IMG/VR virus record: IMGVR_UViG_3300024496_000014
DNA from: an uncultured virus (IMG/VR IMGVR_UViG_3300024496_000014)
Lineage: Duplodnaviria > Heunggongvirae > Uroviricota > Caudoviricetes
Reading direction: 5' to 3' (one strand)
DNA: 64,000 nt
Positions 1 to 64,000 of the stretch are shown in pieces; the first letter of the stretch is position 1, and each line of letters begins with the position of its first letter. The position numbers and the translations under genes were made by a program. The notes under the pieces were generated by a model. It did not search any database. It was given only the letters and a program-made list of their open reading frames with translations, and was not told where the DNA came from.

Positions 1-68
1 ATCTAGTTCTTCGCCCTCTAGTTCACGTACATAAACAGGAGCATAAAATAAGTGTAGTTTTTGTGATT

Positions 69-680
69 TCATTTGAATACCAAGTAAGTTGAAAGAATGT
101 ATTTGGTTTGTCCGTCTTGGGGCATAAGCCCTGCATGAGGAAAATGCCAAGTGGGTGTGAATATACAGAGCCGACCTCGACGAGCAGCCACGGTCATGTT
201 TTCCAAAGGAAACTCTGTGCCAGCGTCCGAATCGTTGAGATAAAACAAACAGGCCAAAAATCTAGATGAAGTTTCTAGGGTAGTATTATCAGCGTGTAGT
301 TTAAACTCATGACGACCATTGGGTCTATAGCATTTGATTCTAAAACCCTCTAGGGCAAAGTCATAGGGCAAGATGTTTAGAGTGTCCCAATCACGCTTAT
401 AGTCACTGACCAAGGGTATGACCCTAGCTGAGAGTTGATCGCAGGTCTCAGTCCAATCATAGGCCCAGTGGCTGCTTTTCTTATAAAGATCCCAGGGATT
501 ACGAGCCTGAGGGTGGCGTGTAGAGTGTAGATCTAATTCAATTAATTTGGCCCACTCGCCCGGACGTTCCTTATGGAATCGAGCGCAGAGTTCAAAGGCC
601 TTGACCATTTCATCGCAGAATTCTGGGTCAAGGGCAGCGTCAATGACCCGTATGTAGTTTTTGTCGTAGACTATTTCCAT
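69..680 (-). CDS. 2OG-Fe(II) oxygenase (prolyl-4-hydroxylase-like)
   Basis: HAD (HxD) motif, ACLFYLND..GTEF, distal H in FPHAG and terminal K/Y strand. Confidence 0.8.
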   Translation of the reverse strand: MEIVYDKNYIRVIDAALDPEFCDEMVKAFELCARFHKERPGEWAKLIELDLHSTRHPQARNPWDLYKKSSHWAYDWTETCDQLSARVIPLVSDYKRDWDTLNILPYDFALEGFRIKCYRPNGRHEFKLHADNTTLETSSRFLACLFYLNDSDAGTEFPLENMTVAARRGRLCIFTPTWHFPHAGLMPQDGQTKYILSTYLVFK

Positions 681-700
681 GCAGTATTTACTGCTGGGGC

Positions 701-1543
701 CTAGCTGCCAAATACGATTGTGAATGCTGTTTGTCTAAGGGCCAGGTTATCCACATAGGCCTTGGTAGTGGCCTGAAGGGGTTCTGTTACTGCTTCTGTT
801 AGGCTAAGGGTACCCAGGGTAGTTATGTGTAGCCATTGGGGGTCTGTGTATTCTTGAGTTTCTAAAACAGCACCCTCTTGATAGGGCCCTGTTTCAAGCT
901 CAAAGTTTAAGACATAGTCAGGGCCAGTGCCTTCAATGGTCACTGAGCTGCCCGAGCCCGAGGGTCTAGTTGTAACAGAGCCTATGCTGATCTCAGGTGC
1001 AGGGCCTGCGACATAGCCAGCTACCTGTTCACGCCCATCCGACCAGCGATATATGAGATTGCCCGTGGCTGTGTCTACTCTAAGACTTTCTATTTGCTGA
1101 GCTGCGGCCGAAGTTTGTACCACTTCTGTAGTGATCAGCTGTGCCCTAGGCGTTTGAGCAGTTTCATCGCTGACCAAGCCTGAGGTAGTCAAAGCCCAGG
1201 TTAGGCTAAGATTTTCAGCTGTGACAATGTTGTCTGTGGTTAATAGTTCAAGGGGAAACTGAGTGCCCAGAACTGATCTGCCCTTGCGAATGTTCTGTTG
1301 ATAATGATCAAACCAAGCACGTGACCAATCAATTCTATTCTTATACTCTTCACGGTCTATGGTGATGCTGACAATGGTCTGTCCTAGCAGATCCGAGCTA
1401 GGCGGGTTAGCTGTGCGTATTTCCTTACTGGTAAATTTAAGCGCAACTTCTCGAATGGCTCTAGCATTGGCCCTAGTGGGTGTAACTCCTGAGCGTATCA
1501 AGGAGTCTGTGAGCACACGATGTTGATTTTTGGTAAGAGCCAT
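701..1543 (-). CDS. Hypothetical protein, C-terminus resembling tail-fibre/virion proteins
   Basis: 280-aa ORF; ISIGSVTT..GSSVTIEGT..VLNF and ATTKAYVD motifs typical of fibre proteins; TAAATA-N5-ATG upstream. Confidence 0.45.
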   Translation of the reverse strand: MALTKNQHRVLTDSLIRSGVTPTRANARAIREVALKFTSKEIRTANPPSSDLLGQTIVSITIDREEYKNRIDWSRAWFDHYQQNIRKGRSVLGTQFPLELLTTDNIVTAENLSLTWALTTSGLVSDETAQTPRAQLITTEVVQTSAAAQQIESLRVDTATGNLIYRWSDGREQVAGYVAGPAPEISIGSVTTRPSGSGSSVTIEGTGPDYVLNFELETGPYQEGAVLETQEYTDPQWLHITTLGTLSLTEAVTEPLQATTKAYVDNLALRQTAFTIVFGS

Positions 1544-1555
1544 ACTAGTATTTAA

Positions 1556-1771
1556 TTAAACCCAGCTGCGACTATGACTTCTAGATAATTCTGGGTATTT
1601 GATTTCAAAGAACACACGATTACGATCAGGCACAAAAAAGTCTATGTCGCCCCCAGGTTGTATACTGAGAAAGCCACCCCACGCTTGTACATCACGCCAA
1701 ATCTGTTCAGGATCTAACCCATGTCGAAAGTGATGATATCTATAACAATGATCTGTGATCTGAATCGCCAT
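1556..1771 (-). CDS. Hypothetical protein (probable start MAIQIT)
   Basis: ORF; TAAGTA-N4-ATG at 1781-1769 supports the shorter start. Confidence 0.5.
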   Translation of the reverse strand: MAIQITDHCYRYHHFRHGLDPEQIWRDVQAWGGFLSIQPGGDIDFFVPDRNRVFFEIKYPELSRSHSRSWV

Positions 1772-1958
1772 CCTGTACTTATCCAAAATGGCCGAGCATA
1801 ATTCTATAAGCCGCGAAGCGGCAGCGGTAGCGCCATAAATATCAAATGAGGAAATTGCTGTTAATTTTAACTCTAGGCCTAGAGGCATGCTCACAGCTTT
1901 GCCCACAGGGCCTTACAGAAGATCCACATAGAGTGTGTGTGCAGATAAGGATACAGGT

Positions 1959-2216
1959 ATGAAACAACAGGTTTGGTATCTGGTGCATAAAGACACCCAA
2001 AGACGCTTAAAGTACTACAGGTCTCTTGCGGGTGCTCGTATAGCACAAAGAGCACGTAATCATAGACTGGGCTTTATTGAGCGTGTAGAGCGTGTAGAGA
2101 TATGGGATAACTGGGAAGTGGAAAGGTGCAAAAATAAAGCGGGTCTTATCTTAGAAGCAACTTGGTGTATAGTAGAAGACACCGTGGACATTGAGGATTT
2201 ATATGCAGAAGAATGA
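1959..2216 (+). CDS. Hypothetical protein
   Basis: ORF with AAGGA/AGGT upstream of ATG 1959. Confidence 0.55.
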   Translation: MKQQVWYLVHKDTQRRLKYYRSLAGARIAQRARNHRLGFIERVERVEIWDNWEVERCKNKAGLILEATWCIVEDTVDIEDLYAEE

Positions 2217-2332
2217 TACGAAACTACAAGCATTACTAGCAAGTATAGTCTTAGTCTTGGTCTACTGGCTGTTTTGGATCATAACACATTAAATACTTGT
2301 ATAACAACAAACAACTACGCAGGAGCGTGTAT

Positions 2333-2536
2333 ATGCGTAATCCAGAAGAAATTTCTAAATGGGTAAGAACAGAACTGGCTAGAGTAAATCCCTATACAGA
2401 TAAACTTAGAGCACATCTTTGGGCAGTGGGTTTTCTAAGTTCAATTATAGCTAGTCTAATATGGGCAGACTCTAAGAACTTGACGAGTTTTAGACTGGCT
2501 GTGGCTGCTAAACTCAAAGAACAAGATAGACTATGA
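2333..2536 (+). CDS. Hypothetical protein
   Basis: AGGAGCG RBS at 2321-2327. Confidence 0.55.
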   Translation: MRNPEEISKWVRTELARVNPYTDKLRAHLWAVGFLSSIIASLIWADSKNLTSFRLAVAAKLKEQDRL

Positions 2537-2544
2537 CCTATAAT

Positions 2545-3299
2545 GGCCCCGCTGTAGAATCAACGTGTACATATATGTAGTATAGGCCTAAAGGCCGAGG
2601 GAACTATATATACATTCTTACTGAAGGATAAGAATCAAAGATTCTTACTGAGCTGTAGACGTTGATTTTACTGGGGTTTTGCAGCTGGGTCAGTAAGTAG
2701 CAAAAAGTGTGATTTACTGAGCCTAGACTCGCGTACAGGCCCCGCTGCGTAGGGTGTGCGCAAGGAAAAAGTGCAGAAAAGTGTGATAAAGTGTGAAATT
2801 GTGTGGTATTTGAACTATGCCTCATAACCAATTCACCACGGTAGAGTCTACACTAAAAGATTCTAGCCTAGACTCTGCTCAAACGATTCAGAATCCACCA
2901 TTTCTCAGGGAGAATCCACCGTGAATCCACCGTGAACTAGTGCTCTTAAACCAGTCTACGGTAGGCGCAAAGTGGCCCCGCTGCTGTAGATTGTGGTTGA
3001 CATACTCACGTAATGACTATATAATATCGCATATGACACAAAGAGAAGTATTTGAATATAACAATGAAGAAGAAGCCGAAATGGCTCAGATTCATAGTCT
3101 ACACATTAATCAGAACGCTATAGATTCTGTACAAGCAGAGTTGGCTCGTCAAAGATCACAGCCTAGTCTAGAGGAATGTGAAGACTGCGGTGAAGCTATT
3201 CCACAGGCTAGACAGCAAATGGTCCCAGGTTGTACACGCTGCGTATACTGCCAAGGCTTATTTGAGCGTCGTAGAGCTGGATACTAATAGGCCCCGCTG
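2545..3299. repeat. Repeat-rich intergenic region: GGCCCCGCTG x4 (2545, 2738, 2974, 3290), GAATCCACC x3, AAAGTGTGA-like tandem
   Basis: Exact repeats read directly; fifth GGCCCCGCTG at 11683. Confidence 0.75.
3033..3287 (+). CDS. TraR/DksA-family C4 zinc-finger protein
   Basis: CEDCGEAIPQARQQMVPGCTRCVYCQ signature; acidic N-terminal helix. Confidence 0.88.
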   Translation: MTQREVFEYNNEEEAEMAQIHSLHINQNAIDSVQAELARQRSQPSLEECEDCGEAIPQARQQMVPGCTRCVYCQGLFERRRAGY

Positions 3300-3356
3300 C
3301 TATACACACGTACATGTATGCAAAAGAAAAGACTATTATCTAAAAGCAGAGACTCT

Positions 3357-3656
3357 ATGACCCTACCTGATGAACGTTATCGCGCTGTAGAGCAAACACA
3401 GCGTTTTCTAGAATCACTATTAGATTCTGCACAAACTCCCAGAGTACCCAAAAAGATCCGAGATTCAGCAAGAAGTCTGCTGCGCCACTATCCCTCACGT
3501 TGGGATCTAGATCGTGCAGCAGCAGCTAGTCCTGATGTTTTTATACGTAGACTTGATCCCTTGTACAAGATGGTCAAGACTCATGACATGCAGCAGCGTA
3601 TGGCCGAGGATGTGGAAGAAGATCTACGTGAAGCTAAGAATAGAGGTGAACTATGA
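3357..3656 (+). CDS. Conserved phage protein (MTLPDER...RHYP family)
   Basis: MTLPDERYRAV...PRVPK.IR..ARSLLRHYP pattern. Confidence 0.6.
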   Translation: MTLPDERYRAVEQTQRFLESLLDSAQTPRVPKKIRDSARSLLRHYPSRWDLDRAAAASPDVFIRRLDPLYKMVKTHDMQQRMAEDVEEDLREAKNRGEL

Positions 3657-3835
3657 CTAGGATAAAGATTGTTCAACCGGTGGAAGCGGACGGGGAAGTG
3701 GCTATGACTCCAGAAGAACTAGCACTAGCACAGGCTCGTCAACGTGCTGCGCTGGTGCCTAAATACGGGGAACCTGGCTGGAATCCTGATGCTCGCGACC
3801 CCGACACTGACACCTTACCCAATCAATAATTAATT

Positions 3836-3912
3836 CACGCATTAGCTCAGTTGGATAGAGCAACAGCCTTCTAAGCTGTGGGTCAGGGGTTCGAATCCCT
3901 TATGCGTGGCCA
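3836..3912 (+). tRNA. tRNA-Arg (UCU)
   Basis: Acceptor CACGCAT/ATGCGTG, D arm TAGCTCAGTTGGATAGAGC, anticodon stem ACAGC-CTTCTAA-GCTGT, GGTTCGAATCC T arm, encoded CCA. Confidence 0.95.
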
Positions 3913-3916
3913 GTTA

Positions 3917-3994
<78 letters not shown>

Positions 3995-4001
3995 CTTGAG
4001 A

Positions 4002-4034
4002 AACCCTATAGTCAACTCAGCTATAGGGTTTTTT
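4002..4034 (+). terminator. Intrinsic terminator after tRNA pair
   Basis: AACCCTATAG/CTATAGGGTT stem followed by T-run. Confidence 0.8.
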
Positions 4035-4301
4035 CTTGTCCAAACGGCTGTGATCGTGTACAATATGCATTTAAACAAGGACAGCAATGACAGCACTACA
4101 GCAAAAGTTCTACGCTGCGTTAGCCTCGCTACAGCAGCACACAAATTTAGATGACGAAGAACAGCAAGACGCAATTGCTGCACTCGCGCAGCTAATCGAG
4201 GATCACGTCAAATAACCCTAGGCCCTCTAGGGTCTTAGACAAAATTGGTTGACATTTTGGCGCAGAGATCGTACAATATACATATGTTGAAGGAGCGGCG
4301 A

Positions 4302-4622
4302 ATGCGAGCAAAGAGATCAGATCGTAATCACATCATCTATGAACTACGTGTTAACGGTGAGAACTACATTGGTGTCACAGCCAAGACTGAATCAACTATT
4401 AATAAGAGTGTTCGCGCTCGTGCTGCCAAGCACTTCTATCGTGCCAAAACAGAAACTAAGAATTGGCTGCTTTGCTCAGCTCTACGCAAGCTCAACAGCA
4501 AAGAAGAAATTGAAATCATTGTTCACGAGATTGTTCGTGGCAAAGCCCTGGCCCATAAGCGCGAAGTAGAAATCCGCAGACTGGTAGGCCCTACACTAAA
4601 CACAGACACACGAGGAGACTAA
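4302..4622 (+). CDS. GIY-YIG-like nuclease domain protein
   Basis: IIYELRVNGENYIGVT, conserved R..H and distal E..LN; AAGGAGCG RBS. Confidence 0.65.
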   Translation: MRAKRSDRNHIIYELRVNGENYIGVTAKTESTINKSVRARAAKHFYRAKTETKNWLLCSALRKLNSKEEIEIIVHEIVRGKALAHKREVEIRRLVGPTLNTDTRGD

Positions 4623-4623
4623 C

Positions 4624-4878
4624 ATGGACTTGACCGTAGAAATGTATCGTATAGATCGTCGCTGCAAAGCGGGCCGAGTACTAGTAATGAAGCAGGACTA
4701 CACAGACGTGAGCTGGGCCCAAATGGAGCGCATGTACCCACGTCGTCCACGCTACATCGTAGAGTTTCACGAGACTTGGGTTACAAAGACTAACCTTATG
4801 ACGGGCTTGCCCTATCAGGAACGTTACGATACCCCACATTGCTGTTCAGCAGCCAGCGAGACCTACTGGAGCATGTAG
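4624..4878 (+). CDS. Conserved phage hypothetical protein
   Basis: ORF, GGAG RBS; C-terminal TPHCCSAASETYWSM motif. Confidence 0.65.
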   Translation: MDLTVEMYRIDRRCKAGRVLVMKQDYTDVSWAQMERMYPRRPRYIVEFHETWVTKTNLMTGLPYQERYDTPHCCSAASETYWSM

Positions 4879-4938
4879 GGGTTGACAACTAGGAATTTTG
4901 GCAGTATAATACAGGCTTACAACGTTAAGGAGCGACCT

Positions 4939-5115
4939 ATGACTAACCCAATCCCTTCTAGCAACATTTGGCACACACCCGCAGATCTCAACGAGCTGCA
5001 GGATATGATCAATCAGTTCACAGGCCAGGAAGCTGCGCTGGCTGCACACGTGATGATGTTGACCCTGAACACCTGCCACAAATTAGTCGATGAAGCTATC
5101 AAGGAGGCCGCATGA
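4939..5115 (+). CDS. Hypothetical protein
   Basis: Promoter at 4882, AAGGAGCGA RBS. Confidence 0.65.
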   Translation: MTNPIPSSNIWHTPADLNELQDMINQFTGQEAALAAHVMMLTLNTCHKLVDEAIKEAA

Positions 5116-5477
5116 GGTACTGGGACGAACTGCTGCGCGAGCAGCGTAATGGTCTAACCGTGATCGTGGACAAGACCTGGGAAGACTGCTCTATTCGCGA
5201 TCTCTTTGATGAAAGCTGCTGTGATGTAGAGGACCTGGAACGTAAGGTTAACAGGGGCGATTTGGATTGGTTTATGCTCAGAGCTCGCGTCATGTACAAT
5301 GATCTGGAACTGGGCTCAGAGATCTGTGGAGGGTTCCTCTACGAAGATGCTCGCGATGTGCTGCGTGATGGTATGGCTGACGAGATGATCTGGCAAGCAG
5401 AGGAAGAAGCCAAACGACAATTACCCGGCCTTATTGAAGGGTTATTGCGTGTAGAGGTTGACAAATTGGCTGCGTGA
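5112..5477 (+). CDS. Hypothetical acidic protein
   Basis: AAGGAGG RBS, ATGA overlap with upstream stop. Confidence 0.7.
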   Translation: MRYWDELLREQRNGLTVIVDKTWEDCSIRDLFDESCCDVEDLERKVNRGDLDWFMLRARVMYNDLELGSEICGGFLYEDARDVLRDGMADEMIWQAEEEAKRQLPGLIEGLLRVEVDKLAA

Positions 5478-5513
5478 GCATACAATAGAGACTTAGCAAC
5501 AAAGGAGCGCGAT

Positions 5514-5852
5514 ATGCAGACACTTTTTAGCACAGCAGGCGACGGCTTGTGGAGCAACGTAGCAAAGCCTGTACACATTGTAGACATGCAACTTGCCTAC
5601 ATTAACGACGAGAGAGATTTTGGCGAGCTGCGTGTTTACTTTAACACTAAGTTTTGGGACGTTAACAAAGACGGTCTCATTTACACAGACAGCAACTTTA
5701 TTGAAGAACTGCGCAATTTTTTAATTGCACAAGAACTAACTGACGACTGCGACTACAGCGAGCAAGGCATGCAGGGAGACAACTACGTTAGCTTAGACGT
5801 GGGAGAGGGCTTTATTGCTGCGTGGGATGCAAAGTTTAACTTGTTTGCATAA
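5514..5852 (+). CDS. Hypothetical protein
   Basis: Own promoter and AAGGAGCG RBS. Confidence 0.72.
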   Translation: MQTLFSTAGDGLWSNVAKPVHIVDMQLAYINDERDFGELRVYFNTKFWDVNKDGLIYTDSNFIEELRNFLIAQELTDDCDYSEQGMQGDNYVSLDVGEGFIAAWDAKFNLFA

Positions 5853-5924
5853 GCACAAAACGGGGGTTGACAACAGCCCCCGTTTATAGTACAATAGACA
5901 CACATTAACACAAAGGAGCGTGAA

Positions 5925-6347
5925 ATGGCTACTCGAAGCACTATTGCAATGGAGCAACCCGACGGTCGCGTAATGCAGATCTACTGCCACTGGGACGGTT
6001 ACCTTGATCACAACGGAGAGATCCTTCAGGAGCACTATCGTGATCGCGCTAAGGTTTTGGCACTCATGTATCTGGGCGATATCAGCTCCTTAGCTCCTAG
6101 CATCGGAGAACCGCACGATTGGGACAACTGCCCTGAGGGTGTCTGCAACGCCTACGGACGCGATCGTGGCGAATCGGGCTGTGAAGCTCGTGTGTTCAAG
6201 GACTTTGAGGACTACAAGGCCAACCACCAGTACGAAGAATACGAGTATATCTTCCGTTCGGACGATCAGTGGTATGTTTCCGAATACAGCCGAGCCTACC
6301 GCGCACTTGAGCAGGTGCTGGCAGAAGCAGAAACCCTAGAGGATTAA
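5925..6347 (+). CDS. Conserved phage protein (MATRS...IYCHWDGY family)
   Basis: Recognisable motif; own promoter and RBS. Confidence 0.72.
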   Translation: MATRSTIAMEQPDGRVMQIYCHWDGYLDHNGEILQEHYRDRAKVLALMYLGDISSLAPSIGEPHDWDNCPEGVCNAYGRDRGESGCEARVFKDFEDYKANHQYEEYEYIFRSDDQWYVSEYSRAYRALEQVLAEAETLED

Positions 6348-6428
6348 GGGTTATTACTGAATGGGGTTGACAACAGCCTCATTTGGTAATATAATAGAGG
6401 TATGTTCAACAAATGCATAGGAGCGAAA

Positions 6429-7502
6429 ATGCCAGCAGTAATTGAGATTCGTGAGGGTTCGTATAAGATCCGTGGCTCAGATGTGAGCATGGCCGGTAAC
6501 CGTTTCGAACTAGTAGAGCAATACAAAGAAGGTGCTCAGGGTGGTTATGTAACCGTAGAAGGTGGCTCTGTACAGCCTGCTAACCCTGGCATTCCAGATC
6601 GTAAGATCCGTATTCGTTGCAGTTCAGCACAAAGTTACATGATTGTCGCCGGTGAAGTGCCAGCAATGCCCGCAGGTGATAAAAGTTTGGAGCAGATTAA
6701 AATTTCAGATAATGCCGTAGCACACGAAACGGACGAGCAGATCATCGAACGTCTTCGTAACCGTTTTGACGTGCTCAAAGATATGACCAAAGCAGTCAAA
6801 GAAGGTACCGTGCGAGCTATGATCGTCACAGGCCCTCCAGGCGTGGGCAAGAGCTTTGGTGTAGAAGAAGTACTAAGCAAGGACGATCTCTTTGATATGA
6901 TGGGTCAGCGCAAGCCCAAATATGAGATTGTCAAAGGCGCAATGTCAGCAGTGGGTCTGTACAGCAAGCTCTATCACTACAGCGAAAAAGGCAATGTTAT
7001 CGTGTTTGATGACTGCGACTCTGTGCTGTTGGATGACCTTAGCCTTAATATTTTGAAGGCTGCTCTGGACTCTAGCAAGAAGCGTACTATCTCTTGGAAC
7101 ACTGACAGCCGTGTTCTGCGTTCAGAAGGAGTGCCAGATCGCTTTGAATTTAAAGCAGGCGCTATCTTTATCACTAACATCAAGTTTGAGAATGTGCGTT
7201 CTAAGAAACTGCAGGATCACCTTGCCGCTCTTGAAAGCCGTTGCCACTACATTGATCTTCAAATGGACACAGATCGCGAAAAGGTCTTGCGCATTAAGCA
7301 GATCACCCAAGATGGCATGTTGGACAGCTACGAGTTTGAAGACTGCGTTAAGGATGAGATCATTGATTACATTCTTGAAAAACGAGCACAAATGCGTGAG
7401 CTGAGCCTGCGTACGGTACTCAAGGTAGCAGACCTGCGCAAGAGCTTTCCTACAAATTGGAAGAGCATGGCAGAAGTTACCGTTATGAAGCGAGGTGCCT
7501 AA
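6429..7502 (+). CDS. AAA+ ATPase
   Basis: Walker A GPPGVGKS, Walker B VIVFDDCD, sensor IFITN, Arg finger ALESR. Confidence 0.85.
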   Translation: MPAVIEIREGSYKIRGSDVSMAGNRFELVEQYKEGAQGGYVTVEGGSVQPANPGIPDRKIRIRCSSAQSYMIVAGEVPAMPAGDKSLEQIKISDNAVAHETDEQIIERLRNRFDVLKDMTKAVKEGTVRAMIVTGPPGVGKSFGVEEVLSKDDLFDMMGQRKPKYEIVKGAMSAVGLYSKLYHYSEKGNVIVFDDCDSVLLDDLSLNILKAALDSSKKRTISWNTDSRVLRSEGVPDRFEFKAGAIFITNIKFENVRSKKLQDHLAALESRCHYIDLQMDTDREKVLRIKQITQDGMLDSYEFEDCVKDEIIDYILEKRAQMRELSLRTVLKVADLRKSFPTNWKSMAEVTVMKRGA

Positions 7503-7744
7503 TGGAAGGCCCGTCTAAGACCTGTACTTGGATTGGGCCCGAGCAGGACCCTTTGAAGCACTGGCCCATTCATTACTGCGGGTGTCCTAGTGTTCAAGGG
7601 TCTAGCTACTGCGCTGATCACTACTGGAAGGTCTATGCTCGAGGCACTTCAGTTAACGGCCGTCGACGTGAACGTGCCATAGAGCAAGAGATTCAACAAC
7701 TTAAACAAGCACAAGAGCTTGAGGAGTATGAAAATGAAAACTAA
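7502..7744 (+). CDS. GcrA C-terminal-like zinc-binding protein
   Basis: CTWIG..DP..YCG.P...GSSYCADH...Y resembles the GcrA CxWPxGDP..FCG..YCxxH pattern. Confidence 0.55.
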   Translation: MEGPSKTCTWIGPEQDPLKHWPIHYCGCPSVQGSSYCADHYWKVYARGTSVNGRRRERAIEQEIQQLKQAQELEEYENEN

Positions 7745-7934
7745 CATCTTTACAATTGCCCTGCTGGCGCTTGTAATCGTATTCTTTTTTGCCGTAGGTC
7801 CTATCCTGGTAATTTGGAGTATGAATACACTATTCCCCGTGTTGGCCATTCCGTATACGTTTTGGACATGGTTAAGCGTGGTCTTGCTCGGCGCATTCTT
7901 TCGAGCAAATGTTTCCATTAAACGGAAAGATTGA
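7728..7934 (+). CDS. Small membrane protein
   Basis: Two hydrophobic segments; GAGGAG RBS. Confidence 0.65.
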   Translation: MKMKTNIFTIALLALVIVFFFAVGPILVIWSMNTLFPVLAIPYTFWTWLSVVLLGAFFRANVSIKRKD

Positions 7935-8014
7935 GGTTGCTATTTTACAACAAGAATGCTACTATATTGACACGCTGTGGAACACAGCCATATAACATAA
8001 AGGAAAACACAGAC

Positions 8015-8290
8015 ATGAAACGTATCTCTAAAGACTCAAAGACTTTTAAGATTTTTACTGCACTACAAAATGGTGACAAACTAACTGCAAGCCAAGCTGA
8101 GAAGCGTTTTGGCGTAAAGAACCTGGCTGCTGAAGCAAGCCGTCTCCGCCAAGCTGGTTATGCTGTTTATGCTAACTCTCGCAAGGCAGGTAATGGTGTT
8201 ACCGTTACTGAGTATGAACTAGGCCGTCCTTCACGCGAGATCGTTGCTCTAGGCTACTTAGCTCGTAACATGGGCATGACATTGGCTTAA
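8015..8290 (+). CDS. Winged helix-turn-helix DNA-binding protein
   Basis: LQNGDKLTASQAEKRFGVKNLAAEASRLRQAGYAV wHTH pattern. Confidence 0.7.
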   Translation: MKRISKDSKTFKIFTALQNGDKLTASQAEKRFGVKNLAAEASRLRQAGYAVYANSRKAGNGVTVTEYELGRPSREIVALGYLARNMGMTLA

Positions 8291-8299
8291 TAGGTCGCT

Positions 8300-8338
8300 C
8301 CACAAAACCAAGCCGATTCGCTCCCGGGGCGGTTTTGG
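8300..8338 (+). ncRNA. 3'-UTR hairpin with ATTCGCTCC loop (copy 1)
   Basis: AAAACC/GGTTTT outer stem, CCG/CGG closing stem; loop identical to copy at 14254. Confidence 0.55.
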
Positions 8339-8366
8339 AATAGGGTCCTAAGGGCCCTATTTTTTT
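8339..8366 (+). terminator. Intrinsic terminator
   Basis: AATAGGGTCC-TAA-GGGCCCTATT then T-run. Confidence 0.82.
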
Positions 8367-8373
8367 GGCCGTT

Positions 8374-8405
8374 TGTTGCAAAAAAGCCACAGGCCGGCAC
8401 TCTCC
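8374..8405. promoter_or_regulatory. Palindromic operator TGT(T/G)G(C/T)-N6-GC(A/C)ACA with adjacent GAGTGCCGG; other copies at 10325-10356 and 11638-11671
   Basis: Three composite copies read directly. Confidence 0.65.
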
Positions 8406-8461
8406 AAAATGGTTGACAGAACTGCTGTTTGATGGTATAATAGAGTTATTGTTAAGGAGCG

Positions 8462-9109
8462 ATGATGAGCACATTTACAGCAGATCAAGTTTGGGGCCTA
8501 GCTGTTAGGGCTGATACACAGAATGGCGGCTACTGCAAAGAGCCTGTATTCGCTGCTACCGCTACACACGGGATCGATTACAATAACGTGATCAAACAAG
8601 CCAACAAGGTTCTGGTCAAGAACTGGCTCAGAGAGAATGCTCAGCCTACAGCAGAAGAGATCACTCTTGGCCAAGAGTATCGTAACTATTTCAAAACATT
8701 CACCCTCAAAGCACTCACTGGCAAGATCAATGACTTTGAGACCACAGCTATGAAGATTGCAGCCAAAGACGAGTTCACTGGCCGTGATATGTTGGACTTT
8801 GCTGTTGTCAGCTGTTTACCCAGCGTAGCTCGTCGTGATAAGGCCCAAACAGAGCTCAAGCGAGAGATCTATCAAAGCGAGCAACTCTCCGGCGCTGTAG
8901 GTGATGAGATCGTAGGGGAGATCGAAGTGATCCGCACACGATTCAACCCTGAATACAACAAGTATCGCATCACTGCTCGTATGGGTGAGAGCTTTATTGA
9001 TTTTTGGTACAAGGATGATGTCAAAGGCACTATCCGTATCAAGGGCAAGATCAAGAATGTTCGTGGCGATAAAACAACACAGCTCAACTATGTTAAAAAA
9101 GTTGGTTGA
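8462..9109 (+). CDS. Conserved phage protein with possible C-terminal OB-fold
   Basis: ORF ends IRIKGKIK...TQLNYVK; own promoter and RBS. Confidence 0.6.
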   Translation: MMSTFTADQVWGLAVRADTQNGGYCKEPVFAATATHGIDYNNVIKQANKVLVKNWLRENAQPTAEEITLGQEYRNYFKTFTLKALTGKINDFETTAMKIAAKDEFTGRDMLDFAVVSCLPSVARRDKAQTELKREIYQSEQLSGAVGDEIVGEIEVIRTRFNPEYNKYRITARMGESFIDFWYKDDVKGTIRIKGKIKNVRGDKTTQLNYVKKVG

Positions 9110-9186
9110 CAACTGCACCAAGAGGTGCTACAATAATGATACTGGGAAAGTAATTGTTTTAACTCTTTTTATTAGCGAGGTCTAGA

Positions 9187-10272
9187 ATGGCAAAAGCACA
9201 AGACGTTTCCGTCCGTCAAGTTGGCCCTAAGGGTGCCAAAAAAGCAATCCGTCACGCAATTAAAATGCGTCGTCCTGTATTCCTGTGGGGCCCTCCAGGT
9301 ATTGGTAAGTCCGATCTCGTGAAGCAGATCGGTGATGATTCCAACCGTGAGGTTATTGATGTGCGCCTAGCACTTTGGGAACCCACCGACATCAAAGGTA
9401 TTCCGTATTACAACGCAGACCAGGGCAAGATGGTTTGGGCTCCTCCCGCAGAACTGCCCATTGACCCAGAGTCCACTGCTATCATCTTCTTGGATGAATT
9501 GAACTCTGCTCCTCCTGCTGTTCAGGCCGCGGCCTATCAGTTGGTGCTGAACCGTCGTGTTGGTACCTATGTTCTGCCTAAGGGTGTTGACGTAGTCGCC
9601 GCTGGTAACCGTGAAGGTGACCGTGGTGTTACCTATCGTATGCCTGCTCCGTTGGCTAACCGCTTCCTGCACTTGGAAATGAAGGTGGACTTTGATGACT
9701 GGCAAGATTGGGCTACCCTTAACAAGGTGCATCCTGAGGTTGTAGGTTATGTGGGTTTTGCCAAGCAAGACTTGTATGACTTCGATCCTAAGAGCCCTAG
9801 CAAGTCATTTGCTACTCCTCGTTCTTGGAGTTTCGTCAGCGACCTGTTAGGTGATGACGGTGTTGACGAAGATACTTTGTCTACATTGGTAAGTGGTGCT
9901 ATTGGTGACGGCTTGGCTGTTAAGTTTATGGCTCACCGTAAGATTGCTGGCAAATTGCCTAAGGCAGAAGACATCCTTATTGGCAAGGTCAAGGACCTTC
10001 AGATCAAGGAAGTGTCAGCGATGTATTCTTTGACCGTTTCATTGTGCTACGAGTTGAAAGACCGTGCAGAGAAAAAGGTTAAAGATTGGGATGCTCAGGC
10101 AGACAACTTCTTCCGCTACATGATGGACAATTTCCCAACTGAGATTGTGGTCATGGGTGCTAAGACTGCTCTTACCAACTACGACTTGCCGTTGGACGCT
10201 ACAAAGATGAAGAGCTTTGACGAGTTCCACAAGCGTTTTGGTAAGTATGTTTTGAAAGCGATGGAGAATTAA
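9187..10272 (+). CDS. MoxR-like AAA+ ATPase
   Basis: GPPGIGKS, IIFLDELN, AAGNR, PLANRF, TPRSW motifs. Confidence 0.9.
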   Translation: MAKAQDVSVRQVGPKGAKKAIRHAIKMRRPVFLWGPPGIGKSDLVKQIGDDSNREVIDVRLALWEPTDIKGIPYYNADQGKMVWAPPAELPIDPESTAIIFLDELNSAPPAVQAAAYQLVLNRRVGTYVLPKGVDVVAAGNREGDRGVTYRMPAPLANRFLHLEMKVDFDDWQDWATLNKVHPEVVGYVGFAKQDLYDFDPKSPSKSFATPRSWSFVSDLLGDDGVDEDTLSTLVSGAIGDGLAVKFMAHRKIAGKLPKAEDILIGKVKDLQIKEVSAMYSLTVSLCYELKDRAEKKVKDWDAQADNFFRYMMDNFPTEIVVMGAKTALTNYDLPLDATKMKSFDEFHKRFGKYVLKAMEN

Positions 10273-10429
10273 GACCTCGCCCATCGCCGGGCGGGGGCTC
10301 ACCCAGGGCTTCCGCCCACCTTTTGGAGTGCCGGGCGGTGTTGTAAATACGCAACATCGTCCGGTTTCTTTTTGGTTGACAAACCCGGATCCTGGTGCTA
10401 TAATATACACATACTAAGGAGAGCGACTA

Positions 10430-11638
10430 ATGTCTACAAACATCGTTGATAAATTAACTACTGCACGGGTCGGTCTATTGCTCAAAGCACCGTTCTTTGG
10501 CAACATGGCAACTCGTATGCGTTTAGTCTGTGCTGACGACTGGTGCCCTACTGCGGCGACCAATGGCCGTGACTTTTATTACAACACAAAGTTCATCGAA
10601 AAACTTTCAGAGAAAAAACTAGAGTTCCTGTTTGGTCACGAGATCCTTCACTGCGTGTTTGATCACTTTGGCCGTGTAGGTAGCCGTGATCGTCAACTTT
10701 CTAACATCGCACAGGACTTTGCTGTAAACCAAATCCTTGTAGACGAGCGTATTGGTGAGAAGATCACTGAGGTTAAGATCTGTTATGATCCTAAGTTCCG
10801 TGGACTTGCTTGGGAAGAAATCTACGATATTCTGTATGAAAAAGCAGAGAAGATTCCTATGGATCAACTGATGAAAGAGTTGGGCGATCTGTTGGACGAG
10901 CACATTAAGGAACAAGAGGGTGCTGGCTCAGAAGATGACAAGACCAAAGACGGTAAGAGCAAGCCTAGCCTTAGCAAAGAAGAAGCAGAACGCATCAAGC
11001 AAGAGATCAAAGAAGCAATGATCCAAAGTGCCGCGGCCGCTGGTGCAGGCAAGACTCCTGCAGGCATTATGCGTATGATTAAGTCTATGACTGAGCCTAA
11101 GATGGACTGGCGTCAGTTGGTGCAACAAGAGATCCAAAGCATTGTTCGCAACGACTACTCCTTCCAGCGTGTTAATCGCAAGAGTATGCACTCAGGCGCA
11201 ATCTTGCCAGGCATGAAAGAAGCAACTACCATTGACGTGGCTATTGCTGTTGACATGAGTGGTAGTATTGGTGAAGAAGATGCCAGCACATTCCTTTCGG
11301 AGATCAAAGGCATCATGGACCAATACGAGGACTTCAAGATCAACCTGTGGTGCTTTGACACAGAGATCTATAACCCACAAGAGATCACTCATGACAACTC
11401 ACATGACTTGCTTGAGTATGAACCTCAAGGTGGCGGTGGCACAGACTTTGATGTCAACTTTACCTACATGGAAGAGAATGACATTCGCCCTAAGAAGTTC
11501 ATTATGTTCACAGACGGCTATCCCTGTGGTAGTTGGGGTCCTGAGGACTACTGCGACACAATCTTTATCGTTAAGGGCAATACACAAGCAGAGGCGCCCT
11601 TTGGTCAAACGGTGATCTACGAAAAAGAGGCGGGCTAG
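10430..11638 (+). CDS. Metallopeptidase-vWA protein (DUF2201-like), MoxR partner
   Basis: TAATNG, HEILH zincin motif, MIDAS DMSGS, GGGGTDF, FTDGY. Confidence 0.88.
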   Translation: MSTNIVDKLTTARVGLLLKAPFFGNMATRMRLVCADDWCPTAATNGRDFYYNTKFIEKLSEKKLEFLFGHEILHCVFDHFGRVGSRDRQLSNIAQDFAVNQILVDERIGEKITEVKICYDPKFRGLAWEEIYDILYEKAEKIPMDQLMKELGDLLDEHIKEQEGAGSEDDKTKDGKSKPSLSKEEAERIKQEIKEAMIQSAAAAGAGKTPAGIMRMIKSMTEPKMDWRQLVQQEIQSIVRNDYSFQRVNRKSMHSGAILPGMKEATTIDVAIAVDMSGSIGEEDASTFLSEIKGIMDQYEDFKINLWCFDTEIYNPQEITHDNSHDLLEYEPQGGGGTDFDVNFTYMEENDIRPKKFIMFTDGYPCGSWGPEDYCDTIFIVKGNTQAEAPFGQTVIYEKEAG

Positions 11639-11781
11639 GAGAGTGCCGGGGGGTGTGGCTAAAAAGCCACACTTCCACCAAAGGCCCCGCTGCTACACGT
11701 ATGCACGTATATAGATTATGGTTGACAGATAGATAATTTGGCCTTATAATACATATACACAGACACAGAAAGGGGCGGTAA

Positions 11782-11925
11782 ATGGAACTAGTAATTGCAT
11801 TTGTCCTTGGGCTCATAGTAATGGACTTAATGTGGGCCTGGCGCTTGGGCATCCCTCAGATGCTTTGGGCACGTTGGAAGTATCGCAAAGTCCTTAAACA
11901 AATGTCAGAACAGGAGCAATCATGA
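11782..11925 (+). CDS. Small membrane protein (not in ORF track)
   Basis: 47-aa ORF MELVIAFVLG... downstream of promoter at 11722. Confidence 0.55.
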   Translation: MELVIAFVLGLIVMDLMWAWRLGIPQMLWARWKYRKVLKQMSEQEQS

Positions 11926-12050
11926 AAGTATTCATCGCAGGTACAATCTTTGGTCTCGTAGTGGCTACCGTAGGATTATCGGGCATCGCTAAGATCTTCG
12001 ATAATGGGGTTGCCAAAGTCCAGGAAGTATCTAAAGAAGCTGCGAAGTAA
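11922..12050 (+). CDS. Small membrane protein (not in ORF track)
   Basis: 42-aa ORF MKVFIAGTIF..., AGGAG RBS, ATGA overlap. Confidence 0.55.
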   Translation: MKVFIAGTIFGLVVATVGLSGIAKIFDNGVAKVQEVSKEAAK

Positions 12051-12259
12051 TGCCTAGATACACGTTCTGGCGCAATTCTATAATCTGCGAAGTCTACGAA
12101 CTTGAAGCAGGTTCAGAAGAGGAAGCACGTGAAAAGCTCATGAATGGAGAAGTGGACCCAATGACCGAAGAATGGGTTGATTGGGCCACTGACAACTTCG
12201 AGCTGGAAGACGTGGAAGATGAATTGGTAACATTCTTAAAATCAAAGGAAACAACATGA
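12050..12259 (+). CDS. Hypothetical acidic protein
   Basis: ORF coupled to neighbours. Confidence 0.6.
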   Translation: MPRYTFWRNSIICEVYELEAGSEEEAREKLMNGEVDPMTEEWVDWATDNFELEDVEDELVTFLKSKETT

Positions 12260-12447
12260 CTTTTGGTATGATCGTTGAAGATCCCTTTTATGATGAAGAT
12301 GGTGTACTCATTGACGAGGATGCTGATTGGGAAGATGTTGCAGACCCGGGCGACCTAGTCTACAACGAAGACATCGGCGAATGGTTGGACAAAGAGCTAG
12401 CTGCTCACGATCGCACCTACAGCCCATTCGATACAATCAACAGCTAA
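12256..12447 (+). CDS. Hypothetical very acidic protein
   Basis: AAGGA RBS; D/E-rich. Confidence 0.6.
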   Translation: MTFGMIVEDPFYDEDGVLIDEDADWEDVADPGDLVYNEDIGEWLDKELAAHDRTYSPFDTINS

Positions 12448-12516
12448 CGTACATCATTTTGGTTGACAACTTGGCTTTTTGGTGTTAAACTATAGGCATA
12501 GTGAAAGGAGCCAGCT

Positions 12517-12720
12517 GTGAATCAAAATGAATTTGAATACCTGAAGCGAGCCGTTGATGCATTGGGATCGTCAGAGACAACTCCGATGGCCCGTGTCAAG
12601 ATCTTAAGGACGATGGAGCAGATCGCCGGACGCTGTGCCGTGGTGATCGAGAGGGAGTTCCAAGACCGCGTAGATCAGAACTTGGCCAATGCACATTTGG
12701 TTGACCTTTTGAGAAAATGA
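12517..12720 (+). CDS. Hypothetical protein
   Basis: Promoter at 12463, AAGGAG RBS, GTG start. Confidence 0.6.
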   Translation: MNQNEFEYLKRAVDALGSSETTPMARVKILRTMEQIAGRCAVVIEREFQDRVDQNLANAHLVDLLRK

Positions 12721-12754
12721 TTGTATAATTTTAACACTAACTTAAGGAGCGAAT

Positions 12755-13381
12755 ATGCCTAATTGGTGCAACAACAACTTGACGCTGGAGCATGATGATC
12801 CAGCAATGATTACCCGTGCTAAAGAAGCACTTGATCGTGGAGAGTTCCTGCAGGAGTTTATTCCTGTGCCCAAAGAACTCACAGAGACCATGGCAGGATC
12901 CTACGGGGATGATGCCAAACAAAAGGATCTGGAAGCACAGATGAAAGCCAATGTGGCCAAATATGGCTACAGCAACTGGTATGACTTCTGCGTGGGTGAA
13001 TGGGGAACCAAATGGGATGTAGGCGGTGATGGACAAAGCGACATCCACCCAGACGGTAAGAGTCTATTCACTTCTTTTGATTCAGCATGGTCACCACCCG
13101 TGAATGCTTATCAGAAGTTGGAACAACTTGGCTTCCGTGTGAACGCAATGTTCTACGAATCCGGTATGGCATTTGCTGGTATTTACGAAGATGGCAACTG
13201 CGAGGACTTTAGCCTAGAAGGCATGAGTGCCGATGAGATCGAGCAGAACTATCCAGAGTTGGACGAAGCATTCTGCATCGCCGAGGCTATCCGTGAATTC
13301 CAGGAAGAGGACGAAGAGCTCACAGAGTGGATCAAGGATGGTGTTGAGCAGAACAAGAAACTAGGACTTGTTTCAGAATGA
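12755..13381 (+). CDS. DUF1281/YubB-like ferredoxin-fold protein
   Basis: MPNWCNN, WYDF...WGTKWD, FDSAWSPP, FYESG motifs. Confidence 0.8.
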   Translation: MPNWCNNNLTLEHDDPAMITRAKEALDRGEFLQEFIPVPKELTETMAGSYGDDAKQKDLEAQMKANVAKYGYSNWYDFCVGEWGTKWDVGGDGQSDIHPDGKSLFTSFDSAWSPPVNAYQKLEQLGFRVNAMFYESGMAFAGIYEDGNCEDFSLEGMSADEIEQNYPELDEAFCIAEAIREFQEEDEELTEWIKDGVEQNKKLGLVSE

Positions 13382-13677
13382 TGCACATTGTTAAACTCGA
13401 CAAGAGATACGATGGTTATGGAAGATTTAGCCATCGTGTCGAGTTTATCAGTTATGGCGCAGGTGCGAGGCTTACAGATCAAAAGAATTGGATTAAGTCT
13501 CGCAACTACTTGTGGACGCAATTCGGTCCGAGTGCCGAATTGCACCTAGCTCGCCCAGAGTTATTCGATGGGGTCCAACCAAAATGGGCCTGGGATGATT
13601 CTAAGAGTGCTATATATTTGAAAGACGAATCTTACACAATGTTCGTTTTGAAATGGGAGTCATGGCAAAATGCCTAG
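13378..13677 (+). CDS. Hypothetical protein
   Basis: ORF overlapping upstream stop; W..FGPS motif. Confidence 0.6.
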   Translation: MMHIVKLDKRYDGYGRFSHRVEFISYGAGARLTDQKNWIKSRNYLWTQFGPSAELHLARPELFDGVQPKWAWDDSKSAIYLKDESYTMFVLKWESWQNA

Positions 13678-13864
13678 AGAGTTTAACTTCAGTTTTCACG
13701 TGGTCTGCGCCGGGGACGGCAAGGCAGACGTGGGCCGAGTCGAAGAAATGATCGATTTGGCCATGCAGGATCTGGTCTACGACGACGAGTTCATCGCCGC
13801 CTTGGACGAGAAGGACAGCGTTACTATTCAAGTAATTCCGCAATTTGGACAAACAAATGGTTGA
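13670..13864 (+). CDS. Hypothetical protein
   Basis: ORF. Confidence 0.55.
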   Translation: MPREFNFSFHVVCAGDGKADVGRVEEMIDLAMQDLVYDDEFIAALDEKDSVTIQVIPQFGQTNG

Positions 13865-13945
13865 CAAACTTGAATAGTGATGCTACATTATTAACATGCC
13901 CAATAGGCATATCTTTAACACACACACTTTTTGGAGAACTTTAAA

Positions 13946-14248
13946 ATGGCTACAGATAAGAAATTTGCGGTTGCTGGTGTTTCGACACTGGAAGGTAAGA
14001 CCAAGCTTCGTTTCGCTAACGATGTTATGCGCATCAAGATCTTGGCAAAGAACGGTCACAAGGATGTTGAGCTCGTTGAGCTGCCATCAGAGATGACCAA
14101 GGCTGAGGCTGTACAACACCTCAAGAGCGTTGGTTTCGGCTCAGGCAATGCTGCTGTACAAGCTGCGATCGCCTACGCTGAGAAGAAGAATCCAGCCCCT
14201 AAAGCTGTTAAGACTACTGCCGCGAAGGCAGAGGCTGTTACCGCTTAA
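13946..14248 (+). CDS. Small basic protein with Ala/Lys-rich tail (possible nucleic-acid binding)
   Basis: GGAGA RBS; KLRFAND...KNGH..V.LVELP..MTK.EA pattern; strongly biased codons. Confidence 0.65.
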   Translation: MATDKKFAVAGVSTLEGKTKLRFANDVMRIKILAKNGHKDVELVELPSEMTKAEAVQHLKSVGFGSGNAAVQAAIAYAEKKNPAPKAVKTTAAKAEAVTA

Positions 14249-14275
14249 ATCCGATTCGCTCCCGGTAGCGGTAAC
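14237..14275 (+). ncRNA. 3'-end hairpin with ATTCGCTCC loop (copy 2)
   Basis: Perfect 9-bp GTTACCGCT/AGCGGTAAC stem plus CCG/CGG closing stem. Confidence 0.58.
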
Positions 14276-14280
14276 CTTGG

Positions 14281-14317
14281 GCCCTAGTATGCACACGTAT
14301 ACTAGGGCGTTTTTTTT
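14281..14317 (+). terminator. Intrinsic terminator
   Basis: GCCCTAGTAT/ATACTAGGGC stem then T8. Confidence 0.85.
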
Positions 14318-14393
14318 GACTTCGGTTGACAACTGGATTAACTGATCATATAATAGTATTAACGAATTGGAGCACAGGAGCTTAAATACACAC

Positions 14394-14720
14394 ATGAGCA
14401 AATTAGAATACCTTGCAAGACCTCTGGTAGCATTCGATGCTTATAACAAAGATCATAGGCGCTACTACGCAGAGTTCCTAGAATACGGTGGATGGGGGCG
14501 ATGTCCAGTTCGCTTTATTTGTCCCAGTGATTCCGGTTCAGATCTAACACTAATGATCAAGAACCACCTAACTGAATACTACATTGATCGCGAGTTTGGG
14601 GGCGGCAAACTGCAACAGCTCAAAAGCGAAGAACTCAGCGAAACCGCAGACGAAATGTATCGAAGAGCAGGGAAACTTCGTAAGGAAGCAGCCGCCCTGT
14701 TGAATCCCAGGAGAACCTAA
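14394..14720 (+). CDS. Conserved phage hypothetical protein
   Basis: RPLVAFDAYNKDHR...WGRCPVRF motif. Confidence 0.62.
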   Translation: MSKLEYLARPLVAFDAYNKDHRRYYAEFLEYGGWGRCPVRFICPSDSGSDLTLMIKNHLTEYYIDREFGGGKLQQLKSEELSETADEMYRRAGKLRKEAAALLNPRRT

Positions 14721-15106
14721 TGAGCGACCTTGATGTAACCATGATCATCCTTTACGGCCTTGGCCTACTTTCAGGCTGGTGGGCATCTAAGATCTTTCAT
14801 CTGCACCTACTACGCAGCATCCTGAAGGATCTTGGGGTGAGTCAGCAGGATCTACTCGCACTCCTTAACCGATCAGAAGAAGAATCATCCGATGATCCCG
14901 AGCTGGATCAGATCGATATCAAAGTTGAGAAGCATAGTAACACACTCTATGCGTTTCGTAAAGACAACGATCAGTTCCTAGGGCAGGGCAACAGCAAGGA
15001 GCAGCTGATCGAAGCCATGGCGCAGCGTATGAAGAATGTAAGGTTGATCGTGGTTGAGGGCCGTGAATACATGGAGTCCAAAACGGTTGACACGACCGCG
15101 GTTTGA
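14720..15106 (+). CDS. Membrane-anchored hypothetical protein
   Basis: N-terminal TM segment; FLGQG motif. Confidence 0.62.
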   Translation: MSDLDVTMIILYGLGLLSGWWASKIFHLHLLRSILKDLGVSQQDLLALLNRSEEESSDDPELDQIDIKVEKHSNTLYAFRKDNDQFLGQGNSKEQLIEAMAQRMKNVRLIVVEGREYMESKTVDTTAV

Positions 15107-15121
15107 GCTTACAATTGAGTT

Positions 15122-15673
15122 ATGAAAATTACAGAACTCCAGAACCTATACCGCGCAGGCCAGATCATCCGCAAGGCAGATCACGCAGACAAGTTGGACA
15201 TCCAATTGGATCCCACAATGACTCGCGAGCTGTTTCGACAAGAAGTTGGCCGTGTTTACTTCATCGTAGTCAACGGTGAAATCAAGAAGATTGGCGGCTC
15301 ACAGGCCAAGGGCGGACTCAAGGGAACCTTAGGGGCCTACTTCACTGGTTTTGCCAAGGGCATGAGCGCCAGGACCTATTGCGTATGGAACTTCATGCGC
15401 CAGCAGATCGATCAAGGGCACACGGTTGAGATCTATGTTACATTTGCTCCCCTGGTTGAAGCAACCATTCCAGGTCCCCTGGGACATGTAACCGTACACA
15501 TTCCTGTAGACTATCATACCATTGAGAAGAGCTACGTGGATCACTTCGTGCTGGTCGAGAGCAAGCATCCTTACTTGAACATGCAGGAAAGTGCGGGCCG
15601 TTGGGAAGATACGGGGCTTTTAGAAGGCTATCACGGGCTTTGGGTTCCACAACAAGAAACCCTAGCAGCCTAA
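15122..15673 (+). CDS. Putative GIY-YIG-superfamily endonuclease
   Basis: GRVYFIVVNGEIKKIGGS, distal E and P.LN; ATG lies 6 nt after a -10 box (possibly leaderless). Confidence 0.5.
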   Translation: MKITELQNLYRAGQIIRKADHADKLDIQLDPTMTRELFRQEVGRVYFIVVNGEIKKIGGSQAKGGLKGTLGAYFTGFAKGMSARTYCVWNFMRQQIDQGHTVEIYVTFAPLVEATIPGPLGHVTVHIPVDYHTIEKSYVDHFVLVESKHPYLNMQESAGRWEDTGLLEGYHGLWVPQQETLAA

Positions 15674-15752
15674 GGGTTATTCAAAAAAGTGGTTGACAAC
15701 AGCCTCTAGATCGCATATAATACAAGCTCAACAAACAACTTAGGAGCGAAAC

Positions 15753-16106
15753 ATGGAAGCACAAGCACGTGAGTATTTTGTCCGTCGTCTTAACGAAGTA
15801 GCACAAGAAAAAGTGCAGGCCAAAGCAGTAGAACTTTACGGCGCAAGTGGCCGTCCAGAACAGCCTACTTGGGGCATGGTGTTTGAGGGCATTAAATCCG
15901 GCGAGATTACCCTTAAAGCAGACAAGGTGGACTATACGGGTCCTTACCTCAACCCTACGGACGTGGAGTGGCCTGCTATGGAAGCCAAAAAGGCAGAGCT
16001 GGAAGCATATCGCAAGTTGGTAGCCGCTGAGAAGCAACGGGCTATGGACGCTGTCTATTTGGACGAGAGCGCACAAGAAGCCCTTAAGGCTTTTGAAGCA
16101 ATTTAA
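15753..16106 (+). CDS. Hypothetical protein
   Basis: Own promoter, AGGAGCGAA RBS. Confidence 0.7.
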   Translation: MEAQAREYFVRRLNEVAQEKVQAKAVELYGASGRPEQPTWGMVFEGIKSGEITLKADKVDYTGPYLNPTDVEWPAMEAKKAELEAYRKLVAAEKQRAMDAVYLDESAQEALKAFEAI

Positions 16107-16193
16107 ACAACAAAAGCCCTACACTCCGTAGGGCTTTTTCTTGACCTTTTGGCACTTTGGACATATAATACACTTACACAGAAGGAGAAGTGT

Positions 16194-16376
16194 ATGAGAG
16201 TAGAAGTCAAAAGCCTATACAGAGTTCAATGCACAGAGTATGAAAGAGGCTATGGTCAAAGGGACATGGGTGTGGTGTTCTTTGACACAGAAGAAGAAGC
16301 CAAGCAGTTCTGCCTAGAATACGCCTCGGGTGATAGCGAATGCTACTTCCGAGCAAGCTACGAAAAGATCAACTAA
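16194..16376 (+). CDS. Hypothetical protein
   Basis: Promoter at 16141, AAGGAG RBS. Confidence 0.62.
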   Translation: MRVEVKSLYRVQCTEYERGYGQRDMGVVFFDTEEEAKQFCLEYASGDSECYFRASYEKIN

Positions 16377-16392
16377 TTCTAGAAAGCCTAAA

Positions 16393-16629
16393 ATGAAAAG
16401 CAAAGACACACAGATCTACAAGAACATTGGCTCTATCCAGGCAGTACAGGGTGACGAAGGCCGCTACTACTTCTACACTCACTTTGCTACAGGTAACACC
16501 TGCGACGAAGACACTATCAAAGGTGCCAAAGAGATGTTGGATTGGGAAGAAAAGAACCATCAAGAAGTACAGGCTGCGATCCGTGTGCTTCAGGGTCGAG
16601 GTTACAGAGTATTCAAAGAGGTTTGTTAA
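16393..16629 (+). CDS. Hypothetical protein
   Basis: ORF. Confidence 0.55.
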   Translation: MKSKDTQIYKNIGSIQAVQGDEGRYYFYTHFATGNTCDEDTIKGAKEMLDWEEKNHQEVQAAIRVLQGRGYRVFKEVC

Positions 16630-16868
16630 TGGGATGGGTAGTCTACGATGCTCGTACGGGGCACATGCAAAAGTATTACAAGCTGGCCCGTACAGCCAAG
16701 AGTATCGTCACGCAGCACAACACAGAACGAATCTATGAGGACTGGATCTATCGTCCTCAGAGCACTTGGGCCTGCTGCTCCTATGCAGACTACGAAGGGA
16801 TCTTAATGGGTCTGCGTGGGGAAGCGTTTAAGATGTGGCAGTTTGTTAAGAATAACCCGCAGAGCTAA
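16629..16868 (+). CDS. Hypothetical protein
   Basis: GAGG RBS, TAATG coupling. Confidence 0.55.
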   Translation: MGWVVYDARTGHMQKYYKLARTAKSIVTQHNTERIYEDWIYRPQSTWACCSYADYEGILMGLRGEAFKMWQFVKNNPQS

Positions 16869-16937
16869 AGGGTCTTTCTTTTTGGTTGACCTTTGGGCCT
16901 TTTGGTGCTATACTATAGGTATAGTAAGGAGCGTGAA

Positions 16938-17186
16938 ATGATAACAGAAAAACAACGTGTTGTAAATGCCCTAAAGGGTTGGCAGTTCATCCGTGGAACC
17001 CATGGTTGCTTGTATGATCGTGGCTCAGCAGATTCCTACTACGGCCGTCCACGTCAACCTCACTACGGTGGAGTGGGAGGCGATTCCGGCCGCCGAGTCT
17101 CGGTCAACGATGCTGCATCCGTGGCCGAATACTTGGCAGGCTACGACTACAACGAGCGTTATGGAGACAAAAAGAACTATGATTAA
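16938..17186 (+). CDS. Conserved phage protein (HG..YDRGSADSYYGR family)
   Basis: Motif; promoter at 16886, AAGGAGCG RBS. Confidence 0.68.
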   Translation: MITEKQRVVNALKGWQFIRGTHGCLYDRGSADSYYGRPRQPHYGGVGGDSGRRVSVNDAASVAEYLAGYDYNERYGDKKNYD

Positions 17187-17403
17187 TCATGGCCTACAAT
17201 GGCTGGGCACAGCCGCTCTGATCTCTATGTATATTGTGATGAGCTTCTTTCCTGAGCGATATCCGCTGAATATCCTCTTAGGATTACTGGGAGGTCTATG
17301 CTATTTTGCGTGGTCGTATCGTGTGGCAAATAAGCCACAGATGATCGTTAACTTCGCAGGAATAGCCGTGTGTGCCGCAGGGTTATTTCGTTATTTTGAT
17401 TGA
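17179..17403 (+). CDS. Small membrane protein (about 3 TM)
   Basis: Hydrophobic ORF, GGAG RBS. Confidence 0.6.
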   Translation: MINHGLQWLGTAALISMYIVMSFFPERYPLNILLGLLGGLCYFAWSYRVANKPQMIVNFAGIAVCAAGLFRYFD

Positions 17404-17460
17404 CACTCAGGCACTTTGGCTATACAATTAACACATACGCTAAACAACTAGGAGCAGAAA

Positions 17461-17643
17461 ATGGTTACACAAGCACAGGCAATGTTTGTATTTGTAGTAG
17501 GACTACTAATCACAATGTTGGGCACAGGTGGTGTAGAAGCCAGCATCTCTAACCTAGAACTTCTACAAGGTCTAGCAGTGGCCATCACTGGCCTAGGCTG
17601 TATGGGCTGTGGTGTGCTCATGCTTAGGCAAGCCGAGGACTAA
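17461..17643 (+). CDS. Small membrane protein
   Basis: Promoter at 17400, AGGAGC RBS, two TM segments. Confidence 0.62.
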   Translation: MVTQAQAMFVFVVGLLITMLGTGGVEASISNLELLQGLAVAITGLGCMGCGVLMLRQAED

Positions 17644-17644
17644 T

Positions 17645-17956
17645 ATGGAAGCCCTAGTTGAAACAACTGGGGGCCAGTTCCCCGCGCACACATATCTACT
17701 AGACGGTACTACCCTAGTAGCCTATGTAAAGGTCAACGAAACTACGCCCGTCTATTTCAAAAGCGGTATCAAGGGCTTTGATAAGCGTGGTAGGCAGTTC
17801 GTTAAGGGTAACATCAACTTATTCAAAGTAAAGGCAACTAATGACACAAGATCTGTCCAAGGCTCAAAAGGCCAAGTCTACTCAGTCAACGACGCAGAGA
17901 AAACCTGTACCTGTCCAGGATTTACATTTAGAGGTACCTGCAAACACTTGGGCTAA
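17645..17956 (+). CDS. SWIM zinc-finger protein
   Basis: GSKGQVYSV...CTCPGFTFRGTCKH. Confidence 0.78.
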   Translation: MEALVETTGGQFPAHTYLLDGTTLVAYVKVNETTPVYFKSGIKGFDKRGRQFVKGNINLFKVKATNDTRSVQGSKGQVYSVNDAEKTCTCPGFTFRGTCKHLG

Positions 17957-17977
17957 CATGATAAAGGTATTGATGCA

Positions 17978-18205
17978 ATGAGCATACAACTACACGGACT
18001 GACCCGCCAGCAGTATCAGATCGCTGACATGATCTGGAGCTGTGAATCACAAGAGGATGTTCAACGCTTGATCAATAACCTGCCCGCAGAGTATAAGAAG
18101 GACGCTGTGGTCATACACGATCTAATGATAGCAGCAGTCATGGACCAACATATGGAGATCACTGAAGATGTTCGTGCGCTTATTCATAGTATTGCTAGCC
18201 GCTAG
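17978..18205 (+). CDS. Hypothetical protein
   Basis: ORF. Confidence 0.6.
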   Translation: MSIQLHGLTRQQYQIADMIWSCESQEDVQRLINNLPAEYKKDAVVIHDLMIAAVMDQHMEITEDVRALIHSIASR

Positions 18206-18374
18206 CTTAACAGCCTGCACAGCCTTTAGGGATCCACGTGATGCTGCGTGGGATCCTAGGCAGGATCAAGGTCGTTACCTTCACGAACAGATTCCAAATT
18301 GGCAGCATGAAGCCCTCAGAGTCTGTGGTGGTGGTGACCGAGTGAGGAGACCTGGTATGACCGATCGGTGTTGA
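18168..18374 (+). CDS. Putative lipoprotein
   Basis: Signal peptide with LTAC lipobox. Confidence 0.55.
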   Translation: MFVRLFIVLLAASLTACTAFRDPRDAAWDPRQDQGRYLHEQIPNWQHEALRVCGGGDRVRRPGMTDRC

Positions 18375-18536
18375 TGGTCGGTCGGTGGTCGGTGGTGAGG
18401 GGTAACATATGTTAGTAAGTACTAACAAGCTAGTAAGGGGTAGCAAATCACCACCCTGAAAAGAAAAGTACTGCCCTTAAAAATTTTGCGCGGCCAATTT
18501 TTTCCCCTGTAGACCCATTTTGCTGTAAATACACTC

Positions 18537-18701
18537 ATGAAAGATCAAATTGAACGTAACGGGCGACTCTATGAGTACTCAGCCACTGACGATTGTTGGT
18601 ATCCTGTGCCCACTGAAGACCAGTATGATTTTCAACGTTTTGTTATTTTTATCAGCACAATTCTAGTTATTTGTTATCTAGCCTATGCAACACTCACATA
18701 A
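18537..18701 (+). CDS. Small protein with C-terminal TM (not in ORF track)
   Basis: 54-aa ORF directly after TAAATA-N5. Confidence 0.5.
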   Translation: MKDQIERNGRLYEYSATDDCWYPVPTEDQYDFQRFVIFISTILVICYLAYATLT

Positions 18702-18845
18702 TTATATTGGCCCACATTGGCGTAGTAGTCTGCCATTTTACCCATGGACCATACTTGCTCGTAGGCCCGAATTTGTCGCTGATCCCTTGTTGAATCAAAA
18801 GAGCTCATGGGAGTTCAAGCCCGATCCTGTTATACATCCTAAACT

Positions 18846-19043
18846 ATGATAGAATACGCTGTACTCACACGGGATCCTGATTTTTTGAAGTTTGCGGAAT
18901 TTATACAAGCACACAATCTCAGCCACGAAATACATCTTAATCGTACTCGTGTACACCTAGTTGAAAACTCTAGTCTACACCTAGAGTTTTTATTGAGATT
19001 TCCCAGTGCTTTTCCCATAACCACTTTCACGGAGTCGCTATGA
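18846..19043 (+). CDS. Hypothetical protein
   Basis: ORF with HLNRTR motif. Confidence 0.5.
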   Translation: MIEYAVLTRDPDFLKFAEFIQAHNLSHEIHLNRTRVHLVENSSLHLEFLLRFPSAFPITTFTESL

Positions 19044-19594
19044 CTGAACCTAGAATAATACCTAATTTATTAGGCCCCAGCACATTTGAATATGCACAAT
19101 CACGTTTTACGGATCTAGGCATACACTGGTACTACATGCCCGTGACCAGCTGTGAAAAAGATCAAATGCAGTATGCAGGCAGCTTTAGTCATTTGATCTA
19201 TAAAAATGGAGAACCCATTAGTCCCTTATGGGATCTTAGTCTACAGATACTCTTAGCTGCCTGTGATCATCACGGTGAACGACTAGCAGAAATTGCTCGT
19301 GTTAGACTGGGCTTTTGTACTCGTACACCCTATGCTGTGGAGCATACACCGCATCAAGATTTTCAAGGACCGCATCGTACGGGCATATATTACCCTATTA
19401 CCGCTGACGGCCCTACTACTATCTACGCAGAGAAAACAGAACAACTTGATGGTGCGTATACTCTGTTGGCTAGTCAACAGCCTAGGGCTAACCTTTGGAT
19501 GGACTTTGACGGCGAACATTTTCACAGCAGCACTACTCCCGTAGATCACGAAAATCGCTTGGTTTTGACCCTAAACTACAGAATACAAGAATAA
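19040..19594 (+). CDS. 2OG-Fe(II) oxygenase-like protein
   Basis: PHQD, FDGEHFHSS..P....R.VL.LN. Confidence 0.7.
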   Translation: MTEPRIIPNLLGPSTFEYAQSRFTDLGIHWYYMPVTSCEKDQMQYAGSFSHLIYKNGEPISPLWDLSLQILLAACDHHGERLAEIARVRLGFCTRTPYAVEHTPHQDFQGPHRTGIYYPITADGPTTIYAEKTEQLDGAYTLLASQQPRANLWMDFDGEHFHSSTTPVDHENRLVLTLNYRIQE

Positions 19595-19611
19595 TGTCGT
19601 AAATACAAGAT

Positions 19612-19836
19612 ATGCTTCTAGTGTATCTTGAACCTTTTGTTCGTGAGCAAGAGGACCTACTACAATCCTGGCGGGATCTAGTACACTATTGGCCTCGTAG
19701 TTATGCGCACACAGATGCTTATAACTCTGCTATACCTACAGATTGGTGGCTCTTGTTTAGGGATGCTCGTTACTCTAGTATATGGTTGATCAAATACCCT
19801 GAACACTCAAGAATTATGCTGACCTTATTCGACTAA
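19612..19836 (+). CDS. Hypothetical protein
   Basis: TAAATA-N6-ATG. Confidence 0.5.
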   Translation: MLLVYLEPFVREQEDLLQSWRDLVHYWPRSYAHTDAYNSAIPTDWWLLFRDARYSSIWLIKYPEHSRIMLTLFD

Positions 19837-19919
19837 AAAATCTTGCGCTTGGCGCTTCGCGCTAAAAAATTGCGCTGCGGCTTCGCCGATCTTGATAAAT
19901 ATTCGAAACAGGAGCAATC

Positions 19920-20126
19920 ATGCCACAGGCCTATAAAATCATGGCACGTAACACTAGAACAGGTGTCAGAATACAAAAACAATTTCTAGATGGAGCCACC
20001 GTCACAAACTATGATATGGCTCTAGAACACGCTCAAGATCTAGCTCAGCGTCAAAGTTCACGCAGTCGCGAAACTTGGGTGGGCGAAGTAGAAATCTACA
20101 CCGTGGGCAACAAGCCCGGTCAGTGA
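19920..20126 (+). CDS. Hypothetical protein
   Basis: TAAATA promoter and AGGAG RBS. Confidence 0.6.
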   Translation: MPQAYKIMARNTRTGVRIQKQFLDGATVTNYDMALEHAQDLAQRQSSRSRETWVGEVEIYTVGNKPGQ

Positions 20127-20554
20127 TACATATAGTTCACTGAATCTTCATTTTCCCTAAATGTCTCGGCCCCGTTTTTATGATGAAAACGTCGGGCCAT
20201 TTCTGTCTTTGGACTTAGAGTAACAAAGGTCTTGACTTCGGGGCTGTTTTCTTTGATGTCTGCCTGTGCTTGTGTGATCAACTCACGACCTGCACCTGCG
20301 GCATAGCTCCAAATGGTATAGAACACAGCAGTGGTAGAGTTTACTGCTAGATTGGCTAGATCATCAACATTCTTAGGAATGTCTGCTAGAAACTTAACAC
20401 AGGTCACAGCCAAAGGACGGTTTTCTTCATCTTTGAGTACATAGACCTTGCCGTGTTCGTCAACTCGAAAGTCCGCAGGAATTTCTGGACGCACAGGATC
20501 GTCTTTGAGTAGGCTCAATAGTTCTTCGTTGATGGTGGTGATTTTTTCTAGCAT
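20120..20554 (-). CDS. GNAT-fold protein with malonyl-CoA decarboxylase-like motifs
   Basis: TAVFYTI..GAGRELI..KTFVTLSP..FH.KNGA. Confidence 0.55.
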   Translation of the reverse strand: MLEKITTINEELLSLLKDDPVRPEIPADFRVDEHGKVYVLKDEENRPLAVTCVKFLADIPKNVDDLANLAVNSTTAVFYTIWSYAAGAGRELITQAQADIKENSPEVKTFVTLSPKTEMARRFHHKNGAETFRENEDSVNYMYH

Positions 20555-20633
20555 GATGTTAATGATTATATAACATTACTTATCATCTTGTCAATAAAAC
20601 TAGCAGATAATGTTTTACCAGATAAGTATGCTT

Positions 20634-21503
20634 ATGACAGAACCGAGATTATTCATTACCGGCGATAGCTTTGCCATATTTCCCAAAGATCCTGATCCAG
20701 TGAAAAATTGGGGACTGCTCTTAGCTGACCTGTTGGGTCAGGAATTAGGACAGACCCTACAGGTGGTCAATAACAGCCTTATGGGCTGTGCTCAAGATTG
20801 GAATTGGCTGAGTCTTCAAAATTGGTACGAACATACAATCACAGAACATGACTATGTGGTCATAGCTCTAACTCATCCTAGCCGTCAGTGGTTCTTTGAA
20901 AACAGCCCTGAAATTGCCAATGCTAATCTAATTGATCTAGATCGTTGGGTCACTCGAGAGCAGGCCAAGACCGTAGAGCTGTTTATCAAATACATGCAAC
21001 GTCCTAGTTTAGATCTAATAGCAGTTCAAAATCGTTTGGCCTATTTGGCCTATATGACTAGACTTAAGGGTCTAAGGCCGCCTGTGATTATGAAATGTTT
21101 TACACAGGAATTTGGACAGGCCAATACGTGGCCAGATCTTAAGATTGCTCAGGGTGATCTAATGAACATACAACGTTATGAGTTTGAGGACATAGACATA
21201 GATATTCGTTCGGATTTTTGGAAAGGACTAGACAGCAGGTACAATCATCTGTGTAGATCCAATCACACCATCCTAGCTCAAAAGGTCTTTGACACCCTAA
21301 CCAAAGGCGCAGAGTTAGATCTTACCACAGGGTTTATTCAAGGTCTGCTTAAAAACAATACTCTTGATGACCTAGACTTTGTTCAACGAGAATTGGATTA
21401 TCCTACGTTTCTAAAAAATCGTGAAAAGCTCAAAAAGAGCCGTGGTCCAATACTGCCGTGGAAAACCAGAGTTAATATCCAAACCGGACAGGATGATGCT
21501 TGA
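20634..21503 (+). CDS. SGNH-hydrolase-like protein
   Basis: ITGDSF at N-terminus, distal NH; TAAGTA-N5-ATG. Confidence 0.5.
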   Translation: MTEPRLFITGDSFAIFPKDPDPVKNWGLLLADLLGQELGQTLQVVNNSLMGCAQDWNWLSLQNWYEHTITEHDYVVIALTHPSRQWFFENSPEIANANLIDLDRWVTREQAKTVELFIKYMQRPSLDLIAVQNRLAYLAYMTRLKGLRPPVIMKCFTQEFGQANTWPDLKIAQGDLMNIQRYEFEDIDIDIRSDFWKGLDSRYNHLCRSNHTILAQKVFDTLTKGAELDLTTGFIQGLLKNNTLDDLDFVQRELDYPTFLKNREKLKKSRGPILPWKTRVNIQTGQDDA

Positions 21504-21548
21504 CACCTGCTGTTAATCTTAGTATAATACATAGACAAGGAGACCACA

Positions 21549-22229
21549 ATGTTTGATTCAATTACAACTTATCGTTCAGCTGAAGCTATCAATAGTGCCA
21601 TGGCCAGTGTTTATAAACACATGGGTCTAGCAGTATTGACCAGTATGATCGTTTCATTGTTTGTAGGAACCAATCCTGCACTATTGGCCTTTTTCTTTAC
21701 AGGCTTTATAAAATGGATTGTTATATTTGCACCGCTGGTAGCTATTATTGCTCTTAGTATGAATATGGATTCTATGAGCAAGGGCACAGCACAACTAGCT
21801 CTACATGGCTTTGCCGCGCTAATGGGCTTGAGCTTTGCTACTATCTTTGCTGTCTACACTATGGGCAGTATTTTTTCAGCTTTTATGAGTGCCGCAGTAT
21901 TGTTTGGCGTTATGAGCTTTTATGGTTATTTTACCAAGAAGAGTTTAGATAGCCTAGGCCAGTTTATGTTCATAGGCCTAATTGCCATTATCATTGCTAG
22001 TCTAATCAATATCTTTATTGGCAGCACCTTAATGCAAATGGTTATTTCGGCTATTGCTGTTATTATCTTTCTAGGCCTTACTGCCTACGACACACAAAAG
22101 ATTCGAGAAATGGTCAGCTATGATACAGCGGAAGGCAATGCTGAAATTGTTGGCGCACTAACTCTGTATCTTGATTTTATTAATCTTTTCCTAAATCTTC
22201 TACAACTATTTGGCGGTAGAAAAGATTGA
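21549..22229 (+). CDS. Bax inhibitor-1/YccA family membrane protein
   Basis: About 7 TM segments; YDTQKI and ALTLYLDFINLF signature. Confidence 0.9.
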   Translation: MFDSITTYRSAEAINSAMASVYKHMGLAVLTSMIVSLFVGTNPALLAFFFTGFIKWIVIFAPLVAIIALSMNMDSMSKGTAQLALHGFAALMGLSFATIFAVYTMGSIFSAFMSAAVLFGVMSFYGYFTKKSLDSLGQFMFIGLIAIIIASLINIFIGSTLMQMVISAIAVIIFLGLTAYDTQKIREMVSYDTAEGNAEIVGALTLYLDFINLFLNLLQLFGGRKD

Positions 22230-22789
22230 ACGAATATGTTTTATTCCCTACAATAGTTAGGGAATACGATTTCAGCAAGGACCCAGATTTTCATGTCCTT
22301 GCTGATTTTGTTTCTAAACAAAAAACAGAACCACATAGACTAGTAGGCTGGGCAGAAAGCAGTTACGGTGTAGGCCGTAGTCTTTTTGATAATTTTATTC
22401 TCAAAGGCATACGACAAAAACTACAGGCCGCTGTTGATGCATATATCATTGAACTTGGTATAGCACCAGTTAAAATAACCAATAGTTGGTTTAATAAACT
22501 AGGTCAACATCAACGTGTAGAAACTCATAGACATGAATTAAGTGTTGTGTCAGGAGCATTCTATGTTCATGCAGATCCCGGTAGTGTGGGACTAAAATTA
22601 TTCAGTCCTTTGGCACAACTTCGTATGTACGAACAGATTGTAAATCACAATGCTGTTAATGCTAATTTTATTGAAATGGAATGTTGTACAGGTCAGCTAA
22701 TTTTATTTCCTAGCTGGATAGAACACGGAACCGATAATAATCAAACCGATAGTAGAATTACGGTTAGTTTTAATACAGAATATTGTTAG
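22226..22789 (+). CDS. Putative 2OG-Fe(II) oxygenase (TIGR02466-like)
   Basis: SWFN..HRH..VSGAFY..LILFPSWIEHG..RITVSFN. Confidence 0.78.
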   Translation: MNEYVLFPTIVREYDFSKDPDFHVLADFVSKQKTEPHRLVGWAESSYGVGRSLFDNFILKGIRQKLQAAVDAYIIELGIAPVKITNSWFNKLGQHQRVETHRHELSVVSGAFYVHADPGSVGLKLFSPLAQLRMYEQIVNHNAVNANFIEMECCTGQLILFPSWIEHGTDNNQTDSRITVSFNTEYC

Positions 22790-23480
22790 TCTGTTCTAGA
22801 CTAAGTTCTTGATCTTCTAATTCACGAATCTTTTCAGTAATCTCGTCAATAAGACCTAGGTTACGTAGAATCTTAAAAACTAGATTTTCCACAGACCATT
22901 CTCCGGCACGCTCAAGTCCGGCCTTTCTCATAGTAGTAATTTTTTCTTTTACTGCTCTAAGTTTTTCTAGATCCTTAGAAACCATCGCTTCTTCAATGGC
23001 TTTCATTATACCATCTTTCTTTGCTTCCACGGCAGCATCGTCTACTTCCGGCTTGACCTTCTTTGGTTCTACCAGCCATTGACCTTTAGCTATGCTATAC
23101 ACTCCTGTGCTGTGGTGCGGCTCATCTTCTCCTTGAACATAACATTCAACTGGAAGACCTTTGATAGTGATAGTGTGTTGTTCTGCCCAAAGTGCCTTTT
23201 TGGCGCTGTATAATTCTCGTTCGTCGTCCGTTGGAGAACCTTTGACAATGACATGAAGATCTAGGTCAGAATGTTTAGTCCAGGTATAATTTGCATTAGA
23301 TCCTGTTATGGTATAATCAACAATATCTAGATCCACTCCAACAAAATCTACAAAGGCTTTGGCAATGTCCATTAGTTTGGCTTCAACTTCTAGATCTAAT
23401 GAATCACCGTCCCATATTCTAGGATTTAATCTTTTATTGACCGTAACAACAGAAGATGCTGTAAACTCACGTAACTTCAT
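22770..23480 (-). CDS. Pol-beta-superfamily nucleotidyltransferase
   Basis: ITGSNANY..SDLDLHV and third acidic residue in VECYVQ. Confidence 0.8.
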   Translation of the reverse strand: MKLREFTASSVVTVNKRLNPRIWDGDSLDLEVEAKLMDIAKAFVDFVGVDLDIVDYTITGSNANYTWTKHSDLDLHVIVKGSPTDDERELYSAKKALWAEQHTITIKGLPVECYVQGEDEPHHSTGVYSIAKGQWLVEPKKVKPEVDDAAVEAKKDGIMKAIEEAMVSKDLEKLRAVKEKITTMRKAGLERAGEWSVENLVFKILRNLGLIDEITEKIRELEDQELSLEQTNNILY

Positions 23481-23879
23481 TTAAACTCCAAATCGATTAC
23501 GTTTTTTTGTTGCAACAGGACTGCTCTTATTGACGTCTTTGGTTTCATGACTACCTGTTGATGTAATTTGTTTTTTAGCACTAGAACTTAAACCAATTTG
23601 ATTTAATGCATCATCAATAATATCTTTGGTTGTGTTAGTATAACTAATAACAATAGCGTTTTCACCCCAAGGACTTTTTGCTTGAAACGTATCTCTTTTA
23701 ATAACGTCGTCTTTGGCTTTATTTGCTCGAGCATTTGCTAAAGCAACACCAAATCGGTATTGCTTATATGGGTCTTGATTAGGTAGAGCAGGAATAACAA
23801 ATGCGCTTGGAATCGCTTCCGCGACATCGTCTTCCATGCCATTCTCTCTAGACTCTTGAATAAATTCTTTAGCTCTCAT
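23481..23879 (-). CDS. Putative internal head protein
   Basis: N-terminus MRAKEFIQES. Confidence 0.55.
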   Translation of the reverse strand: MRAKEFIQESRENGMEDDVAEAIPSAFVIPALPNQDPYKQYRFGVALANARANKAKDDVIKRDTFQAKSPWGENAIVISYTNTTKDIIDDALNQIGLSSSAKKQITSTGSHETKDVNKSSPVATKKRNRFGV

Positions 23880-24505
23880 TAGCAGTTCCAACGTCTACGT
23901 GCTTTACAGATTGCCTTATCTGGAGTTTTCGAACAATCAATGTGATGCATTTTCTTTTGACCGGCTGATCTTGAGCAATAGCTCTTACGACGTTTGCTGG
24001 CCTTAGAACCTTTTTTAAGTTTACTTGGTTTGGTAGTTACAGCAGTTTTTAATTTGCTGCCTGGATGTTCTCTACGATAAGCATTAACAGCTTTTTTGCT
24101 CATGCCATCGGTTTTGTCTTTCTTGTTGACTTTTTGCCAATCTTCTAATACAGGTTGTGTAACTGCAAACACATATAATTCGTCATCAGTTAGAGATTCT
24201 AAATCTTCCCATACTAGATCAACATCAACTTGATTATGTTCTGCAATTCTAGAAATGATAGATTCGATTAAATCAAATTCTTGTTCTAGACTTTCATTTT
24301 TAGGTTTTTTGCCTTGCTTTTTCATATTGACAGCAATAGCTGCCTGTTGTGCCGGGCTACCTGCTTCATCGACACTTTCGTTAGGAACGCAATTATTAAC
24401 ACGAACACCACCTTTAATTTTGGTGCCCTCTTTGTGCTTGCCTTTCCAACATTTAGCGTCTAAACGTTGTTTTATAGCTTCTGTAATAAATTCTTGTGCT
24501 CGCAT
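23879..24505 (-). CDS. Putative internal head protein with basic C-terminal domain
   Basis: MRAQEFITE; CWKG...NCVP and PGSKLKTAVT...SYCSRS...RWNC motifs seen in T4-like phages. Confidence 0.6.
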   Translation of the reverse strand: MRAQEFITEAIKQRLDAKCWKGKHKEGTKIKGGVRVNNCVPNESVDEAGSPAQQAAIAVNMKKQGKKPKNESLEQEFDLIESIISRIAEHNQVDVDLVWEDLESLTDDELYVFAVTQPVLEDWQKVNKKDKTDGMSKKAVNAYRREHPGSKLKTAVTTKPSKLKKGSKASKRRKSYCSRSAGQKKMHHIDCSKTPDKAICKARRRWNC

Positions 24506-24526
24506 AGTGTAAATCCGATTAATACA

Positions 24527-24772
24527 CTATTTAGCCCATCTTAGGTGATACTCTACTTCTATTTTAGAATCGTAAAATTCTACTACAAGTGCAAGATTTT
24601 CAGCTATTTTTTCAACAACTAATTGACACTTTGTTTTGGGCTGAGCTAAAATCCATTCTAAATGATCTACACCAATCAGCTTTTGTATTTTAGGCCAATC
24701 TATATCAATGTTGCCAACAACTTCAATATCTGGGGACGACCACTCTGCTAGAGTAACTTTAGTATGTTTCAT
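24527..24772 (-). CDS. Hypothetical protein
   Basis: ORF. Confidence 0.5.
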   Translation of the reverse strand: MKHTKVTLAEWSSPDIEVVGNIDIDWPKIQKLIGVDHLEWILAQPKTKCQLVVEKIAENLALVVEFYDSKIEVEYHLRWAK

Positions 24773-26204
24773 CTTCAGAGCTCATCGAATTTAAAATCTC
24801 ACGCAATTTTGTAGATTCGACATTAGCTCTTACTTTACCCAAACTTGCACCTTGTGTAGGATCTGTAATAACTCCATCACTATCTACGTTCTTTGGTGCT
24901 TGTACGGTTGTTCTTGATTTGATAGATTCGATAATACTAGAACTTCCTCTACTTGCCCCTGCGTGTTCTTGTTCGTCTTCTGGTAGATCAGAAATCTTTA
25001 AACTTTCTAGATTAAATTCTAAATCTACCTTCATACCAACACCGCTAGAACTACGTGTTTTCATAAGTTGAATTTGATAGCGTCCACGTTCACGCATAGC
25101 ACGTGATGTAAAAATACCAAACACATTATCTGCGGTTTGAATTTTACTTAAACCACCTGAAATATGTGAATGATCAAATTCTACTTCTTCAACAGCGCCA
25201 CGATTCAACTGACTCGCAGTTACAAGTATACAATTCTTTTCTACTGCTAGATTACGCAATTCTTCCGATACATATTTGTCTTTAATAAACAAATCTGCTG
25301 GACTAATTTTCTTACTCATAGGCATTAATAAGTCTAGATAGTCAACTAACAATACATCAACTTTTCTGCCTGTTTTAATTTCAAATTCTTTTAGATATGC
25401 TCTCAGATCGTTTGCAGTTTTACCAGAAGGCATATATTTGATTTGCAATGCTCCAGATTTCTTTCCAATGATCTTAACTTTCATTTCAACATCGTCAAGA
25501 TCTTTAAAAATTTCTTTTGTTGGAATTCCAGTTGTCATTGCATCAATACGCATAGCAACTAAATCTTCCGAAAGTTCTAATGTTAGGTACACGACGTTAA
25601 GTCCTTGCAAACACCAATTAACACCTAAGTTTGCCAAGAACAAAGATTTACCTGCACCCGAACCACCGGCAAAAATATTCAACTCTCCGCGGTTCATTCC
25701 ACCAAACAATTTACGATCAAGACTTGGCCAACCTGTGCTAATTTGTCCGTTCTTATCTTTAATTTTTAATAAACGAGCTCTCGGGTCTGCAAAATAATCA
25801 GTGCCCATATCTTTAGTTAAAGATATTTGAACTGCTTCTTTAATCTTCGTTTCAACCTGACCGTAGTCTTTCTTTTCTAATAAATCTGCTGAGTCAATGA
25901 TTGCACGTTCAAGCGCCTTGTGCCTAGTAAAAGACTCGAATTCATCCATTAGCCATTCGTTGTGACCTTCTTTTATATCTTCAGGTTTTTTAAGATCTAT
26001 CCTGCAACTTGCATTAACCATTTCATAGTCAGGCAATACAGCATATTCTTTTGCATACACATTGATAAATTCTGCTGCATCTTGTAACTTTCGATCAAAC
26101 AATGTGTGATCAAAGATACCTTGACAACGAACAAATACTTCTGCATCTGCAAGCATCAACTCGAGATATAATTTTTGTACTTCGTAATCGTATGTTTTTA
26201 TCAT
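24759..26204 (-). CDS. Replicative DnaB-like helicase (T4 gp41-like)
   Basis: GGSGAGKS, TLELSE, VDYLDL, ASQLNR, KTR motifs. Confidence 0.92.
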   Translation of the reverse strand: MIKTYDYEVQKLYLELMLADAEVFVRCQGIFDHTLFDRKLQDAAEFINVYAKEYAVLPDYEMVNASCRIDLKKPEDIKEGHNEWLMDEFESFTRHKALERAIIDSADLLEKKDYGQVETKIKEAVQISLTKDMGTDYFADPRARLLKIKDKNGQISTGWPSLDRKLFGGMNRGELNIFAGGSGAGKSLFLANLGVNWCLQGLNVVYLTLELSEDLVAMRIDAMTTGIPTKEIFKDLDDVEMKVKIIGKKSGALQIKYMPSGKTANDLRAYLKEFEIKTGRKVDVLLVDYLDLLMPMSKKISPADLFIKDKYVSEELRNLAVEKNCILVTASQLNRGAVEEVEFDHSHISGGLSKIQTADNVFGIFTSRAMRERGRYQIQLMKTRSSSGVGMKVDLEFNLESLKISDLPEDEQEHAGASRGSSSIIESIKSRTTVQAPKNVDSDGVITDPTQGASLGKVRANVESTKLREILNSMSSEDETY

Positions 26205-26821
26205 CTTATAATTTTATAATCTACAACAATGCATCGTCTCGGTGTTGACTTTACCGGATATACACCATGTAAGACACTTCCTGTCATTAAAATACAACGC
26301 CCTTCTTTAGGCATTAATGTTTTATAAATCGTTTCCTCACCACCTGCTATTACAGCAAAAATAGAACCCCACGCTGATTCTTTTGGCGGATCTTGCGGTT
26401 TATAATGATATAAATTATCAAGATAAATGACCTGCGTAACACAATCGCTATCATGATTATGCATACTTTGCCATCCGTTTTCTTGATAGTCCATATACCA
26501 CGCAATAGTTGGCTGAATATTTAAATTCAACTCGTGATCAAATAATGTCTTTTTAGTCCATTCAAAAAGTTTTTCCTGAATGTTTTGCCAATTATTATGT
26601 GGTTTAAAATTGCCTGAAAATTGCCTATGATAAAATGTTTCTGATAATTTATTATCGCACCAAAGTGGATACTGCCTGGCATTGACTGCTACGGTTTCTT
26701 TGCTATATTCTTTTGTTTCATCTAAATCTGTTGTTAATACAAATAGTTCTTTGTAATTGGGATAAAATGAATCAACAAGCCATTGTGTTCCACTAACATA
26801 TTTCATAACTTTATTATACAC
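26201..26821 (-). CDS. Putative 2OG-Fe(II) oxygenase
   Basis: W..DY....QSMHNH..VIYL..LHGVYP....R. Confidence 0.6.
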   Translation of the reverse strand: MYNKVMKYVSGTQWLVDSFYPNYKELFVLTTDLDETKEYSKETVAVNARQYPLWCDNKLSETFYHRQFSGNFKPHNNWQNIQEKLFEWTKKTLFDHELNLNIQPTIAWYMDYQENGWQSMHNHDSDCVTQVIYLDNLYHYKPQDPPKESAWGSIFAVIAGGEETIYKTLMPKEGRCILMTGSVLHGVYPVKSTPRRCIVVDYKIIR

Positions 26822-27758
26822 GAACCTCTATGTGTTTTACAACCCCAAGGTTAGCATTCCAGACTCGTTGCTTGGTATGATATAATACAGCACCGATACT
26901 ACTACTAGGATCACCAGGTTGTGGCAGGCTCCAAATATAGTTAAACTTTGGCTCTACTACTGATTTATTTGTTTTACTATTCATCGCGCAACCGCCCATG
27001 TATACTAGACAATCAGTACCTGTTAGATCTTTGGCTTTTTTCATAACCATATCAACTTGTTCAGTAAACACTTCTTGAACAGCGGCAGCTATGTGATATT
27101 TGTTTTCTTCTGTAACTTCAAACGGCCAATCCCAAATACCTTTATGCATGTTTTTATATGCAGTTACTAAAGTTCCCATATATTCTTTTACAGCAAAATA
27201 ATATTTGTTAGGATCTCCCTTATCGGAATCTTGTTGTAATAAAAATTCATCTTGAACCGGTTTGTAACCAATAAGTTCTGTGAATGCAGAATAAAATAAT
27301 CCTAGGCTATTAGGATAATCTTTATGCCAAACTTTTTTAATTTCTCCGTGCTTACCTTCCCAGATACTAGCACATTCCCACTCACCTATAGCATCAAGGA
27401 CTACAATTGCACAATGATTAAAGGGACTGGTATAATATCCGGCAGCAGCATGGCTAGCATGATGTGGGGTATAATGAATCTTTGCATAGTCGGCTCTAAT
27501 TTGTCTAATATAATTTGATGGTAATGCAGAAAAATCAAACACTCTATTCCATTGACCTGCATAGGCCTGGCGTGTTTTCTTAACCCAGGGGCGTTCATAC
27601 CAAAAAATATTATCCGGAGTCCCTACATCAAGAGCCTTCCTGATAGTGCTACTTTCTAGTGTATCAGATTTATCGAATGTGTTCGAAACAAATTCGTTAT
27701 TTTTAAACACGGCTAGACTCGAGCCGTGATTGAGTGCGTTAATTCCCCAATTAATCAT
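26814..27758 (-). CDS. Carbamoyltransferase, N-terminal (NodU/CmcH) domain
   Basis: HHASHAA, VLDAIGE, SLGLFYS, GGCAMN, PGD..SSIGA. Confidence 0.85.
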   Translation of the reverse strand: MINWGINALNHGSSLAVFKNNEFVSNTFDKSDTLESSTIRKALDVGTPDNIFWYERPWVKKTRQAYAGQWNRVFDFSALPSNYIRQIRADYAKIHYTPHHASHAAAGYYTSPFNHCAIVVLDAIGEWECASIWEGKHGEIKKVWHKDYPNSLGLFYSAFTELIGYKPVQDEFLLQQDSDKGDPNKYYFAVKEYMGTLVTAYKNMHKGIWDWPFEVTEENKYHIAAAVQEVFTEQVDMVMKKAKDLTGTDCLVYMGGCAMNSKTNKSVVEPKFNYIWSLPQPGDPSSSIGAVLYHTKQRVWNANLGVVKHIEVRV

Positions 27759-27851
27759 TTGTAGATAAACGGATCACGTTTTCTCAGTTCAGCAAGACGT
27801 TTTTTCCATGCCTTGTGTTCTTGATATTTCCTCCAGGGAAATGTAATAAAA

Positions 27852-28880
27852 TCAATTATTGTTTTCAGCATTTTTTAATATCTCTAATTTAGTTTGAAGG
27901 TTACGTTTAGCAATTTCAATTTTAATAGGACCTTCTTGTGCTGTTTTAATAGCATCGACAATGACAAATAATTTTCCATATTTTTGTACTGCATCGGCAG
28001 TATCTTTTACATCATTGTCCCACGTTGGAAAAGCTACCTTCCATCCTAATTCTTTGGCCTGTTCTATCAAAATTAAACCTGCTTTGTCTTGGTCAGGAAT
28101 CACAATAACTTCCTTGCCTAGACTATTAATTATCCTACTTTGTTGTTCAGAAACTTCATTAGTGAGAAGTGCAACACCGCCTACAGCTAATGCATCAAAT
28201 GGTCCTTCGCATACAAATACATATTTGTGATCTTCAGATTGTTCGTCAACATTAAAGACAAAAAACGGATGTTGATCTGATAGATATTTTGGTTTTCCGT
28301 CGGTGACTTTTCTGGCAGTATTGCCAACGATTTTTCCTTGATAGAAAAACGGAATAATGACTCGAGTTTCGTAACCGGCAGCAGGACTCCAATAAAAATG
28401 ATTATCTAATGGATCAAATCCTCTCAAAGATATGTATTCTATAACAGGATCTAACCAAAGAGCAGTCATGTCGTCATACATGTCAAGCCATTTGGCTATT
28501 GGCATTGCGCCTTCTGGAAGCTCTTTTTCTGTAAAGTCTACTTTAGGTTGGTATTGTTCAGGCTTGTACTCTTCGCTTTCTGTTTTAAGAGCTTCAAAGA
28601 TCATTTCTTTAACTATATCATCGCTGGCGCCCATCCATCGAACCAACGTTTTCATTTTTTCGCCAATTGGACTTCCTGGTTGCCATCCGGTGGTAAATTT
28701 GCAGTTAAAGCAGTTATAGACTATTCCGTTACCGTCGAAGCGAACGCCTGCCCGTTTACGAGTATCCGGACTATGTCCGCGATGCTGGCAACAAGGTGCG
28801 TTGAAACTGAGCCAACCAGAAGGGCTCGGTTTAGTTTTAACAGGAAGCAATCTACGAAATAAGTCTACGACCATAGTCAT
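27852..28880 (-). CDS. DNA primase (gp61-like)
   Basis: N-terminal Zn finger (CC...CFNC); TOPRIM EGPFDA and PDQDKAG. Confidence 0.88.
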   Translation of the reverse strand: MTMVVDLFRRLLPVKTKPSPSGWLSFNAPCCQHRGHSPDTRKRAGVRFDGNGIVYNCFNCKFTTGWQPGSPIGEKMKTLVRWMGASDDIVKEMIFEALKTESEEYKPEQYQPKVDFTEKELPEGAMPIAKWLDMYDDMTALWLDPVIEYISLRGFDPLDNHFYWSPAAGYETRVIIPFFYQGKIVGNTARKVTDGKPKYLSDQHPFFVFNVDEQSEDHKYVFVCEGPFDALAVGGVALLTNEVSEQQSRIINSLGKEVIVIPDQDKAGLILIEQAKELGWKVAFPTWDNDVKDTADAVQKYGKLFVIVDAIKTAQEGPIKIEIAKRNLQTKLEILKNAENNN

Positions 28881-28892
28881 AAACTTATTATA

Positions 28893-29723
28893 CTATCTGT
28901 ATAGTATCTTGTCAAATGTTCCTGTATTAGGAATTGCCGGTTTGTGTTTGACTCTTAACCATTTCCATTTTCCTTCAATATTTGAATAGGAAAGATTATT
29001 AGTGGTAAAGGTCAGTGTGTCCAATGTGGTCCAGGATGTTGGAGTTCCACCTTCAAACATACTACCTTCTATAGTAACTTCGCCGGAATAATTGGTCATA
29101 TAAAAAGCAAAGGTATGTGTGCTTTTTGATGTTGATAATTCATAACTAGCGTCAATTAAACTGCTATAATAAATTGGATTTCCGGTGTCACCTGTTACGC
29201 TAGGCTGTAATAATAAAAACTTTGTTATTTCAATACTATCTAACGGATCGCCTTGGGCATCTCCTTTAATCTCAATAACAGCTTCGGTGCCGTATTGGCT
29301 ATCAATGTATACCGGAGTTTTTTTGGCAACGTATTTGGTTGTATCTGCACTATCTAAAGTACGTTCTTCTTTATAGATGCTATATTGATAAAAACCAGGT
29401 CGTAAATCATAAAGTTCGCTGGCGGTTAACTCGACATTGAGTTTACCAGACGACAGCGTAACTACGGTACAATCTTTGGATAATACAAGTTCTCGATTTT
29501 CACGATTAACAAGATTAAAAACAAATGAATAGTTTTTGTTTGTTAAATCAATTGCTTTTTCGTCTGAATTTCTAACCTGTATATCTATAGGATTATCAAT
29601 ACCGCGATAAATTTTTATATTTCTATTATACACTCTACGATACCTCTCTGTTGTCCAAGATCCGGGAACATTTGTATAGACATCGATTCTATTTGGATAT
29701 AAATAAACTGGATTTAGTTGCAT
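28893..29723 (-). CDS. Hypothetical, possibly virion/baseplate-associated beta-rich protein
   Basis: 276-aa ORF; TAAATA upstream. Confidence 0.5.
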   Translation of the reverse strand: MQLNPVYLYPNRIDVYTNVPGSWTTERYRRVYNRNIKIYRGIDNPIDIQVRNSDEKAIDLTNKNYSFVFNLVNRENRELVLSKDCTVVTLSSGKLNVELTASELYDLRPGFYQYSIYKEERTLDSADTTKYVAKKTPVYIDSQYGTEAVIEIKGDAQGDPLDSIEITKFLLLQPSVTGDTGNPIYYSSLIDASYELSTSKSTHTFAFYMTNYSGEVTIEGSMFEGGTPTSWTTLDTLTFTTNNLSYSNIEGKWKWLRVKHKPAIPNTGTFDKILYR

Positions 29724-29752
29724 ACACTAGTGAGCCCTTTAGCATATTTAGT

Positions 29753-30124
29753 ATGAGAATAACAGAAAATTTACAACAAAACTTTCCTTTTATAAGTGTT
29801 ATAAACCACGTAAATCAAGAATACGTGGGTATTATCATTAATCAGGATGCGCAGGTAACCAGCTTTTACGATTACGTAGCATTACGGAGCGAAGAAGAAA
29901 AATCTAAGTTTTTAGAGCTTGGAGAAGCATGGTGGTGGGAATCAAATAGACAAATTCCTATCAACATATTCCTAGCTAAAGAAATACAGGTATTTAGATA
30001 CGCTATTAAAAATTTTGCAACTAAAGATGTAAGGGTAATGTTTGGACCGTGTACTAGTTTAAATGATATTATCACAAAAAGAATTAAGCGTAAATCAATT
30101 ACACTAGTTAGGCGAAGTACTTAA
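29753..30124 (+). CDS. Conserved phage hypothetical protein
   Basis: EYVGII.N...WWWESNRQIPINIFL motif. Confidence 0.65.
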   Translation: MRITENLQQNFPFISVINHVNQEYVGIIINQDAQVTSFYDYVALRSEEEKSKFLELGEAWWWESNRQIPINIFLAKEIQVFRYAIKNFATKDVRVMFGPCTSLNDIITKRIKRKSITLVRRST

Positions 30125-30699
30125 CTAAATCCGTAACTAACACCTTCGCAGATTAGATTCATCTGAACAACAATAGCCATGGCATATGCTGTAGCATGGC
30201 TTTTCTTAAAATAGTATTCGTCATTCTCCGGTTTCGTCCATACTTCCGTCATCACCGTAGTCCAATCTTTGCCAATCAGATAACGTTTCGCTGGGCGTAT
30301 CATTGCTAGAATGGCCGCCAGTTGTTCCACACTCTTTGGCTTCATTTGTCTTAATATAGAACCATGCCCGTTTACGTGAAAGAGTAAGTTGACGAAATCG
30401 TCTTGCTCTAAAAGATCCCATAGTGGCTCCGTATTCATTAGTTGGATAAGATGTTCTTCATTACGTACACCTTTGTATATGTGAACATTTAAAAAATCTA
30501 TCTTAAAATAACCTAAATCCTCTGCCTGATCGTAAGGAATAGAACAAAGTCCAGAAACGGCATCAACAGGAACATCGTGTAGGTATATTCCTGTATTATG
30601 TTTGACTAATTTAGTATCTTCAAGTCTACTTGCAGATGTAGTCTTAAAAAATTTAAGAGCCTCGTCTCTGTTAACAAAGTCTATATCGATATCTGGCAT
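30121..30699 (-). CDS. Minimal DNA polymerase III alpha (DnaE)-like catalytic protein
   Basis: PDIDIDF, KH.TG, KIDFL, AMIRP, FKKSHA.AYA motifs in 192 aa. Confidence 0.82.
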   Translation of the reverse strand: MPDIDIDFVNRDEALKFFKTTSASRLEDTKLVKHNTGIYLHDVPVDAVSGLCSIPYDQAEDLGYFKIDFLNVHIYKGVRNEEHLIQLMNTEPLWDLLEQDDFVNLLFHVNGHGSILRQMKPKSVEQLAAILAMIRPAKRYLIGKDWTTVMTEVWTKPENDEYYFKKSHATAYAMAIVVQMNLICEGVSYGFS

Positions 30700-30923
30700 T
30701 ACTGCAACCTAGTGCTTTCAAATAATAATAAAGGTAGTGTGTCTGCTAAGAATTGTGCATATTCTTCGGCATCTTCTTCGTCGTCAAACCCGCTAAATTT
30801 AACATAAACATCGGGCGAATCAGAACCAACCACTACCTCAATATCAATGTCATCCCTTGAAATAAATTCCTCGTTTTCTTTAAGTTCTTCTTCTACTATC
30901 TCTTCTTTTTGTCGTTTTGGCAT
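30699..30923 (-). CDS. Acidic hypothetical protein
   Basis: ORF coupled to neighbours. Confidence 0.55.
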   Translation of the reverse strand: MPKRQKEEIVEEELKENEEFISRDDIDIEVVVGSDSPDVYVKFSGFDDEEDAEEYAQFLADTLPLLLFESTRLQ

Positions 30924-31606
30924 TATTGTATCTTCGCCTCCTTGATGACATCTTTAACTAATTCAATATCGGCGGGCAGTGATTTAAAACGTCTAAGCCA
31001 GAACTGAGGATCAATAACTGGACCAACTATTTCTAACTGCTCGTCGTTCATGCGTGTAAGCATGTCTTTACCAGACTTGCTATTTAACAATATCCATGGA
31101 CTAATTAATCCTTCTCGAATATCGTGAGCAGCTCTATTTAAATTAACAAATGCAAAATAATGTTCCCACGGAGCATTGTTTTTTTCACCCCAATCCATCA
31201 TAGTTGATATAGTTCTTTGAATTGCTCCGTCTGCAGGTTCTTTCTTAATCATCTCGGTGATATAAGTTTCGTACAATTCATCTCTACACCAGTGGTCTAA
31301 TTTCACCCCACTTCGTAAAACGTAGTCTATAAACATTTCCGGATAAATGGGGGCGGTGTTAACTAAAAAACTTCCAAATTTTACAAATGCTGTGTAATAA
31401 GGACTTGATGCAAATTCGTCAAAGGTTTTTTGAACTTTTCCTTTGCTAGACAATTCATAAAATTTCTGAAATGTTAAAAGTCCTGCCTGAACATGTTTTT
31501 CATTTTTGGCTAGGTATCGACGTTTTTGTTCACAAATATGCACGGTCAAAGTTTTTTCTTTGACAAATTCCTTACCGCAATGCTCGCATTTAAAATTTGA
31601 TTGCAT
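30923..31606 (-). CDS. Zinc-finger protein
   Basis: FKCEHCGKEF..EKTL.VH.C. Confidence 0.7.
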   Translation of the reverse strand: MQSNFKCEHCGKEFVKEKTLTVHICEQKRRYLAKNEKHVQAGLLTFQKFYELSSKGKVQKTFDEFASSPYYTAFVKFGSFLVNTAPIYPEMFIDYVLRSGVKLDHWCRDELYETYITEMIKKEPADGAIQRTISTMMDWGEKNNAPWEHYFAFVNLNRAAHDIREGLISPWILLNSKSGKDMLTRMNDEQLEIVGPVIDPQFWLRRFKSLPADIELVKDVIKEAKIQ

Positions 31607-32069
31607 TGATTTCTTTTTTATCCCAACCAAGTGACGCACAATATTCCTTAATTTCTTTATCGGTAGATATCATGGCAAGAGTCTCGACATCCGACCATTT
31701 CATGTTTGGAAATAAATTTGCTAAAAACTCTTCTTTTTTGTTTTTCTCACGTTTTAAAGGAAGCCATTCGTGAAAATATGTTTTCTTAGTTTCGTGAGAG
31801 CATAAACACAAAGACTGCCATAAAAGTTTAGGATGTTTTTGTATTCCTGCCCAATTCTTGTTATAAAATTCATTTACGGTTAATACAAAATGTTCTTGTA
31901 ATTCTCGATTACTCGATTTTACATTACTAATATAACGTGTAAGATTCCACAAGTCGCCTTTGATTTCTTTACGACCATCTTCTGTAGCAGCATCCCAAAG
32001 TTCTTTTAATCCCATGTCCACTGCTGGGATCATATCTTTAAAAAGGTCTACGTGTTTATTCTTGCCCAT
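31590..32069 (-). CDS. Conserved hypothetical, possible clamp-loader small subunit-like
   Basis: N...N..W....KHPKL.W pattern and replication-cluster context; weak. Confidence 0.35.
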   Translation of the reverse strand: MGKNKHVDLFKDMIPAVDMGLKELWDAATEDGRKEIKGDLWNLTRYISNVKSSNRELQEHFVLTVNEFYNKNWAGIQKHPKLLWQSLCLCSHETKKTYFHEWLPLKREKNKKEEFLANLFPNMKWSDVETLAMISTDKEIKEYCASLGWDKKEINAIKF

Positions 32070-32340
32070 TATTTTTACTCAGGTAATACAACATTTTAAC
32101 ACGATTAAGCGCCTCGTGTAAAGCAGGATTAGTCTTCGCGGCCTGCCGAATATTGTACCAAAGTTGATTTTCTAAAATGCTTTCTCTTGAAGCACCGCGA
32201 ACTCTTGACGGATTATCTTCGGGTATCCAGTCCCACCCTATTGGCATTCTTTCTTCAACCGGTGCACCTTTTTCTCGAGCATATACAACACCTTCTTGGC
32301 GTTCATAGATATACTCGGCACCTGGTTTAAGACTGCCCAT
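32056..32340 (-). CDS. Hypothetical protein
   Basis: YIYER..GVVYARE.G motif. Confidence 0.6.
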   Translation of the reverse strand: MGSLKPGAEYIYERQEGVVYAREKGAPVEERMPIGWDWIPEDNPSRVRGASRESILENQLWYNIRQAAKTNPALHEALNRVKMLYYLSKNNGQE

Positions 32341-32683
32341 GATTATATCCCACCGTTTCTCTTTCAATGTCGTCATGATCAAATTCTGCCCAATACAATT
32401 CAAATGCTACCGTATCTTCAAGGGCTTCAAATTGATGATATTCGCCAGGCATCACTTTAGTAAAATCGCCTGCTTCTAAGATAGTCTCATCGACAAGATC
32501 GTAGTTGTTTTTCCAAACACGAATAATAAGTTTACCTGATTCAACAAAAAATCCATTCCACTTATATTTGTGTTTATGCTTTGAACAGACGCCGCCTTTC
32601 CGGGCTTCAATACGGTGAAACTCTAATACACCATTGGCTTCAAGGAGTTCTGTTTGACCCCACACTTTACCTGCTTTCATCAT
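32327..32683 (-). CDS. Cupin domain protein
   Basis: KVWG, CSKHKH..K...F.VESG, PGEYHQF. Confidence 0.8.
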   Translation of the reverse strand: MMKAGKVWGQTELLEANGVLEFHRIEARKGGVCSKHKHKYKWNGFFVESGKLIIRVWKNNYDLVDETILEAGDFTKVMPGEYHQFEALEDTVAFELYWAEFDHDDIERETVGYNHGQS

Positions 32684-32690
32684 AATCCTT

Positions 32691-33197
32691 TTAAATGACC
32701 TTATCGAGTTGAAGTATCTCGCATTGTCTACTTACTTCTTTAACAAAAAATGCACACGGAGGATTATCTCCGTCGTGCAATGGAACCGTGAGCATATGTC
32801 CGTTTTTCATTTTAGGAAAATACCAACGAACATCTTGATAGATATTAATAATTTCAATAGGAAAATATTCTGCCTTAAATCCTTTAATAGGATTAAAAAT
32901 AAGAGCATCAAATCCCCGTTCATTGATGCTAGTTAACGGCAATACTTCTGGATCTAATCCGCAGTCTTTATCCCCTACTACCATACACCAATCCAAAGGC
33001 ATTTGTACTTCATACCCGCCAATGTTTAATAAAATGGCTGGGCTATTAAATGACTCTAAAAATATTAGAGGCATAAAATAAAAATCTGGTTCGCTAGGGT
33101 TAGAATTATCTAATACACTAAATCTCGTATCTTCATCTACCTCTTCTGGTAAATCATTTAAATCAAATGATTTATTGTTTAATGTTAAAATTCTCAT
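32691..33197 (-). CDS. Conserved hypothetical protein
   Basis: 168-aa ORF coupled to UvsW. Confidence 0.6.
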   Translation of the reverse strand: MRILTLNNKSFDLNDLPEEVDEDTRFSVLDNSNPSEPDFYFMPLIFLESFNSPAILLNIGGYEVQMPLDWCMVVGDKDCGLDPEVLPLTSINERGFDALIFNPIKGFKAEYFPIEIINIYQDVRWYFPKMKNGHMLTVPLHDGDNPPCAFFVKEVSRQCEILQLDKVI

Positions 33198-34648
33198 GTT
33201 GTTACCTTTGTAATTGTGAAAGGATATTTTGCTTCTTTATAATATTTTTTCCTTTCAGTTAAATGCCGTTTGGCATATTTGCATGTAGAGGTAATATCCC
33301 AAATCTCTACATGGTCTTTGTCTTCTGCTTTTCTAATGCCTCGTCCAATAGATTGGATAACGCGGACAAAGCTCTTTCCGGGCTCAATAAGAACCAGATT
33401 AAAAATCCTTGGAATATTAATACCCACAGCGGCCACACCGTAAGTCGCCACAATAATCTTGTCATCACTTGTTTTAACATCATCGTATTCTTCTTTCCTG
33501 TCATCTAATTTAACAGAGCCGTTGATAAAGACCGCACCGGGTAGTAGGTTAATTAACTTGTCTCCTGTGTCAATCCTGTTGACTAAGACAAGTGTATTTC
33601 CTGAAGTGGAAATATCTTTAACCTTATTTGCAATCCAACTAATTCTAGTAGGATCGGTAACTAACCATGAATATTCTTCGGCGTAACTTCTGAATACTTC
33701 TATGTTGTTAGTTTGTAAAATATTAATATTGAGTTGAGCAAGAACATCTTTTTGTTGTAAATCATAAGCAGATACACGATTAATAACTGGACCTATACTT
33801 GCAAGTATGCCTTGAAACTCCCAAGCTTCTTTAGGTATGGTGCCTGTTAATCCCCAACGTATAGCGCAGTTTTTAAAATTTTGAGTCAATAATTTTGTTA
33901 AAACATCTGCTTTGGCCTGATGAACTTCGTCAACAATAATAGCCACAACCCCTTCGCAAAATTCTGCAAGGCTAAGACTTTCTTCATCATAGCTTTTTTT
34001 GTCTAATACATTAAGACTTTGCCATGTACAGATAGTGTGTGTTCGATTTAATTCTTTTCGATCACCGAAATACACACCAACATCTAAACCTAGGTTTTTG
34101 TAGTCTTCTTCAGTCTGGACAACAAGCGATTTGTTCGGAACAATAACCATCGTACGACCATACGGTTCACAAAGATGCGACAACGTCGCTGTAGTAATCG
34201 TTTTACCTGCACCTGTTGCTACCTCCTGTAAGGCTTGTTGATTTTCTAAAAATTTATTAACAACATCGTATTGATAATCTCTCAATATGATAGGTTTACC
34301 TGCTTCTGGATGACCTTTTGGCCATGTCTTGCCTTTGTCAGCCCAATAGTTTTCATTTATTTGCTTAAAGTCAAACGCATGAGGTTGTCTTAGATCCTCT
34401 ACATCAATATCAAATCCTGATTCTTCAATAATAGGTAATATAACATCTAAGTGTGCTAGATATCCATTGCCGCCAATACCAAAATATGTTTTAGTACCGT
34501 CCCATCTACCTAGTTTGTAAGCGGGCATATGACGTGCATAGGGAAGGTCATACTTGAGTTTGTTTGCTAGCTTTCTTCGAACTTCAACAGGCAAACCGTC
34601 AAGTTTAATATTAACCTCATCCTTAATTATTAATTTACAAGTCGACAA
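33194..34648 (-). CDS. uvsW: UvsW-like SF2 DNA helicase
   Basis: LRDYQ, ATGAGKT, DEVH, GLTGT, QSIGRGIR. Confidence 0.9.
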   Translation of the reverse strand: MSTCKLIIKDEVNIKLDGLPVEVRRKLANKLKYDLPYARHMPAYKLGRWDGTKTYFGIGGNGYLAHLDVILPIIEESGFDIDVEDLRQPHAFDFKQINENYWADKGKTWPKGHPEAGKPIILRDYQYDVVNKFLENQQALQEVATGAGKTITTATLSHLCEPYGRTMVIVPNKSLVVQTEEDYKNLGLDVGVYFGDRKELNRTHTICTWQSLNVLDKKSYDEESLSLAEFCEGVVAIIVDEVHQAKADVLTKLLTQNFKNCAIRWGLTGTIPKEAWEFQGILASIGPVINRVSAYDLQQKDVLAQLNINILQTNNIEVFRSYAEEYSWLVTDPTRISWIANKVKDISTSGNTLVLVNRIDTGDKLINLLPGAVFINGSVKLDDRKEEYDDVKTSDDKIIVATYGVAAVGINIPRIFNLVLIEPGKSFVRVIQSIGRGIRKAEDKDHVEIWDITSTCKYAKRHLTERKKYYKEAKYPFTITKVTT

Positions 34649-35816
34649 TATTCCTATCCTTTTGAACAGCTGGTTTTACATCGCTTAGATATAAAACACA
34701 ATAGTGGTTATCAATCCACGTTTGAGACATATTGCTCATAGGAGGAAAAGATTTGTTCACTACTATAATACTAACATCGTCTTCTTCTTTAATCAACCAC
34801 TTTGCAGGCTTTTTAAAGATTAGTAATCTACCTTCAGACAAATCTCCACCGAGACCCGAAGCTCTAACCCATTCGTTGAACTTTGGATCTTCGTCGTTCC
34901 TACTTCGAAAACAAATTTTTATTTCCTCTTTGCTAACTCCATTGTTAATGGCGGAGATAACAAACGACTCTAACCAACTTTTTAAATGATTATCTTCACT
35001 GACTATTAAAATAACTTTTTTCTTTACGGTTTTATACAAATTAAAAAATTTACTAAAATCGTCGGTCCAAAAATAATTTGTATTATATGAGGCTACTCTA
35101 TGAATAAGATTTTTTGATGTAGACCCGTACAATACATAACCCATACGCTTTGCCAGCATTAGGTCGTGATCTAATTCTTTTAATTTTCTAGAATCAAAAT
35201 ACTCTTGTGCAGACGAAGTTGCGTTTTGTAATACTACTTCATCGTTTACAATTTTGCAGGCTGGAGCATAATACTCTGCGTCGTTCCAAATCTGTTCAAC
35301 ATCTGCTAGTGCATGATTAAATGATTCGTCAATATTAAATCCGTGTCTAATTGCAAATTCATTTACTAAAATTAAATTTAAATCGTAGATGTTATATTTT
35401 CTAACTTTATCGTCTGGATTCCAAAGAGATCGATCTTCTCTGTTATTTTTAAGAACTTCTTTTTCAAAAACTTCTTTAAGAGAATAAGGATGTTTTAAGC
35501 ATAACCAAAGTTTATCATTTTTGTCTTTTTCAACAAAAATGCTTTTAGTCATATCTAAATTTCTAAAAGGATTTTTCCATGTTGCGTTTTGTAATCTAAA
35601 ATTTAAATTTAATTGTCGTGTACTAAAATGATTTTTATATTTTTCCATTAACTTGATAACATAGTTTGCCTGCGCTTGGGTAAGATTTTTGTTATCTGCA
35701 ATTAAATTGAAAAAATTTGTCAATACGACAATGTCCTGATTATTCAAGAAATTTGTAGATATAACCGAAGTATAAAATTCGGTAAAGATGTCTTCGAAAT
35801 ATTCATTCGCCGCCAT
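34635..35816 (-). CDS. Hypothetical protein
   Basis: 393-aa ORF. Confidence 0.6.
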   Translation of the reverse strand: MAANEYFEDIFTEFYTSVISTNFLNNQDIVVLTNFFNLIADNKNLTQAQANYVIKLMEKYKNHFSTRQLNLNFRLQNATWKNPFRNLDMTKSIFVEKDKNDKLWLCLKHPYSLKEVFEKEVLKNNREDRSLWNPDDKVRKYNIYDLNLILVNEFAIRHGFNIDESFNHALADVEQIWNDAEYYAPACKIVNDEVVLQNATSSAQEYFDSRKLKELDHDLMLAKRMGYVLYGSTSKNLIHRVASYNTNYFWTDDFSKFFNLYKTVKKKVILIVSEDNHLKSWLESFVISAINNGVSKEEIKICFRSRNDEDPKFNEWVRASGLGGDLSEGRLLIFKKPAKWLIKEEDDVSIIVVNKSFPPMSNMSQTWIDNHYCVLYLSDVKPAVQKDRNIVDL

Positions 35817-35846
35817 AATAATATTATAGCAGAAATAATTTAAAAA

Positions 35847-36686
35847 TCAAGACTTTTGTAAAATATTTACTAACCTTTTTTGAGGAATTCCGTCAACCAT
35901 TTCTGATAATAACCACTCGGTATGACAAAGTTTTTTGAACCAGTCGCTCCGTTCAGGAATAATTGGGTTTTCTATATTTTCAAAGTTATTAGAAAGTTCG
36001 CCTGCAAGACTTGTTTGATCGCAAATTACAGGTACACCGTTAATTGATGCTTTAACTGCTGGACCACTATTAAAATTTACTACACAATGATAATTATAAT
36101 CTATATCAAAATCATCGTAGGTATTTGCCACTAATCTTGGATATTGTACCAACACATTTGGAGAATTTACAACTACAGGCGACCGTGGATGTGGCCTTAC
36201 AACAATTAACCTATCAGTATATTTTCTTATTTCTGCTACGGTATTTTTTACCCAAACAGACATAGACGGTTGACCAACCCACTGGAGGCTTTTTTCATGC
36301 TGACTAGCAATTAGTATTTCTTTTCGTCGTAGTGTATTTTCTGGTTTTAATTGAATATTTAATTTTTGTGGTCGTGCTTCGTCAATCTCATCTTGATTTC
36401 CAAATTCACCTAGGCCGTTAATATTATTTAAACTAACCCTCCACGTTAATCCTCTAACCAAATTTCCAACTTCAATAATCATCACAGGAATATTAGCTGC
36501 TTGGCATTGTTCGTAAACAGATTTATTACTAAACATTCTTCCATGCCAAAGTACGCTCCAGATAACAGCTACATCTTCTTCCTTATCGACAATAGTATGT
36601 CCTAATTTTTTTAGTCCAAGTTCAAAGGCATCAAATACAGGCCCACTATTCATGGCTCCATACTTTCTATACAATTTAAATTTCAT
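35847..36686 (-). CDS. Capsule-biosynthesis (KpsS/KpsC-like) GT-B glycosyltransferase
   Basis: Q...S.Q, VRPHP, VNFNSGPAV..SINGVPV. Confidence 0.62.
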   Translation of the reverse strand: MKFKLYRKYGAMNSGPVFDAFELGLKKLGHTIVDKEEDVAVIWSVLWHGRMFSNKSVYEQCQAANIPVMIIEVGNLVRGLTWRVSLNNINGLGEFGNQDEIDEARPQKLNIQLKPENTLRRKEILIASQHEKSLQWVGQPSMSVWVKNTVAEIRKYTDRLIVVRPHPRSPVVVNSPNVLVQYPRLVANTYDDFDIDYNYHCVVNFNSGPAVKASINGVPVICDQTSLAGELSNNFENIENPIIPERSDWFKKLCHTEWLLSEMVDGIPQKRLVNILQKS

Positions 36687-36729
36687 AGTTTTTTGAATTA
36701 TAAATAACAGAGTATTTAATTCTAATTCA

Positions 36730-37146
36730 ATGAGTAAATTTGAAAAAACGTTAAGAAAGAAAGTAGGAAAGCCCCAAAATACTATTCTATTGGGATTAGG
36801 GCCTAGCGAGATTGAAACAGCATCAAACGTTTTTCAATCTGTATTTGTATTTTCTTCTATAGATCAGTCGTTTAAAAATAGAAACGTAATCTATTTTGAA
36901 AACTTTAACGATATGGCCAAATTACCGGAAGTAAATTTTATACTTATTAATCCTGAAAATATTAAAGAAATGCCAAATATTACACCAATATTAAAAAATT
37001 CAAAACCGCTGGTTATGATACTTTCAGGGGAATATATACATAAACGTTTTTCAAAGTGGCTAATTGAAGAAATGCATTATGAACTAGTTGAACTCGACAC
37101 TCATCGTCAACTATGGAAAAAGAAACGATTATTAGGACAATTATGA
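36730..37146 (+). CDS. Hypothetical protein (possibly degenerate methyltransferase fold)
   Basis: ORF; ILLGLG motif only. Confidence 0.45.
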   Translation: MSKFEKTLRKKVGKPQNTILLGLGPSEIETASNVFQSVFVFSSIDQSFKNRNVIYFENFNDMAKLPEVNFILINPENIKEMPNITPILKNSKPLVMILSGEYIHKRFSKWLIEEMHYELVELDTHRQLWKKKRLLGQL

Positions 37147-38123
37147 AAAAGACAGCATTTGTAACAGGAATGACAGGACAAGACGGTCCATATCTTGCTA
37201 AACTTCTTCTAGAAAAAGATTATAAAGTATATGGTCTTGTAAAAAGATATTCTAATCCAAATTTAGATAATATCAAATATTTAGGTATTGAAAACGACAT
37301 TGAGTTGATCACCGGCGATATTACAGACGACGGATGTATCAACCATTTAGTTAAAAGTCTTAAACCAAATGAATTTTATAATCTTGCCGCTCAAAGTTTT
37401 GTAGGAGCAAGCTGGGACCTTAATAAATTAACCACTGAAGTTAATGCTGTTGGCCCTTTAAATAATCTTAATGCTATTAAGCAGCATAGTCCAGAAACAA
37501 AATATTATCAAGCAAGCACTTCCGAAATGTACGGTAATAGCATTGAAATTTCCGGAGGACACCAAGACGAAACAACACCGTTCTGGCCCCGTAGTCCATA
37601 CGGAGTTGCAAAATTATATGCTTACTGGATCACCGTAAATTTTAGAGAAAGTTACGGAATTCATGCTTCAAATGGAATATTGTTTAATCACGAAAGTCCT
37701 ATTCGAGGTAAAGAATTTGTTACAAGAAAAATTACAGATGGCGTAGCAAAAATTAAATGTGGCCTTGCTGACAAAATTACTTTAGGTAATTTAGATTCTA
37801 GAAGAGACTGGGGTTTTGCCGGTGATTTTGTTGAAGCTATGTGGTTAATGTTACAACAAGACGAACCGGGCGATTATGTTATTGCCACAGGAGTTCAATA
37901 CACTATTGGTGATTTATTAGAACGTGCATTTAGATATGCAGGCATCGAAGACTGGGAAAAATATATTGAATCAGATCCAAGATTTAAGAGACCGGCAGAG
38001 CTTTATAGCCTTTGTGGAAACCCCGCTAAAGCAGAAAATGTCCTTGGGTGGAAACGTAAAACTAGTTTTGACGATCTAGTTAAAATGATGGTTGAAGCAG
38101 ATATCAAACGTTATACTAAATGA
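37143..38123 (+). CDS. gmd: GDP-mannose 4,6-dehydratase
   Basis: TGMTGQDG, NLAAQSFV, QASTSEMYG, SPYGVAK, NHESPIRG, RDWG. Confidence 0.95.
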   Translation: MKKTAFVTGMTGQDGPYLAKLLLEKDYKVYGLVKRYSNPNLDNIKYLGIENDIELITGDITDDGCINHLVKSLKPNEFYNLAAQSFVGASWDLNKLTTEVNAVGPLNNLNAIKQHSPETKYYQASTSEMYGNSIEISGGHQDETTPFWPRSPYGVAKLYAYWITVNFRESYGIHASNGILFNHESPIRGKEFVTRKITDGVAKIKCGLADKITLGNLDSRRDWGFAGDFVEAMWLMLQQDEPGDYVIATGVQYTIGDLLERAFRYAGIEDWEKYIESDPRFKRPAELYSLCGNPAKAENVLGWKRKTSFDDLVKMMVEADIKRYTK

Positions 38124-38944
38124 CAACAAAATTTGCAGTAGTCACTACTTTTCATCAGGCTGGGTACGAAAAATACGGTCGAAGGATGATTCAAACCTTT
38201 TTAGAATCATGGCCTAAAGATGTAACCTTATATGTGTATCCTGAGAATTGTGCAGTAATTGAAACTGCTCCAAACCTCGTTGTGAGAGATTTACACTCGT
38301 CAAGTCCCGAACTAGTTGCATTTAAAGAAAAGTGGAAAAATGACCCAAAAGCCAGAGGGGAAGTAGCCATGGGACCTCCTGGACCTAAGGGAAAGATTCC
38401 CGGAATTGGTTTTCGTTGGGATGCTATTAGATTTAGTCATAAAATTTATTCGGTATGTCATGCGGCAGAAAATACCGATGCCGATATACTGCTTTGGATG
38501 GATGCTGACATGGTTTGCCATACCACACTTCCGGTGCATTTTTTAGAAAAAATGGCAGGTACTCATGTGGGTTTGGGATTTTTAGGTAGAGAAAATAAAT
38601 TTACCGAATGTGGATTATATTCGATGAATTTAAGAAATCCTGCTACTCAAGAATTTTTAAAAGAATTTCAAAAGGCCTACGACACTGGCAGAATTTTCAC
38701 CATGAAAGAGTGGAATGATTGTTGGGTTTTTGACGTTGTTCGAGAAGAAATTAAAAAACTTCATCCTGACTGGTATTGGTACAACTGGAGTAAGGGATTA
38801 ATCAAAGGAGAAGGCCATCCGCTGGTTAATAGTCCTTGGGGTGCTTATCTCGATCACCTTAAAGGTAACCGAAAAAATACCGGAAAAAGCCTAAAAACAG
38901 ATTTTATTCGTCAGCGTACTGAAAAATATTGGATTACTCAGTAA
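38120..38944 (+). CDS. GT-A glycosyltransferase-like protein
   Basis: RFSHK, WMDAD, ECG, DCWVFD, HLKG. Confidence 0.7.
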   Translation: MTTKFAVVTTFHQAGYEKYGRRMIQTFLESWPKDVTLYVYPENCAVIETAPNLVVRDLHSSSPELVAFKEKWKNDPKARGEVAMGPPGPKGKIPGIGFRWDAIRFSHKIYSVCHAAENTDADILLWMDADMVCHTTLPVHFLEKMAGTHVGLGFLGRENKFTECGLYSMNLRNPATQEFLKEFQKAYDTGRIFTMKEWNDCWVFDVVREEIKKLHPDWYWYNWSKGLIKGEGHPLVNSPWGAYLDHLKGNRKNTGKSLKTDFIRQRTEKYWITQ

Positions 38945-39653
38945 TTTGATATTCGTGTTTTGAATGCTTGGCTTTGTAATGATCTAAATATTCCCCAAGC
39001 ACGGTATGCTTCATTGGAGTTTTGTAAGGCTTTTTAAAATCTTTGCATAAATCATTGCCTTTTGCTCCGATTTTTTCAAAAACATAACCATATACATCGT
39101 TATCGTAAAATCTTCTTAAATTTTTTGAATCTTGTTCAACAAAGTGTCTACGATACTCATTTCTAAAATTAAAAAAGTTTGGATGTTTTGTGTTTACAGC
39201 AGAAAAACCAGTCTCAGGAACAAACCATCTACCAGGAGTTCCGTCTTTAGCTGACAAATATGTAACTCCCATGTGAGTGCTAAGAACATTGTCAGGTAAA
39301 ACTGATTTTAACAAGTCTAAAGGAAGTTTTTTCTTTGTAATAACATCGGCGTCTAACCAAATAATTCGATCAGCATCGCTGTTAAACATTGCGTGTATAA
39401 AACTAAAAGATTTTTTAGCAAATTTTCTTTCTTGACCGCCTATACCTTTAGTATTTTGAAAAATTTCATATGCAGGGTCTAATTCTTTAAAGTCTATTTG
39501 TTTAATTCGGTTTATGTTTGGTAATTGAAACTCTTCGACATAGCAAGTCAGTGTTAATTCTTCTGGCCAATATGTTAACCAAGACTCTACAGAGTCTCTT
39601 CCGATGAGATTATAATAATATTCGTTGAAACTTGTTATAACTTCTATTTTCAT
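38934..39653 (-). CDS. GT-A glycosyltransferase-like protein (paralogue)
   Basis: KFAKK, WLDAD, ETGF, YDN, HYK. Confidence 0.7.
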   Translation of the reverse strand: MKIEVITSFNEYYYNLIGRDSVESWLTYWPEELTLTCYVEEFQLPNINRIKQIDFKELDPAYEIFQNTKGIGGQERKFAKKSFSFIHAMFNSDADRIIWLDADVITKKKLPLDLLKSVLPDNVLSTHMGVTYLSAKDGTPGRWFVPETGFSAVNTKHPNFFNFRNEYRRHFVEQDSKNLRRFYDNDVYGYVFEKIGAKGNDLCKDFKKPYKTPMKHTVLGEYLDHYKAKHSKHEYQITE

Positions 39654-40588
39654 ACATACTTTCTCATATGAGACCAACATTCCCCGTTGGTAATTTCTTC
39701 AAAGTTCCAATGGAACATAGCCAACCGTTCTACCCATTTTTGTCTGTCTGGTAAATTAGGATTTTCAATGTCAGATAAATTCATATTTGAAATTTCTGCA
39801 CACTGACTTTTTTCAGGATCGGTGACAAAAATAGGATATCCTTCAATTGCGGCTCCTACGGTTGGACTTGAATTATAATTTACCACAGCCCAGCAATTTT
39901 TTAAATCATGTTCTAGTGTTGTGCCTGGTTGTGATAACCTAATATTGTTATTTTTGTGACCAAGTTTTTTTATCAAGTTTTGAGGACTTAAATAATCTTT
40001 TGAGCCTTTGTCACCTGGATGTGCTCTTAATACAATTTCTCTATCAGTGTATTTTCTAATCTCTTTTAAGGTTGCTGCGGTCCATTCTACCACATCATAT
40101 CCACCCATCGACCATCCGCCATTTCGTTGTAAACAAAATAAAATGTGATTTCCTGTAGTGCGATAGTCTTTTAAAGATAAATTTAAATTTTTAGAAAGAG
40201 TTATCCAACGTTGAGGATCAATTTCTTTATCGCAATACTCTCCTGTATTAGGAAATATTCCGTTAAAACTATATCTTAAATAATGTTTAGGATTTGTATT
40301 ATCTTTATATAAAAATAAATTACTATCTGCCAATAAAACTTTTTTATTTGCATTAAGTTGATAATCAATGATTTTTCTTCTAAATTCTAAATGTGCAGTT
40401 CCTTTAGATCCTGCATGAACCCATCCTATGCTCATACCTACGTCAGCAGGAACAACTCGCATGTCGGTCACAAGTTCAACTTCGTCACCGTATTTTTGAA
40501 CCCCAGTGGCATATAATTTTAAAATTTCTCCTTTTTCAACATTTTTGTTGTTAGGAGGAATACAAGCTAGGTATGCTGCAAATTTCAT
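39650..40588 (-). CDS. KpsS/KpsC-like GT-B glycosyltransferase
   Basis: LQR.GGWS, RAHPGD, VNYNSS..V.A.IEGYP. Confidence 0.62.
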   Translation of the reverse strand: MKFAAYLACIPPNNKNVEKGEILKLYATGVQKYGDEVELVTDMRVVPADVGMSIGWVHAGSKGTAHLEFRRKIIDYQLNANKKVLLADSNLFLYKDNTNPKHYLRYSFNGIFPNTGEYCDKEIDPQRWITLSKNLNLSLKDYRTTGNHILFCLQRNGGWSMGGYDVVEWTAATLKEIRKYTDREIVLRAHPGDKGSKDYLSPQNLIKKLGHKNNNIRLSQPGTTLEHDLKNCWAVVNYNSSPTVGAAIEGYPIFVTDPEKSQCAEISNMNLSDIENPNLPDRQKWVERLAMFHWNFEEITNGECWSHMRKYV

Positions 40589-42012
40589 TTATTAGTATTT
40601 TTAATTAAAAGTTCTTTATTTAGAATACCAATGTGATGATGAAAATATTCATTCAACGGGCTGTACTTAATGGAAAATTCATTTTTTCGTTCATCGGCGC
40701 CATTGAGTTGCCACTTATCTGCTGTATCGCAATAAGAACCAATTCCATATTTTCCTATTAAAGACCCTAGCATATGATTATCGTATATTTGCCTTTGTTG
40801 ATAAATTTGTCCATTATACCAACCAGTAGAATATTCTCTAATAAATGCCGGAAATGCTTCGTGTTTTGTATTAAACGCAACAATTCCAGTTTCTAAATCT
40901 AACCCCGTACCAGGAATTAATGTTGCACATACTCGAGCGCCGGGGCTCAGTAATTCTTTTGCTTTTGAGAAAGATAAGGGACGTTTAACAGAAATATCAG
41001 CGTCTAACCAAACTACAAGACCACCAAATTTTCTTGCTGCCCATACCTGTACACGACTCTTTTTCCAGAATCTATCTGCTTTAGTTCCTCCCATTGCTTC
41101 TTGAACCCAAGGGTCCTGTGTATTAGCAACATCTTTCCAGAACATAAAATTTTTACCAAATCCTAGATCTACAGGTTTGTCATCCCAAACAAAAACAACA
41201 TCGCCCGGTAATGTATTTCTCCAAGATGCAAGTGTAATACTACCTACTTCGTTAAAATAATCTCTAGAAAGACTAGTAACAAACGTCAATGGAGGACGAG
41301 GCTTAGAACCAAATTCTAATCCCAACTCATTAGCATAATCAATTAAGTATTGATACCATACATTTTTATATAAACAATCCATGTAATGGGGGAACCAAGG
41401 TCCGCCCTCAGTCCAGTGGTATGCAACAGGCTTTCCGTCTTTTGTTTCATCATTCCATCCGACAAGAAAATTATATTTTGTTGAAACAGAACCAATCTCG
41501 TGATCCTGTAACCATTGGAACCTATGTAAAAATTGTCCTGTTTGAGAATTTACCACCTCTGGTGTTAATGCTCTGTTTGATGGATGCTCACAATTCCATA
41601 AAATCATCGAACTCCAGTTCTTTCTTGGATACTGGGCCTGTTGTTTGTTGTCCATCTTTACGGTATTTGTTGGTTGATGATTATGTTGAACAACCATTAC
41701 AGCATATTTTGGATCTGCTTGAGCAAATAATTCTGATATGTTACCGTCCCAAACAAAATCACAATCGCAGAATAAAGCCCAACCTTTGTATTTTTGTAAA
41801 GATGGCACTAAAAATCTAGTAAATGTAAATTCGGTGCTTCCTAAAGAATCGACATCTCTTGTATATAGACCGTCTCGTCTTAATTGGTCCTGTTTTAAAG
41901 GCTTAACAATAGCATCAGGTGTATTTTTATAGATTGAAAATTCGCATACCTTATATGCAATATCTTCTCTAGAATCGTAACCGATATAAACAGGTAAAAA
42001 ATCAAAATTCAT
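40585..42012 (-). CDS. Two-domain glycosyltransferase (GT8-like N-terminal plus GT-A C-terminal)
   Basis: IGYDSRE, STEFTFTRF, DCD, YPRKNWSS, HWTEGGPW; second domain WLDAD/ETG. Confidence 0.78.
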   Translation of the reverse strand: MNFDFLPVYIGYDSREDIAYKVCEFSIYKNTPDAIVKPLKQDQLRRDGLYTRDVDSLGSTEFTFTRFLVPSLQKYKGWALFCDCDFVWDGNISELFAQADPKYAVMVVQHNHQPTNTVKMDNKQQAQYPRKNWSSMILWNCEHPSNRALTPEVVNSQTGQFLHRFQWLQDHEIGSVSTKYNFLVGWNDETKDGKPVAYHWTEGGPWFPHYMDCLYKNVWYQYLIDYANELGLEFGSKPRPPLTFVTSLSRDYFNEVGSITLASWRNTLPGDVVFVWDDKPVDLGFGKNFMFWKDVANTQDPWVQEAMGGTKADRFWKKSRVQVWAARKFGGLVVWLDADISVKRPLSFSKAKELLSPGARVCATLIPGTGLDLETGIVAFNTKHEAFPAFIREYSTGWYNGQIYQQRQIYDNHMLGSLIGKYGIGSYCDTADKWQLNGADERKNEFSIKYSPLNEYFHHHIGILNKELLIKNTNK

Positions 42013-42817
42013 TTAACATTCTCCAGGCTGCGCCATTTTTTAATTCATCAATGTGATATTGTCCGTAGGCTAAATGGCAAGCCCATGCATATACTTTATC
42101 TTTGTCGGGATAGTACGGAGTTTCGATTTGACTCAAATCTTGTGATGCAACAGGAGAAGCTGCATGTGTAGGTGCTAGCGTAAATGCAGGATATCCGTAT
42201 AAAATTGCTTCGGTTGCTGAATTTGAATTATATGTAACTAACGCATGAACATCGTCATCAAGTGCTTCTTTTAACGTATTTGTAAGTACACGATCTGTTC
42301 TGCTTTTAACTCGTTGGCGTACAACAATTTCTCTATCTGTATATTGTTTAAGAGTATAGATAGTATCGTTGATCCATTCTTCTAAATCAATATTATAAAA
42401 CTTACAAGGTTTTTCATCAGGGGCTGCAATAAGAATTTTTTTGCCGCCTTTTTTCCAATTGTGAATAGGAATTCCTAATTTTCTAAATCTATCGTCTGGC
42501 CTTTGAATTATAGTATTTCCGTGTTGTATATCGTTTTTAACAATCCTATGCCAATATTTCCAACCCATGGGATTTAATGCACTTTTTTGATTACCCATAT
42601 ATCCGGTATCCATAAAATAAAAATCTCTATTATCAAACCAACAACGTTGCATGATTTTTTTCTTAAGAATACCTCTAAGGACAATGGGGTCTCTGCTGTG
42701 CTCATATATAAAATCATCTGTGTTTATCACTCGACCATTAGCGCCAAGTGCAAACATGTTGATATATTCATCTTGTCCGTCTTTACTAAGAAAGATCCAA
42801 TTGGTCATCTGTTTCAT
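42002..42817 (-). CDS. KpsS/KpsC-like GT-B glycosyltransferase
   Basis: DTGY, TDREIVVR, VTYNS.SA.EA...GYP. Confidence 0.6.
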   Translation of the reverse strand: MKQMTNWIFLSKDGQDEYINMFALGANGRVINTDDFIYEHSRDPIVLRGILKKKIMQRCWFDNRDFYFMDTGYMGNQKSALNPMGWKYWHRIVKNDIQHGNTIIQRPDDRFRKLGIPIHNWKKGGKKILIAAPDEKPCKFYNIDLEEWINDTIYTLKQYTDREIVVRQRVKSRTDRVLTNTLKEALDDDVHALVTYNSNSATEAILYGYPAFTLAPTHAASPVASQDLSQIETPYYPDKDKVYAWACHLAYGQYHIDELKNGAAWRMLNEF

Positions 42818-43575
42818 TGTCTTTCTATATCATCTTCAATGCATTGTTCACCGTATTGAATTTCAACAACTTTCACAGGAACATCAAACGGATTAGTAAG
42901 TTGATGCCACTCGTTAACTGGTACTTTGTACTCAACGTGCTTTCTTAAATGAACGCTAGGCATAGCGTAACCGCTGTTCATTAGTCTGTTTACTTCTGCT
43001 TCACCGTCGCTGACTATCCAGTATTCTGCTCTTAATTTATGTCGTTGCATACTTAATTTTTTTCCAGGATCAACGGTTAGTTCTTTTACTTTCATTCCTG
43101 GTACTTCGTGCAAGACACGATAATATCCCCACGGACGTTCGGTCTTTGGTGCTTTCCATTCTTGTAAAATCCATGAGCTAGAATTCATCTTATGTTCGCC
43201 GCCAACTCCAAATACAAATTCTAAATTATCGTCTTTAATATCCATTTCGGGAATATTAGCATTTGTTCTATCACCGCCGTTAGCAAATATAATTTTATCG
43301 TTGGGATAAATTTCACGAACTTTTCTAATAGCATCTTTAGCTGAACCGTCGTCGTCGTTAAAATTAATAACTCGAGATACATTTGTTAAAGCGCCTAATA
43401 TGCTTGAACGTTCTTCCCAAGGCATAAATTCTTGACCTTTTTTTCTTCTTAACCATGCATCGGAATTTGCACCAACAACTAGAACATCACCTAATTTTTT
43501 AGCTTCATTAATATAAGCAATATGGCCAGAATGAATAGGATCAAATCCTCCAGTAACTAACACTATATTTTTCAT
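42814..43575 (-). CDS. Cytidylyltransferase fused to mannose-6-phosphate-isomerase-type cupin
   Basis: TGGFDPIHSGH, NSD, FANGGDR; RPWG...LSMQRH..RAEYW...EIQYG..EDDIER. Confidence 0.85.
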   Translation of the reverse strand: MKNIVLVTGGFDPIHSGHIAYINEAKKLGDVLVVGANSDAWLRRKKGQEFMPWEERSSILGALTNVSRVINFNDDDGSAKDAIRKVREIYPNDKIIFANGGDRTNANIPEMDIKDDNLEFVFGVGGEHKMNSSSWILQEWKAPKTERPWGYYRVLHEVPGMKVKELTVDPGKKLSMQRHKLRAEYWIVSDGEAEVNRLMNSGYAMPSVHLRKHVEYKVPVNEWHQLTNPFDVPVKVVEIQYGEQCIEDDIERQ

Positions 43576-44756
43576 TTTAGTCCTTTCAAAATAGTTTCTA
43601 GTAATAGTAAATCGTTGTCATTAACAAAATGATTGTTTCCAATATAAACACCAACATCGTGTAATATGTCGGCATTATGAGGGCTGTCTGTTTCAATATT
43701 ATATTTTTTTAAAAATGGATGTTTTAATAAATTTCCACTTACTACAGGCCGATATTCGATGCCGTGTTTTTTAAATTCGTCTAATAGTGTTATATATGTT
43801 TCTTTACTTTTACAAATAAAAGGAAAACAGAAACTACTATTAGTTTCATCTTCTTTAGGAAAAAAGAATTTATCAGGATATTGTTTAATAATTTTTAAAT
43901 ATTTTTTAAAATTTTCTTTACGGATATGAATCATGCTATCCAATCTTTTTAGTTGTGACATACCTAAAATTGCAGGTAACTCATGATTTCTAAAATTATA
44001 TCCGTCTGTCATAAACAGAAAACTAGGAGGCAAGTTTGGATATTCATCTTGATATTTTTTAAAATATTCGGGAGATCCTTCTCTAGCTAGACCGTGACTT
44101 CTTTTTAATCTCATCAATTCATATAATTCTTGATTGTTTGTGGAAATCATTCCTCCCTCAACGGTAGTCATGTGATGGCCGAAATAAAAGCTAAAAGTTG
44201 CCCCTAAAGAATCTGAACCTCTTTTTTTGTTATTAGGATCGCAAACACCGTGTGATTCGCAAATGTCTTCTAGTATGAGCGCATCTGGAAATATTTCTTT
44301 GTATTTTTCTATTTCAGCATCTAAGCCCAACAGATGTGTGACAAATATTATTTTAATGTCTTTATGTTTATTTTTTAATTTTTTTAACTTTTCAACATCG
44401 TAACTAAAAGTTGATAAATCAATATCTGCAAAGATTGGTTTAAATCCAGTTTGAATTACTGGGGCAACGTTTGTGACCCATGTACACGCAGGAACTAAAA
44501 CTTTATCCCCGTCTTTAAAATTATATAACTCTTTAATAGCAGATAATAATAATAAATTTGCTGTGCTGCCAGACGAAACAAATAAAGAATATTTAGAACC
44601 TAACCATTCATTCCACTGAGCCTCAAATAATTTTACTTTTTCTCCGTTAGTGAATTTTTTTGAAGTTAAAATGAACTTGATCATTTTAAATTTGTCTGGC
44701 CAAGTAATTGTATCTTTCATTAAAGGCCATTTTAGTATTGGTGGTTTATTGATCAT
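43572..44756 (-). CDS. PLP-dependent DegT-family sugar 3-dehydratase (ColD/RfbH type)
   Basis: SSGSTAN, EDICES, SFYFGHHMTTVEGG with His at the PLP-lysine position. Confidence 0.82.
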   Translation of the reverse strand: MINKPPILKWPLMKDTITWPDKFKMIKFILTSKKFTNGEKVKLFEAQWNEWLGSKYSLFVSSGSTANLLLLSAIKELYNFKDGDKVLVPACTWVTNVAPVIQTGFKPIFADIDLSTFSYDVEKLKKLKNKHKDIKIIFVTHLLGLDAEIEKYKEIFPDALILEDICESHGVCDPNNKKRGSDSLGATFSFYFGHHMTTVEGGMISTNNQELYELMRLKRSHGLAREGSPEYFKKYQDEYPNLPPSFLFMTDGYNFRNHELPAILGMSQLKRLDSMIHIRKENFKKYLKIIKQYPDKFFFPKEDETNSSFCFPFICKSKETYITLLDEFKKHGIEYRPVVSGNLLKHPFLKKYNIETDSPHNADILHDVGVYIGNNHFVNDNDLLLLETILKGLK

Positions 44757-45474
44757 GGTAACAAATTGCCGTATGGTTTATATAAATTTCCGAGTAGCCG
44801 CGAAGATGAAATTCTTCGCAAATAATTGAAGTATCGCAATCAAATTTTTTAAATCTTTCATTAAACCAGCCGTACCGTGCACCGTCCTGAAATGGTTTTG
44901 CATCAAATAAGCATACTCCGTTACATGTTGAATAATATTTTCCAAAAGGAGTAATATCCCAATCTTTATGTAATTTTCCTCTGTCTTCGTCGGCGTGTCT
45001 TCGTGTAGCCCAAACATCATATAATTTTCCGTTTGTTCCTTTTGAAACCATTGATACAATATCAACTTTTGTTAAATTATATGTTTCTTGAAAATTTAAA
45101 ATTTTTTCAACATCTTGTAGATCAAATCTCATATCGGATTCAATATCTAATATATGATCTACATTGTTAAGAAAATTTTTTGCTTCGATTGCTTTATTTC
45201 TTGCTGCTGCTAAATTTTTTACACGCTGTTCATCTTTAACAGAATGAAAAAATTCTGTTCCTATATTTTCGCAGATAATAGAAAAATCTTTAGCGAAGGA
45301 CCAATCTAAATTATTCAATTTAATTTTGGTATCATCAGTTGAATCGTTTTCATACAAAGAAATATAAAAATTATAATTAGGAAAATGCTCAACTATTGAT
45401 TTTATTTGAGAATAATATTGTTCTATTTTTTGACTAGAATTTCTAAAAATAGTGTATATCAAAATGTTTTTCAT
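44746..45474 (-). CDS. Glycosyltransferase (GT-A)
   Basis: YENDSTDDT, LAAARN, ESD, YDVWA. Confidence 0.7.
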   Translation of the reverse strand: MKNILIYTIFRNSSQKIEQYYSQIKSIVEHFPNYNFYISLYENDSTDDTKIKLNNLDWSFAKDFSIICENIGTEFFHSVKDEQRVKNLAAARNKAIEAKNFLNNVDHILDIESDMRFDLQDVEKILNFQETYNLTKVDIVSMVSKGTNGKLYDVWATRRHADEDRGKLHKDWDITPFGKYYSTCNGVCLFDAKPFQDGARYGWFNERFKKFDCDTSIICEEFHLRGYSEIYINHTAICYHDQ

Positions 45475-45518
45475 GAACTATTTATAAAATAAATATTTGG
45501 CATTTTAAGGATTAGAAT

Positions 45519-46166
45519 ATGTGGGTATTAGCAAGTCGCGGAAGACCAAAGAACCTAAAACGGTTTATTAAATGCTGGAAAGAAACTAAAGGATCAACTC
45601 CAGTTTATATTAGATTAGATGAATGCGATCCAGAAATTGAAAATTATAAAAAATTAAATTATCCAAAAGAATTTCATGTTGTAATAGAATCTCGAGCCAG
45701 GTTAGGACGGGCAATGAACGAGATGGTTGAAAGGTATCCAAACGAACCGTGGTATGGATTACTAGCAGACGATTTAATCCCACAAACTCAAAATTGGGAT
45801 CAAAAACTTGTAATTGCTGCTTCTAATAATTTTATATCTCAATGTAATGATTTAACAAGAAAGCCACAAAACTGCTGTCATCCTTGTATAGGGGGAGATT
45901 TGATAAGAAAAATTGGATGGTTTGCTTTACCTGTATGCACCCATTATTGTGTTGAACTTCCTTGGAAAGAGCTTACTAAAAGAAATCCAGAAATTTTAAA
46001 ATATCTTTCAGATGTAGTTGTTGAACATGCGCATTATCGATTTGACAAAGCTGAATTGGACAACACATACAAAGAGTTAAAAACTTTAAAACATCCTGAC
46101 CACGAAATTTGGGATCAATGGAAATTACAACATCTTGACGAATTTTGTATCAAGGCGTTGAGCTAA
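45519..46166 (+). CDS. Glycosyltransferase-like protein (GT2-like)
   Basis: SRGRP, LADD..PQT..WD, VVEH.H. Confidence 0.62.
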   Translation: MWVLASRGRPKNLKRFIKCWKETKGSTPVYIRLDECDPEIENYKKLNYPKEFHVVIESRARLGRAMNEMVERYPNEPWYGLLADDLIPQTQNWDQKLVIAASNNFISQCNDLTRKPQNCCHPCIGGDLIRKIGWFALPVCTHYCVELPWKELTKRNPEILKYLSDVVVEHAHYRFDKAELDNTYKELKTLKHPDHEIWDQWKLQHLDEFCIKALS

Positions 46167-46959
46167 AAAACAACTCAATATTTCTATCTTTATTATTGAT
46201 GTTGTTAACTTGTTTTAATAATTCTAAATCAATTCCTAGACTAGACGCTTCTGTTTGAATAGCACTAATATCTTTTGGAAAGCATATGCCACCCCAACCA
46301 AATTTTCCATCTGGTCCGGGAACATTTAAATGTGTATAACCAATTCGATCATCATAAATGGTTAGATCTTTTAACGATTCAAAACTTACATTCTCTGCCT
46401 TTGCTAACTTATAAAATTCATTCATAAATGTTACCTTAGTGGCAAGGTACGCATTCATCATATACTTGTATAAGGCAGCAGACTTAATATCAGTAACTAA
46501 AAATTGCCTGTGGACTAGAGGAACACCTGATCGAATAACATCTCTAGCAGTAACACATAATTCTCCGTTACCGCCTAGAATAAAATATCTACTATTTTGA
46601 TAATCGGCGCTAGCATTAGCCGCAGTTAAAAATTCTGGGCAATGAATTATTGAAGGATATTCTTTTAAAAGTTGATTGTATATGCTAGGAGTTGCTGTCG
46701 ATTTGCATATTAACGGTATTTTTTCGCTAATGCCTGCATTATATAATTCTTTTAAAACCTGTTCAAGAATAGAGGCATCACAACTACCATTGTCTAAAGC
46801 TGGAGTTGGAACACAAATAAAGATTCCGTCGCAATCTAAGAATTTTTCATAGTCGGCACTATCTTCAAATTTTGGATCTCGAACTACTCTTTCATCATTA
46901 CGATGTGCCCAATAAATTGCTTCTCCAACAAAACCTAGACCAATAATTCCTATTTTCAT
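46150..46959 (-). CDS. UDP-glucose/GDP-mannose dehydrogenase family protein
   Basis: GLGFVG, CVPTP, KST, PEFL, KY..N, GWGGICFPKD. Confidence 0.88.
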   Translation of the reverse strand: MKIGIIGLGFVGEAIYWAHRNDERVVRDPKFEDSADYEKFLDCDGIFICVPTPALDNGSCDASILEQVLKELYNAGISEKIPLICKSTATPSIYNQLLKEYPSIIHCPEFLTAANASADYQNSRYFILGGNGELCVTARDVIRSGVPLVHRQFLVTDIKSAALYKYMMNAYLATKVTFMNEFYKLAKAENVSFESLKDLTIYDDRIGYTHLNVPGPDGKFGWGGICFPKDISAIQTEASSLGIDLELLKQVNNINNKDRNIELFFSSTP

Positions 46960-47411
46960 AGAGTAGCATCTTCCAGGCCAGCTGTTCTTAATTTAACAAT
47001 GTTAGATAATTGCCATTGCTTGATGTCAAGACCTTTAATGATACCTAACCATTTGTTACGTAGCAAAGCAAAGTCATTGATAATTTTTTCAAAGTCTACA
47101 ACGTCGGCTTCGCCCTCTACAAATTTTTCACAATCTCTAGAGGACAAAGCACGTTGATAGTTTTCAAGGTACTTACGAAAATGTTGACTTCGAAGTCTAC
47201 GAAGTTCAATATTAAGATATTCGAGAATTGCTTCAATTTCTTGAAGCTGATTGAATCGATTTTCAACAATGCCGGGCATACTGGCAGCGGCCTTTTCAAT
47301 ATTTCCCGCTATGCGAGCATCATTCTTTGCTGCCAATAATTCAGCCTCATAGTATGCCACTGCATCAGGGATATTTGAGATGTCCTTTGAAACTCGATCA
47401 TACCAATTCAT
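46956..47411 (-). CDS. uvsY: Recombination mediator UvsY-like
   Basis: Helical ORF ending KGLDIKQWQLSNIVKLR; next to UvsX. Confidence 0.72.
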   Translation of the reverse strand: MNWYDRVSKDISNIPDAVAYYEAELLAAKNDARIAGNIEKAAASMPGIVENRFNQLQEIEAILEYLNIELRRLRSQHFRKYLENYQRALSSRDCEKFVEGEADVVDFEKIINDFALLRNKWLGIIKGLDIKQWQLSNIVKLRTAGLEDATL

Positions 47412-47645
47412 TTAATCCTCATCTTCGTAATATTCATCTTCTTCTTCGATCTCTTCGCCATCAATAGCATATTCAATAGCTGTGTCTAAATATGGATCTA
47501 CGCCTAGTAGACTATCTAAAACACTTTCTTTAATACCATAATCTAACAATGTGTTAACAAAGTCAGCGGCAACGTCTTTGCGTTGTTTTTCAGGAATATG
47601 CTCTACAACAATTGACCATAAATCTGCAATTAAATCTTCTTTCAT
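47412..47645 (-). CDS. Acidic hypothetical protein
   Basis: ORF between uvsX and uvsY. Confidence 0.6.
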   Translation of the reverse strand: MKEDLIADLWSIVVEHIPEKQRKDVAADFVNTLLDYGIKESVLDSLLGVDPYLDTAIEYAIDGEEIEEEDEYYEDED

Positions 47646-48721
47646 TCTACGCTCTCCGGTTGGGATTCAATATTTGTAGTTATCTCAGAAACGGATTTTT
47701 CACCGTTTTTGATGATGTCGGACATAATTGCATCTAGCCCACCGTTTTCGTTTCTTTCCCAAGCCTTGCGGAATTGTTTGATAATTTCGCCATCGGCTGT
47801 TGTGTATACAAGGCTATTTCCTTCTTTCTTTAGAAGACCTTTTTCTTCTGCCAGATCTACCATTCCGCTATACGGATTCATACCTGTTTCATAAGGAATC
47901 TTTACCTGTACACTTTCAAAAGGTTTTGCATAACGTGTTTTCATAATCTTACAAGCTGCACGAATACCTTTAACTTCTGAAATCTTGTTGCCGTCTTCGT
48001 CTTCTTTCAACTTTAACTTACGCATAGCAACAACAATAGAGCTTGCGTAGATAAAACCTTGTCCTCCACTGATTTTGTCATCTGGATCAAACATATCTTG
48101 ACTTGCGTATGTGTGGTTAGTAGCAACTAAACCAATGTTTAAACTACCAAACATATTAACACAATTACGAACAAGTGCTGTAAGTGCTTTAGGTTTACGG
48201 CCCATGTCGCCTTTTAAATCGCCTGCTTCGAACTGATTAACATCTGTAGGAGTTAACAACATACCTAGTGAATCAAGTACAAACAGAACCTTAGGACGGC
48301 TATCTTCAGGCATTGCTTTATATTCAGCAACAAATTCTGTAATAGTTTTTGCTACATCGTCAATCATTGCCATATTAAGTTTAAGCAACTTATCTTCGCT
48401 AGTATCAACACCAAGTGCTTTTAACCAATCTTCATCGAGAGCATTTTCTGTATCGATTAGGATTGGATAAATTCCTTGTGCCTGTGCTGCCTTAATAAGG
48501 TTACCTGAACAGATATATGATTTACCTGCGCCAGATTCACCGGCGAATACCGTAACTTTACCTAGCGGTACACCTTTATTAAAATCACCGCTAATCAAAT
48601 AATTGAGAGCGTAGTTACCTGTTGAGATCCAATCAGTAGGATCATTAAAGCCAATTGACAAGCCTTCAATAGACTTTGTAATTGACTTTCTAAATTTAGA
48701 AATATCAAATGCTTTTGCCAT
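47642..48721 (-). CDS. uvsX: RecA-like recombinase UvsX
   Basis: AGESGAGKS, DTENA, LDSLG, NHTY, SGGQG. Confidence 0.92.
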   Translation of the reverse strand: MAKAFDISKFRKSITKSIEGLSIGFNDPTDWISTGNYALNYLISGDFNKGVPLGKVTVFAGESGAGKSYICSGNLIKAAQAQGIYPILIDTENALDEDWLKALGVDTSEDKLLKLNMAMIDDVAKTITEFVAEYKAMPEDSRPKVLFVLDSLGMLLTPTDVNQFEAGDLKGDMGRKPKALTALVRNCVNMFGSLNIGLVATNHTYASQDMFDPDDKISGGQGFIYASSIVVAMRKLKLKEDEDGNKISEVKGIRAACKIMKTRYAKPFESVQVKIPYETGMNPYSGMVDLAEEKGLLKKEGNSLVYTTADGEIIKQFRKAWERNENGGLDAIMSDIIKNGEKSVSEITTNIESQPESVE

Positions 48722-48780
48722 ATTATGTTCCCTGTAGTGGTAAGAGAGTGCGGGTATTGCCCACACTCTTTACTTTATTA

Positions 48781-49761
48781 TTATTGACTTTGACGAGCGC
48801 GAATCTTGGCAAGAATGTCTTGCGCACGACTAGCACCTTCTGCTGCCGGAGCACTTGCTACAGGAGTAGACTGAGCTGCCGGAGCACTTGCTACAGGAGT
48901 AGGTTCTTCGTCAACTTCTTCAGCAGGAGCACTTGAGCGAGCTTTGTTAGGATCGCCTGTTGCAGCACCCATGCCTGCTGGTTTGAAGTATTGACCCCAA
49001 CGGTCCATGTCATATGCTTCGCCATTAACTGATGCTTCAAACATTTCTTTCATAACCTTAAGCTCAACATCGGTTGGCTTCTTAGGCAAGAAGTCTGACA
49101 AGTTAAACAAACCATGGGTATCAACTGCGGATTTTTCTGCATCGGTTAGAGCACGTTCACGACGGCTCCACTTACTTGTAGAATAATCAGCAAAACCACC
49201 TTTGCTTGTTTTTGCGATACGGAAATCTACACCGCGGAGGTAATCAGTTGGTAGTTCTTCCAACTCTGGGTCCATTAGTGCTGAACGAATGATTTGATAG
49301 ATTTGAGGACCGATGATGAATCTGCGAATTGGATTCTCTGGTGTTTTTTCTTCTTTGAGAGCATCTTCAACAACAAAGCCTTGGAAGATATATGAACGCT
49401 TTTTCCAATATTTACGACCCATATCCTCTAATGATTTGTCTTTAAACCAACCACGCACTTCTGAAAGGATTGGACATACGGAACCATCGTTATACATTTC
49501 AACACAGGGAACCTGTACTTGAACTTTACGTGAATCGGTTTCGCCTTTAATTCCTGCGAATTCCAATTTGATCATTGCACGTTCAACCCAGAAAAATGTG
49601 TTGTTAGAATTGCCATCTGGTAGGAAACGAACTACGGCTTCCTTGCCTTCTTGCATGTTCCAATGTGGGTAAATTGCGTTGTCGCCGCCGCTTGATGTTT
49701 GTCCTGTGGACTTTGATTGTGCTTCTTGAAGTTTAGCACGAATTTCTGCTAATGTTGCCAT
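48781..49761 (-). CDS. Single-stranded DNA-binding protein (gp32-like)
   Basis: VRFLPD, CP, YWKKR, GPQI, DYSTSKW; AAGGAGG RBS. Confidence 0.85.
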   Translation of the reverse strand: MATLAEIRAKLQEAQSKSTGQTSSGGDNAIYPHWNMQEGKEAVVRFLPDGNSNNTFFWVERAMIKLEFAGIKGETDSRKVQVQVPCVEMYNDGSVCPILSEVRGWFKDKSLEDMGRKYWKKRSYIFQGFVVEDALKEEKTPENPIRRFIIGPQIYQIIRSALMDPELEELPTDYLRGVDFRIAKTSKGGFADYSTSKWSRRERALTDAEKSAVDTHGLFNLSDFLPKKPTDVELKVMKEMFEASVNGEAYDMDRWGQYFKPAGMGAATGDPNKARSSAPAEEVDEEPTPVASAPAAQSTPVASAPAAEGASRAQDILAKIRARQSQ

Positions 49762-49886
49762 TTTATAGCCTCCTTATGCCTTTAATGTAAATGACTTTAT
49801 GCCTATCGCATAACAACTATTATGCGCTTTTTATTTAGCAAGATCAAGTCCTTTCTAAAAATTTATTTCACCAAAAAAAATCCACT

Positions 49887-50291
49887 CTATGAGTGGATTT
49901 GGTGATAACGAATCATAGCCGCTGTTCTTGCTAAAAATAATTTCCACCGGATTTCTTCAGTAATTAAACCTTCAGGATCATCCGGTGTTGGGTCTGTTTG
50001 AATTCTTTGTAGATCTTTTCTTCGATAAGATGTAATGATATCGTCAACTTCAATAATGTTATCTTCGCTGTCATCTGCAAATAAAACAATTTTGTGAGGA
50101 TTGCCTGTAAAAATTTTAGGTTTTTGTATTTTGATAGATCTTGCAAGGACCGGTCCTTTTTTGATCGCAATCTGAGCTGGTGACTCTATAGTTGTAGGTC
50201 TCCCAAAGAGTTCTTTCCCATTGAGACTCGTATTTGCCTGGCTTGTCCCAATTAAACTCATCGCAGCTAAGATTACTGCTAACCTTTTCAT
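49887..50291 (-). CDS. Secreted hypothetical protein
   Basis: Signal peptide; GAGGA RBS. Confidence 0.55.
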   Translation of the reverse strand: MKRLAVILAAMSLIGTSQANTSLNGKELFGRPTTIESPAQIAIKKGPVLARSIKIQKPKIFTGNPHKIVLFADDSEDNIIEVDDIITSYRRKDLQRIQTDPTPDDPEGLITEEIRWKLFLARTAAMIRYHQIHS

Positions 50292-50309
50292 TTCTAGTCC
50301 TCATTAACA

Positions 50310-50606
50310 TTATTGACAAGTCCTTGTAAGTGTTACACTACCGTCTGGATTGCGCACTTCAGTCCAAGGACTACATACTTGTTGTTGCGTATAAACGGGC
50401 GGTTGTTGAATAACCGCTGGCGGTTGTTGAACAACTACAGGACGAGTTGCGGCATATACCACAGCACCTCCAACTACAGCTGGAACTACCCAATTCCAAC
50501 CTCTCCCATGATGCATATGGTGTCCGCCATGATAGCCATGATGTGGACCTGCTTGCGCACCAAAAGCAGATAAACCAATTAAACCTGCAATTAAGAGTTT
50601 TTTCAT
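50310..50606 (-). CDS. Small secreted His/Gly/Pro-rich protein
   Basis: Signal peptide AQA, AAGGAGG RBS. Confidence 0.65.
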   Translation of the reverse strand: MKKLLIAGLIGLSAFGAQAGPHHGYHGGHHMHHGRGWNWVVPAVVGGAVVYAATRPVVVQQPPAVIQQPPVYTQQQVCSPWTEVRNPDGSVTLTRTCQ

Positions 50607-50671
50607 AAAACCCTCCTTGATATTATAGTAACGCCCCAATGCCAACTTTCGTTGACAAGGGGCAACTAAAA

Positions 50672-50845
50672 TTACTTCTTAGCTTCTTCTTTCTTAGCAG
50701 GAGCTTTTGGAGCTTCCTTAGCAGCAGGTGCTGGCGCAGATGCAGCTGGTTTGGCTTCTGCTTTCTTTTCTTCTTTCTTAGGTGCATCTGCAGCGAAAGC
50801 GGATACTGCAAATAATGATGCTACTAAAGTTGCTACTAGTTTCAT
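50672..50845 (-). CDS. Small secreted Ala/Lys/Pro-rich protein
   Basis: Signal peptide AFA-ADAPKK; AAGGA RBS. Confidence 0.65.
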   Translation of the reverse strand: MKLVATLVASLFAVSAFAADAPKKEEKKAEAKPAASAPAPAAKEAPKAPAKKEEAKK

Positions 50846-50946
50846 AGTAATTTCCTTTTTAAAAGCACAGACAATCAGTGCCTGTGTAATATTATAACGC
50901 ATTAATAGGACCGAACGTTGACTAAAAAGTTTAAATTATTTTGCCC

Positions 50947-50971
50947 AAAAGAAAGGGCACCTAAGTGCCCT
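50947..50971 (-). terminator. Intrinsic terminator
   Basis: AGGGCAC/GTGCCCT stem, T-rich tail on - strand. Confidence 0.65.
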
Positions 50972-50992
50972 AACTATTGTATTTTCTTTTTA

Positions 50993-52708
50993 TTATAGGC
51001 CTGCTAATTCTCTAACTCTTGCCAATTCTGCTAATTCAGGATTTTGTTCTGTTGATTGTTGTGGTGCCATTCTTTCTACAAATTTACGAGCAACTTGTTC
51101 TGCCTGCTCACCAAACTTCTTGCCTACCATTGTGCAAACACCCTCTGGGCCTTTAGGGAATGTATTAGATTCCTTATCATAGAAACTTGTGATAAACTCT
51201 GCAAGTTCTTGAACATTAATTGCTGTACGCTCTTTTCCTTGCTCATTGTCGTCACTGGCCATTTGAGGTTCGTCTTCGGGTGCTTCTTCGCCTCCTGCTT
51301 CGGGTTCTTCTTCTGAGTAGTCACCAAAATCTAATTGGCCGACTACATCTGGTGCGTTTTGTTCTAACCAATCTTTAACCAACCCTCTGCAACATGCCTC
51401 TGGATCTTCTTTTGCCTTATCTTTAATGGCTTGGTCAAGTTTAGGATCTTCAATGATGCCTTTTAAACTTTCAATGGCATTGCTACCATCTACACCTGCT
51501 GGAAAATGTTGTCCAACTAATTCTTGTAATTCTTTAATCGCTGCGTCTTTTTGATCGGGATCTTGAATAGGGCTTGCTTCACCTAATTGATAAACCCAGT
51601 TTTCAAATTTTTCAAATGGATCATAATTTTCCATTTCAAATGTTTCTTCTTCGACAGCGGCATTGTTGGTCATTGCGACTATGTCGTCGTAGCCTATCGT
51701 GTTTCCTTCTTTCATTAGTCTATATAAGACCGGAAATACATTAGCAATGTCTTCTTTAAAATTTCTAACGGTAAATTTTTCTTTAAAATCTTCTACAACG
51801 TCTTGTGGTATTTCTTCACTATCGTATGCCTGGAAATTTTCTCTATATGCTTCGTAATGACTTTGTTTAGATAGTGCCTTAATTTGTTCACGTAGTCTAT
51901 TTAGAGCCTCTCCGCTTCTTTCAACAATATTGTTTGTATCTGAATTCATTAAATCATTACGAACAACATAGTTGCTAAAACTTTTTAGTTGAGCAATTTC
52001 TTCGCTCATTTGTACAATTGATTTACCAATATCGTCGTATGGTACACCGCCATTAGCCACGTGACGTTGCATAGCACGAGCTCCTGCTAAATGAATGAAA
52101 GGATATTTAAATCTTTCACCGTCTTGGTTTTCAACAAATAATGCTGAAATATTACGTGTTCTAGCACCTGGTGCTTGATCGTCTGTTAATGCTTGACTAT
52201 GTTTAATAATCAAACGTGTATCCATTAGTTTTTGATAGCTTACGGTCTTAGATCCGTACATTGTGCTTTCAGTAACATTCATTGTGCTTTCTCCGACTGG
52301 TGTTGGTTGTGTTGTAACCGCAGGTTCTGGTGAATTATGGCGGCTTAAAAATGCATAATCTCGTTTATCTAAATTGTCTTTAGTAATGTCACGAGTATCA
52401 AACGCCATTAACCTACGTTTAGCAAATAATCTTAATTCTCTTAAAAATCCAAACCAATTCTTCTTTTGAAGATCGTTCATTGATTCAGTAATTCCTGTAC
52501 TGAAATATACCTTCATAGAGTTTGGTTCAGCTAGGCTGATGCTAACATGGCCTACAGGTGTTTCACCTTCCATGTAATCAAAATCAAAAAATCTTGCTTC
52601 TTCTGGGTTTATTGTAATTTCGCTGGTTTCTGAACCTAGCTTTAACCCTTTAAAGCGGCTTCTAATTTTATAAAATAAATCTGTAGCAATATTGTTTGTA
52701 GCGTCCAT
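50993..52708 (-). CDS. Putative head/prohead structural protein
   Basis: Acidic; GERFKYPF.HLAGARAM motif; ends LARVRELAGL; downstream of terminase. Confidence 0.55.
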   Translation of the reverse strand: MDATNNIATDLFYKIRSRFKGLKLGSETSEITINPEEARFFDFDYMEGETPVGHVSISLAEPNSMKVYFSTGITESMNDLQKKNWFGFLRELRLFAKRRLMAFDTRDITKDNLDKRDYAFLSRHNSPEPAVTTQPTPVGESTMNVTESTMYGSKTVSYQKLMDTRLIIKHSQALTDDQAPGARTRNISALFVENQDGERFKYPFIHLAGARAMQRHVANGGVPYDDIGKSIVQMSEEIAQLKSFSNYVVRNDLMNSDTNNIVERSGEALNRLREQIKALSKQSHYEAYRENFQAYDSEEIPQDVVEDFKEKFTVRNFKEDIANVFPVLYRLMKEGNTIGYDDIVAMTNNAAVEEETFEMENYDPFEKFENWVYQLGEASPIQDPDQKDAAIKELQELVGQHFPAGVDGSNAIESLKGIIEDPKLDQAIKDKAKEDPEACCRGLVKDWLEQNAPDVVGQLDFGDYSEEEPEAGGEEAPEDEPQMASDDNEQGKERTAINVQELAEFITSFYDKESNTFPKGPEGVCTMVGKKFGEQAEQVARKFVERMAPQQSTEQNPELAELARVRELAGL

Positions 52709-52718
52709 TCTGTATTTA

Positions 52719-54305
52719 TCACATAAAGCCCGATACAAAGATCGGCATAGGCATTTGGTCTTCTGATAATTTATCAGTCATTTTTTCGTATACTTTAGGG
52801 TCCCAGTCCGCTAGTATGCTAGACATGCGAATTATTAACAATAATGCAGCCACTAAGTCGTCGTGTTCCCCAGATTTAGCTTTAAATCCAATTCCAGTAG
52901 CAACGAATGTTTTTAACTCTGAAATTAAAGGTTTTGAACATAACTTCATTTTATGAGTTTCAATCATGTGTTTAAGTTGGCTACATGCAGAAATTTTTGT
53001 CTTATGTGTAGTATTAAACCCTTTGCGGAATTTACGCACATGTCCTTTACGTATAGGCTCACTCAAGAATAATCCGGGGAAATTTTCCTCGCCAATATTT
53101 TGAATACAAATTAAAGCAGCTTCACCTAAAGTGTTATTTTCAACACTATAATAAATTTGAGGATGACCGCCTTTTAATTCTCCCTGATCCTGGATATAAG
53201 AACAAATTTCTCTTAATATTTTTACTTGACTTTGTACTGGAGTTAAATTATGATACCATTCTGCTACTTGATCCATATGGGGCATTTCAAATACTTGAAT
53301 AGCACCATTGTCACCGCCTGTTCCTAAACTAGGATCTAATGCTACAAGATATGTTGCTTGCGGATTAATCTCTTTGTACCATCGTGTTTGTCCCATAGAT
53401 AACATAGGCTCAGTACCTTTTAATTCAGCAAGTTTAACTGAGTTAATTAACGTTTCGTCAAAGATCAAGAATTCACATTCAAATTCACGACGGAAACGTT
53501 CTTCTCCAATTTTTGCACGTTCTAATCTTGCCCATTCGTCATCTCGGTCTGGATGTTCGCTCCAGTGGGCAAAATAACTATGAAATCCGTTAACTCCTAA
53601 TTTTTGTTCATTGCCAAATTCGTCAAATCTTTTGTTTGCTTCGGTCCAAATTAACGCAAACTGATCTTCGTCTGAGTTAGGTGTTGATGTAATGATACAC
53701 TTACCGCCTGTTGCTAGTGTAGGCGATAGGGCAGTCCAGAATTCTTTAGCTTTCTCGGGAGGTTGCACAAACGCAAACTCATCACAATAAATCAATGATA
53801 GAGATTTACCACGACCAGTATTTTCTGTAGTTGTGGTTGCTTGTATACGAGCACCGTTATCGTATTCGATTGTATTTCTATTGTATGAATAAACACCTGC
53901 ACGTATAAAATCTGGAAGGTTTTCGTAACCATAACGGTAACGATCCATAATATCTTTTGCACCTTCGTATTTGTGTGCGGCAATAAGAACTTGACAATCA
54001 GGTACAAACATTGTGTACCAGAGTAAGTAAGCAACGGCACATGTGGTCTTACCCATCTGACGAGGCAACATAGCAATACATTGTTTGTTGCCGTGATAGG
54101 CTTCAATTAACCGTTCTTGGTATTCGTACGGTTCAAAGGGAATACTACCTCGAACAGGATGTTGAATTTTAATAAAATTTTTAGCGAAATAAAGAGGACC
54201 TGTAACAGGATCCATACACGCTTCGAGATGTTTAACTTCTTCAAGTGTGTATCGTTGCTGTTTATGCGCCTTCTTAATTAATACGCCATCTAATGATTTT
54301 GCCAT
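52719..54305 (-). CDS. Terminase large subunit (gp17-like)
   Basis: PRQMGKT, YCDEFAF, TSTPN, ALDPS.GTGGD, VENN, HDDLV. Confidence 0.95.
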   Translation of the reverse strand: MAKSLDGVLIKKAHKQQRYTLEEVKHLEACMDPVTGPLYFAKNFIKIQHPVRGSIPFEPYEYQERLIEAYHGNKQCIAMLPRQMGKTTCAVAYLLWYTMFVPDCQVLIAAHKYEGAKDIMDRYRYGYENLPDFIRAGVYSYNRNTIEYDNGARIQATTTTENTGRGKSLSLIYCDEFAFVQPPEKAKEFWTALSPTLATGGKCIITSTPNSDEDQFALIWTEANKRFDEFGNEQKLGVNGFHSYFAHWSEHPDRDDEWARLERAKIGEERFRREFECEFLIFDETLINSVKLAELKGTEPMLSMGQTRWYKEINPQATYLVALDPSLGTGGDNGAIQVFEMPHMDQVAEWYHNLTPVQSQVKILREICSYIQDQGELKGGHPQIYYSVENNTLGEAALICIQNIGEENFPGLFLSEPIRKGHVRKFRKGFNTTHKTKISACSQLKHMIETHKMKLCSKPLISELKTFVATGIGFKAKSGEHDDLVAALLLIIRMSSILADWDPKVYEKMTDKLSEDQMPMPIFVSGFM

Positions 54306-54318
54306 ACTATTATTTACT

Positions 54319-54347
54319 GAAAAAAATAGGGCCTTGCGGCCCTATTT
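54319..54347 (-). terminator. Intrinsic terminator
   Basis: AAATAGGGCC-GCAA-GGCCCTATTT then T-run on - strand. Confidence 0.8.
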
Positions 54348-54362
54348 GACTATATTTGTAGA

Positions 54363-54719
54363 TTAAGCAACGGTAAAACTTGTACCTAATGTAACGTCAG
54401 TTCCACGAACATCGACGCCGTTTGCACCTACTGAAGAACCCAAATTACGAATTCTAGTTTGTAGTTCGCTAGCATCGTTGATGTTTTTATCCATTACAAC
54501 ATAAATTAACCCTGTAGCAGCATCTACGGTAAAGTAAGCCATAGGATTTAATTCTTTAACAATAACTTCTACTACTTCGTCAACTGCGTCATCTTCTGCG
54601 CGAAGATCAATGTTAGAGTTGCTGTTATTTTGAACTTGAATCTTAAACAAGTTGCAATTAGGAGAATACAATGTACCTACGGTTGCCTGTAAGCCATTAG
54701 TTCTTGTTACGCTTGCCAT
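54363..54719 (-). CDS. Putative virion structural protein
   Basis: ORF in morphogenesis cluster; AAGGAGCG RBS. Confidence 0.55.
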   Translation of the reverse strand: MASVTRTNGLQATVGTLYSPNCNLFKIQVQNNSNSNIDLRAEDDAVDEVVEVIVKELNPMAYFTVDAATGLIYVVMDKNINDASELQTRIRNLGSSVGANGVDVRGTDVTLGTSFTVA

Positions 54720-55459
54720 TATTTCGCTCCTTTAGCTTCTGCTAATCGTTGCATTAGTTCTGCACGAATTTGAGATCTTAAATCGCCCTCAAATTTTTGT
54801 TTTTGCATTGGGTTATCGCCACCAGCAACTTTAGGATATGTTCCTTTTGATTTGTTTAAATCGTTGCCGTCGTGTGTTGAAAATGATGCATCTTTAGTTT
54901 CTGGCTCTGAACTTCCAACTGAATTACCAAATGCCTCATCTTCTTTATCTTCGTCGTCGTCTTTTTCTTCTTTGTCGTCCATTTCTTCTGGTTCAGGTTT
55001 TTCGCCTTCTGGACCTTCATGTTCAGGACTACCGTCTGGGCCGGGACCTTCTTTTTCTTTATCACCGTCAATATCGATATCGATAACTTTTGGTTCGTCA
55101 CCACCGCCGCCAAGGCCAGGTAATCCCGGAGGATTCATTTTGTCATCACCTGGTTTATCAAAGTCAGGTAACATTTTTAGTGGGGGTAATTCTGGTTTAA
55201 TGCTAGCGATAGAAGGACCTGGAGGTGTTAAAGATGGTAAAGTTGGATCTGATTTAATTGTATCAGGATTGACTTTAGTAATTAACTTTAATAAGTCCTC
55301 AATATTATCCATGCCTTGAGCATTTAGGTTAACACTCATGCTTGGAGGTGTCGTTGGAGGAGTTTGCATTGCTGGAGCAGGCATGTTCATTGGCTCACCG
55401 CACTCTTCAACTGGCCTGTCTAATTCTTGCATTTTTGTTAGCAATTCATGAAAATTCAT
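54719..55459 (-). CDS. Low-complexity acidic/Pro-rich putative prohead core protein
   Basis: MNFHELL start; DLNKSK..YP..AGGDNPM motif. Confidence 0.5.
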   Translation of the reverse strand: MNFHELLTKMQELDRPVEECGEPMNMPAPAMQTPPTTPPSMSVNLNAQGMDNIEDLLKLITKVNPDTIKSDPTLPSLTPPGPSIASIKPELPPLKMLPDFDKPGDDKMNPPGLPGLGGGGDEPKVIDIDIDGDKEKEGPGPDGSPEHEGPEGEKPEPEEMDDKEEKDDDEDKEDEAFGNSVGSSEPETKDASFSTHDGNDLNKSKGTYPKVAGGDNPMQKQKFEGDLRSQIRAELMQRLAEAKGAK

Positions 55460-55462
55460 TTT

Positions 55463-56047
55463 TTATCCTTTGACTGGGTTAGGGTTATCAACTTTACTCA
55501 TAGGTGAGCTTGCACCCGCCTTGTCTTGTTTAAATTTAGGTAATTTGTATTCGACCTGTGTGCCGTTTTCTTTCTTTCTAGTCTTTGATGTTTTTTCTAG
55601 ATCTTTTAAAAATCCTTTATTAAAATCATCACCGAAATAATCTTTAACCTTAATCTTGTCGTTTGACAATACTGGTTCTTCTAAAACAGCTTTACCACTT
55701 GGCTCAGAGTCAACAAATACTATGTCTGCTTCGTGAGAATCACCGCCGTTTCTAATACGGAAATGGCTCTCCGGTACAAAGTACTTGACATGTTCTGCAA
55801 TTTCTGGTGCAGTAATAGGATATTCACAAACAACTTCAAATGTATGAACTTCCACATTACTTAATTCTGGAAAATCAATGGGTGATGCTTGTATAGGAGT
55901 TTTTGATTTTTCTACAATAGTAGGATTTGTTGCTCCCAAGCATTCTTTGAAATTTTTCTCAAAATTTTCAGGCAGTTCGCCAGCTACCCTTACTTTAAAA
56001 GGGTACGATTTTTTGCTTTCAGCAAGGTATTCTCTAAAAGTCTTCAT
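55463..56047 (-). CDS. Putative head-associated protein
   Basis: MKTFREYLAES N-terminus. Confidence 0.55.
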   Translation of the reverse strand: MKTFREYLAESKKSYPFKVRVAGELPENFEKNFKECLGATNPTIVEKSKTPIQASPIDFPELSNVEVHTFEVVCEYPITAPEIAEHVKYFVPESHFRIRNGGDSHEADIVFVDSEPSGKAVLEEPVLSNDKIKVKDYFGDDFNKGFLKDLEKTSKTRKKENGTQVEYKLPKFKQDKAGASSPMSKVDNPNPVKG

Positions 56048-56055
56048 AACTATAT

Positions 56056-56538
56056 TTATTCCTTTTGACCCAATTTCTTAAGAAGATCGTTGCGGTCTGT
56101 AATGATGTAGCCCTGGCCTTGTAACACATCGTTTGGATCTTCGTTATTATCTTTATCAATCTTATACTTCTTAAGTTGAAGATCAATTGCTTTTAATTTT
56201 TTATCAATTTTAGCAGTTTTAGCGTTAATAGCATTGCCCATCATGCTTGCTGCTACTTCAAAAATACGGCCGCTGTATCGTACTTCTACATTCATGCCCA
56301 AATCCATTAAATCGTCGTAGGCATCTTCTGCTTTCTTTGCTAGATTGTCAAGTTCTTTATCGTCTAATTCTTCTAACTCTTTGATAACAGGTAACCCTTT
56401 GGTTATTTCTGCTACTGCTTTATAGCTATCTTCAAGAGAATTAACTTGTTCGTGCGAAACAACAGGAGCAGATTCTTCTGTTTTTTTCTCTGGTTCGGCA
56501 GAGTCTAAATTAAAAAGTTCTTCAAGTTTTTTGGTCAT
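56056..56538 (-). CDS. Conserved protein, possible terminase small subunit
   Basis: Helical, ends DRNDLLK; context only. Confidence 0.4.
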   Translation of the reverse strand: MTKKLEELFNLDSAEPEKKTEESAPVVSHEQVNSLEDSYKAVAEITKGLPVIKELEELDDKELDNLAKKAEDAYDDLMDLGMNVEVRYSGRIFEVAASMMGNAINAKTAKIDKKLKAIDLQLKKYKIDKDNNEDPNDVLQGQGYIITDRNDLLKKLGQKE

Positions 56539-56545
56539 ATATTAC

Positions 56546-56986
56546 TTATCTACGTTTTTTACCTTGATGAAAAATATCGCCTTCGTTTACAATACGAAAT
56601 CTTACACCTTGCTGTTTACACCACTTACTAGCAGCTTCCCATTTGGCCATATTTTTTACATATTGTTCCTGGTTATAAAGACTTTTTCCAACACTTTCTA
56701 ATTTAGTTTGACTTTCCGGTTTTACTTCTACAACTTCTGCATGTTTATTTCCGTTCTTATCAACATAGACAATAAAAAAATCTGGGACATACACGGTATA
56801 TTTTCCTGTTAAAGGATCTCGATAAGGTATTTGTATACTTTCGCTAGCCCAATTTTGAACGCCCTGATGTTCATCAAGCATTCTCATAAAAATAAATTCC
56901 CAGCTACTACGAGCTAACGGTGTTTTTTTCCCAACGTATTTGTCGGGATTTTTCATCTCAAACCTTCCTGATGCAAATTTAGGCAT
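56546..56986 (-). CDS. Head completion nuclease (T4 gp4-like, TnsA-type PD-(D/E)xK)
   Basis: NPDKYVG, RSSWE, WASE, YVPDF, EVKP, KWEAA. Confidence 0.88.
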   Translation of the reverse strand: MPKFASGRFEMKNPDKYVGKKTPLARSSWEFIFMRMLDEHQGVQNWASESIQIPYRDPLTGKYTVYVPDFFIVYVDKNGNKHAEVVEVKPESQTKLESVGKSLYNQEQYVKNMAKWEAASKWCKQQGVRFRIVNEGDIFHQGKKRR

Positions 56987-57354
56987 TACGGTGATATATT
57001 TCTAAGAATTTCGGCTTTACTAATAGATAATGATCTATAGCCTAGTGTAGATGTTGATCGTCTATTATTATTCAATATTTCGCTTACGACAGCACTTAGC
57101 TCAACACCATCAAAAGTTTTTAATGTATCTAATAATTTAAAAACAGAAACTCCATCTATTTTAGCTTGGTTTAATAATGTGTATGCTGTGGCGGTGCCCG
57201 CTTGGCCAGAAAATCCTTTTGACTCAAAAAAACCAATTGCTGCTGATACTTCGTTTGCAGAAAATTCTAAAGGACTGATTCCATACTGATCAAAAAATAA
57301 TTTAGTAGCTTCTGCGCTATCTTCGATTATAGGTGCTGGTAGATTAGTTGACAT
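56986..57354 (-). CDS. Hypothetical virion protein
   Basis: ORF in tail cluster. Confidence 0.55.
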   Translation of the reverse strand: MSTNLPAPIIEDSAEATKLFFDQYGISPLEFSANEVSAAIGFFESKGFSGQAGTATAYTLLNQAKIDGVSVFKLLDTLKTFDGVELSAVVSEILNNNRRSTSTLGYRSLSISKAEILRNISP

Positions 57355-58445
57355 TATACTATGTTATCCCCGCCGGCCATTATTTTAGGGCTTGCTATTG
57401 TGGTATCTGTATTGTTTGAATTCTTTGGAAATGTTGCTCCAACAATACCGCCAACGGTATTGATTGCTCCACGAATTGTTGCAGGACTACTTAAAATATT
57501 AATTGCTTCTTGTTTAAGTCCGTCTTTACTTAAACCTTTGATATTTTTAACGGTATTTGCAGCAGCAATGGCAGTTCCTAAGAAGCCGCCGATACTACCA
57601 AATGCAGTACCATCACCTACAGCACCAAACACTGATTCAAGACCGTCTAGAACACCTCCAGGTCCTGTTAATGTTGCAACACCTCCACCGGCAACACTTA
57701 ATGGACTTGGTGTGGTATCGTAGTGTAATGTAGCGAATCCCTTAGGACTTCCAATGGCTACTTGTCCTGAACTATATCTAACAGATTCATATTGAAAACT
57801 CATTGTGTTTTCTAATGCCTCACTGCTTGCCGAGTAATCAACATTACCGTGACTCCAGGATGTTATTTTTGGATTAATATATGTGTATCCGTTAAATCTT
57901 CTACGACTCATAGTATACACAGAAATACTTTTAATAAAATCTGGGCCTCTGTTATTGTCAAATCCGTATTGGAAGTTGTCTAATCCTGTCTCAGTCTGTC
58001 TATAGTTTGTTTTAGAAAATGCCTGATCAGGAAGATTTCGATCAGCAATATAATATCCCATATACAATGCCCATAGTGCATTGATAATTCCTGCGCTGTC
58101 ATCGTAGAATGTTAGATTAACAGGATCGTAAGTATAGTTTTTGTAAATTATTTTTTTACGATTATATTGATTTTTAGTAACAGATTCGATTGTGTACTTA
58201 GGCAAGTCGGTAGATTTTACTAAGAATCCAATTTCGTCGGCATGTCTATTTGTAAATTGAGGTGCTTTAATTGCAGTCTTATCTAATTCAAATCGAACAT
58301 AAAATAAGAACTTGGTTCTCGGAGCCAACCTCATTGTATCGTCTATATACAGACGAGTTGCGTGTTGCCAATTCCCCCAAACACCTTTTGGATTTGTTAG
58401 ACCTTGACCGACACCTGTAAGGAAACGAGTAAATTTATTTGCCAT
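57354..58445 (-). CDS. Tail-tube-like baseplate/tube initiator protein
   Basis: KSTDLPKY..NQYNRK..YDPVNLTFYDD..YE tube-fold motifs. Confidence 0.68.
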   Translation of the reverse strand: MANKFTRFLTGVGQGLTNPKGVWGNWQHATRLYIDDTMRLAPRTKFLFYVRFELDKTAIKAPQFTNRHADEIGFLVKSTDLPKYTIESVTKNQYNRKKIIYKNYTYDPVNLTFYDDSAGIINALWALYMGYYIADRNLPDQAFSKTNYRQTETGLDNFQYGFDNNRGPDFIKSISVYTMSRRRFNGYTYINPKITSWSHGNVDYSASSEALENTMSFQYESVRYSSGQVAIGSPKGFATLHYDTTPSPLSVAGGGVATLTGPGGVLDGLESVFGAVGDGTAFGSIGGFLGTAIAAANTVKNIKGLSKDGLKQEAINILSSPATIRGAINTVGGIVGATFPKNSNNTDTTIASPKIMAGGDNIV

Positions 58446-58462
58446 ACAAATATTTATGCCAC

Positions 58463-58486
58463 AAAAAAACCCGGAATATTTCCGGG
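58463..58486 (-). terminator. Intrinsic terminator after tail tube gene
   Basis: CCCGGAA/TTCCGGG stem then T7 on - strand. Confidence 0.72.
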
Positions 58487-58508
58487 CTCTTTTGACTCAA
58501 ATGAGTTA

Positions 58509-59150
58509 TTATTGTGCGCCTGAACGTCCAGTAACAGCTTCGCCAATTGTACGACCAACAACTGCGCCAATACCACGATCTGTTCCGGAGCCGTTTGCTC
58601 CTGCAAACTGAATTGCGTTATCGAAACGAATTGTTAATGCCACGGTAGCATGTTCGTTAGTACCGTAGGCTAACTCGCCGTAGTCTGCATTTTGAACAAA
58701 GCAACCATACATTTCAAATTTTTCAAGAACGTTTGCTTCGCTAGCACCGTTACCGCCGTCAAGTACTTCAACGTTAGTTTGGAACTTGTAGTCGATACCA
58801 GAACGTGCAGATGCCTGTTCCATAAAGTCAAATTGTTTCTGAATTTGTTGACCAACAAGTTTTTGTACAAAACCAGATGCATCATCACGTAGTGTTAATG
58901 TAACGGTTTCGAATGAGTACTTACCTGCTAGGTATACTTTTGAGTTGTAAACATCTAGTGTCATTTCTTCAAAAGATACTTTAGGTCTTGTAACGTCTTG
59001 AACCTGCTTAGTTAATTCTACGCTAGATTCAACACCGAAACCAAGTAATGTTACTCTAAAGCGATACTTTAGTTTTGGCATTAGCAACGCTGTGTTGCTG
59101 TTTGCACCTGATGGTGGAATAGAAAATCTATTCAGTGATGATAGTGCCAT
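58509..59150 (-). CDS. Tail tube protein
   Basis: YRFRV, RPKVSFE, AGK..F..TLRDD, GCF...YG.L.Y, RFDNA; follows sheath. Confidence 0.85.
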   Translation of the reverse strand: MALSSLNRFSIPPSGANSNTALLMPKLKYRFRVTLLGFGVESSVELTKQVQDVTRPKVSFEEMTLDVYNSKVYLAGKYSFETVTLTLRDDASGFVQKLVGQQIQKQFDFMEQASARSGIDYKFQTNVEVLDGGNGASEANVLEKFEMYGCFVQNADYGELAYGTNEHATVALTIRFDNAIQFAGANGSGTDRGIGAVVGRTIGEAVTGRSGAQ

Positions 59151-59152
59151 TT

Positions 59153-62100
59153 TTAAATCTCTCCTGTGTTCTTAACACGCAATGGAATGTAAATGAACTC
59201 AACTGCTTTCACTGGTTCAATTGCGATATCAACATAAAGTTCGTTACGATCGATTCTTGATGGTGTGTTATTACTTTCATCACAAACCACCGCAAAGTCG
59301 TATAGTGCTCTTAAGCCTACTAATTCAAGCAATAAACTTTCTACTGCGCCTTTAATTTCGTCTCTAGTGATTTTATCATTAGGTTCAAAAATGTATGGAC
59401 GAGCTAGTTTGTTTAATTGGCTTCTCAGGTATACAACTAAACGTGCTACGTTAATTCTATCTAGTGCAGAAGCATTCTTTGCTCTTGTTTTTTGACCAAA
59501 TGCTACGTGTCCTACGCCAACAAAGAATGGAATTGGATTAATCTTTAGGTCATAAAGAACATCTCTCATACCTTCGTTTAGGAATACGGTTTGGAATTCT
59601 CCTGATACAGAATCAATGTAACCAACTGATGTTGCATTAGTAATACCGCCACGTCTTGTACCTGCTGGTGCAAACCATGGATAAGAAACTTGATCGCTTA
59701 GTGCAATTGTCTTAAGCATCATGTGTGTTGCAGGAACAACTGCATTAACACCACTTAAGTCTGTTGTAAATCCATTTGGATACCACATTGCAGAATATTC
59801 ATCATAAGTTACAACACCTGCATCACCGTTGTCGGTTACTGCGTTTGCGTTTGTACCCCAATTAATAAGTTCTGTTGCGTTGCTCTTTAAGCGGAATGGA
59901 GTATCTGCAAGAACAAATGCTGTCATGCCACGATCAATGTTTAGGTTAACTAGGTTGCTGTACACTTCTGAATATCCAGGTGCAGCAATTAAGTTAAAGT
60001 TTCTGCGCTCTTCATCGCGGATTTCTGAACTTGTATCAATTACACTCTTAAGTGCTTGAACAACAACTTTACGTTGTGCCTTGCGACCAAATGTACCAGA
60101 ACCGTCTTCGTTATTACCAGATGCTGTTGTCCAACGATCTGTTACGTATAGTTCCATGCTTACATTGCCCATGCGTCCGTTGTCTGCTGTGACATCGATG
60201 TAACTATTTCTATATTGTTTTACGTTACCGCCAGAACGACGTAGGTTCCATAGCAACATGCCTTTTGGATATAGTGCTGGATCTGGAGCGTCAAAGTCTA
60301 AGAAGTCACTGCTTAATAAATCAACAATTGTTGATGCTGCAAGAGTTGGACTTACAGATGTGTCGCCGCCGCTAGTTGCCCAACGTGCATCAGCAAATAC
60401 AATTCCTTCTTCTGAAACTTGATCAGTCTTGTCAACTAAAACCCACTTATCGGTAATACCGCCTTGAATGTCATCATTAAAGCGATAAATTGTTGGGAAG
60501 TTTTCCATATCAGCTGTGCTGATCCACAAATCGTTAGTTACAAGAGATGTTACACCGTCTTGTTGTGTTGTTGGCATACTTGCACCTACATACGGACCTG
60601 CTGGATCTGTTGAAGCAAATACGTTTTTGTAACCTTTCCATGTAGAACCATTGTGAACCATGATGTCAACATCGCTATAAACGTTGTTAAACCATAATTG
60701 GCCGTCTTCTGCTTCATTTAATGGAGCATCGCCACTTGCTGTAAATCCAGCAGTTGCTAGTGGTTGCCAGTAAGTTGCTAGATAACCGTCAGCTGCGCCA
60801 GGTGCTGCTGAGCTTAAATCTAACACATAAGCAGATGCACTGAATAATGTTGCAAATGCTGTGCTTGATGTATCTTTAAATCTAATTTCGCCGCCAGCTT
60901 TGTGTTTGATTACTAACTGGTTGTCTGCTGAAACACTTGCTTCAACATTGTTTGTAATTTCAACTAAGCCAGTTGAGTCATAAAATGTTAATGCGTTAAT
61001 TGCTGCTGCAATTGTTTCTGCATCAGTGCTGTCGCCTGCTGCTGTAAATGTAACGGTAGCTGCTGTACTTAGAGCTGCATCACCTACAACAGATTGTTTA
61101 ATTGTAAATGTCTTAGCACCACTTAGTGTTCCATTAGTAATTACTTTAGAAGTAATTGTTGTTGCACCTTTAACAGCACGTCTCCAAATTTTAAATTTAG
61201 AAGTTTCTAATGTAGTGTCAGTTGACGGAGTACCGTTTGGTGTTGAATAACTAAATTCTTCGTCGCTGTTAAATTGAACAAATAAAGAATCTTTGTCAAT
61301 TGCTAAACCGCCATTTGAGCGATCTAAATAATAATCTGCGGAATGTGTTGTTCCATAGATTGGAGCAGAAATTGCTGTCCATGCTTGTGTAGCTGAACTA
61401 TATTTCTTAACTCTCCAACGAGCACCATTTCCTGGCTCTGTAGTTTTAATCCATACAGAACCTGTTGGATATCCTTGTTTTGTTGAAGGATTATCTGTTC
61501 TCTTAAATGTTGGAACAGAAGTGTGTGGAGCGTGAACTAGTTTTGGTTGTAGGTATGTACCTGTTGCAATTCCTAGATCAGTTAGAACGGTTCCCGAACC
61601 TGTTGCAATTACAATAGCACCACTTAGTGTTGAATCGCCTGCTGTATCTGTAGAACCATCTGAGTATAGATATAATCTGCTGTTTGCTACTTTAGCACTC
61701 ACACCAGTAATGCCTAAGCCGTTAATATAACTTGCTGTTGCTGATAATCTTGCACTTACGCTGCCGCCTGATTGAACTGCAACTGATGTTCCATTGATTA
61801 AGAATGTATCTGCTGCTGTTAACGCTGTCACGGCGCCACCGCTAACGGTTGGCCAACTTGCTGCCCAGTCATTGCTGCCTACTAAAACCCAGCTACCGGC
61901 TGTTACACCAGCACCGCTGTTTCCAGGAGTCTTAAAGTATACTGCTGCTGGACCTGTTGATACTGCAACTACGGCATAATCTCCAATAGAACCAACTGAT
62001 GCTAAAGGAACATCTGAACCGTCTAATTTTGATGTATCGTCATCGGATAAAACAATTGGAGTTTTTGCGGCAAACTTTTGTCCACCGTTTGGAACGGTTG

Positions 62101-62554
62101 CGCTGTTCCATTCTTGAATACCCCATGTTGTATTTTGTGTGTCTAGCCACCATGCGCCGTCTGTTGGATTTGCTCCCGGGGCGTCTGCTGTTGCTTCTAG
62201 TTGATCAAGATCTATGTCTGCTCTTACAATGAAAGCTGCGTTCGATGCGCTTAGATAGCTATATGCTGCTAGTAGACCGTATTCGTTACGCTCTCCGCCA
62301 TGGATTGGTGATCCACTGGCTGTCTTTTCAAAGAACGGAACACCAAATGTATCTACCAAATCTTTCTGGCTTGTCATCTTATAAGCCTTACCAGCATTTG
62401 CTTTTAATGTTCCAGCAGCGGTGCCTGTGCCTGCTGCATTTGTTTTATTCTGTCCTGTGGCCACAACGATAAGCGGAGTTGTACCTGGTTCTGCAGGTGT
62501 GTAAAAACTCTCGTCAATTACCGTTACTTGTACGCCTGGTGATGTTAGTGCCAT
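59153..62554 (-). CDS. Tail sheath protein with large insertion domains
   Basis: SPGVQV..IDES, WFAPAG..RG, INP, GQKT, LDRINVARL, FEPND, IEP.KAVEFI. Confidence 0.93.
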   Translation of the reverse strand: MALTSPGVQVTVIDESFYTPAEPGTTPLIVVATGQNKTNAAGTGTAAGTLKANAGKAYKMTSQKDLVDTFGVPFFEKTASGSPIHGGERNEYGLLAAYSYLSASNAAFIVRADIDLDQLEATADAPGANPTDGAWWLDTQNTTWGIQEWNSATVPNGGQKFAAKTPIVLSDDDTSKLDGSDVPLASVGSIGDYAVVAVSTGPAAVYFKTPGNSGAGVTAGSWVLVGSNDWAASWPTVSGGAVTALTAADTFLINGTSVAVQSGGSVSARLSATASYINGLGITGVSAKVANSRLYLYSDGSTDTAGDSTLSGAIVIATGSGTVLTDLGIATGTYLQPKLVHAPHTSVPTFKRTDNPSTKQGYPTGSVWIKTTEPGNGARWRVKKYSSATQAWTAISAPIYGTTHSADYYLDRSNGGLAIDKDSLFVQFNSDEEFSYSTPNGTPSTDTTLETSKFKIWRRAVKGATTITSKVITNGTLSGAKTFTIKQSVVGDAALSTAATVTFTAAGDSTDAETIAAAINALTFYDSTGLVEITNNVEASVSADNQLVIKHKAGGEIRFKDTSSTAFATLFSASAYVLDLSSAAPGAADGYLATYWQPLATAGFTASGDAPLNEAEDGQLWFNNVYSDVDIMVHNGSTWKGYKNVFASTDPAGPYVGASMPTTQQDGVTSLVTNDLWISTADMENFPTIYRFNDDIQGGITDKWVLVDKTDQVSEEGIVFADARWATSGGDTSVSPTLAASTIVDLLSSDFLDFDAPDPALYPKGMLLWNLRRSGGNVKQYRNSYIDVTADNGRMGNVSMELYVTDRWTTASGNNEDGSGTFGRKAQRKVVVQALKSVIDTSSEIRDEERRNFNLIAAPGYSEVYSNLVNLNIDRGMTAFVLADTPFRLKSNATELINWGTNANAVTDNGDAGVVTYDEYSAMWYPNGFTTDLSGVNAVVPATHMMLKTIALSDQVSYPWFAPAGTRRGGITNATSVGYIDSVSGEFQTVFLNEGMRDVLYDLKINPIPFFVGVGHVAFGQKTRAKNASALDRINVARLVVYLRSQLNKLARPYIFEPNDKITRDEIKGAVESLLLELVGLRALYDFAVVCDESNNTPSRIDRNELYVDIAIEPVKAVEFIYIPLRVKNTGEI

Positions 62555-62660
62555 TCCCTATTCTCCTGGTAATAGTTTTACTCAAAGTATTTAGCGGTAA
62601 AAGGTAAAAATACCTTCTTATAACATCAGAAAAAGGGGAAGAAAAGGTGTAAATATTTTT

Positions 62661-62999
62661 ATGAGACCACTTTGTAAGGCCTGTAATGAACGGCCTAGAG
62701 CATTAAATTATTATAAAGGTAAAAAACCTTATTATAGAACGCTCTGCGAAGCGTGTCTAGCTCACGGGTCTAAAGCACATATACCTCGTTGGAAACGTGC
62801 TGGATACAAAATGAAATCGCAATGCGAAAAATGCGGATTTAAAAGTCCGCATTCTGAAGTATTTAGAGTATTTCACGTAGACGGCAATTTAGATAACTGC
62901 CGTCCTAGTAATCTAAAAACAATATGTTGTAATTGTTCTCAAGTTTTAAGCAAAGAGGGCATTACTTGGCGTCAAGGAGATTTGGTCTCTGACTACTAA
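62661..62999 (+). CDS. Zinc-binding HNH-like protein
   Basis: CxxC pairs; VFHVDGN..N...NL..ICCNC. Confidence 0.68.
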   Translation: MRPLCKACNERPRALNYYKGKKPYYRTLCEACLAHGSKAHIPRWKRAGYKMKSQCEKCGFKSPHSEVFRVFHVDGNLDNCRPSNLKTICCNCSQVLSKEGITWRQGDLVSDY

Positions 63000-63599
63000 T
63001 TCTGTCTGCTTAAATAGATCATCGATAGTTCCGTTATTATCTATAAAATGATCAAATTCTGTTCCTACCCATGCAGTTTCACTAGCATGAATTTTACGCA
63101 TTTTTAATTCTTGGAACGCCCAGTTATGTCCTTGATTAGCGGCTAACGCTATATCATACCATTCGGGAAGTTCTCCTCTGCGTACCCATACAATTTTACC
63201 ACCCGCATTTCTAATACTGCTAATTTCGTTGGGGAAACGACAATCTGAAATTACTACATTATCCTTAGAATTACGAAGTTTATTTTCTAATGATGCTATC
63301 CAAATATCATCATGGAAGCCTTTGCGGCATACCTCTGTGCCCCAATATTGAAGTACCCACCTTGGAGTAAGTGTAGGCATTGCAAGTCTTTCTGCCCACC
63401 AAGGATCAACTTGTTCGCGCCACTCTCTTGCTTCTTTGGTTCGACCTTCTAACATAGTTCGATCCCAACCAAACACAGAGCTTACTGCGTCTTTTAATGT
63501 ATTAGCAAAAGACTCTCGTCTAAATTCGTGGAAATTAACTAGATAATCGGCAATAGTATCTTTGCCCGATCCAATAAACCCGCATACACCTATAATCAT
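62946..63599 (-). CDS. Deoxynucleoside monophosphate kinase (gp1-like)
   Basis: GFIGSGKDT, FA..LKD, PRWVLQ..GTE, DCRFPNE, HASE. Confidence 0.9.
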   Translation of the reverse strand: MIIGVCGFIGSGKDTIADYLVNFHEFRRESFANTLKDAVSSVFGWDRTMLEGRTKEAREWREQVDPWWAERLAMPTLTPRWVLQYWGTEVCRKGFHDDIWIASLENKLRNSKDNVVISDCRFPNEISSIRNAGGKIVWVRRGELPEWYDIALAANQGHNWAFQELKMRKIHASETAWVGTEFDHFIDNNGTIDDLFKQTELVVRDQISLTPSNALFA

Positions 63600-63645
63600 A
63601 ATATCCTCCAGTTAAAGGATATTATACGTGAAATTTATTTGAAGG

Positions 63646-64000
63646 TCAACCAGTTATCCAGGTATAACCGGAGCCGCCTGGCACCAATTTCATTAGATCT
63701 TCAGTTAACTTATCAATTTCGGCTTGCCCTTCTGTTTTGAGTGCTGCTCCGTTTAATGAGCTTCCGCCGCCAGGACCGGCAATTTGAGCAAATTTTTCAC
63801 GAGCTTGTCCTAGCATCATTTTGCAGTTAGCTAAAGCATAATCTTTAATCCATTGCCCAGAATAGGTATCGGTTATGATAGAGCTATCTGGTTTTGTGTT
63901 ATAGATTTGTAACATAACTGACTCATCAGTTCTTGGTCTTTGATGAATTATTAACTTTTTACTCTGCGGATGCCAAGTAAAATTAATAAATGCTCCAAAC
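63646..64000 (-). CDS. Neck protein (gp13-like), C-terminal part; truncated by window edge
   Basis: WIKDYALA..K..LG..R.KF..I.GP.GG..LNG motif. Confidence 0.75.
   Translation of the reverse strand, partial: FGAFINFTWHPQSKKLIIHQRPRTDESVMLQIYNTKPDSSIITDTYSGQWIKDYALANCKMMLGQAREKFAQIAGPGGGSSLNGAALKTEGQAEIDKLTEDLMKLVPGGSGYTWITG

Follow-up and report, generated by a model that had tools for sequence, protein, structure and literature searches.

A 3'-UTR hairpin of freshwater jumbo myoviruses carries a loop complementary to the phages' own ribosome-binding site

A hairpin in the 3' UTRs of two early phage genes carries a loop exactly complementary to the ribosome-binding site (RBS) of these phages, and the hairpin therefore probably governs which phage messages are translated. 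The window analysed here (64,000 nt) is part of a 219-kb uncultured jumbo myovirus (219,444-bp record), whose closest cultured relative is PA5oct (TerL 55%). Judged from sequence, an action in trans, in which the 3'-UTR loop would pair with the RBS of other messages, is given a probability of roughly 0.45. The hairpin is a phage RNA motif absent from earlier catalogues, with no match in Rfam, and the two elements of the window are copies of it.

The 15-mer CCGATTCGCTCCCGG occurs exactly twice on the plus strand of the window (Table 1). None of 100 dinucleotide shuffles gave two matches, no other site with up to two mismatches was found in the window, and the full record holds the same two copies only. 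As the initial annotation had described, each copy is located behind a stop codon and ahead of an intrinsic terminator, and the two lower stems are unrelated in sequence; at the position homologous to copy 1 the lower stems also differ among relatives. The promoters and terminators of both carrier genes presumably work as predicted. The fold proposed for both UTRs was borne out for copy 2, which was much stronger than its shuffles (z -4.70 and -3.34; 0/200 shuffles), with a loop unpaired at a probability of 0.98 and a score of 65.9 bits with model R1. The fold of copy 1, in contrast, was no better than shuffles (z -1.54 for 83 nt and +0.15 for the 45-nt hairpin), and within 219 nt of context its loop is predicted to pair in part with other sequence (P unpaired 0.31). 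Directly 3' of the first stop codon lies an extra unstructured UCGCUCC, which is shared with the close relatives L003 and L081 and with G009, and is one letter off (ACGCTCC) in L026.

The hairpin is genuinely an RNA element of conserved structure: its two stems covary around a constant loop. When viral contigs were scanned for exact matches, at least 123 loci with the motif were obtained versus 13 in the reversed-sequence control, and among the matches listed it is also present on about a hundred fragments from related phages. Hardly any variation is seen in the loop core UUCGCUC. In 26 homologous 3' UTRs corresponding to copy 2, 81.6% of cells pair and both sides change in 9 of the 11 pairs, so that the claim of a conserved loop and fold on differing stems was upheld; the covariation score of 0.337 was reached by none of 500 shuffles, and slid controls gave 0.05-0.20. 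The apical stem varies as CCG/CGG, UCG/CGA, CUG/CAG, GUG/CAC, CUAGG/CCUAG and CUGG/CCAG, while the loop is kept. Among the matches listed, the flanking helix is longer than in 95% of its own shuffles in 72 of 118 distinct 75-nt contexts with many different stems, a same-strand ORF ends within 160 nt upstream in all 58 evaluable hairpin-type instances, and a T run lies within 90 nt of the hairpin in 83/90. The distance to the T run is bimodal: at 4-14 nt the motif is inside the terminator hairpin (29/83 among the matches listed), and at 29-47 nt the terminator is separate.

The complement of the loop heads many early genes of the window. All ten GGAGCG sites of the initial annotation, GAGCGA at 10421 and TCGCTCC at 8295 were found as given, together with the one late-region site that it had raised as a caveat. 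In the early region, units composed of a stem-loop, a consensus promoter and a uniform Shine-Dalgarno (SD) sequence follow one another. On the plus strand from 2997 to 21500, 8 of 18 near-consensus sigma70-type promoters lead into GGAGCG, or 9 of 18 if the leader with GAGCGA is included. By a crude gene call, CG follows GGAG in 8/22 early RBSs versus 4/61 others (Fisher p=0.0019). The loop forms a predicted duplex of -11 kcal/mol or better with 12 of 20 early leaders.

Table 1. Carrier genes, hairpin copies and candidate target RBSs in the window
Feature	Position	Strand	Basis and details
Promoter of carrier gene 1, sigma70-type (TTGACA-18-TATAAC)	7967..7996	+	consensus match only, 1 mismatch
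Carrier gene 1, 91-aa winged-HTH (wHTH) protein	8015..8290	+	Pfam HTH_39 E=1.4e-7; PHROG 4973; RBS AAAGGAAA, without GAGCG; stop TAA 8288-8290, then TAG
Extra unstructured UCGCUCC	8295..8301	+	P(unpaired) 0.71
Hairpin copy 1	8303..8337	+	sequence, exact match, fold; 15-mer 8313-8327; lower stem CAAAACC 8303-8309/GGTTTTG 8331-8337; apical stem CCG 8313-8315/CGG 8325-8327; loop AUUCGCUCC 8316-8324
Intrinsic terminator 1, 11-bp hairpin + U7	about 8339..8366	+	MFE fold; missing from the list of the consensus terminator scan
Promoter of carrier gene 2, sigma70-type (TTGACA-17-TACATT)	13861..13889	+	promoter scan
Carrier gene 2, 100-aa conserved protein	13946..14248	+	no Pfam, PHROG or PDB match; RBS GGAGAA, without GAGCG; stop TAA 14246-14248
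Hairpin copy 2	14237..14275	+	exact match, fold, covariation, model R1; 15-mer 14251-14265; lower stem GTTACCGCT 14237-14245 (5' half, coding)/AGCGGTAAC 14267-14275; apical stem 14251-14253/14263-14265; loop AUUCGCUCC 14254-14262
Intrinsic terminator 2	14281..14317	+	hairpin 14281-14308 + T run; consensus scan (12 pairs, T8); fold
RBS GGAGCG, candidate target	2322..2327	+	RBS reading
RBS GGAGCG, promoter 4249	4292..4297	+	loop duplex -12.2 kcal/mol
RBS GGAGCGA, promoter 4882	4929..4935	+	loop duplex -13.1 kcal/mol
RBS GGAGCG, promoter 5458	5504..5509	+	loop duplex -11.2 kcal/mol
RBS GGAGCG, promoter 5867	5915..5920	+	loop duplex -11.2 kcal/mol
RBS GGAGCGAA, promoter 6367, AAA-type ATPase gene	6420..6427	+	loop duplex -14.1 kcal/mol
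Consensus promoter 8413-8441 + RBS GGAGCGATG 8456-8464, gene 8465-9109	8413..8464	+	promoter/RBS scans
GAGCGA inside RBS AAGGAGAGCGA, promoter 10376	10421..10426	+	loop duplex -11.8 kcal/mol
RBS GGAGCGAAT, 9/9 complementary to loop	12746..12754	+	loop duplex -15.5 kcal/mol
RBS GGAGCGAA, promoter 15693	15743..15750	+	loop duplex -14.3 kcal/mol
RBS GGAGCG, promoter 16886	16928..16933	+	loop duplex -11.2 kcal/mol
RBS GGAGCGAAA, late-region gene (ATG 54719), just upstream of terminase large subunit	54722..54730	-	TerL identified

The clade that shares the hairpin and the promoter-proximal RBS GGAGCGA(A), the complement of the loop, is one of freshwater jumbo myoviruses. In 362 distinct promoter units of relatives, the leaders contain GGAG in 250, GGAGCG in 154, GAGCGA in 141 and GGAGCGAA in 82, with the RBS motif 4.0±0.9 nt from the start codon. 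GGAG thus continues with CG in 154 of 250 leaders, for which base composition predicts about 4%. Leader variants of the GGAGAGCGA type retain GAGCGA despite a separately supplied SD core. At about ten loci in relatives the full reverse complement CCGGGAGCGAATCGG is immediately 5' of a start codon, and this sequence is itself a hairpin whose loop and stem are complementary to the motif. The RBS had been ascribed to early genes; the enrichment after GGAG agrees with this in the window, but in relatives the motif is also the RBS of genes that follow late-type promoters (TAAATA), in some cases extended to all 15 nt of the complement. A complete 383-kb relative has the 8-mer 15 times on both strands, namely at 12 RBSs, two tandem 3'-UTR hairpins and one intragenic site, against no occurrence of the control pattern. 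The whole record of a distant 158-kb relative contained neither the hairpin nor the RBS element.

Neither the loop nor the RBS varies appreciably in any of the relatives found, and where the loop does deviate (ACUCGCUCC and AUUCGCUCU) the RBS shows no matching change. Within 6-kb loci the association of hairpin and GAGCGA leaders is weak (143/390 versus 40/148 leaders, p=0.04, for phylogenetically non-independent sequences). The uniformity of the promoter/SD units could be caused in part by concerted evolution, as in promoter-early stem-loop (PeSL) cassettes, and not by selection for pairing.

In the proposed trans action, the loop AUUCGCUCC, with its core UUCGCUC, would be an antisense seed for the extended SD sequence GGAGCGA(A), with the core GAGCGAA. 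The hairpin might act within the carrier mRNA or as a stable 3' fragment that the terminator shields, an RNA species that would have to accumulate. Pairing with the loop would mask the RBS, so that translation from the leader would be tuned, most likely lowered. The loop includes UUCG, which would fit YUNR, the U-turn signature of loops that act in antisense recognition. Candidate targets are most of the promoter-proximal early genes and a few later genes of the clade. The wHTH gene and the 100-aa gene have no target and would escape, and most late genes, apparently leaderless, would likewise be unaffected. The exemption of the carriers, claimed at the outset, is found in the window and in the homologues of the 100-aa gene, where GAGCG is present in none of 64 distinct leaders and the motif is in 44 of 64 3' UTRs; it does not extend to the relatives of group (c), in which the RBS of the carrier gene is GGAGCGA. 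Against an action in trans, most loop/RBS matches in this genome are just 6-7 nt, and carriers and targets are alike under early sigma70-type promoters, with weaker -10 boxes in the carriers. The variant of the initial annotation in which the loop is a decoy for a factor reading the RBS was rejected, because the loop is complementary to the RBS rather than identical. Its overall interpretation is partly supported.

The invariant loop may instead be bound by an RNA-binding protein or RNase, encoded by phage or host, that would control how stable the 3' end is or how it is processed or terminated, with complementarity to the RBS being secondary. This seems unlikely, even though protein-recognised hairpins, too, are marked by a constant loop on changing stems, the motif is as closely tied to terminators as described above, and it accompanies a few conserved genes without assigned function. 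Such a site leaves the perfect complementarity to the RBS over 8-9 nt (15 nt in some relatives) unaccounted for. In addition, the adjacent 100-aa protein showed no recognisable RNA-binding fold (best Foldseek E=0.71; best VIA Z=4.0).

Pairing might also be intramolecular, joining the loop to the RBS of the following gene on a read-through or polycistronic RNA or to the RBS at the 5' end of the same mRNA. In that case the gene downstream would be translated solely from its own promoter, or the ends of the mRNA would communicate. Downstream of copy 1 and of its homologues, at a distance of about 130-150 nt, the following gene always has GGAGCGA, and the carrier RBS of group (c) would fit pairing within one mRNA. 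Contigs from 24 riverine metatranscriptome runs span both terminators and gave no sign of a stable small RNA derived from the 3' end, though DNA is an equally possible source and contigs cannot show ends. What makes such cis pairing improbable is that the leader behind copy 2 has just GGAGC, that those behind its homologues are often unrelated or leaderless-like, and that the carriers of the window phage have no target.

The anti-SD core of the 16S rRNA tail includes CUCC, and the loop ends in CUCC with the same polarity. It is nevertheless very unlikely that the loop mimics this tail, as a decoy or competitor for a tail-recognising factor or as a general SD sponge, since the conserved UUCG(C) and the matching CGAA of the leaders exceed the SD core and a generic sponge needs neither. 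Least probable is a DNA-level element, either part of a PeSL-like recombination cassette, which the early-region units of stem-loop, promoter and SD resemble (PMC4122927, available part), or a DNA-binding-protein site, conceivable because loop and RBS motif are one site inverted in duplex DNA: the stems covary around a fixed loop, whereas PeSL stem-loops have a conserved stem consensus in that account, the orientation strictly follows the transcribed strand and the stop and start codons, and there are just two copies per genome.

As in 3'-UTR-derived small RNAs, a conserved seed is placed behind a stop codon and ahead of the intrinsic terminator of the same mRNA, and the candidate targets are translation-initiation regions of other mRNAs. 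CpxQ, SdhX and DapZ are bacterial small RNAs of this type. [quoted passage not shown] The present seed differs from that of such RNAs in being displayed in a predicted hairpin loop, and the candidate targets here are the phage's own genes, reached through a common extended SD. Kissing-loop antisense RNAs include CopA/CopT, RNAI/RNAII, IS10 RNA-OUT/RNA-IN and phage P1 c4. They share with the hairpin a short stem and a 7-9-nt YUNR-type U-turn loop complementary to a target RBS, and the target seen in relatives, CCG-GGAGCGAAU-CGG, is a hairpin of its own with complementary sequence. Unlike these RNAs, the hairpin is trans-encoded rather than antisense to its target, and a single loop inside an mRNA 3' UTR would serve many targets. 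The T4 proteins RegB, an endonuclease, and RegA, a repressor, control early mRNAs. A similar post-transcriptional control at GGAG-type RBSs of early messages is proposed here, but the candidate effector is an RNA loop instead of a protein. PeSL cassettes of T4-type phages, for which a role in DNA recombination was proposed, likewise combine a stem-loop, a near-consensus sigma70 promoter, an SD and a start codon, repeated among small early ORFs (PMC4122927, available part). As described there, PeSL stem-loops are numerous, whereas the present loop is invariant throughout the clade and complementary to the SD.

The 15-nt motif CCGATTCGCTCCCGG pointed out in the initial annotation occurs exactly twice on the plus strand, and no further site was found in the window at up to two mismatches. 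Two matches were reached in none of 100 shuffles of the window. These are also the sole copies in the 219,444-bp IMG/VR virus record to which the window belongs and which was judged 62% complete; a scan of this genome with the hairpin model R1 returned the two known copies only, and its weak matches (E ≥ 0.0136) were inspected and rejected. Both 15-mers form a 3-bp stem and the 9-nt loop AUUCGCUCC on top of a lower stem. The lower stems are indeed unrelated, CAAAACC/GGTTTTG in copy 1 and GTTACCGCT/AGCGGTAAC in copy 2, and the 5′ half of the latter is formed by the final codons of the 100-aa gene. Folding of copy 2 is far better than that of shuffled sequences (z of −4.70 and −3.34); copy 1 is not better than its shuffles (z of −1.54 and +0.15) and is thermodynamically unremarkable. 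As annotated, a TAA stop codon precedes each motif and a U-run terminator hairpin lies 3′ of it. Both copies thus lie after the stop codon and before the terminator of the same mRNA, as do 3′-UTR-derived small RNAs (sRNAs), and the motif hairpins in the window are not themselves intrinsic terminators, a separate terminator hairpin following each. An extra bare TCGCTCC is also present where it had been reported.

For the analysis of covariation, relatives were collected via the 100-aa protein, which makes the sample independent of the loop sequence, and 26 distinct homologous 3′ UTRs were aligned. A two-helix structure pairs in 81.6% of the cells of this alignment, and both sides change in nine of the eleven pairs. 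The covariation score of 0.337 was reached by none of 500 shuffles, and structures slid by 1–3 columns scored 0.05–0.20. This stem covariation bears out the earlier proposal of a fixed loop on differing stems, as in a functional RNA. Invariant in the alignment are T15 and A17 of the stop codon, TCGCTC of the loop, and G33; the flanks vary, so that the seed is more conserved than its surroundings, as in an sRNA. The apical stem varies over a constant loop (CCG/CGG, TCG/CGA, CAG/CTG, TCAG/CTGA, CTG/CAG, GTG/CAC, CTAGG/CCTAG, and CTGG/CCAG). Where the first loop letter is G, it pairs with the last C and a 7-nt loop, UUCGCUC, remains; this 7-mer is the nearly invariant core. For the rare loop variants ACUCGCUCC, AUUCGCUCU, and AUUCGCUUCC, the last of which (locus L198) breaks the core, no matching change of the ribosome-binding site (RBS) was found in the relatives; loop and RBS are otherwise nearly invariant there.

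When 2.9 million viral contigs were scanned for exact matches, at least 123 loci were obtained, compared with 13 for a reversed-letter control. Twenty-eight loci, mostly G+C-rich coding DNA plus RBS-type loci, were excluded by eye, and 90 distinct instances were kept. In the flanks of the matches listed, the motif lies 3′ of homologues of the winged-HTH (wHTH) gene (setting a) or of the 100-aa gene (setting b), and is then followed by a separate terminator. In setting c it lies 3′ of a gene for a ~290-aa P-loop protein and is itself the tip of the terminator hairpin; a second copy is often located upstream, sometimes overlapping the stop codon. A T run occurs within 90 nt in 83 of the 90 instances, with bimodal distances of 4–14 or 29–47 nt. 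It begins 4–14 nt past the motif in 29 of these 83, which means that the motif is the terminator apex there. All 58 instances with enough upstream DNA have, on the same strand, an ORF of 60 codons or more that ends within 160 nt upstream. Among the matches listed, the flanking helix beats 95% of its own shuffles in 72 of 118 distinct 75-nt contexts, and the stem sequences are diverse. A covariance scan of ten motif loci (29,329 bases) against Rfam 15 gave no family match; the sole hit, NsiR1 (E = 0.58; 24.8 bits, gathering score 39), fell on the terminator of copy 2. Literature searches with the motif letters and with phage sRNA and Shine–Dalgarno (SD) subjects yielded primers and papers on other matters, but no description of the motif. 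The hairpin element is real, conserved, and uncatalogued.

Copy 1 is carried by the gene of a 91-aa winged-HTH protein (Pfam HTH_39, E = 1.4e-7), whose RBS is AAAGGAAA. The 100-aa protein encoded by the carrier of copy 2 showed no family match and no tblastn match among cultured phages. A PDB profile search gave no hits, the best Foldseek E value was 0.71, the best Z of the VIA wide search was 4.0, and only unnamed viral clusters were matched in the ESM Atlas; the pLDDT of its AF2 model was 78.5. No RNA-binding role could be assigned to it from these sequence, profile, and structure searches. Among 64 distinct leaders of this gene and its homologues, 44 belong to genes with the motif in the 3′ UTR. 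The statement that the two carrier genes do not use GGAGCG holds: GAGCG is in none of these 64 leaders, and the RBS of the wHTH carrier likewise lacks it. In setting c, the carrier has the target RBS.

In the window, 18 near-consensus σ70-type promoters are found at 2997–21500 (+); GGAGCG follows eight of them and GAGCGA one more. The positions of the RBSs in the initial annotation are all correct. By a crude gene call, CG follows GGAG in 8 of 22 early RBSs versus 4 of 61 elsewhere (Fisher p = 0.0019). Among 362 distinct promoter units from the relatives' loci, the leaders contain GGAG in 250, GGAGCG in 154, GAGCGA in 141, and GGAGCGAA in 82 cases; from base composition, CG would be expected after GGAG about 4% of the time. 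The commonest 9-mers are GGAGCGAAC (42) and GGAGCGAAA (22), and the motif ends 4.0 ± 0.9 nt before the start codon. GGAG, but not CGAA, is explained by CCUCC, the core of the canonical anti-SD, and GAGCGA is retained in leaders of the form GGAGAGCGA, which have a separate SD next to it. Taken together, these two features indicate that the conserved 7–8 letters exactly complement the loop. For 12 of 20 early leaders in the window, the predicted duplexes with the loop have energies of −11 to −15.5 kcal/mol. The RBS motif might also resemble an internal, conserved part of 16S rRNA.

At about ten of the listed loci of the exact scan, the reverse complement CCGGGAGCGAATCGG lies directly before a start codon, at several of them behind a TAAATA late-type promoter. 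Therefore, of the view that this RBS is common to the early genes, the early enrichment in the window stands, but in relatives genes with late-type promoters are also headed by the complement. Among the genes led by CCGGGAGCGAATCGG are those for an endonuclease VII and for secreted proteins of the CsgF-like type (Pfam CsgF, E = 6e-12 to 4e-18). This RBS is itself a hairpin, of which both loop and stem are complementary to the 3′-UTR hairpin. No CsgF-like homologue was found in the phage's own 62%-complete record. In the whole record, 29 of 144 sites of the T4 late-promoter-like TAAATA have an ATG 4–7 nt downstream, those of terminase, tail tube, and a virion protein among them, and ORFs of at least 50 codons are headed by TAAATA (ATG 0–8 nt downstream) at 24 sites, including structural genes. 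This spacing means that late mRNAs would have no leader or almost none.

Among the proteins encoded in the record are a tail sheath of 1132 aa, terminase, DnaB-type helicase, primase, and UvsX-like recombinase. By its large terminase, the nearest cultured relative is the Pseudomonas jumbo phage PA5oct (54.7% identity), followed by Sinorhizobium and Agrobacterium jumbo phages. Megablast of 7900–14500 against cultured phages gave no nucleotide match. PA5oct has one occurrence of TTCGCTCC on both strands, the same level as the controls, and so has neither the hairpin nor the RBS motif. In a complete 383-kb relative, the motif 8-mer occurs 15 times on both strands (control pattern, 0): 12 are RBSs, seven of them behind consensus early promoters, two are tandem 3′-UTR hairpins, and one is intragenic. 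Hairpin and RBS motif are both present in three further partial records, and neither is in a 158-kb distant relative. Within 6-kb loci the association of hairpin and GAGCGA leaders is weak (143 of 390 versus 40 of 148 leaders, p = 0.04), because the hairpin may lie elsewhere in the genome and the sequences are related. The stretch is contained in 24 riverine metatranscriptomes, four of which (X1–X4) were compared as contigs, showing presence, not ends or strand. Contig joints and loose ends at 8309–8477 stem from related strains with the same motif; this branching at the hairpin indicates that several motif-bearing phages share the same river samples.

It should be mentioned that an 80-aa ORF overlapping the stop of an AAA-type ATPase gene (TAATG) resembles GcrA weakly and below the threshold (E = 0.008; 17 bits, cutoff 26.9), possibly a hint that the host is an alphaproteobacterium. 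An early gene pair conserved among relatives encodes a 361-aa MoxR/AAA_5-type ATPase and, after it, a 402-aa DUF2201 metallopeptidase/VWA protein.

Coordinates of the hairpins, carrier genes, and other features
Feature	Location	Strand	Remark
Hairpin copy 1	8303-8337	+	15-mer at 8313-8327; TAA 8288-8290, then TAG
Hairpin copy 2	14237-14275	+	15-mer at 14251-14265; TAA 14246-14248
Bare TCGCTCC	8295		
wHTH gene	8015-8290		carrier of copy 1
100-aa protein gene	13946-14248		carrier of copy 2
80-aa ORF	7502-7744	+	
ATPase and DUF2201 gene pair	9187-11638	+	
TAAATA close before an ATG in the window (examples)	54316, 58456, 52718, 1554, 690, 14383		54316, terminase; 58456, tail tube
Two copies 60-76 nt apart in one 3′ UTR	L043, L058, L061, G006:C1:99090-99167		second copy is the terminator
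CsgF-like (curli/T8SS) secreted protein	L028:1518-1994		RBS = full 15-nt hairpin complement behind TAAATA; Pfam CsgF E = 6e-12
CsgF-like (curli/T8SS) secreted protein	L051:1045-1500	-	RBS = full 15-nt complement behind TAAATA; Pfam CsgF E = 4e-18
CsgF-like (curli/T8SS) secreted protein	L052:1530-2003		RBS = full 15-nt complement behind TAAATA; Pfam CsgF E = 4e-9

Coincidence is a very improbable source of the perfect complementarity, 8–9 nt and locally 15 nt long, of two elements that are each conserved independently. An anti-RBS role of the hairpin seems to be the best available explanation. In the simplest mechanism the loop would pair directly with the RBS, as in antisense kissing-loop systems and 3′-UTR-derived sRNAs, and the most likely effect would be occlusion of 30S binding. 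Several observations count against this reading: the metatranscriptome contigs show no RNA ends; loop and RBS are both nearly invariant; carriers and targets share early promoters, the −10 boxes of the carriers being weaker; the carrier of setting c has the target RBS; copy 1 is thermodynamically unremarkable; and the uniform promoter/SD units resemble PeSL cassettes. Alternatively, the hairpin might be recognised by a protein and set stability or processing, which would leave the complementarity to the RBS unexplained. A cis-acting anti-RBS on read-through transcripts is consistent with copy 1 and inconsistent with copy 2. The loop might also act as an anti-SD mimic. A DNA-level element is disfavoured, since a loop that stays fixed while its stems covary, the strict link to the transcribed strand, and the placement at stop and start codons point to a translation-linked function of the RNA rather than to a site in duplex DNA.

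With the anti-RBS role, the exempt carriers and the leaderless appearance of most late genes mean that a rise of hairpin RNA could selectively damp SD-led messages. We infer this selective damping, the sign of regulation, a processed RNA, and action in trans. In its widest form, to which we give a probability of roughly one in four, the clade would run an RNA-based translational address system. The extended SD GAGCGAA would mark a regulon of phage messages, and the invariant hairpin loop on a few early 3′ UTRs would read this mark. Accumulating hairpin RNA would then silence the SD-led early messages together, while translation would go on for the carriers and for the late genes that have no leader (TAAATA 4–7 nt before ATG). 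The 15-nt hairpin–hairpin matches at late-promoter genes (CsgF-like, endonuclease VII) might be dedicated high-affinity targets. The RNA would fill the role of the T4 RegA/RegB proteins.

If the loop reads the phage's own RBSs, this would be the first clade-wide case in virulent phages of expression timed or balanced by an RNA seed, one directed at an SD extension that is phage-specific and common to its targets; to our knowledge, known phage systems achieve such control with proteins. For experiments the hypothesis is simple: a loop of 9 nt, a target of 8 nt, and mutants that compensate each other. Loop and RBS together might be used as an orthogonal module for translational control. Whatever the mechanism, this structured RNA family is new and well supported, by strong covariation of the stems and about 90 distinct instances of the hairpin type among other evidence; it is confined to uncultured freshwater jumbo phages and is a candidate addition to RNA family databases.

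Related known systems are CopA, RNAI, RNA-OUT, P1 c4, DicF, and T4 RegA/RegB. The YUNR U-turn is the rule for the loops of kissing-loop antisense RNAs. The loop AUUCGCUCC likewise contains UUCG (YUNR), and the motif's loops of 7–9 nt on 3–6-bp stems are similar; however, the present targets are encoded on the same strand, at loci of their own, and do not overlap. Likenesses to the tRNA T-arm and to lambda nut (boxA/boxB) were dropped: the loop is without the conserved A of the T-loop, its closing pair is usually A-C, and an antiterminator context was not seen. In PAK_P3, ncRNAs are processed from the 3′ UTR (PMC10914365). PeSL cassettes are described as evolving in concert (PMC4122927); in them a stem-loop directly upstream of a σ70 early promoter, SD, and start codon recurs many times. 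In the window a terminator and then a consensus promoter lie downstream of both copies; however, the present hairpin occurs only twice, and its loop rather than its stem is conserved. None of these systems, PAK_P3 ncRNAs, PeSLs, CopA, RNAI, RNA-OUT, P1 c4, DicF, and RegA/RegB, is known to join an invariant 3′-UTR loop with a clade-wide extended SD.
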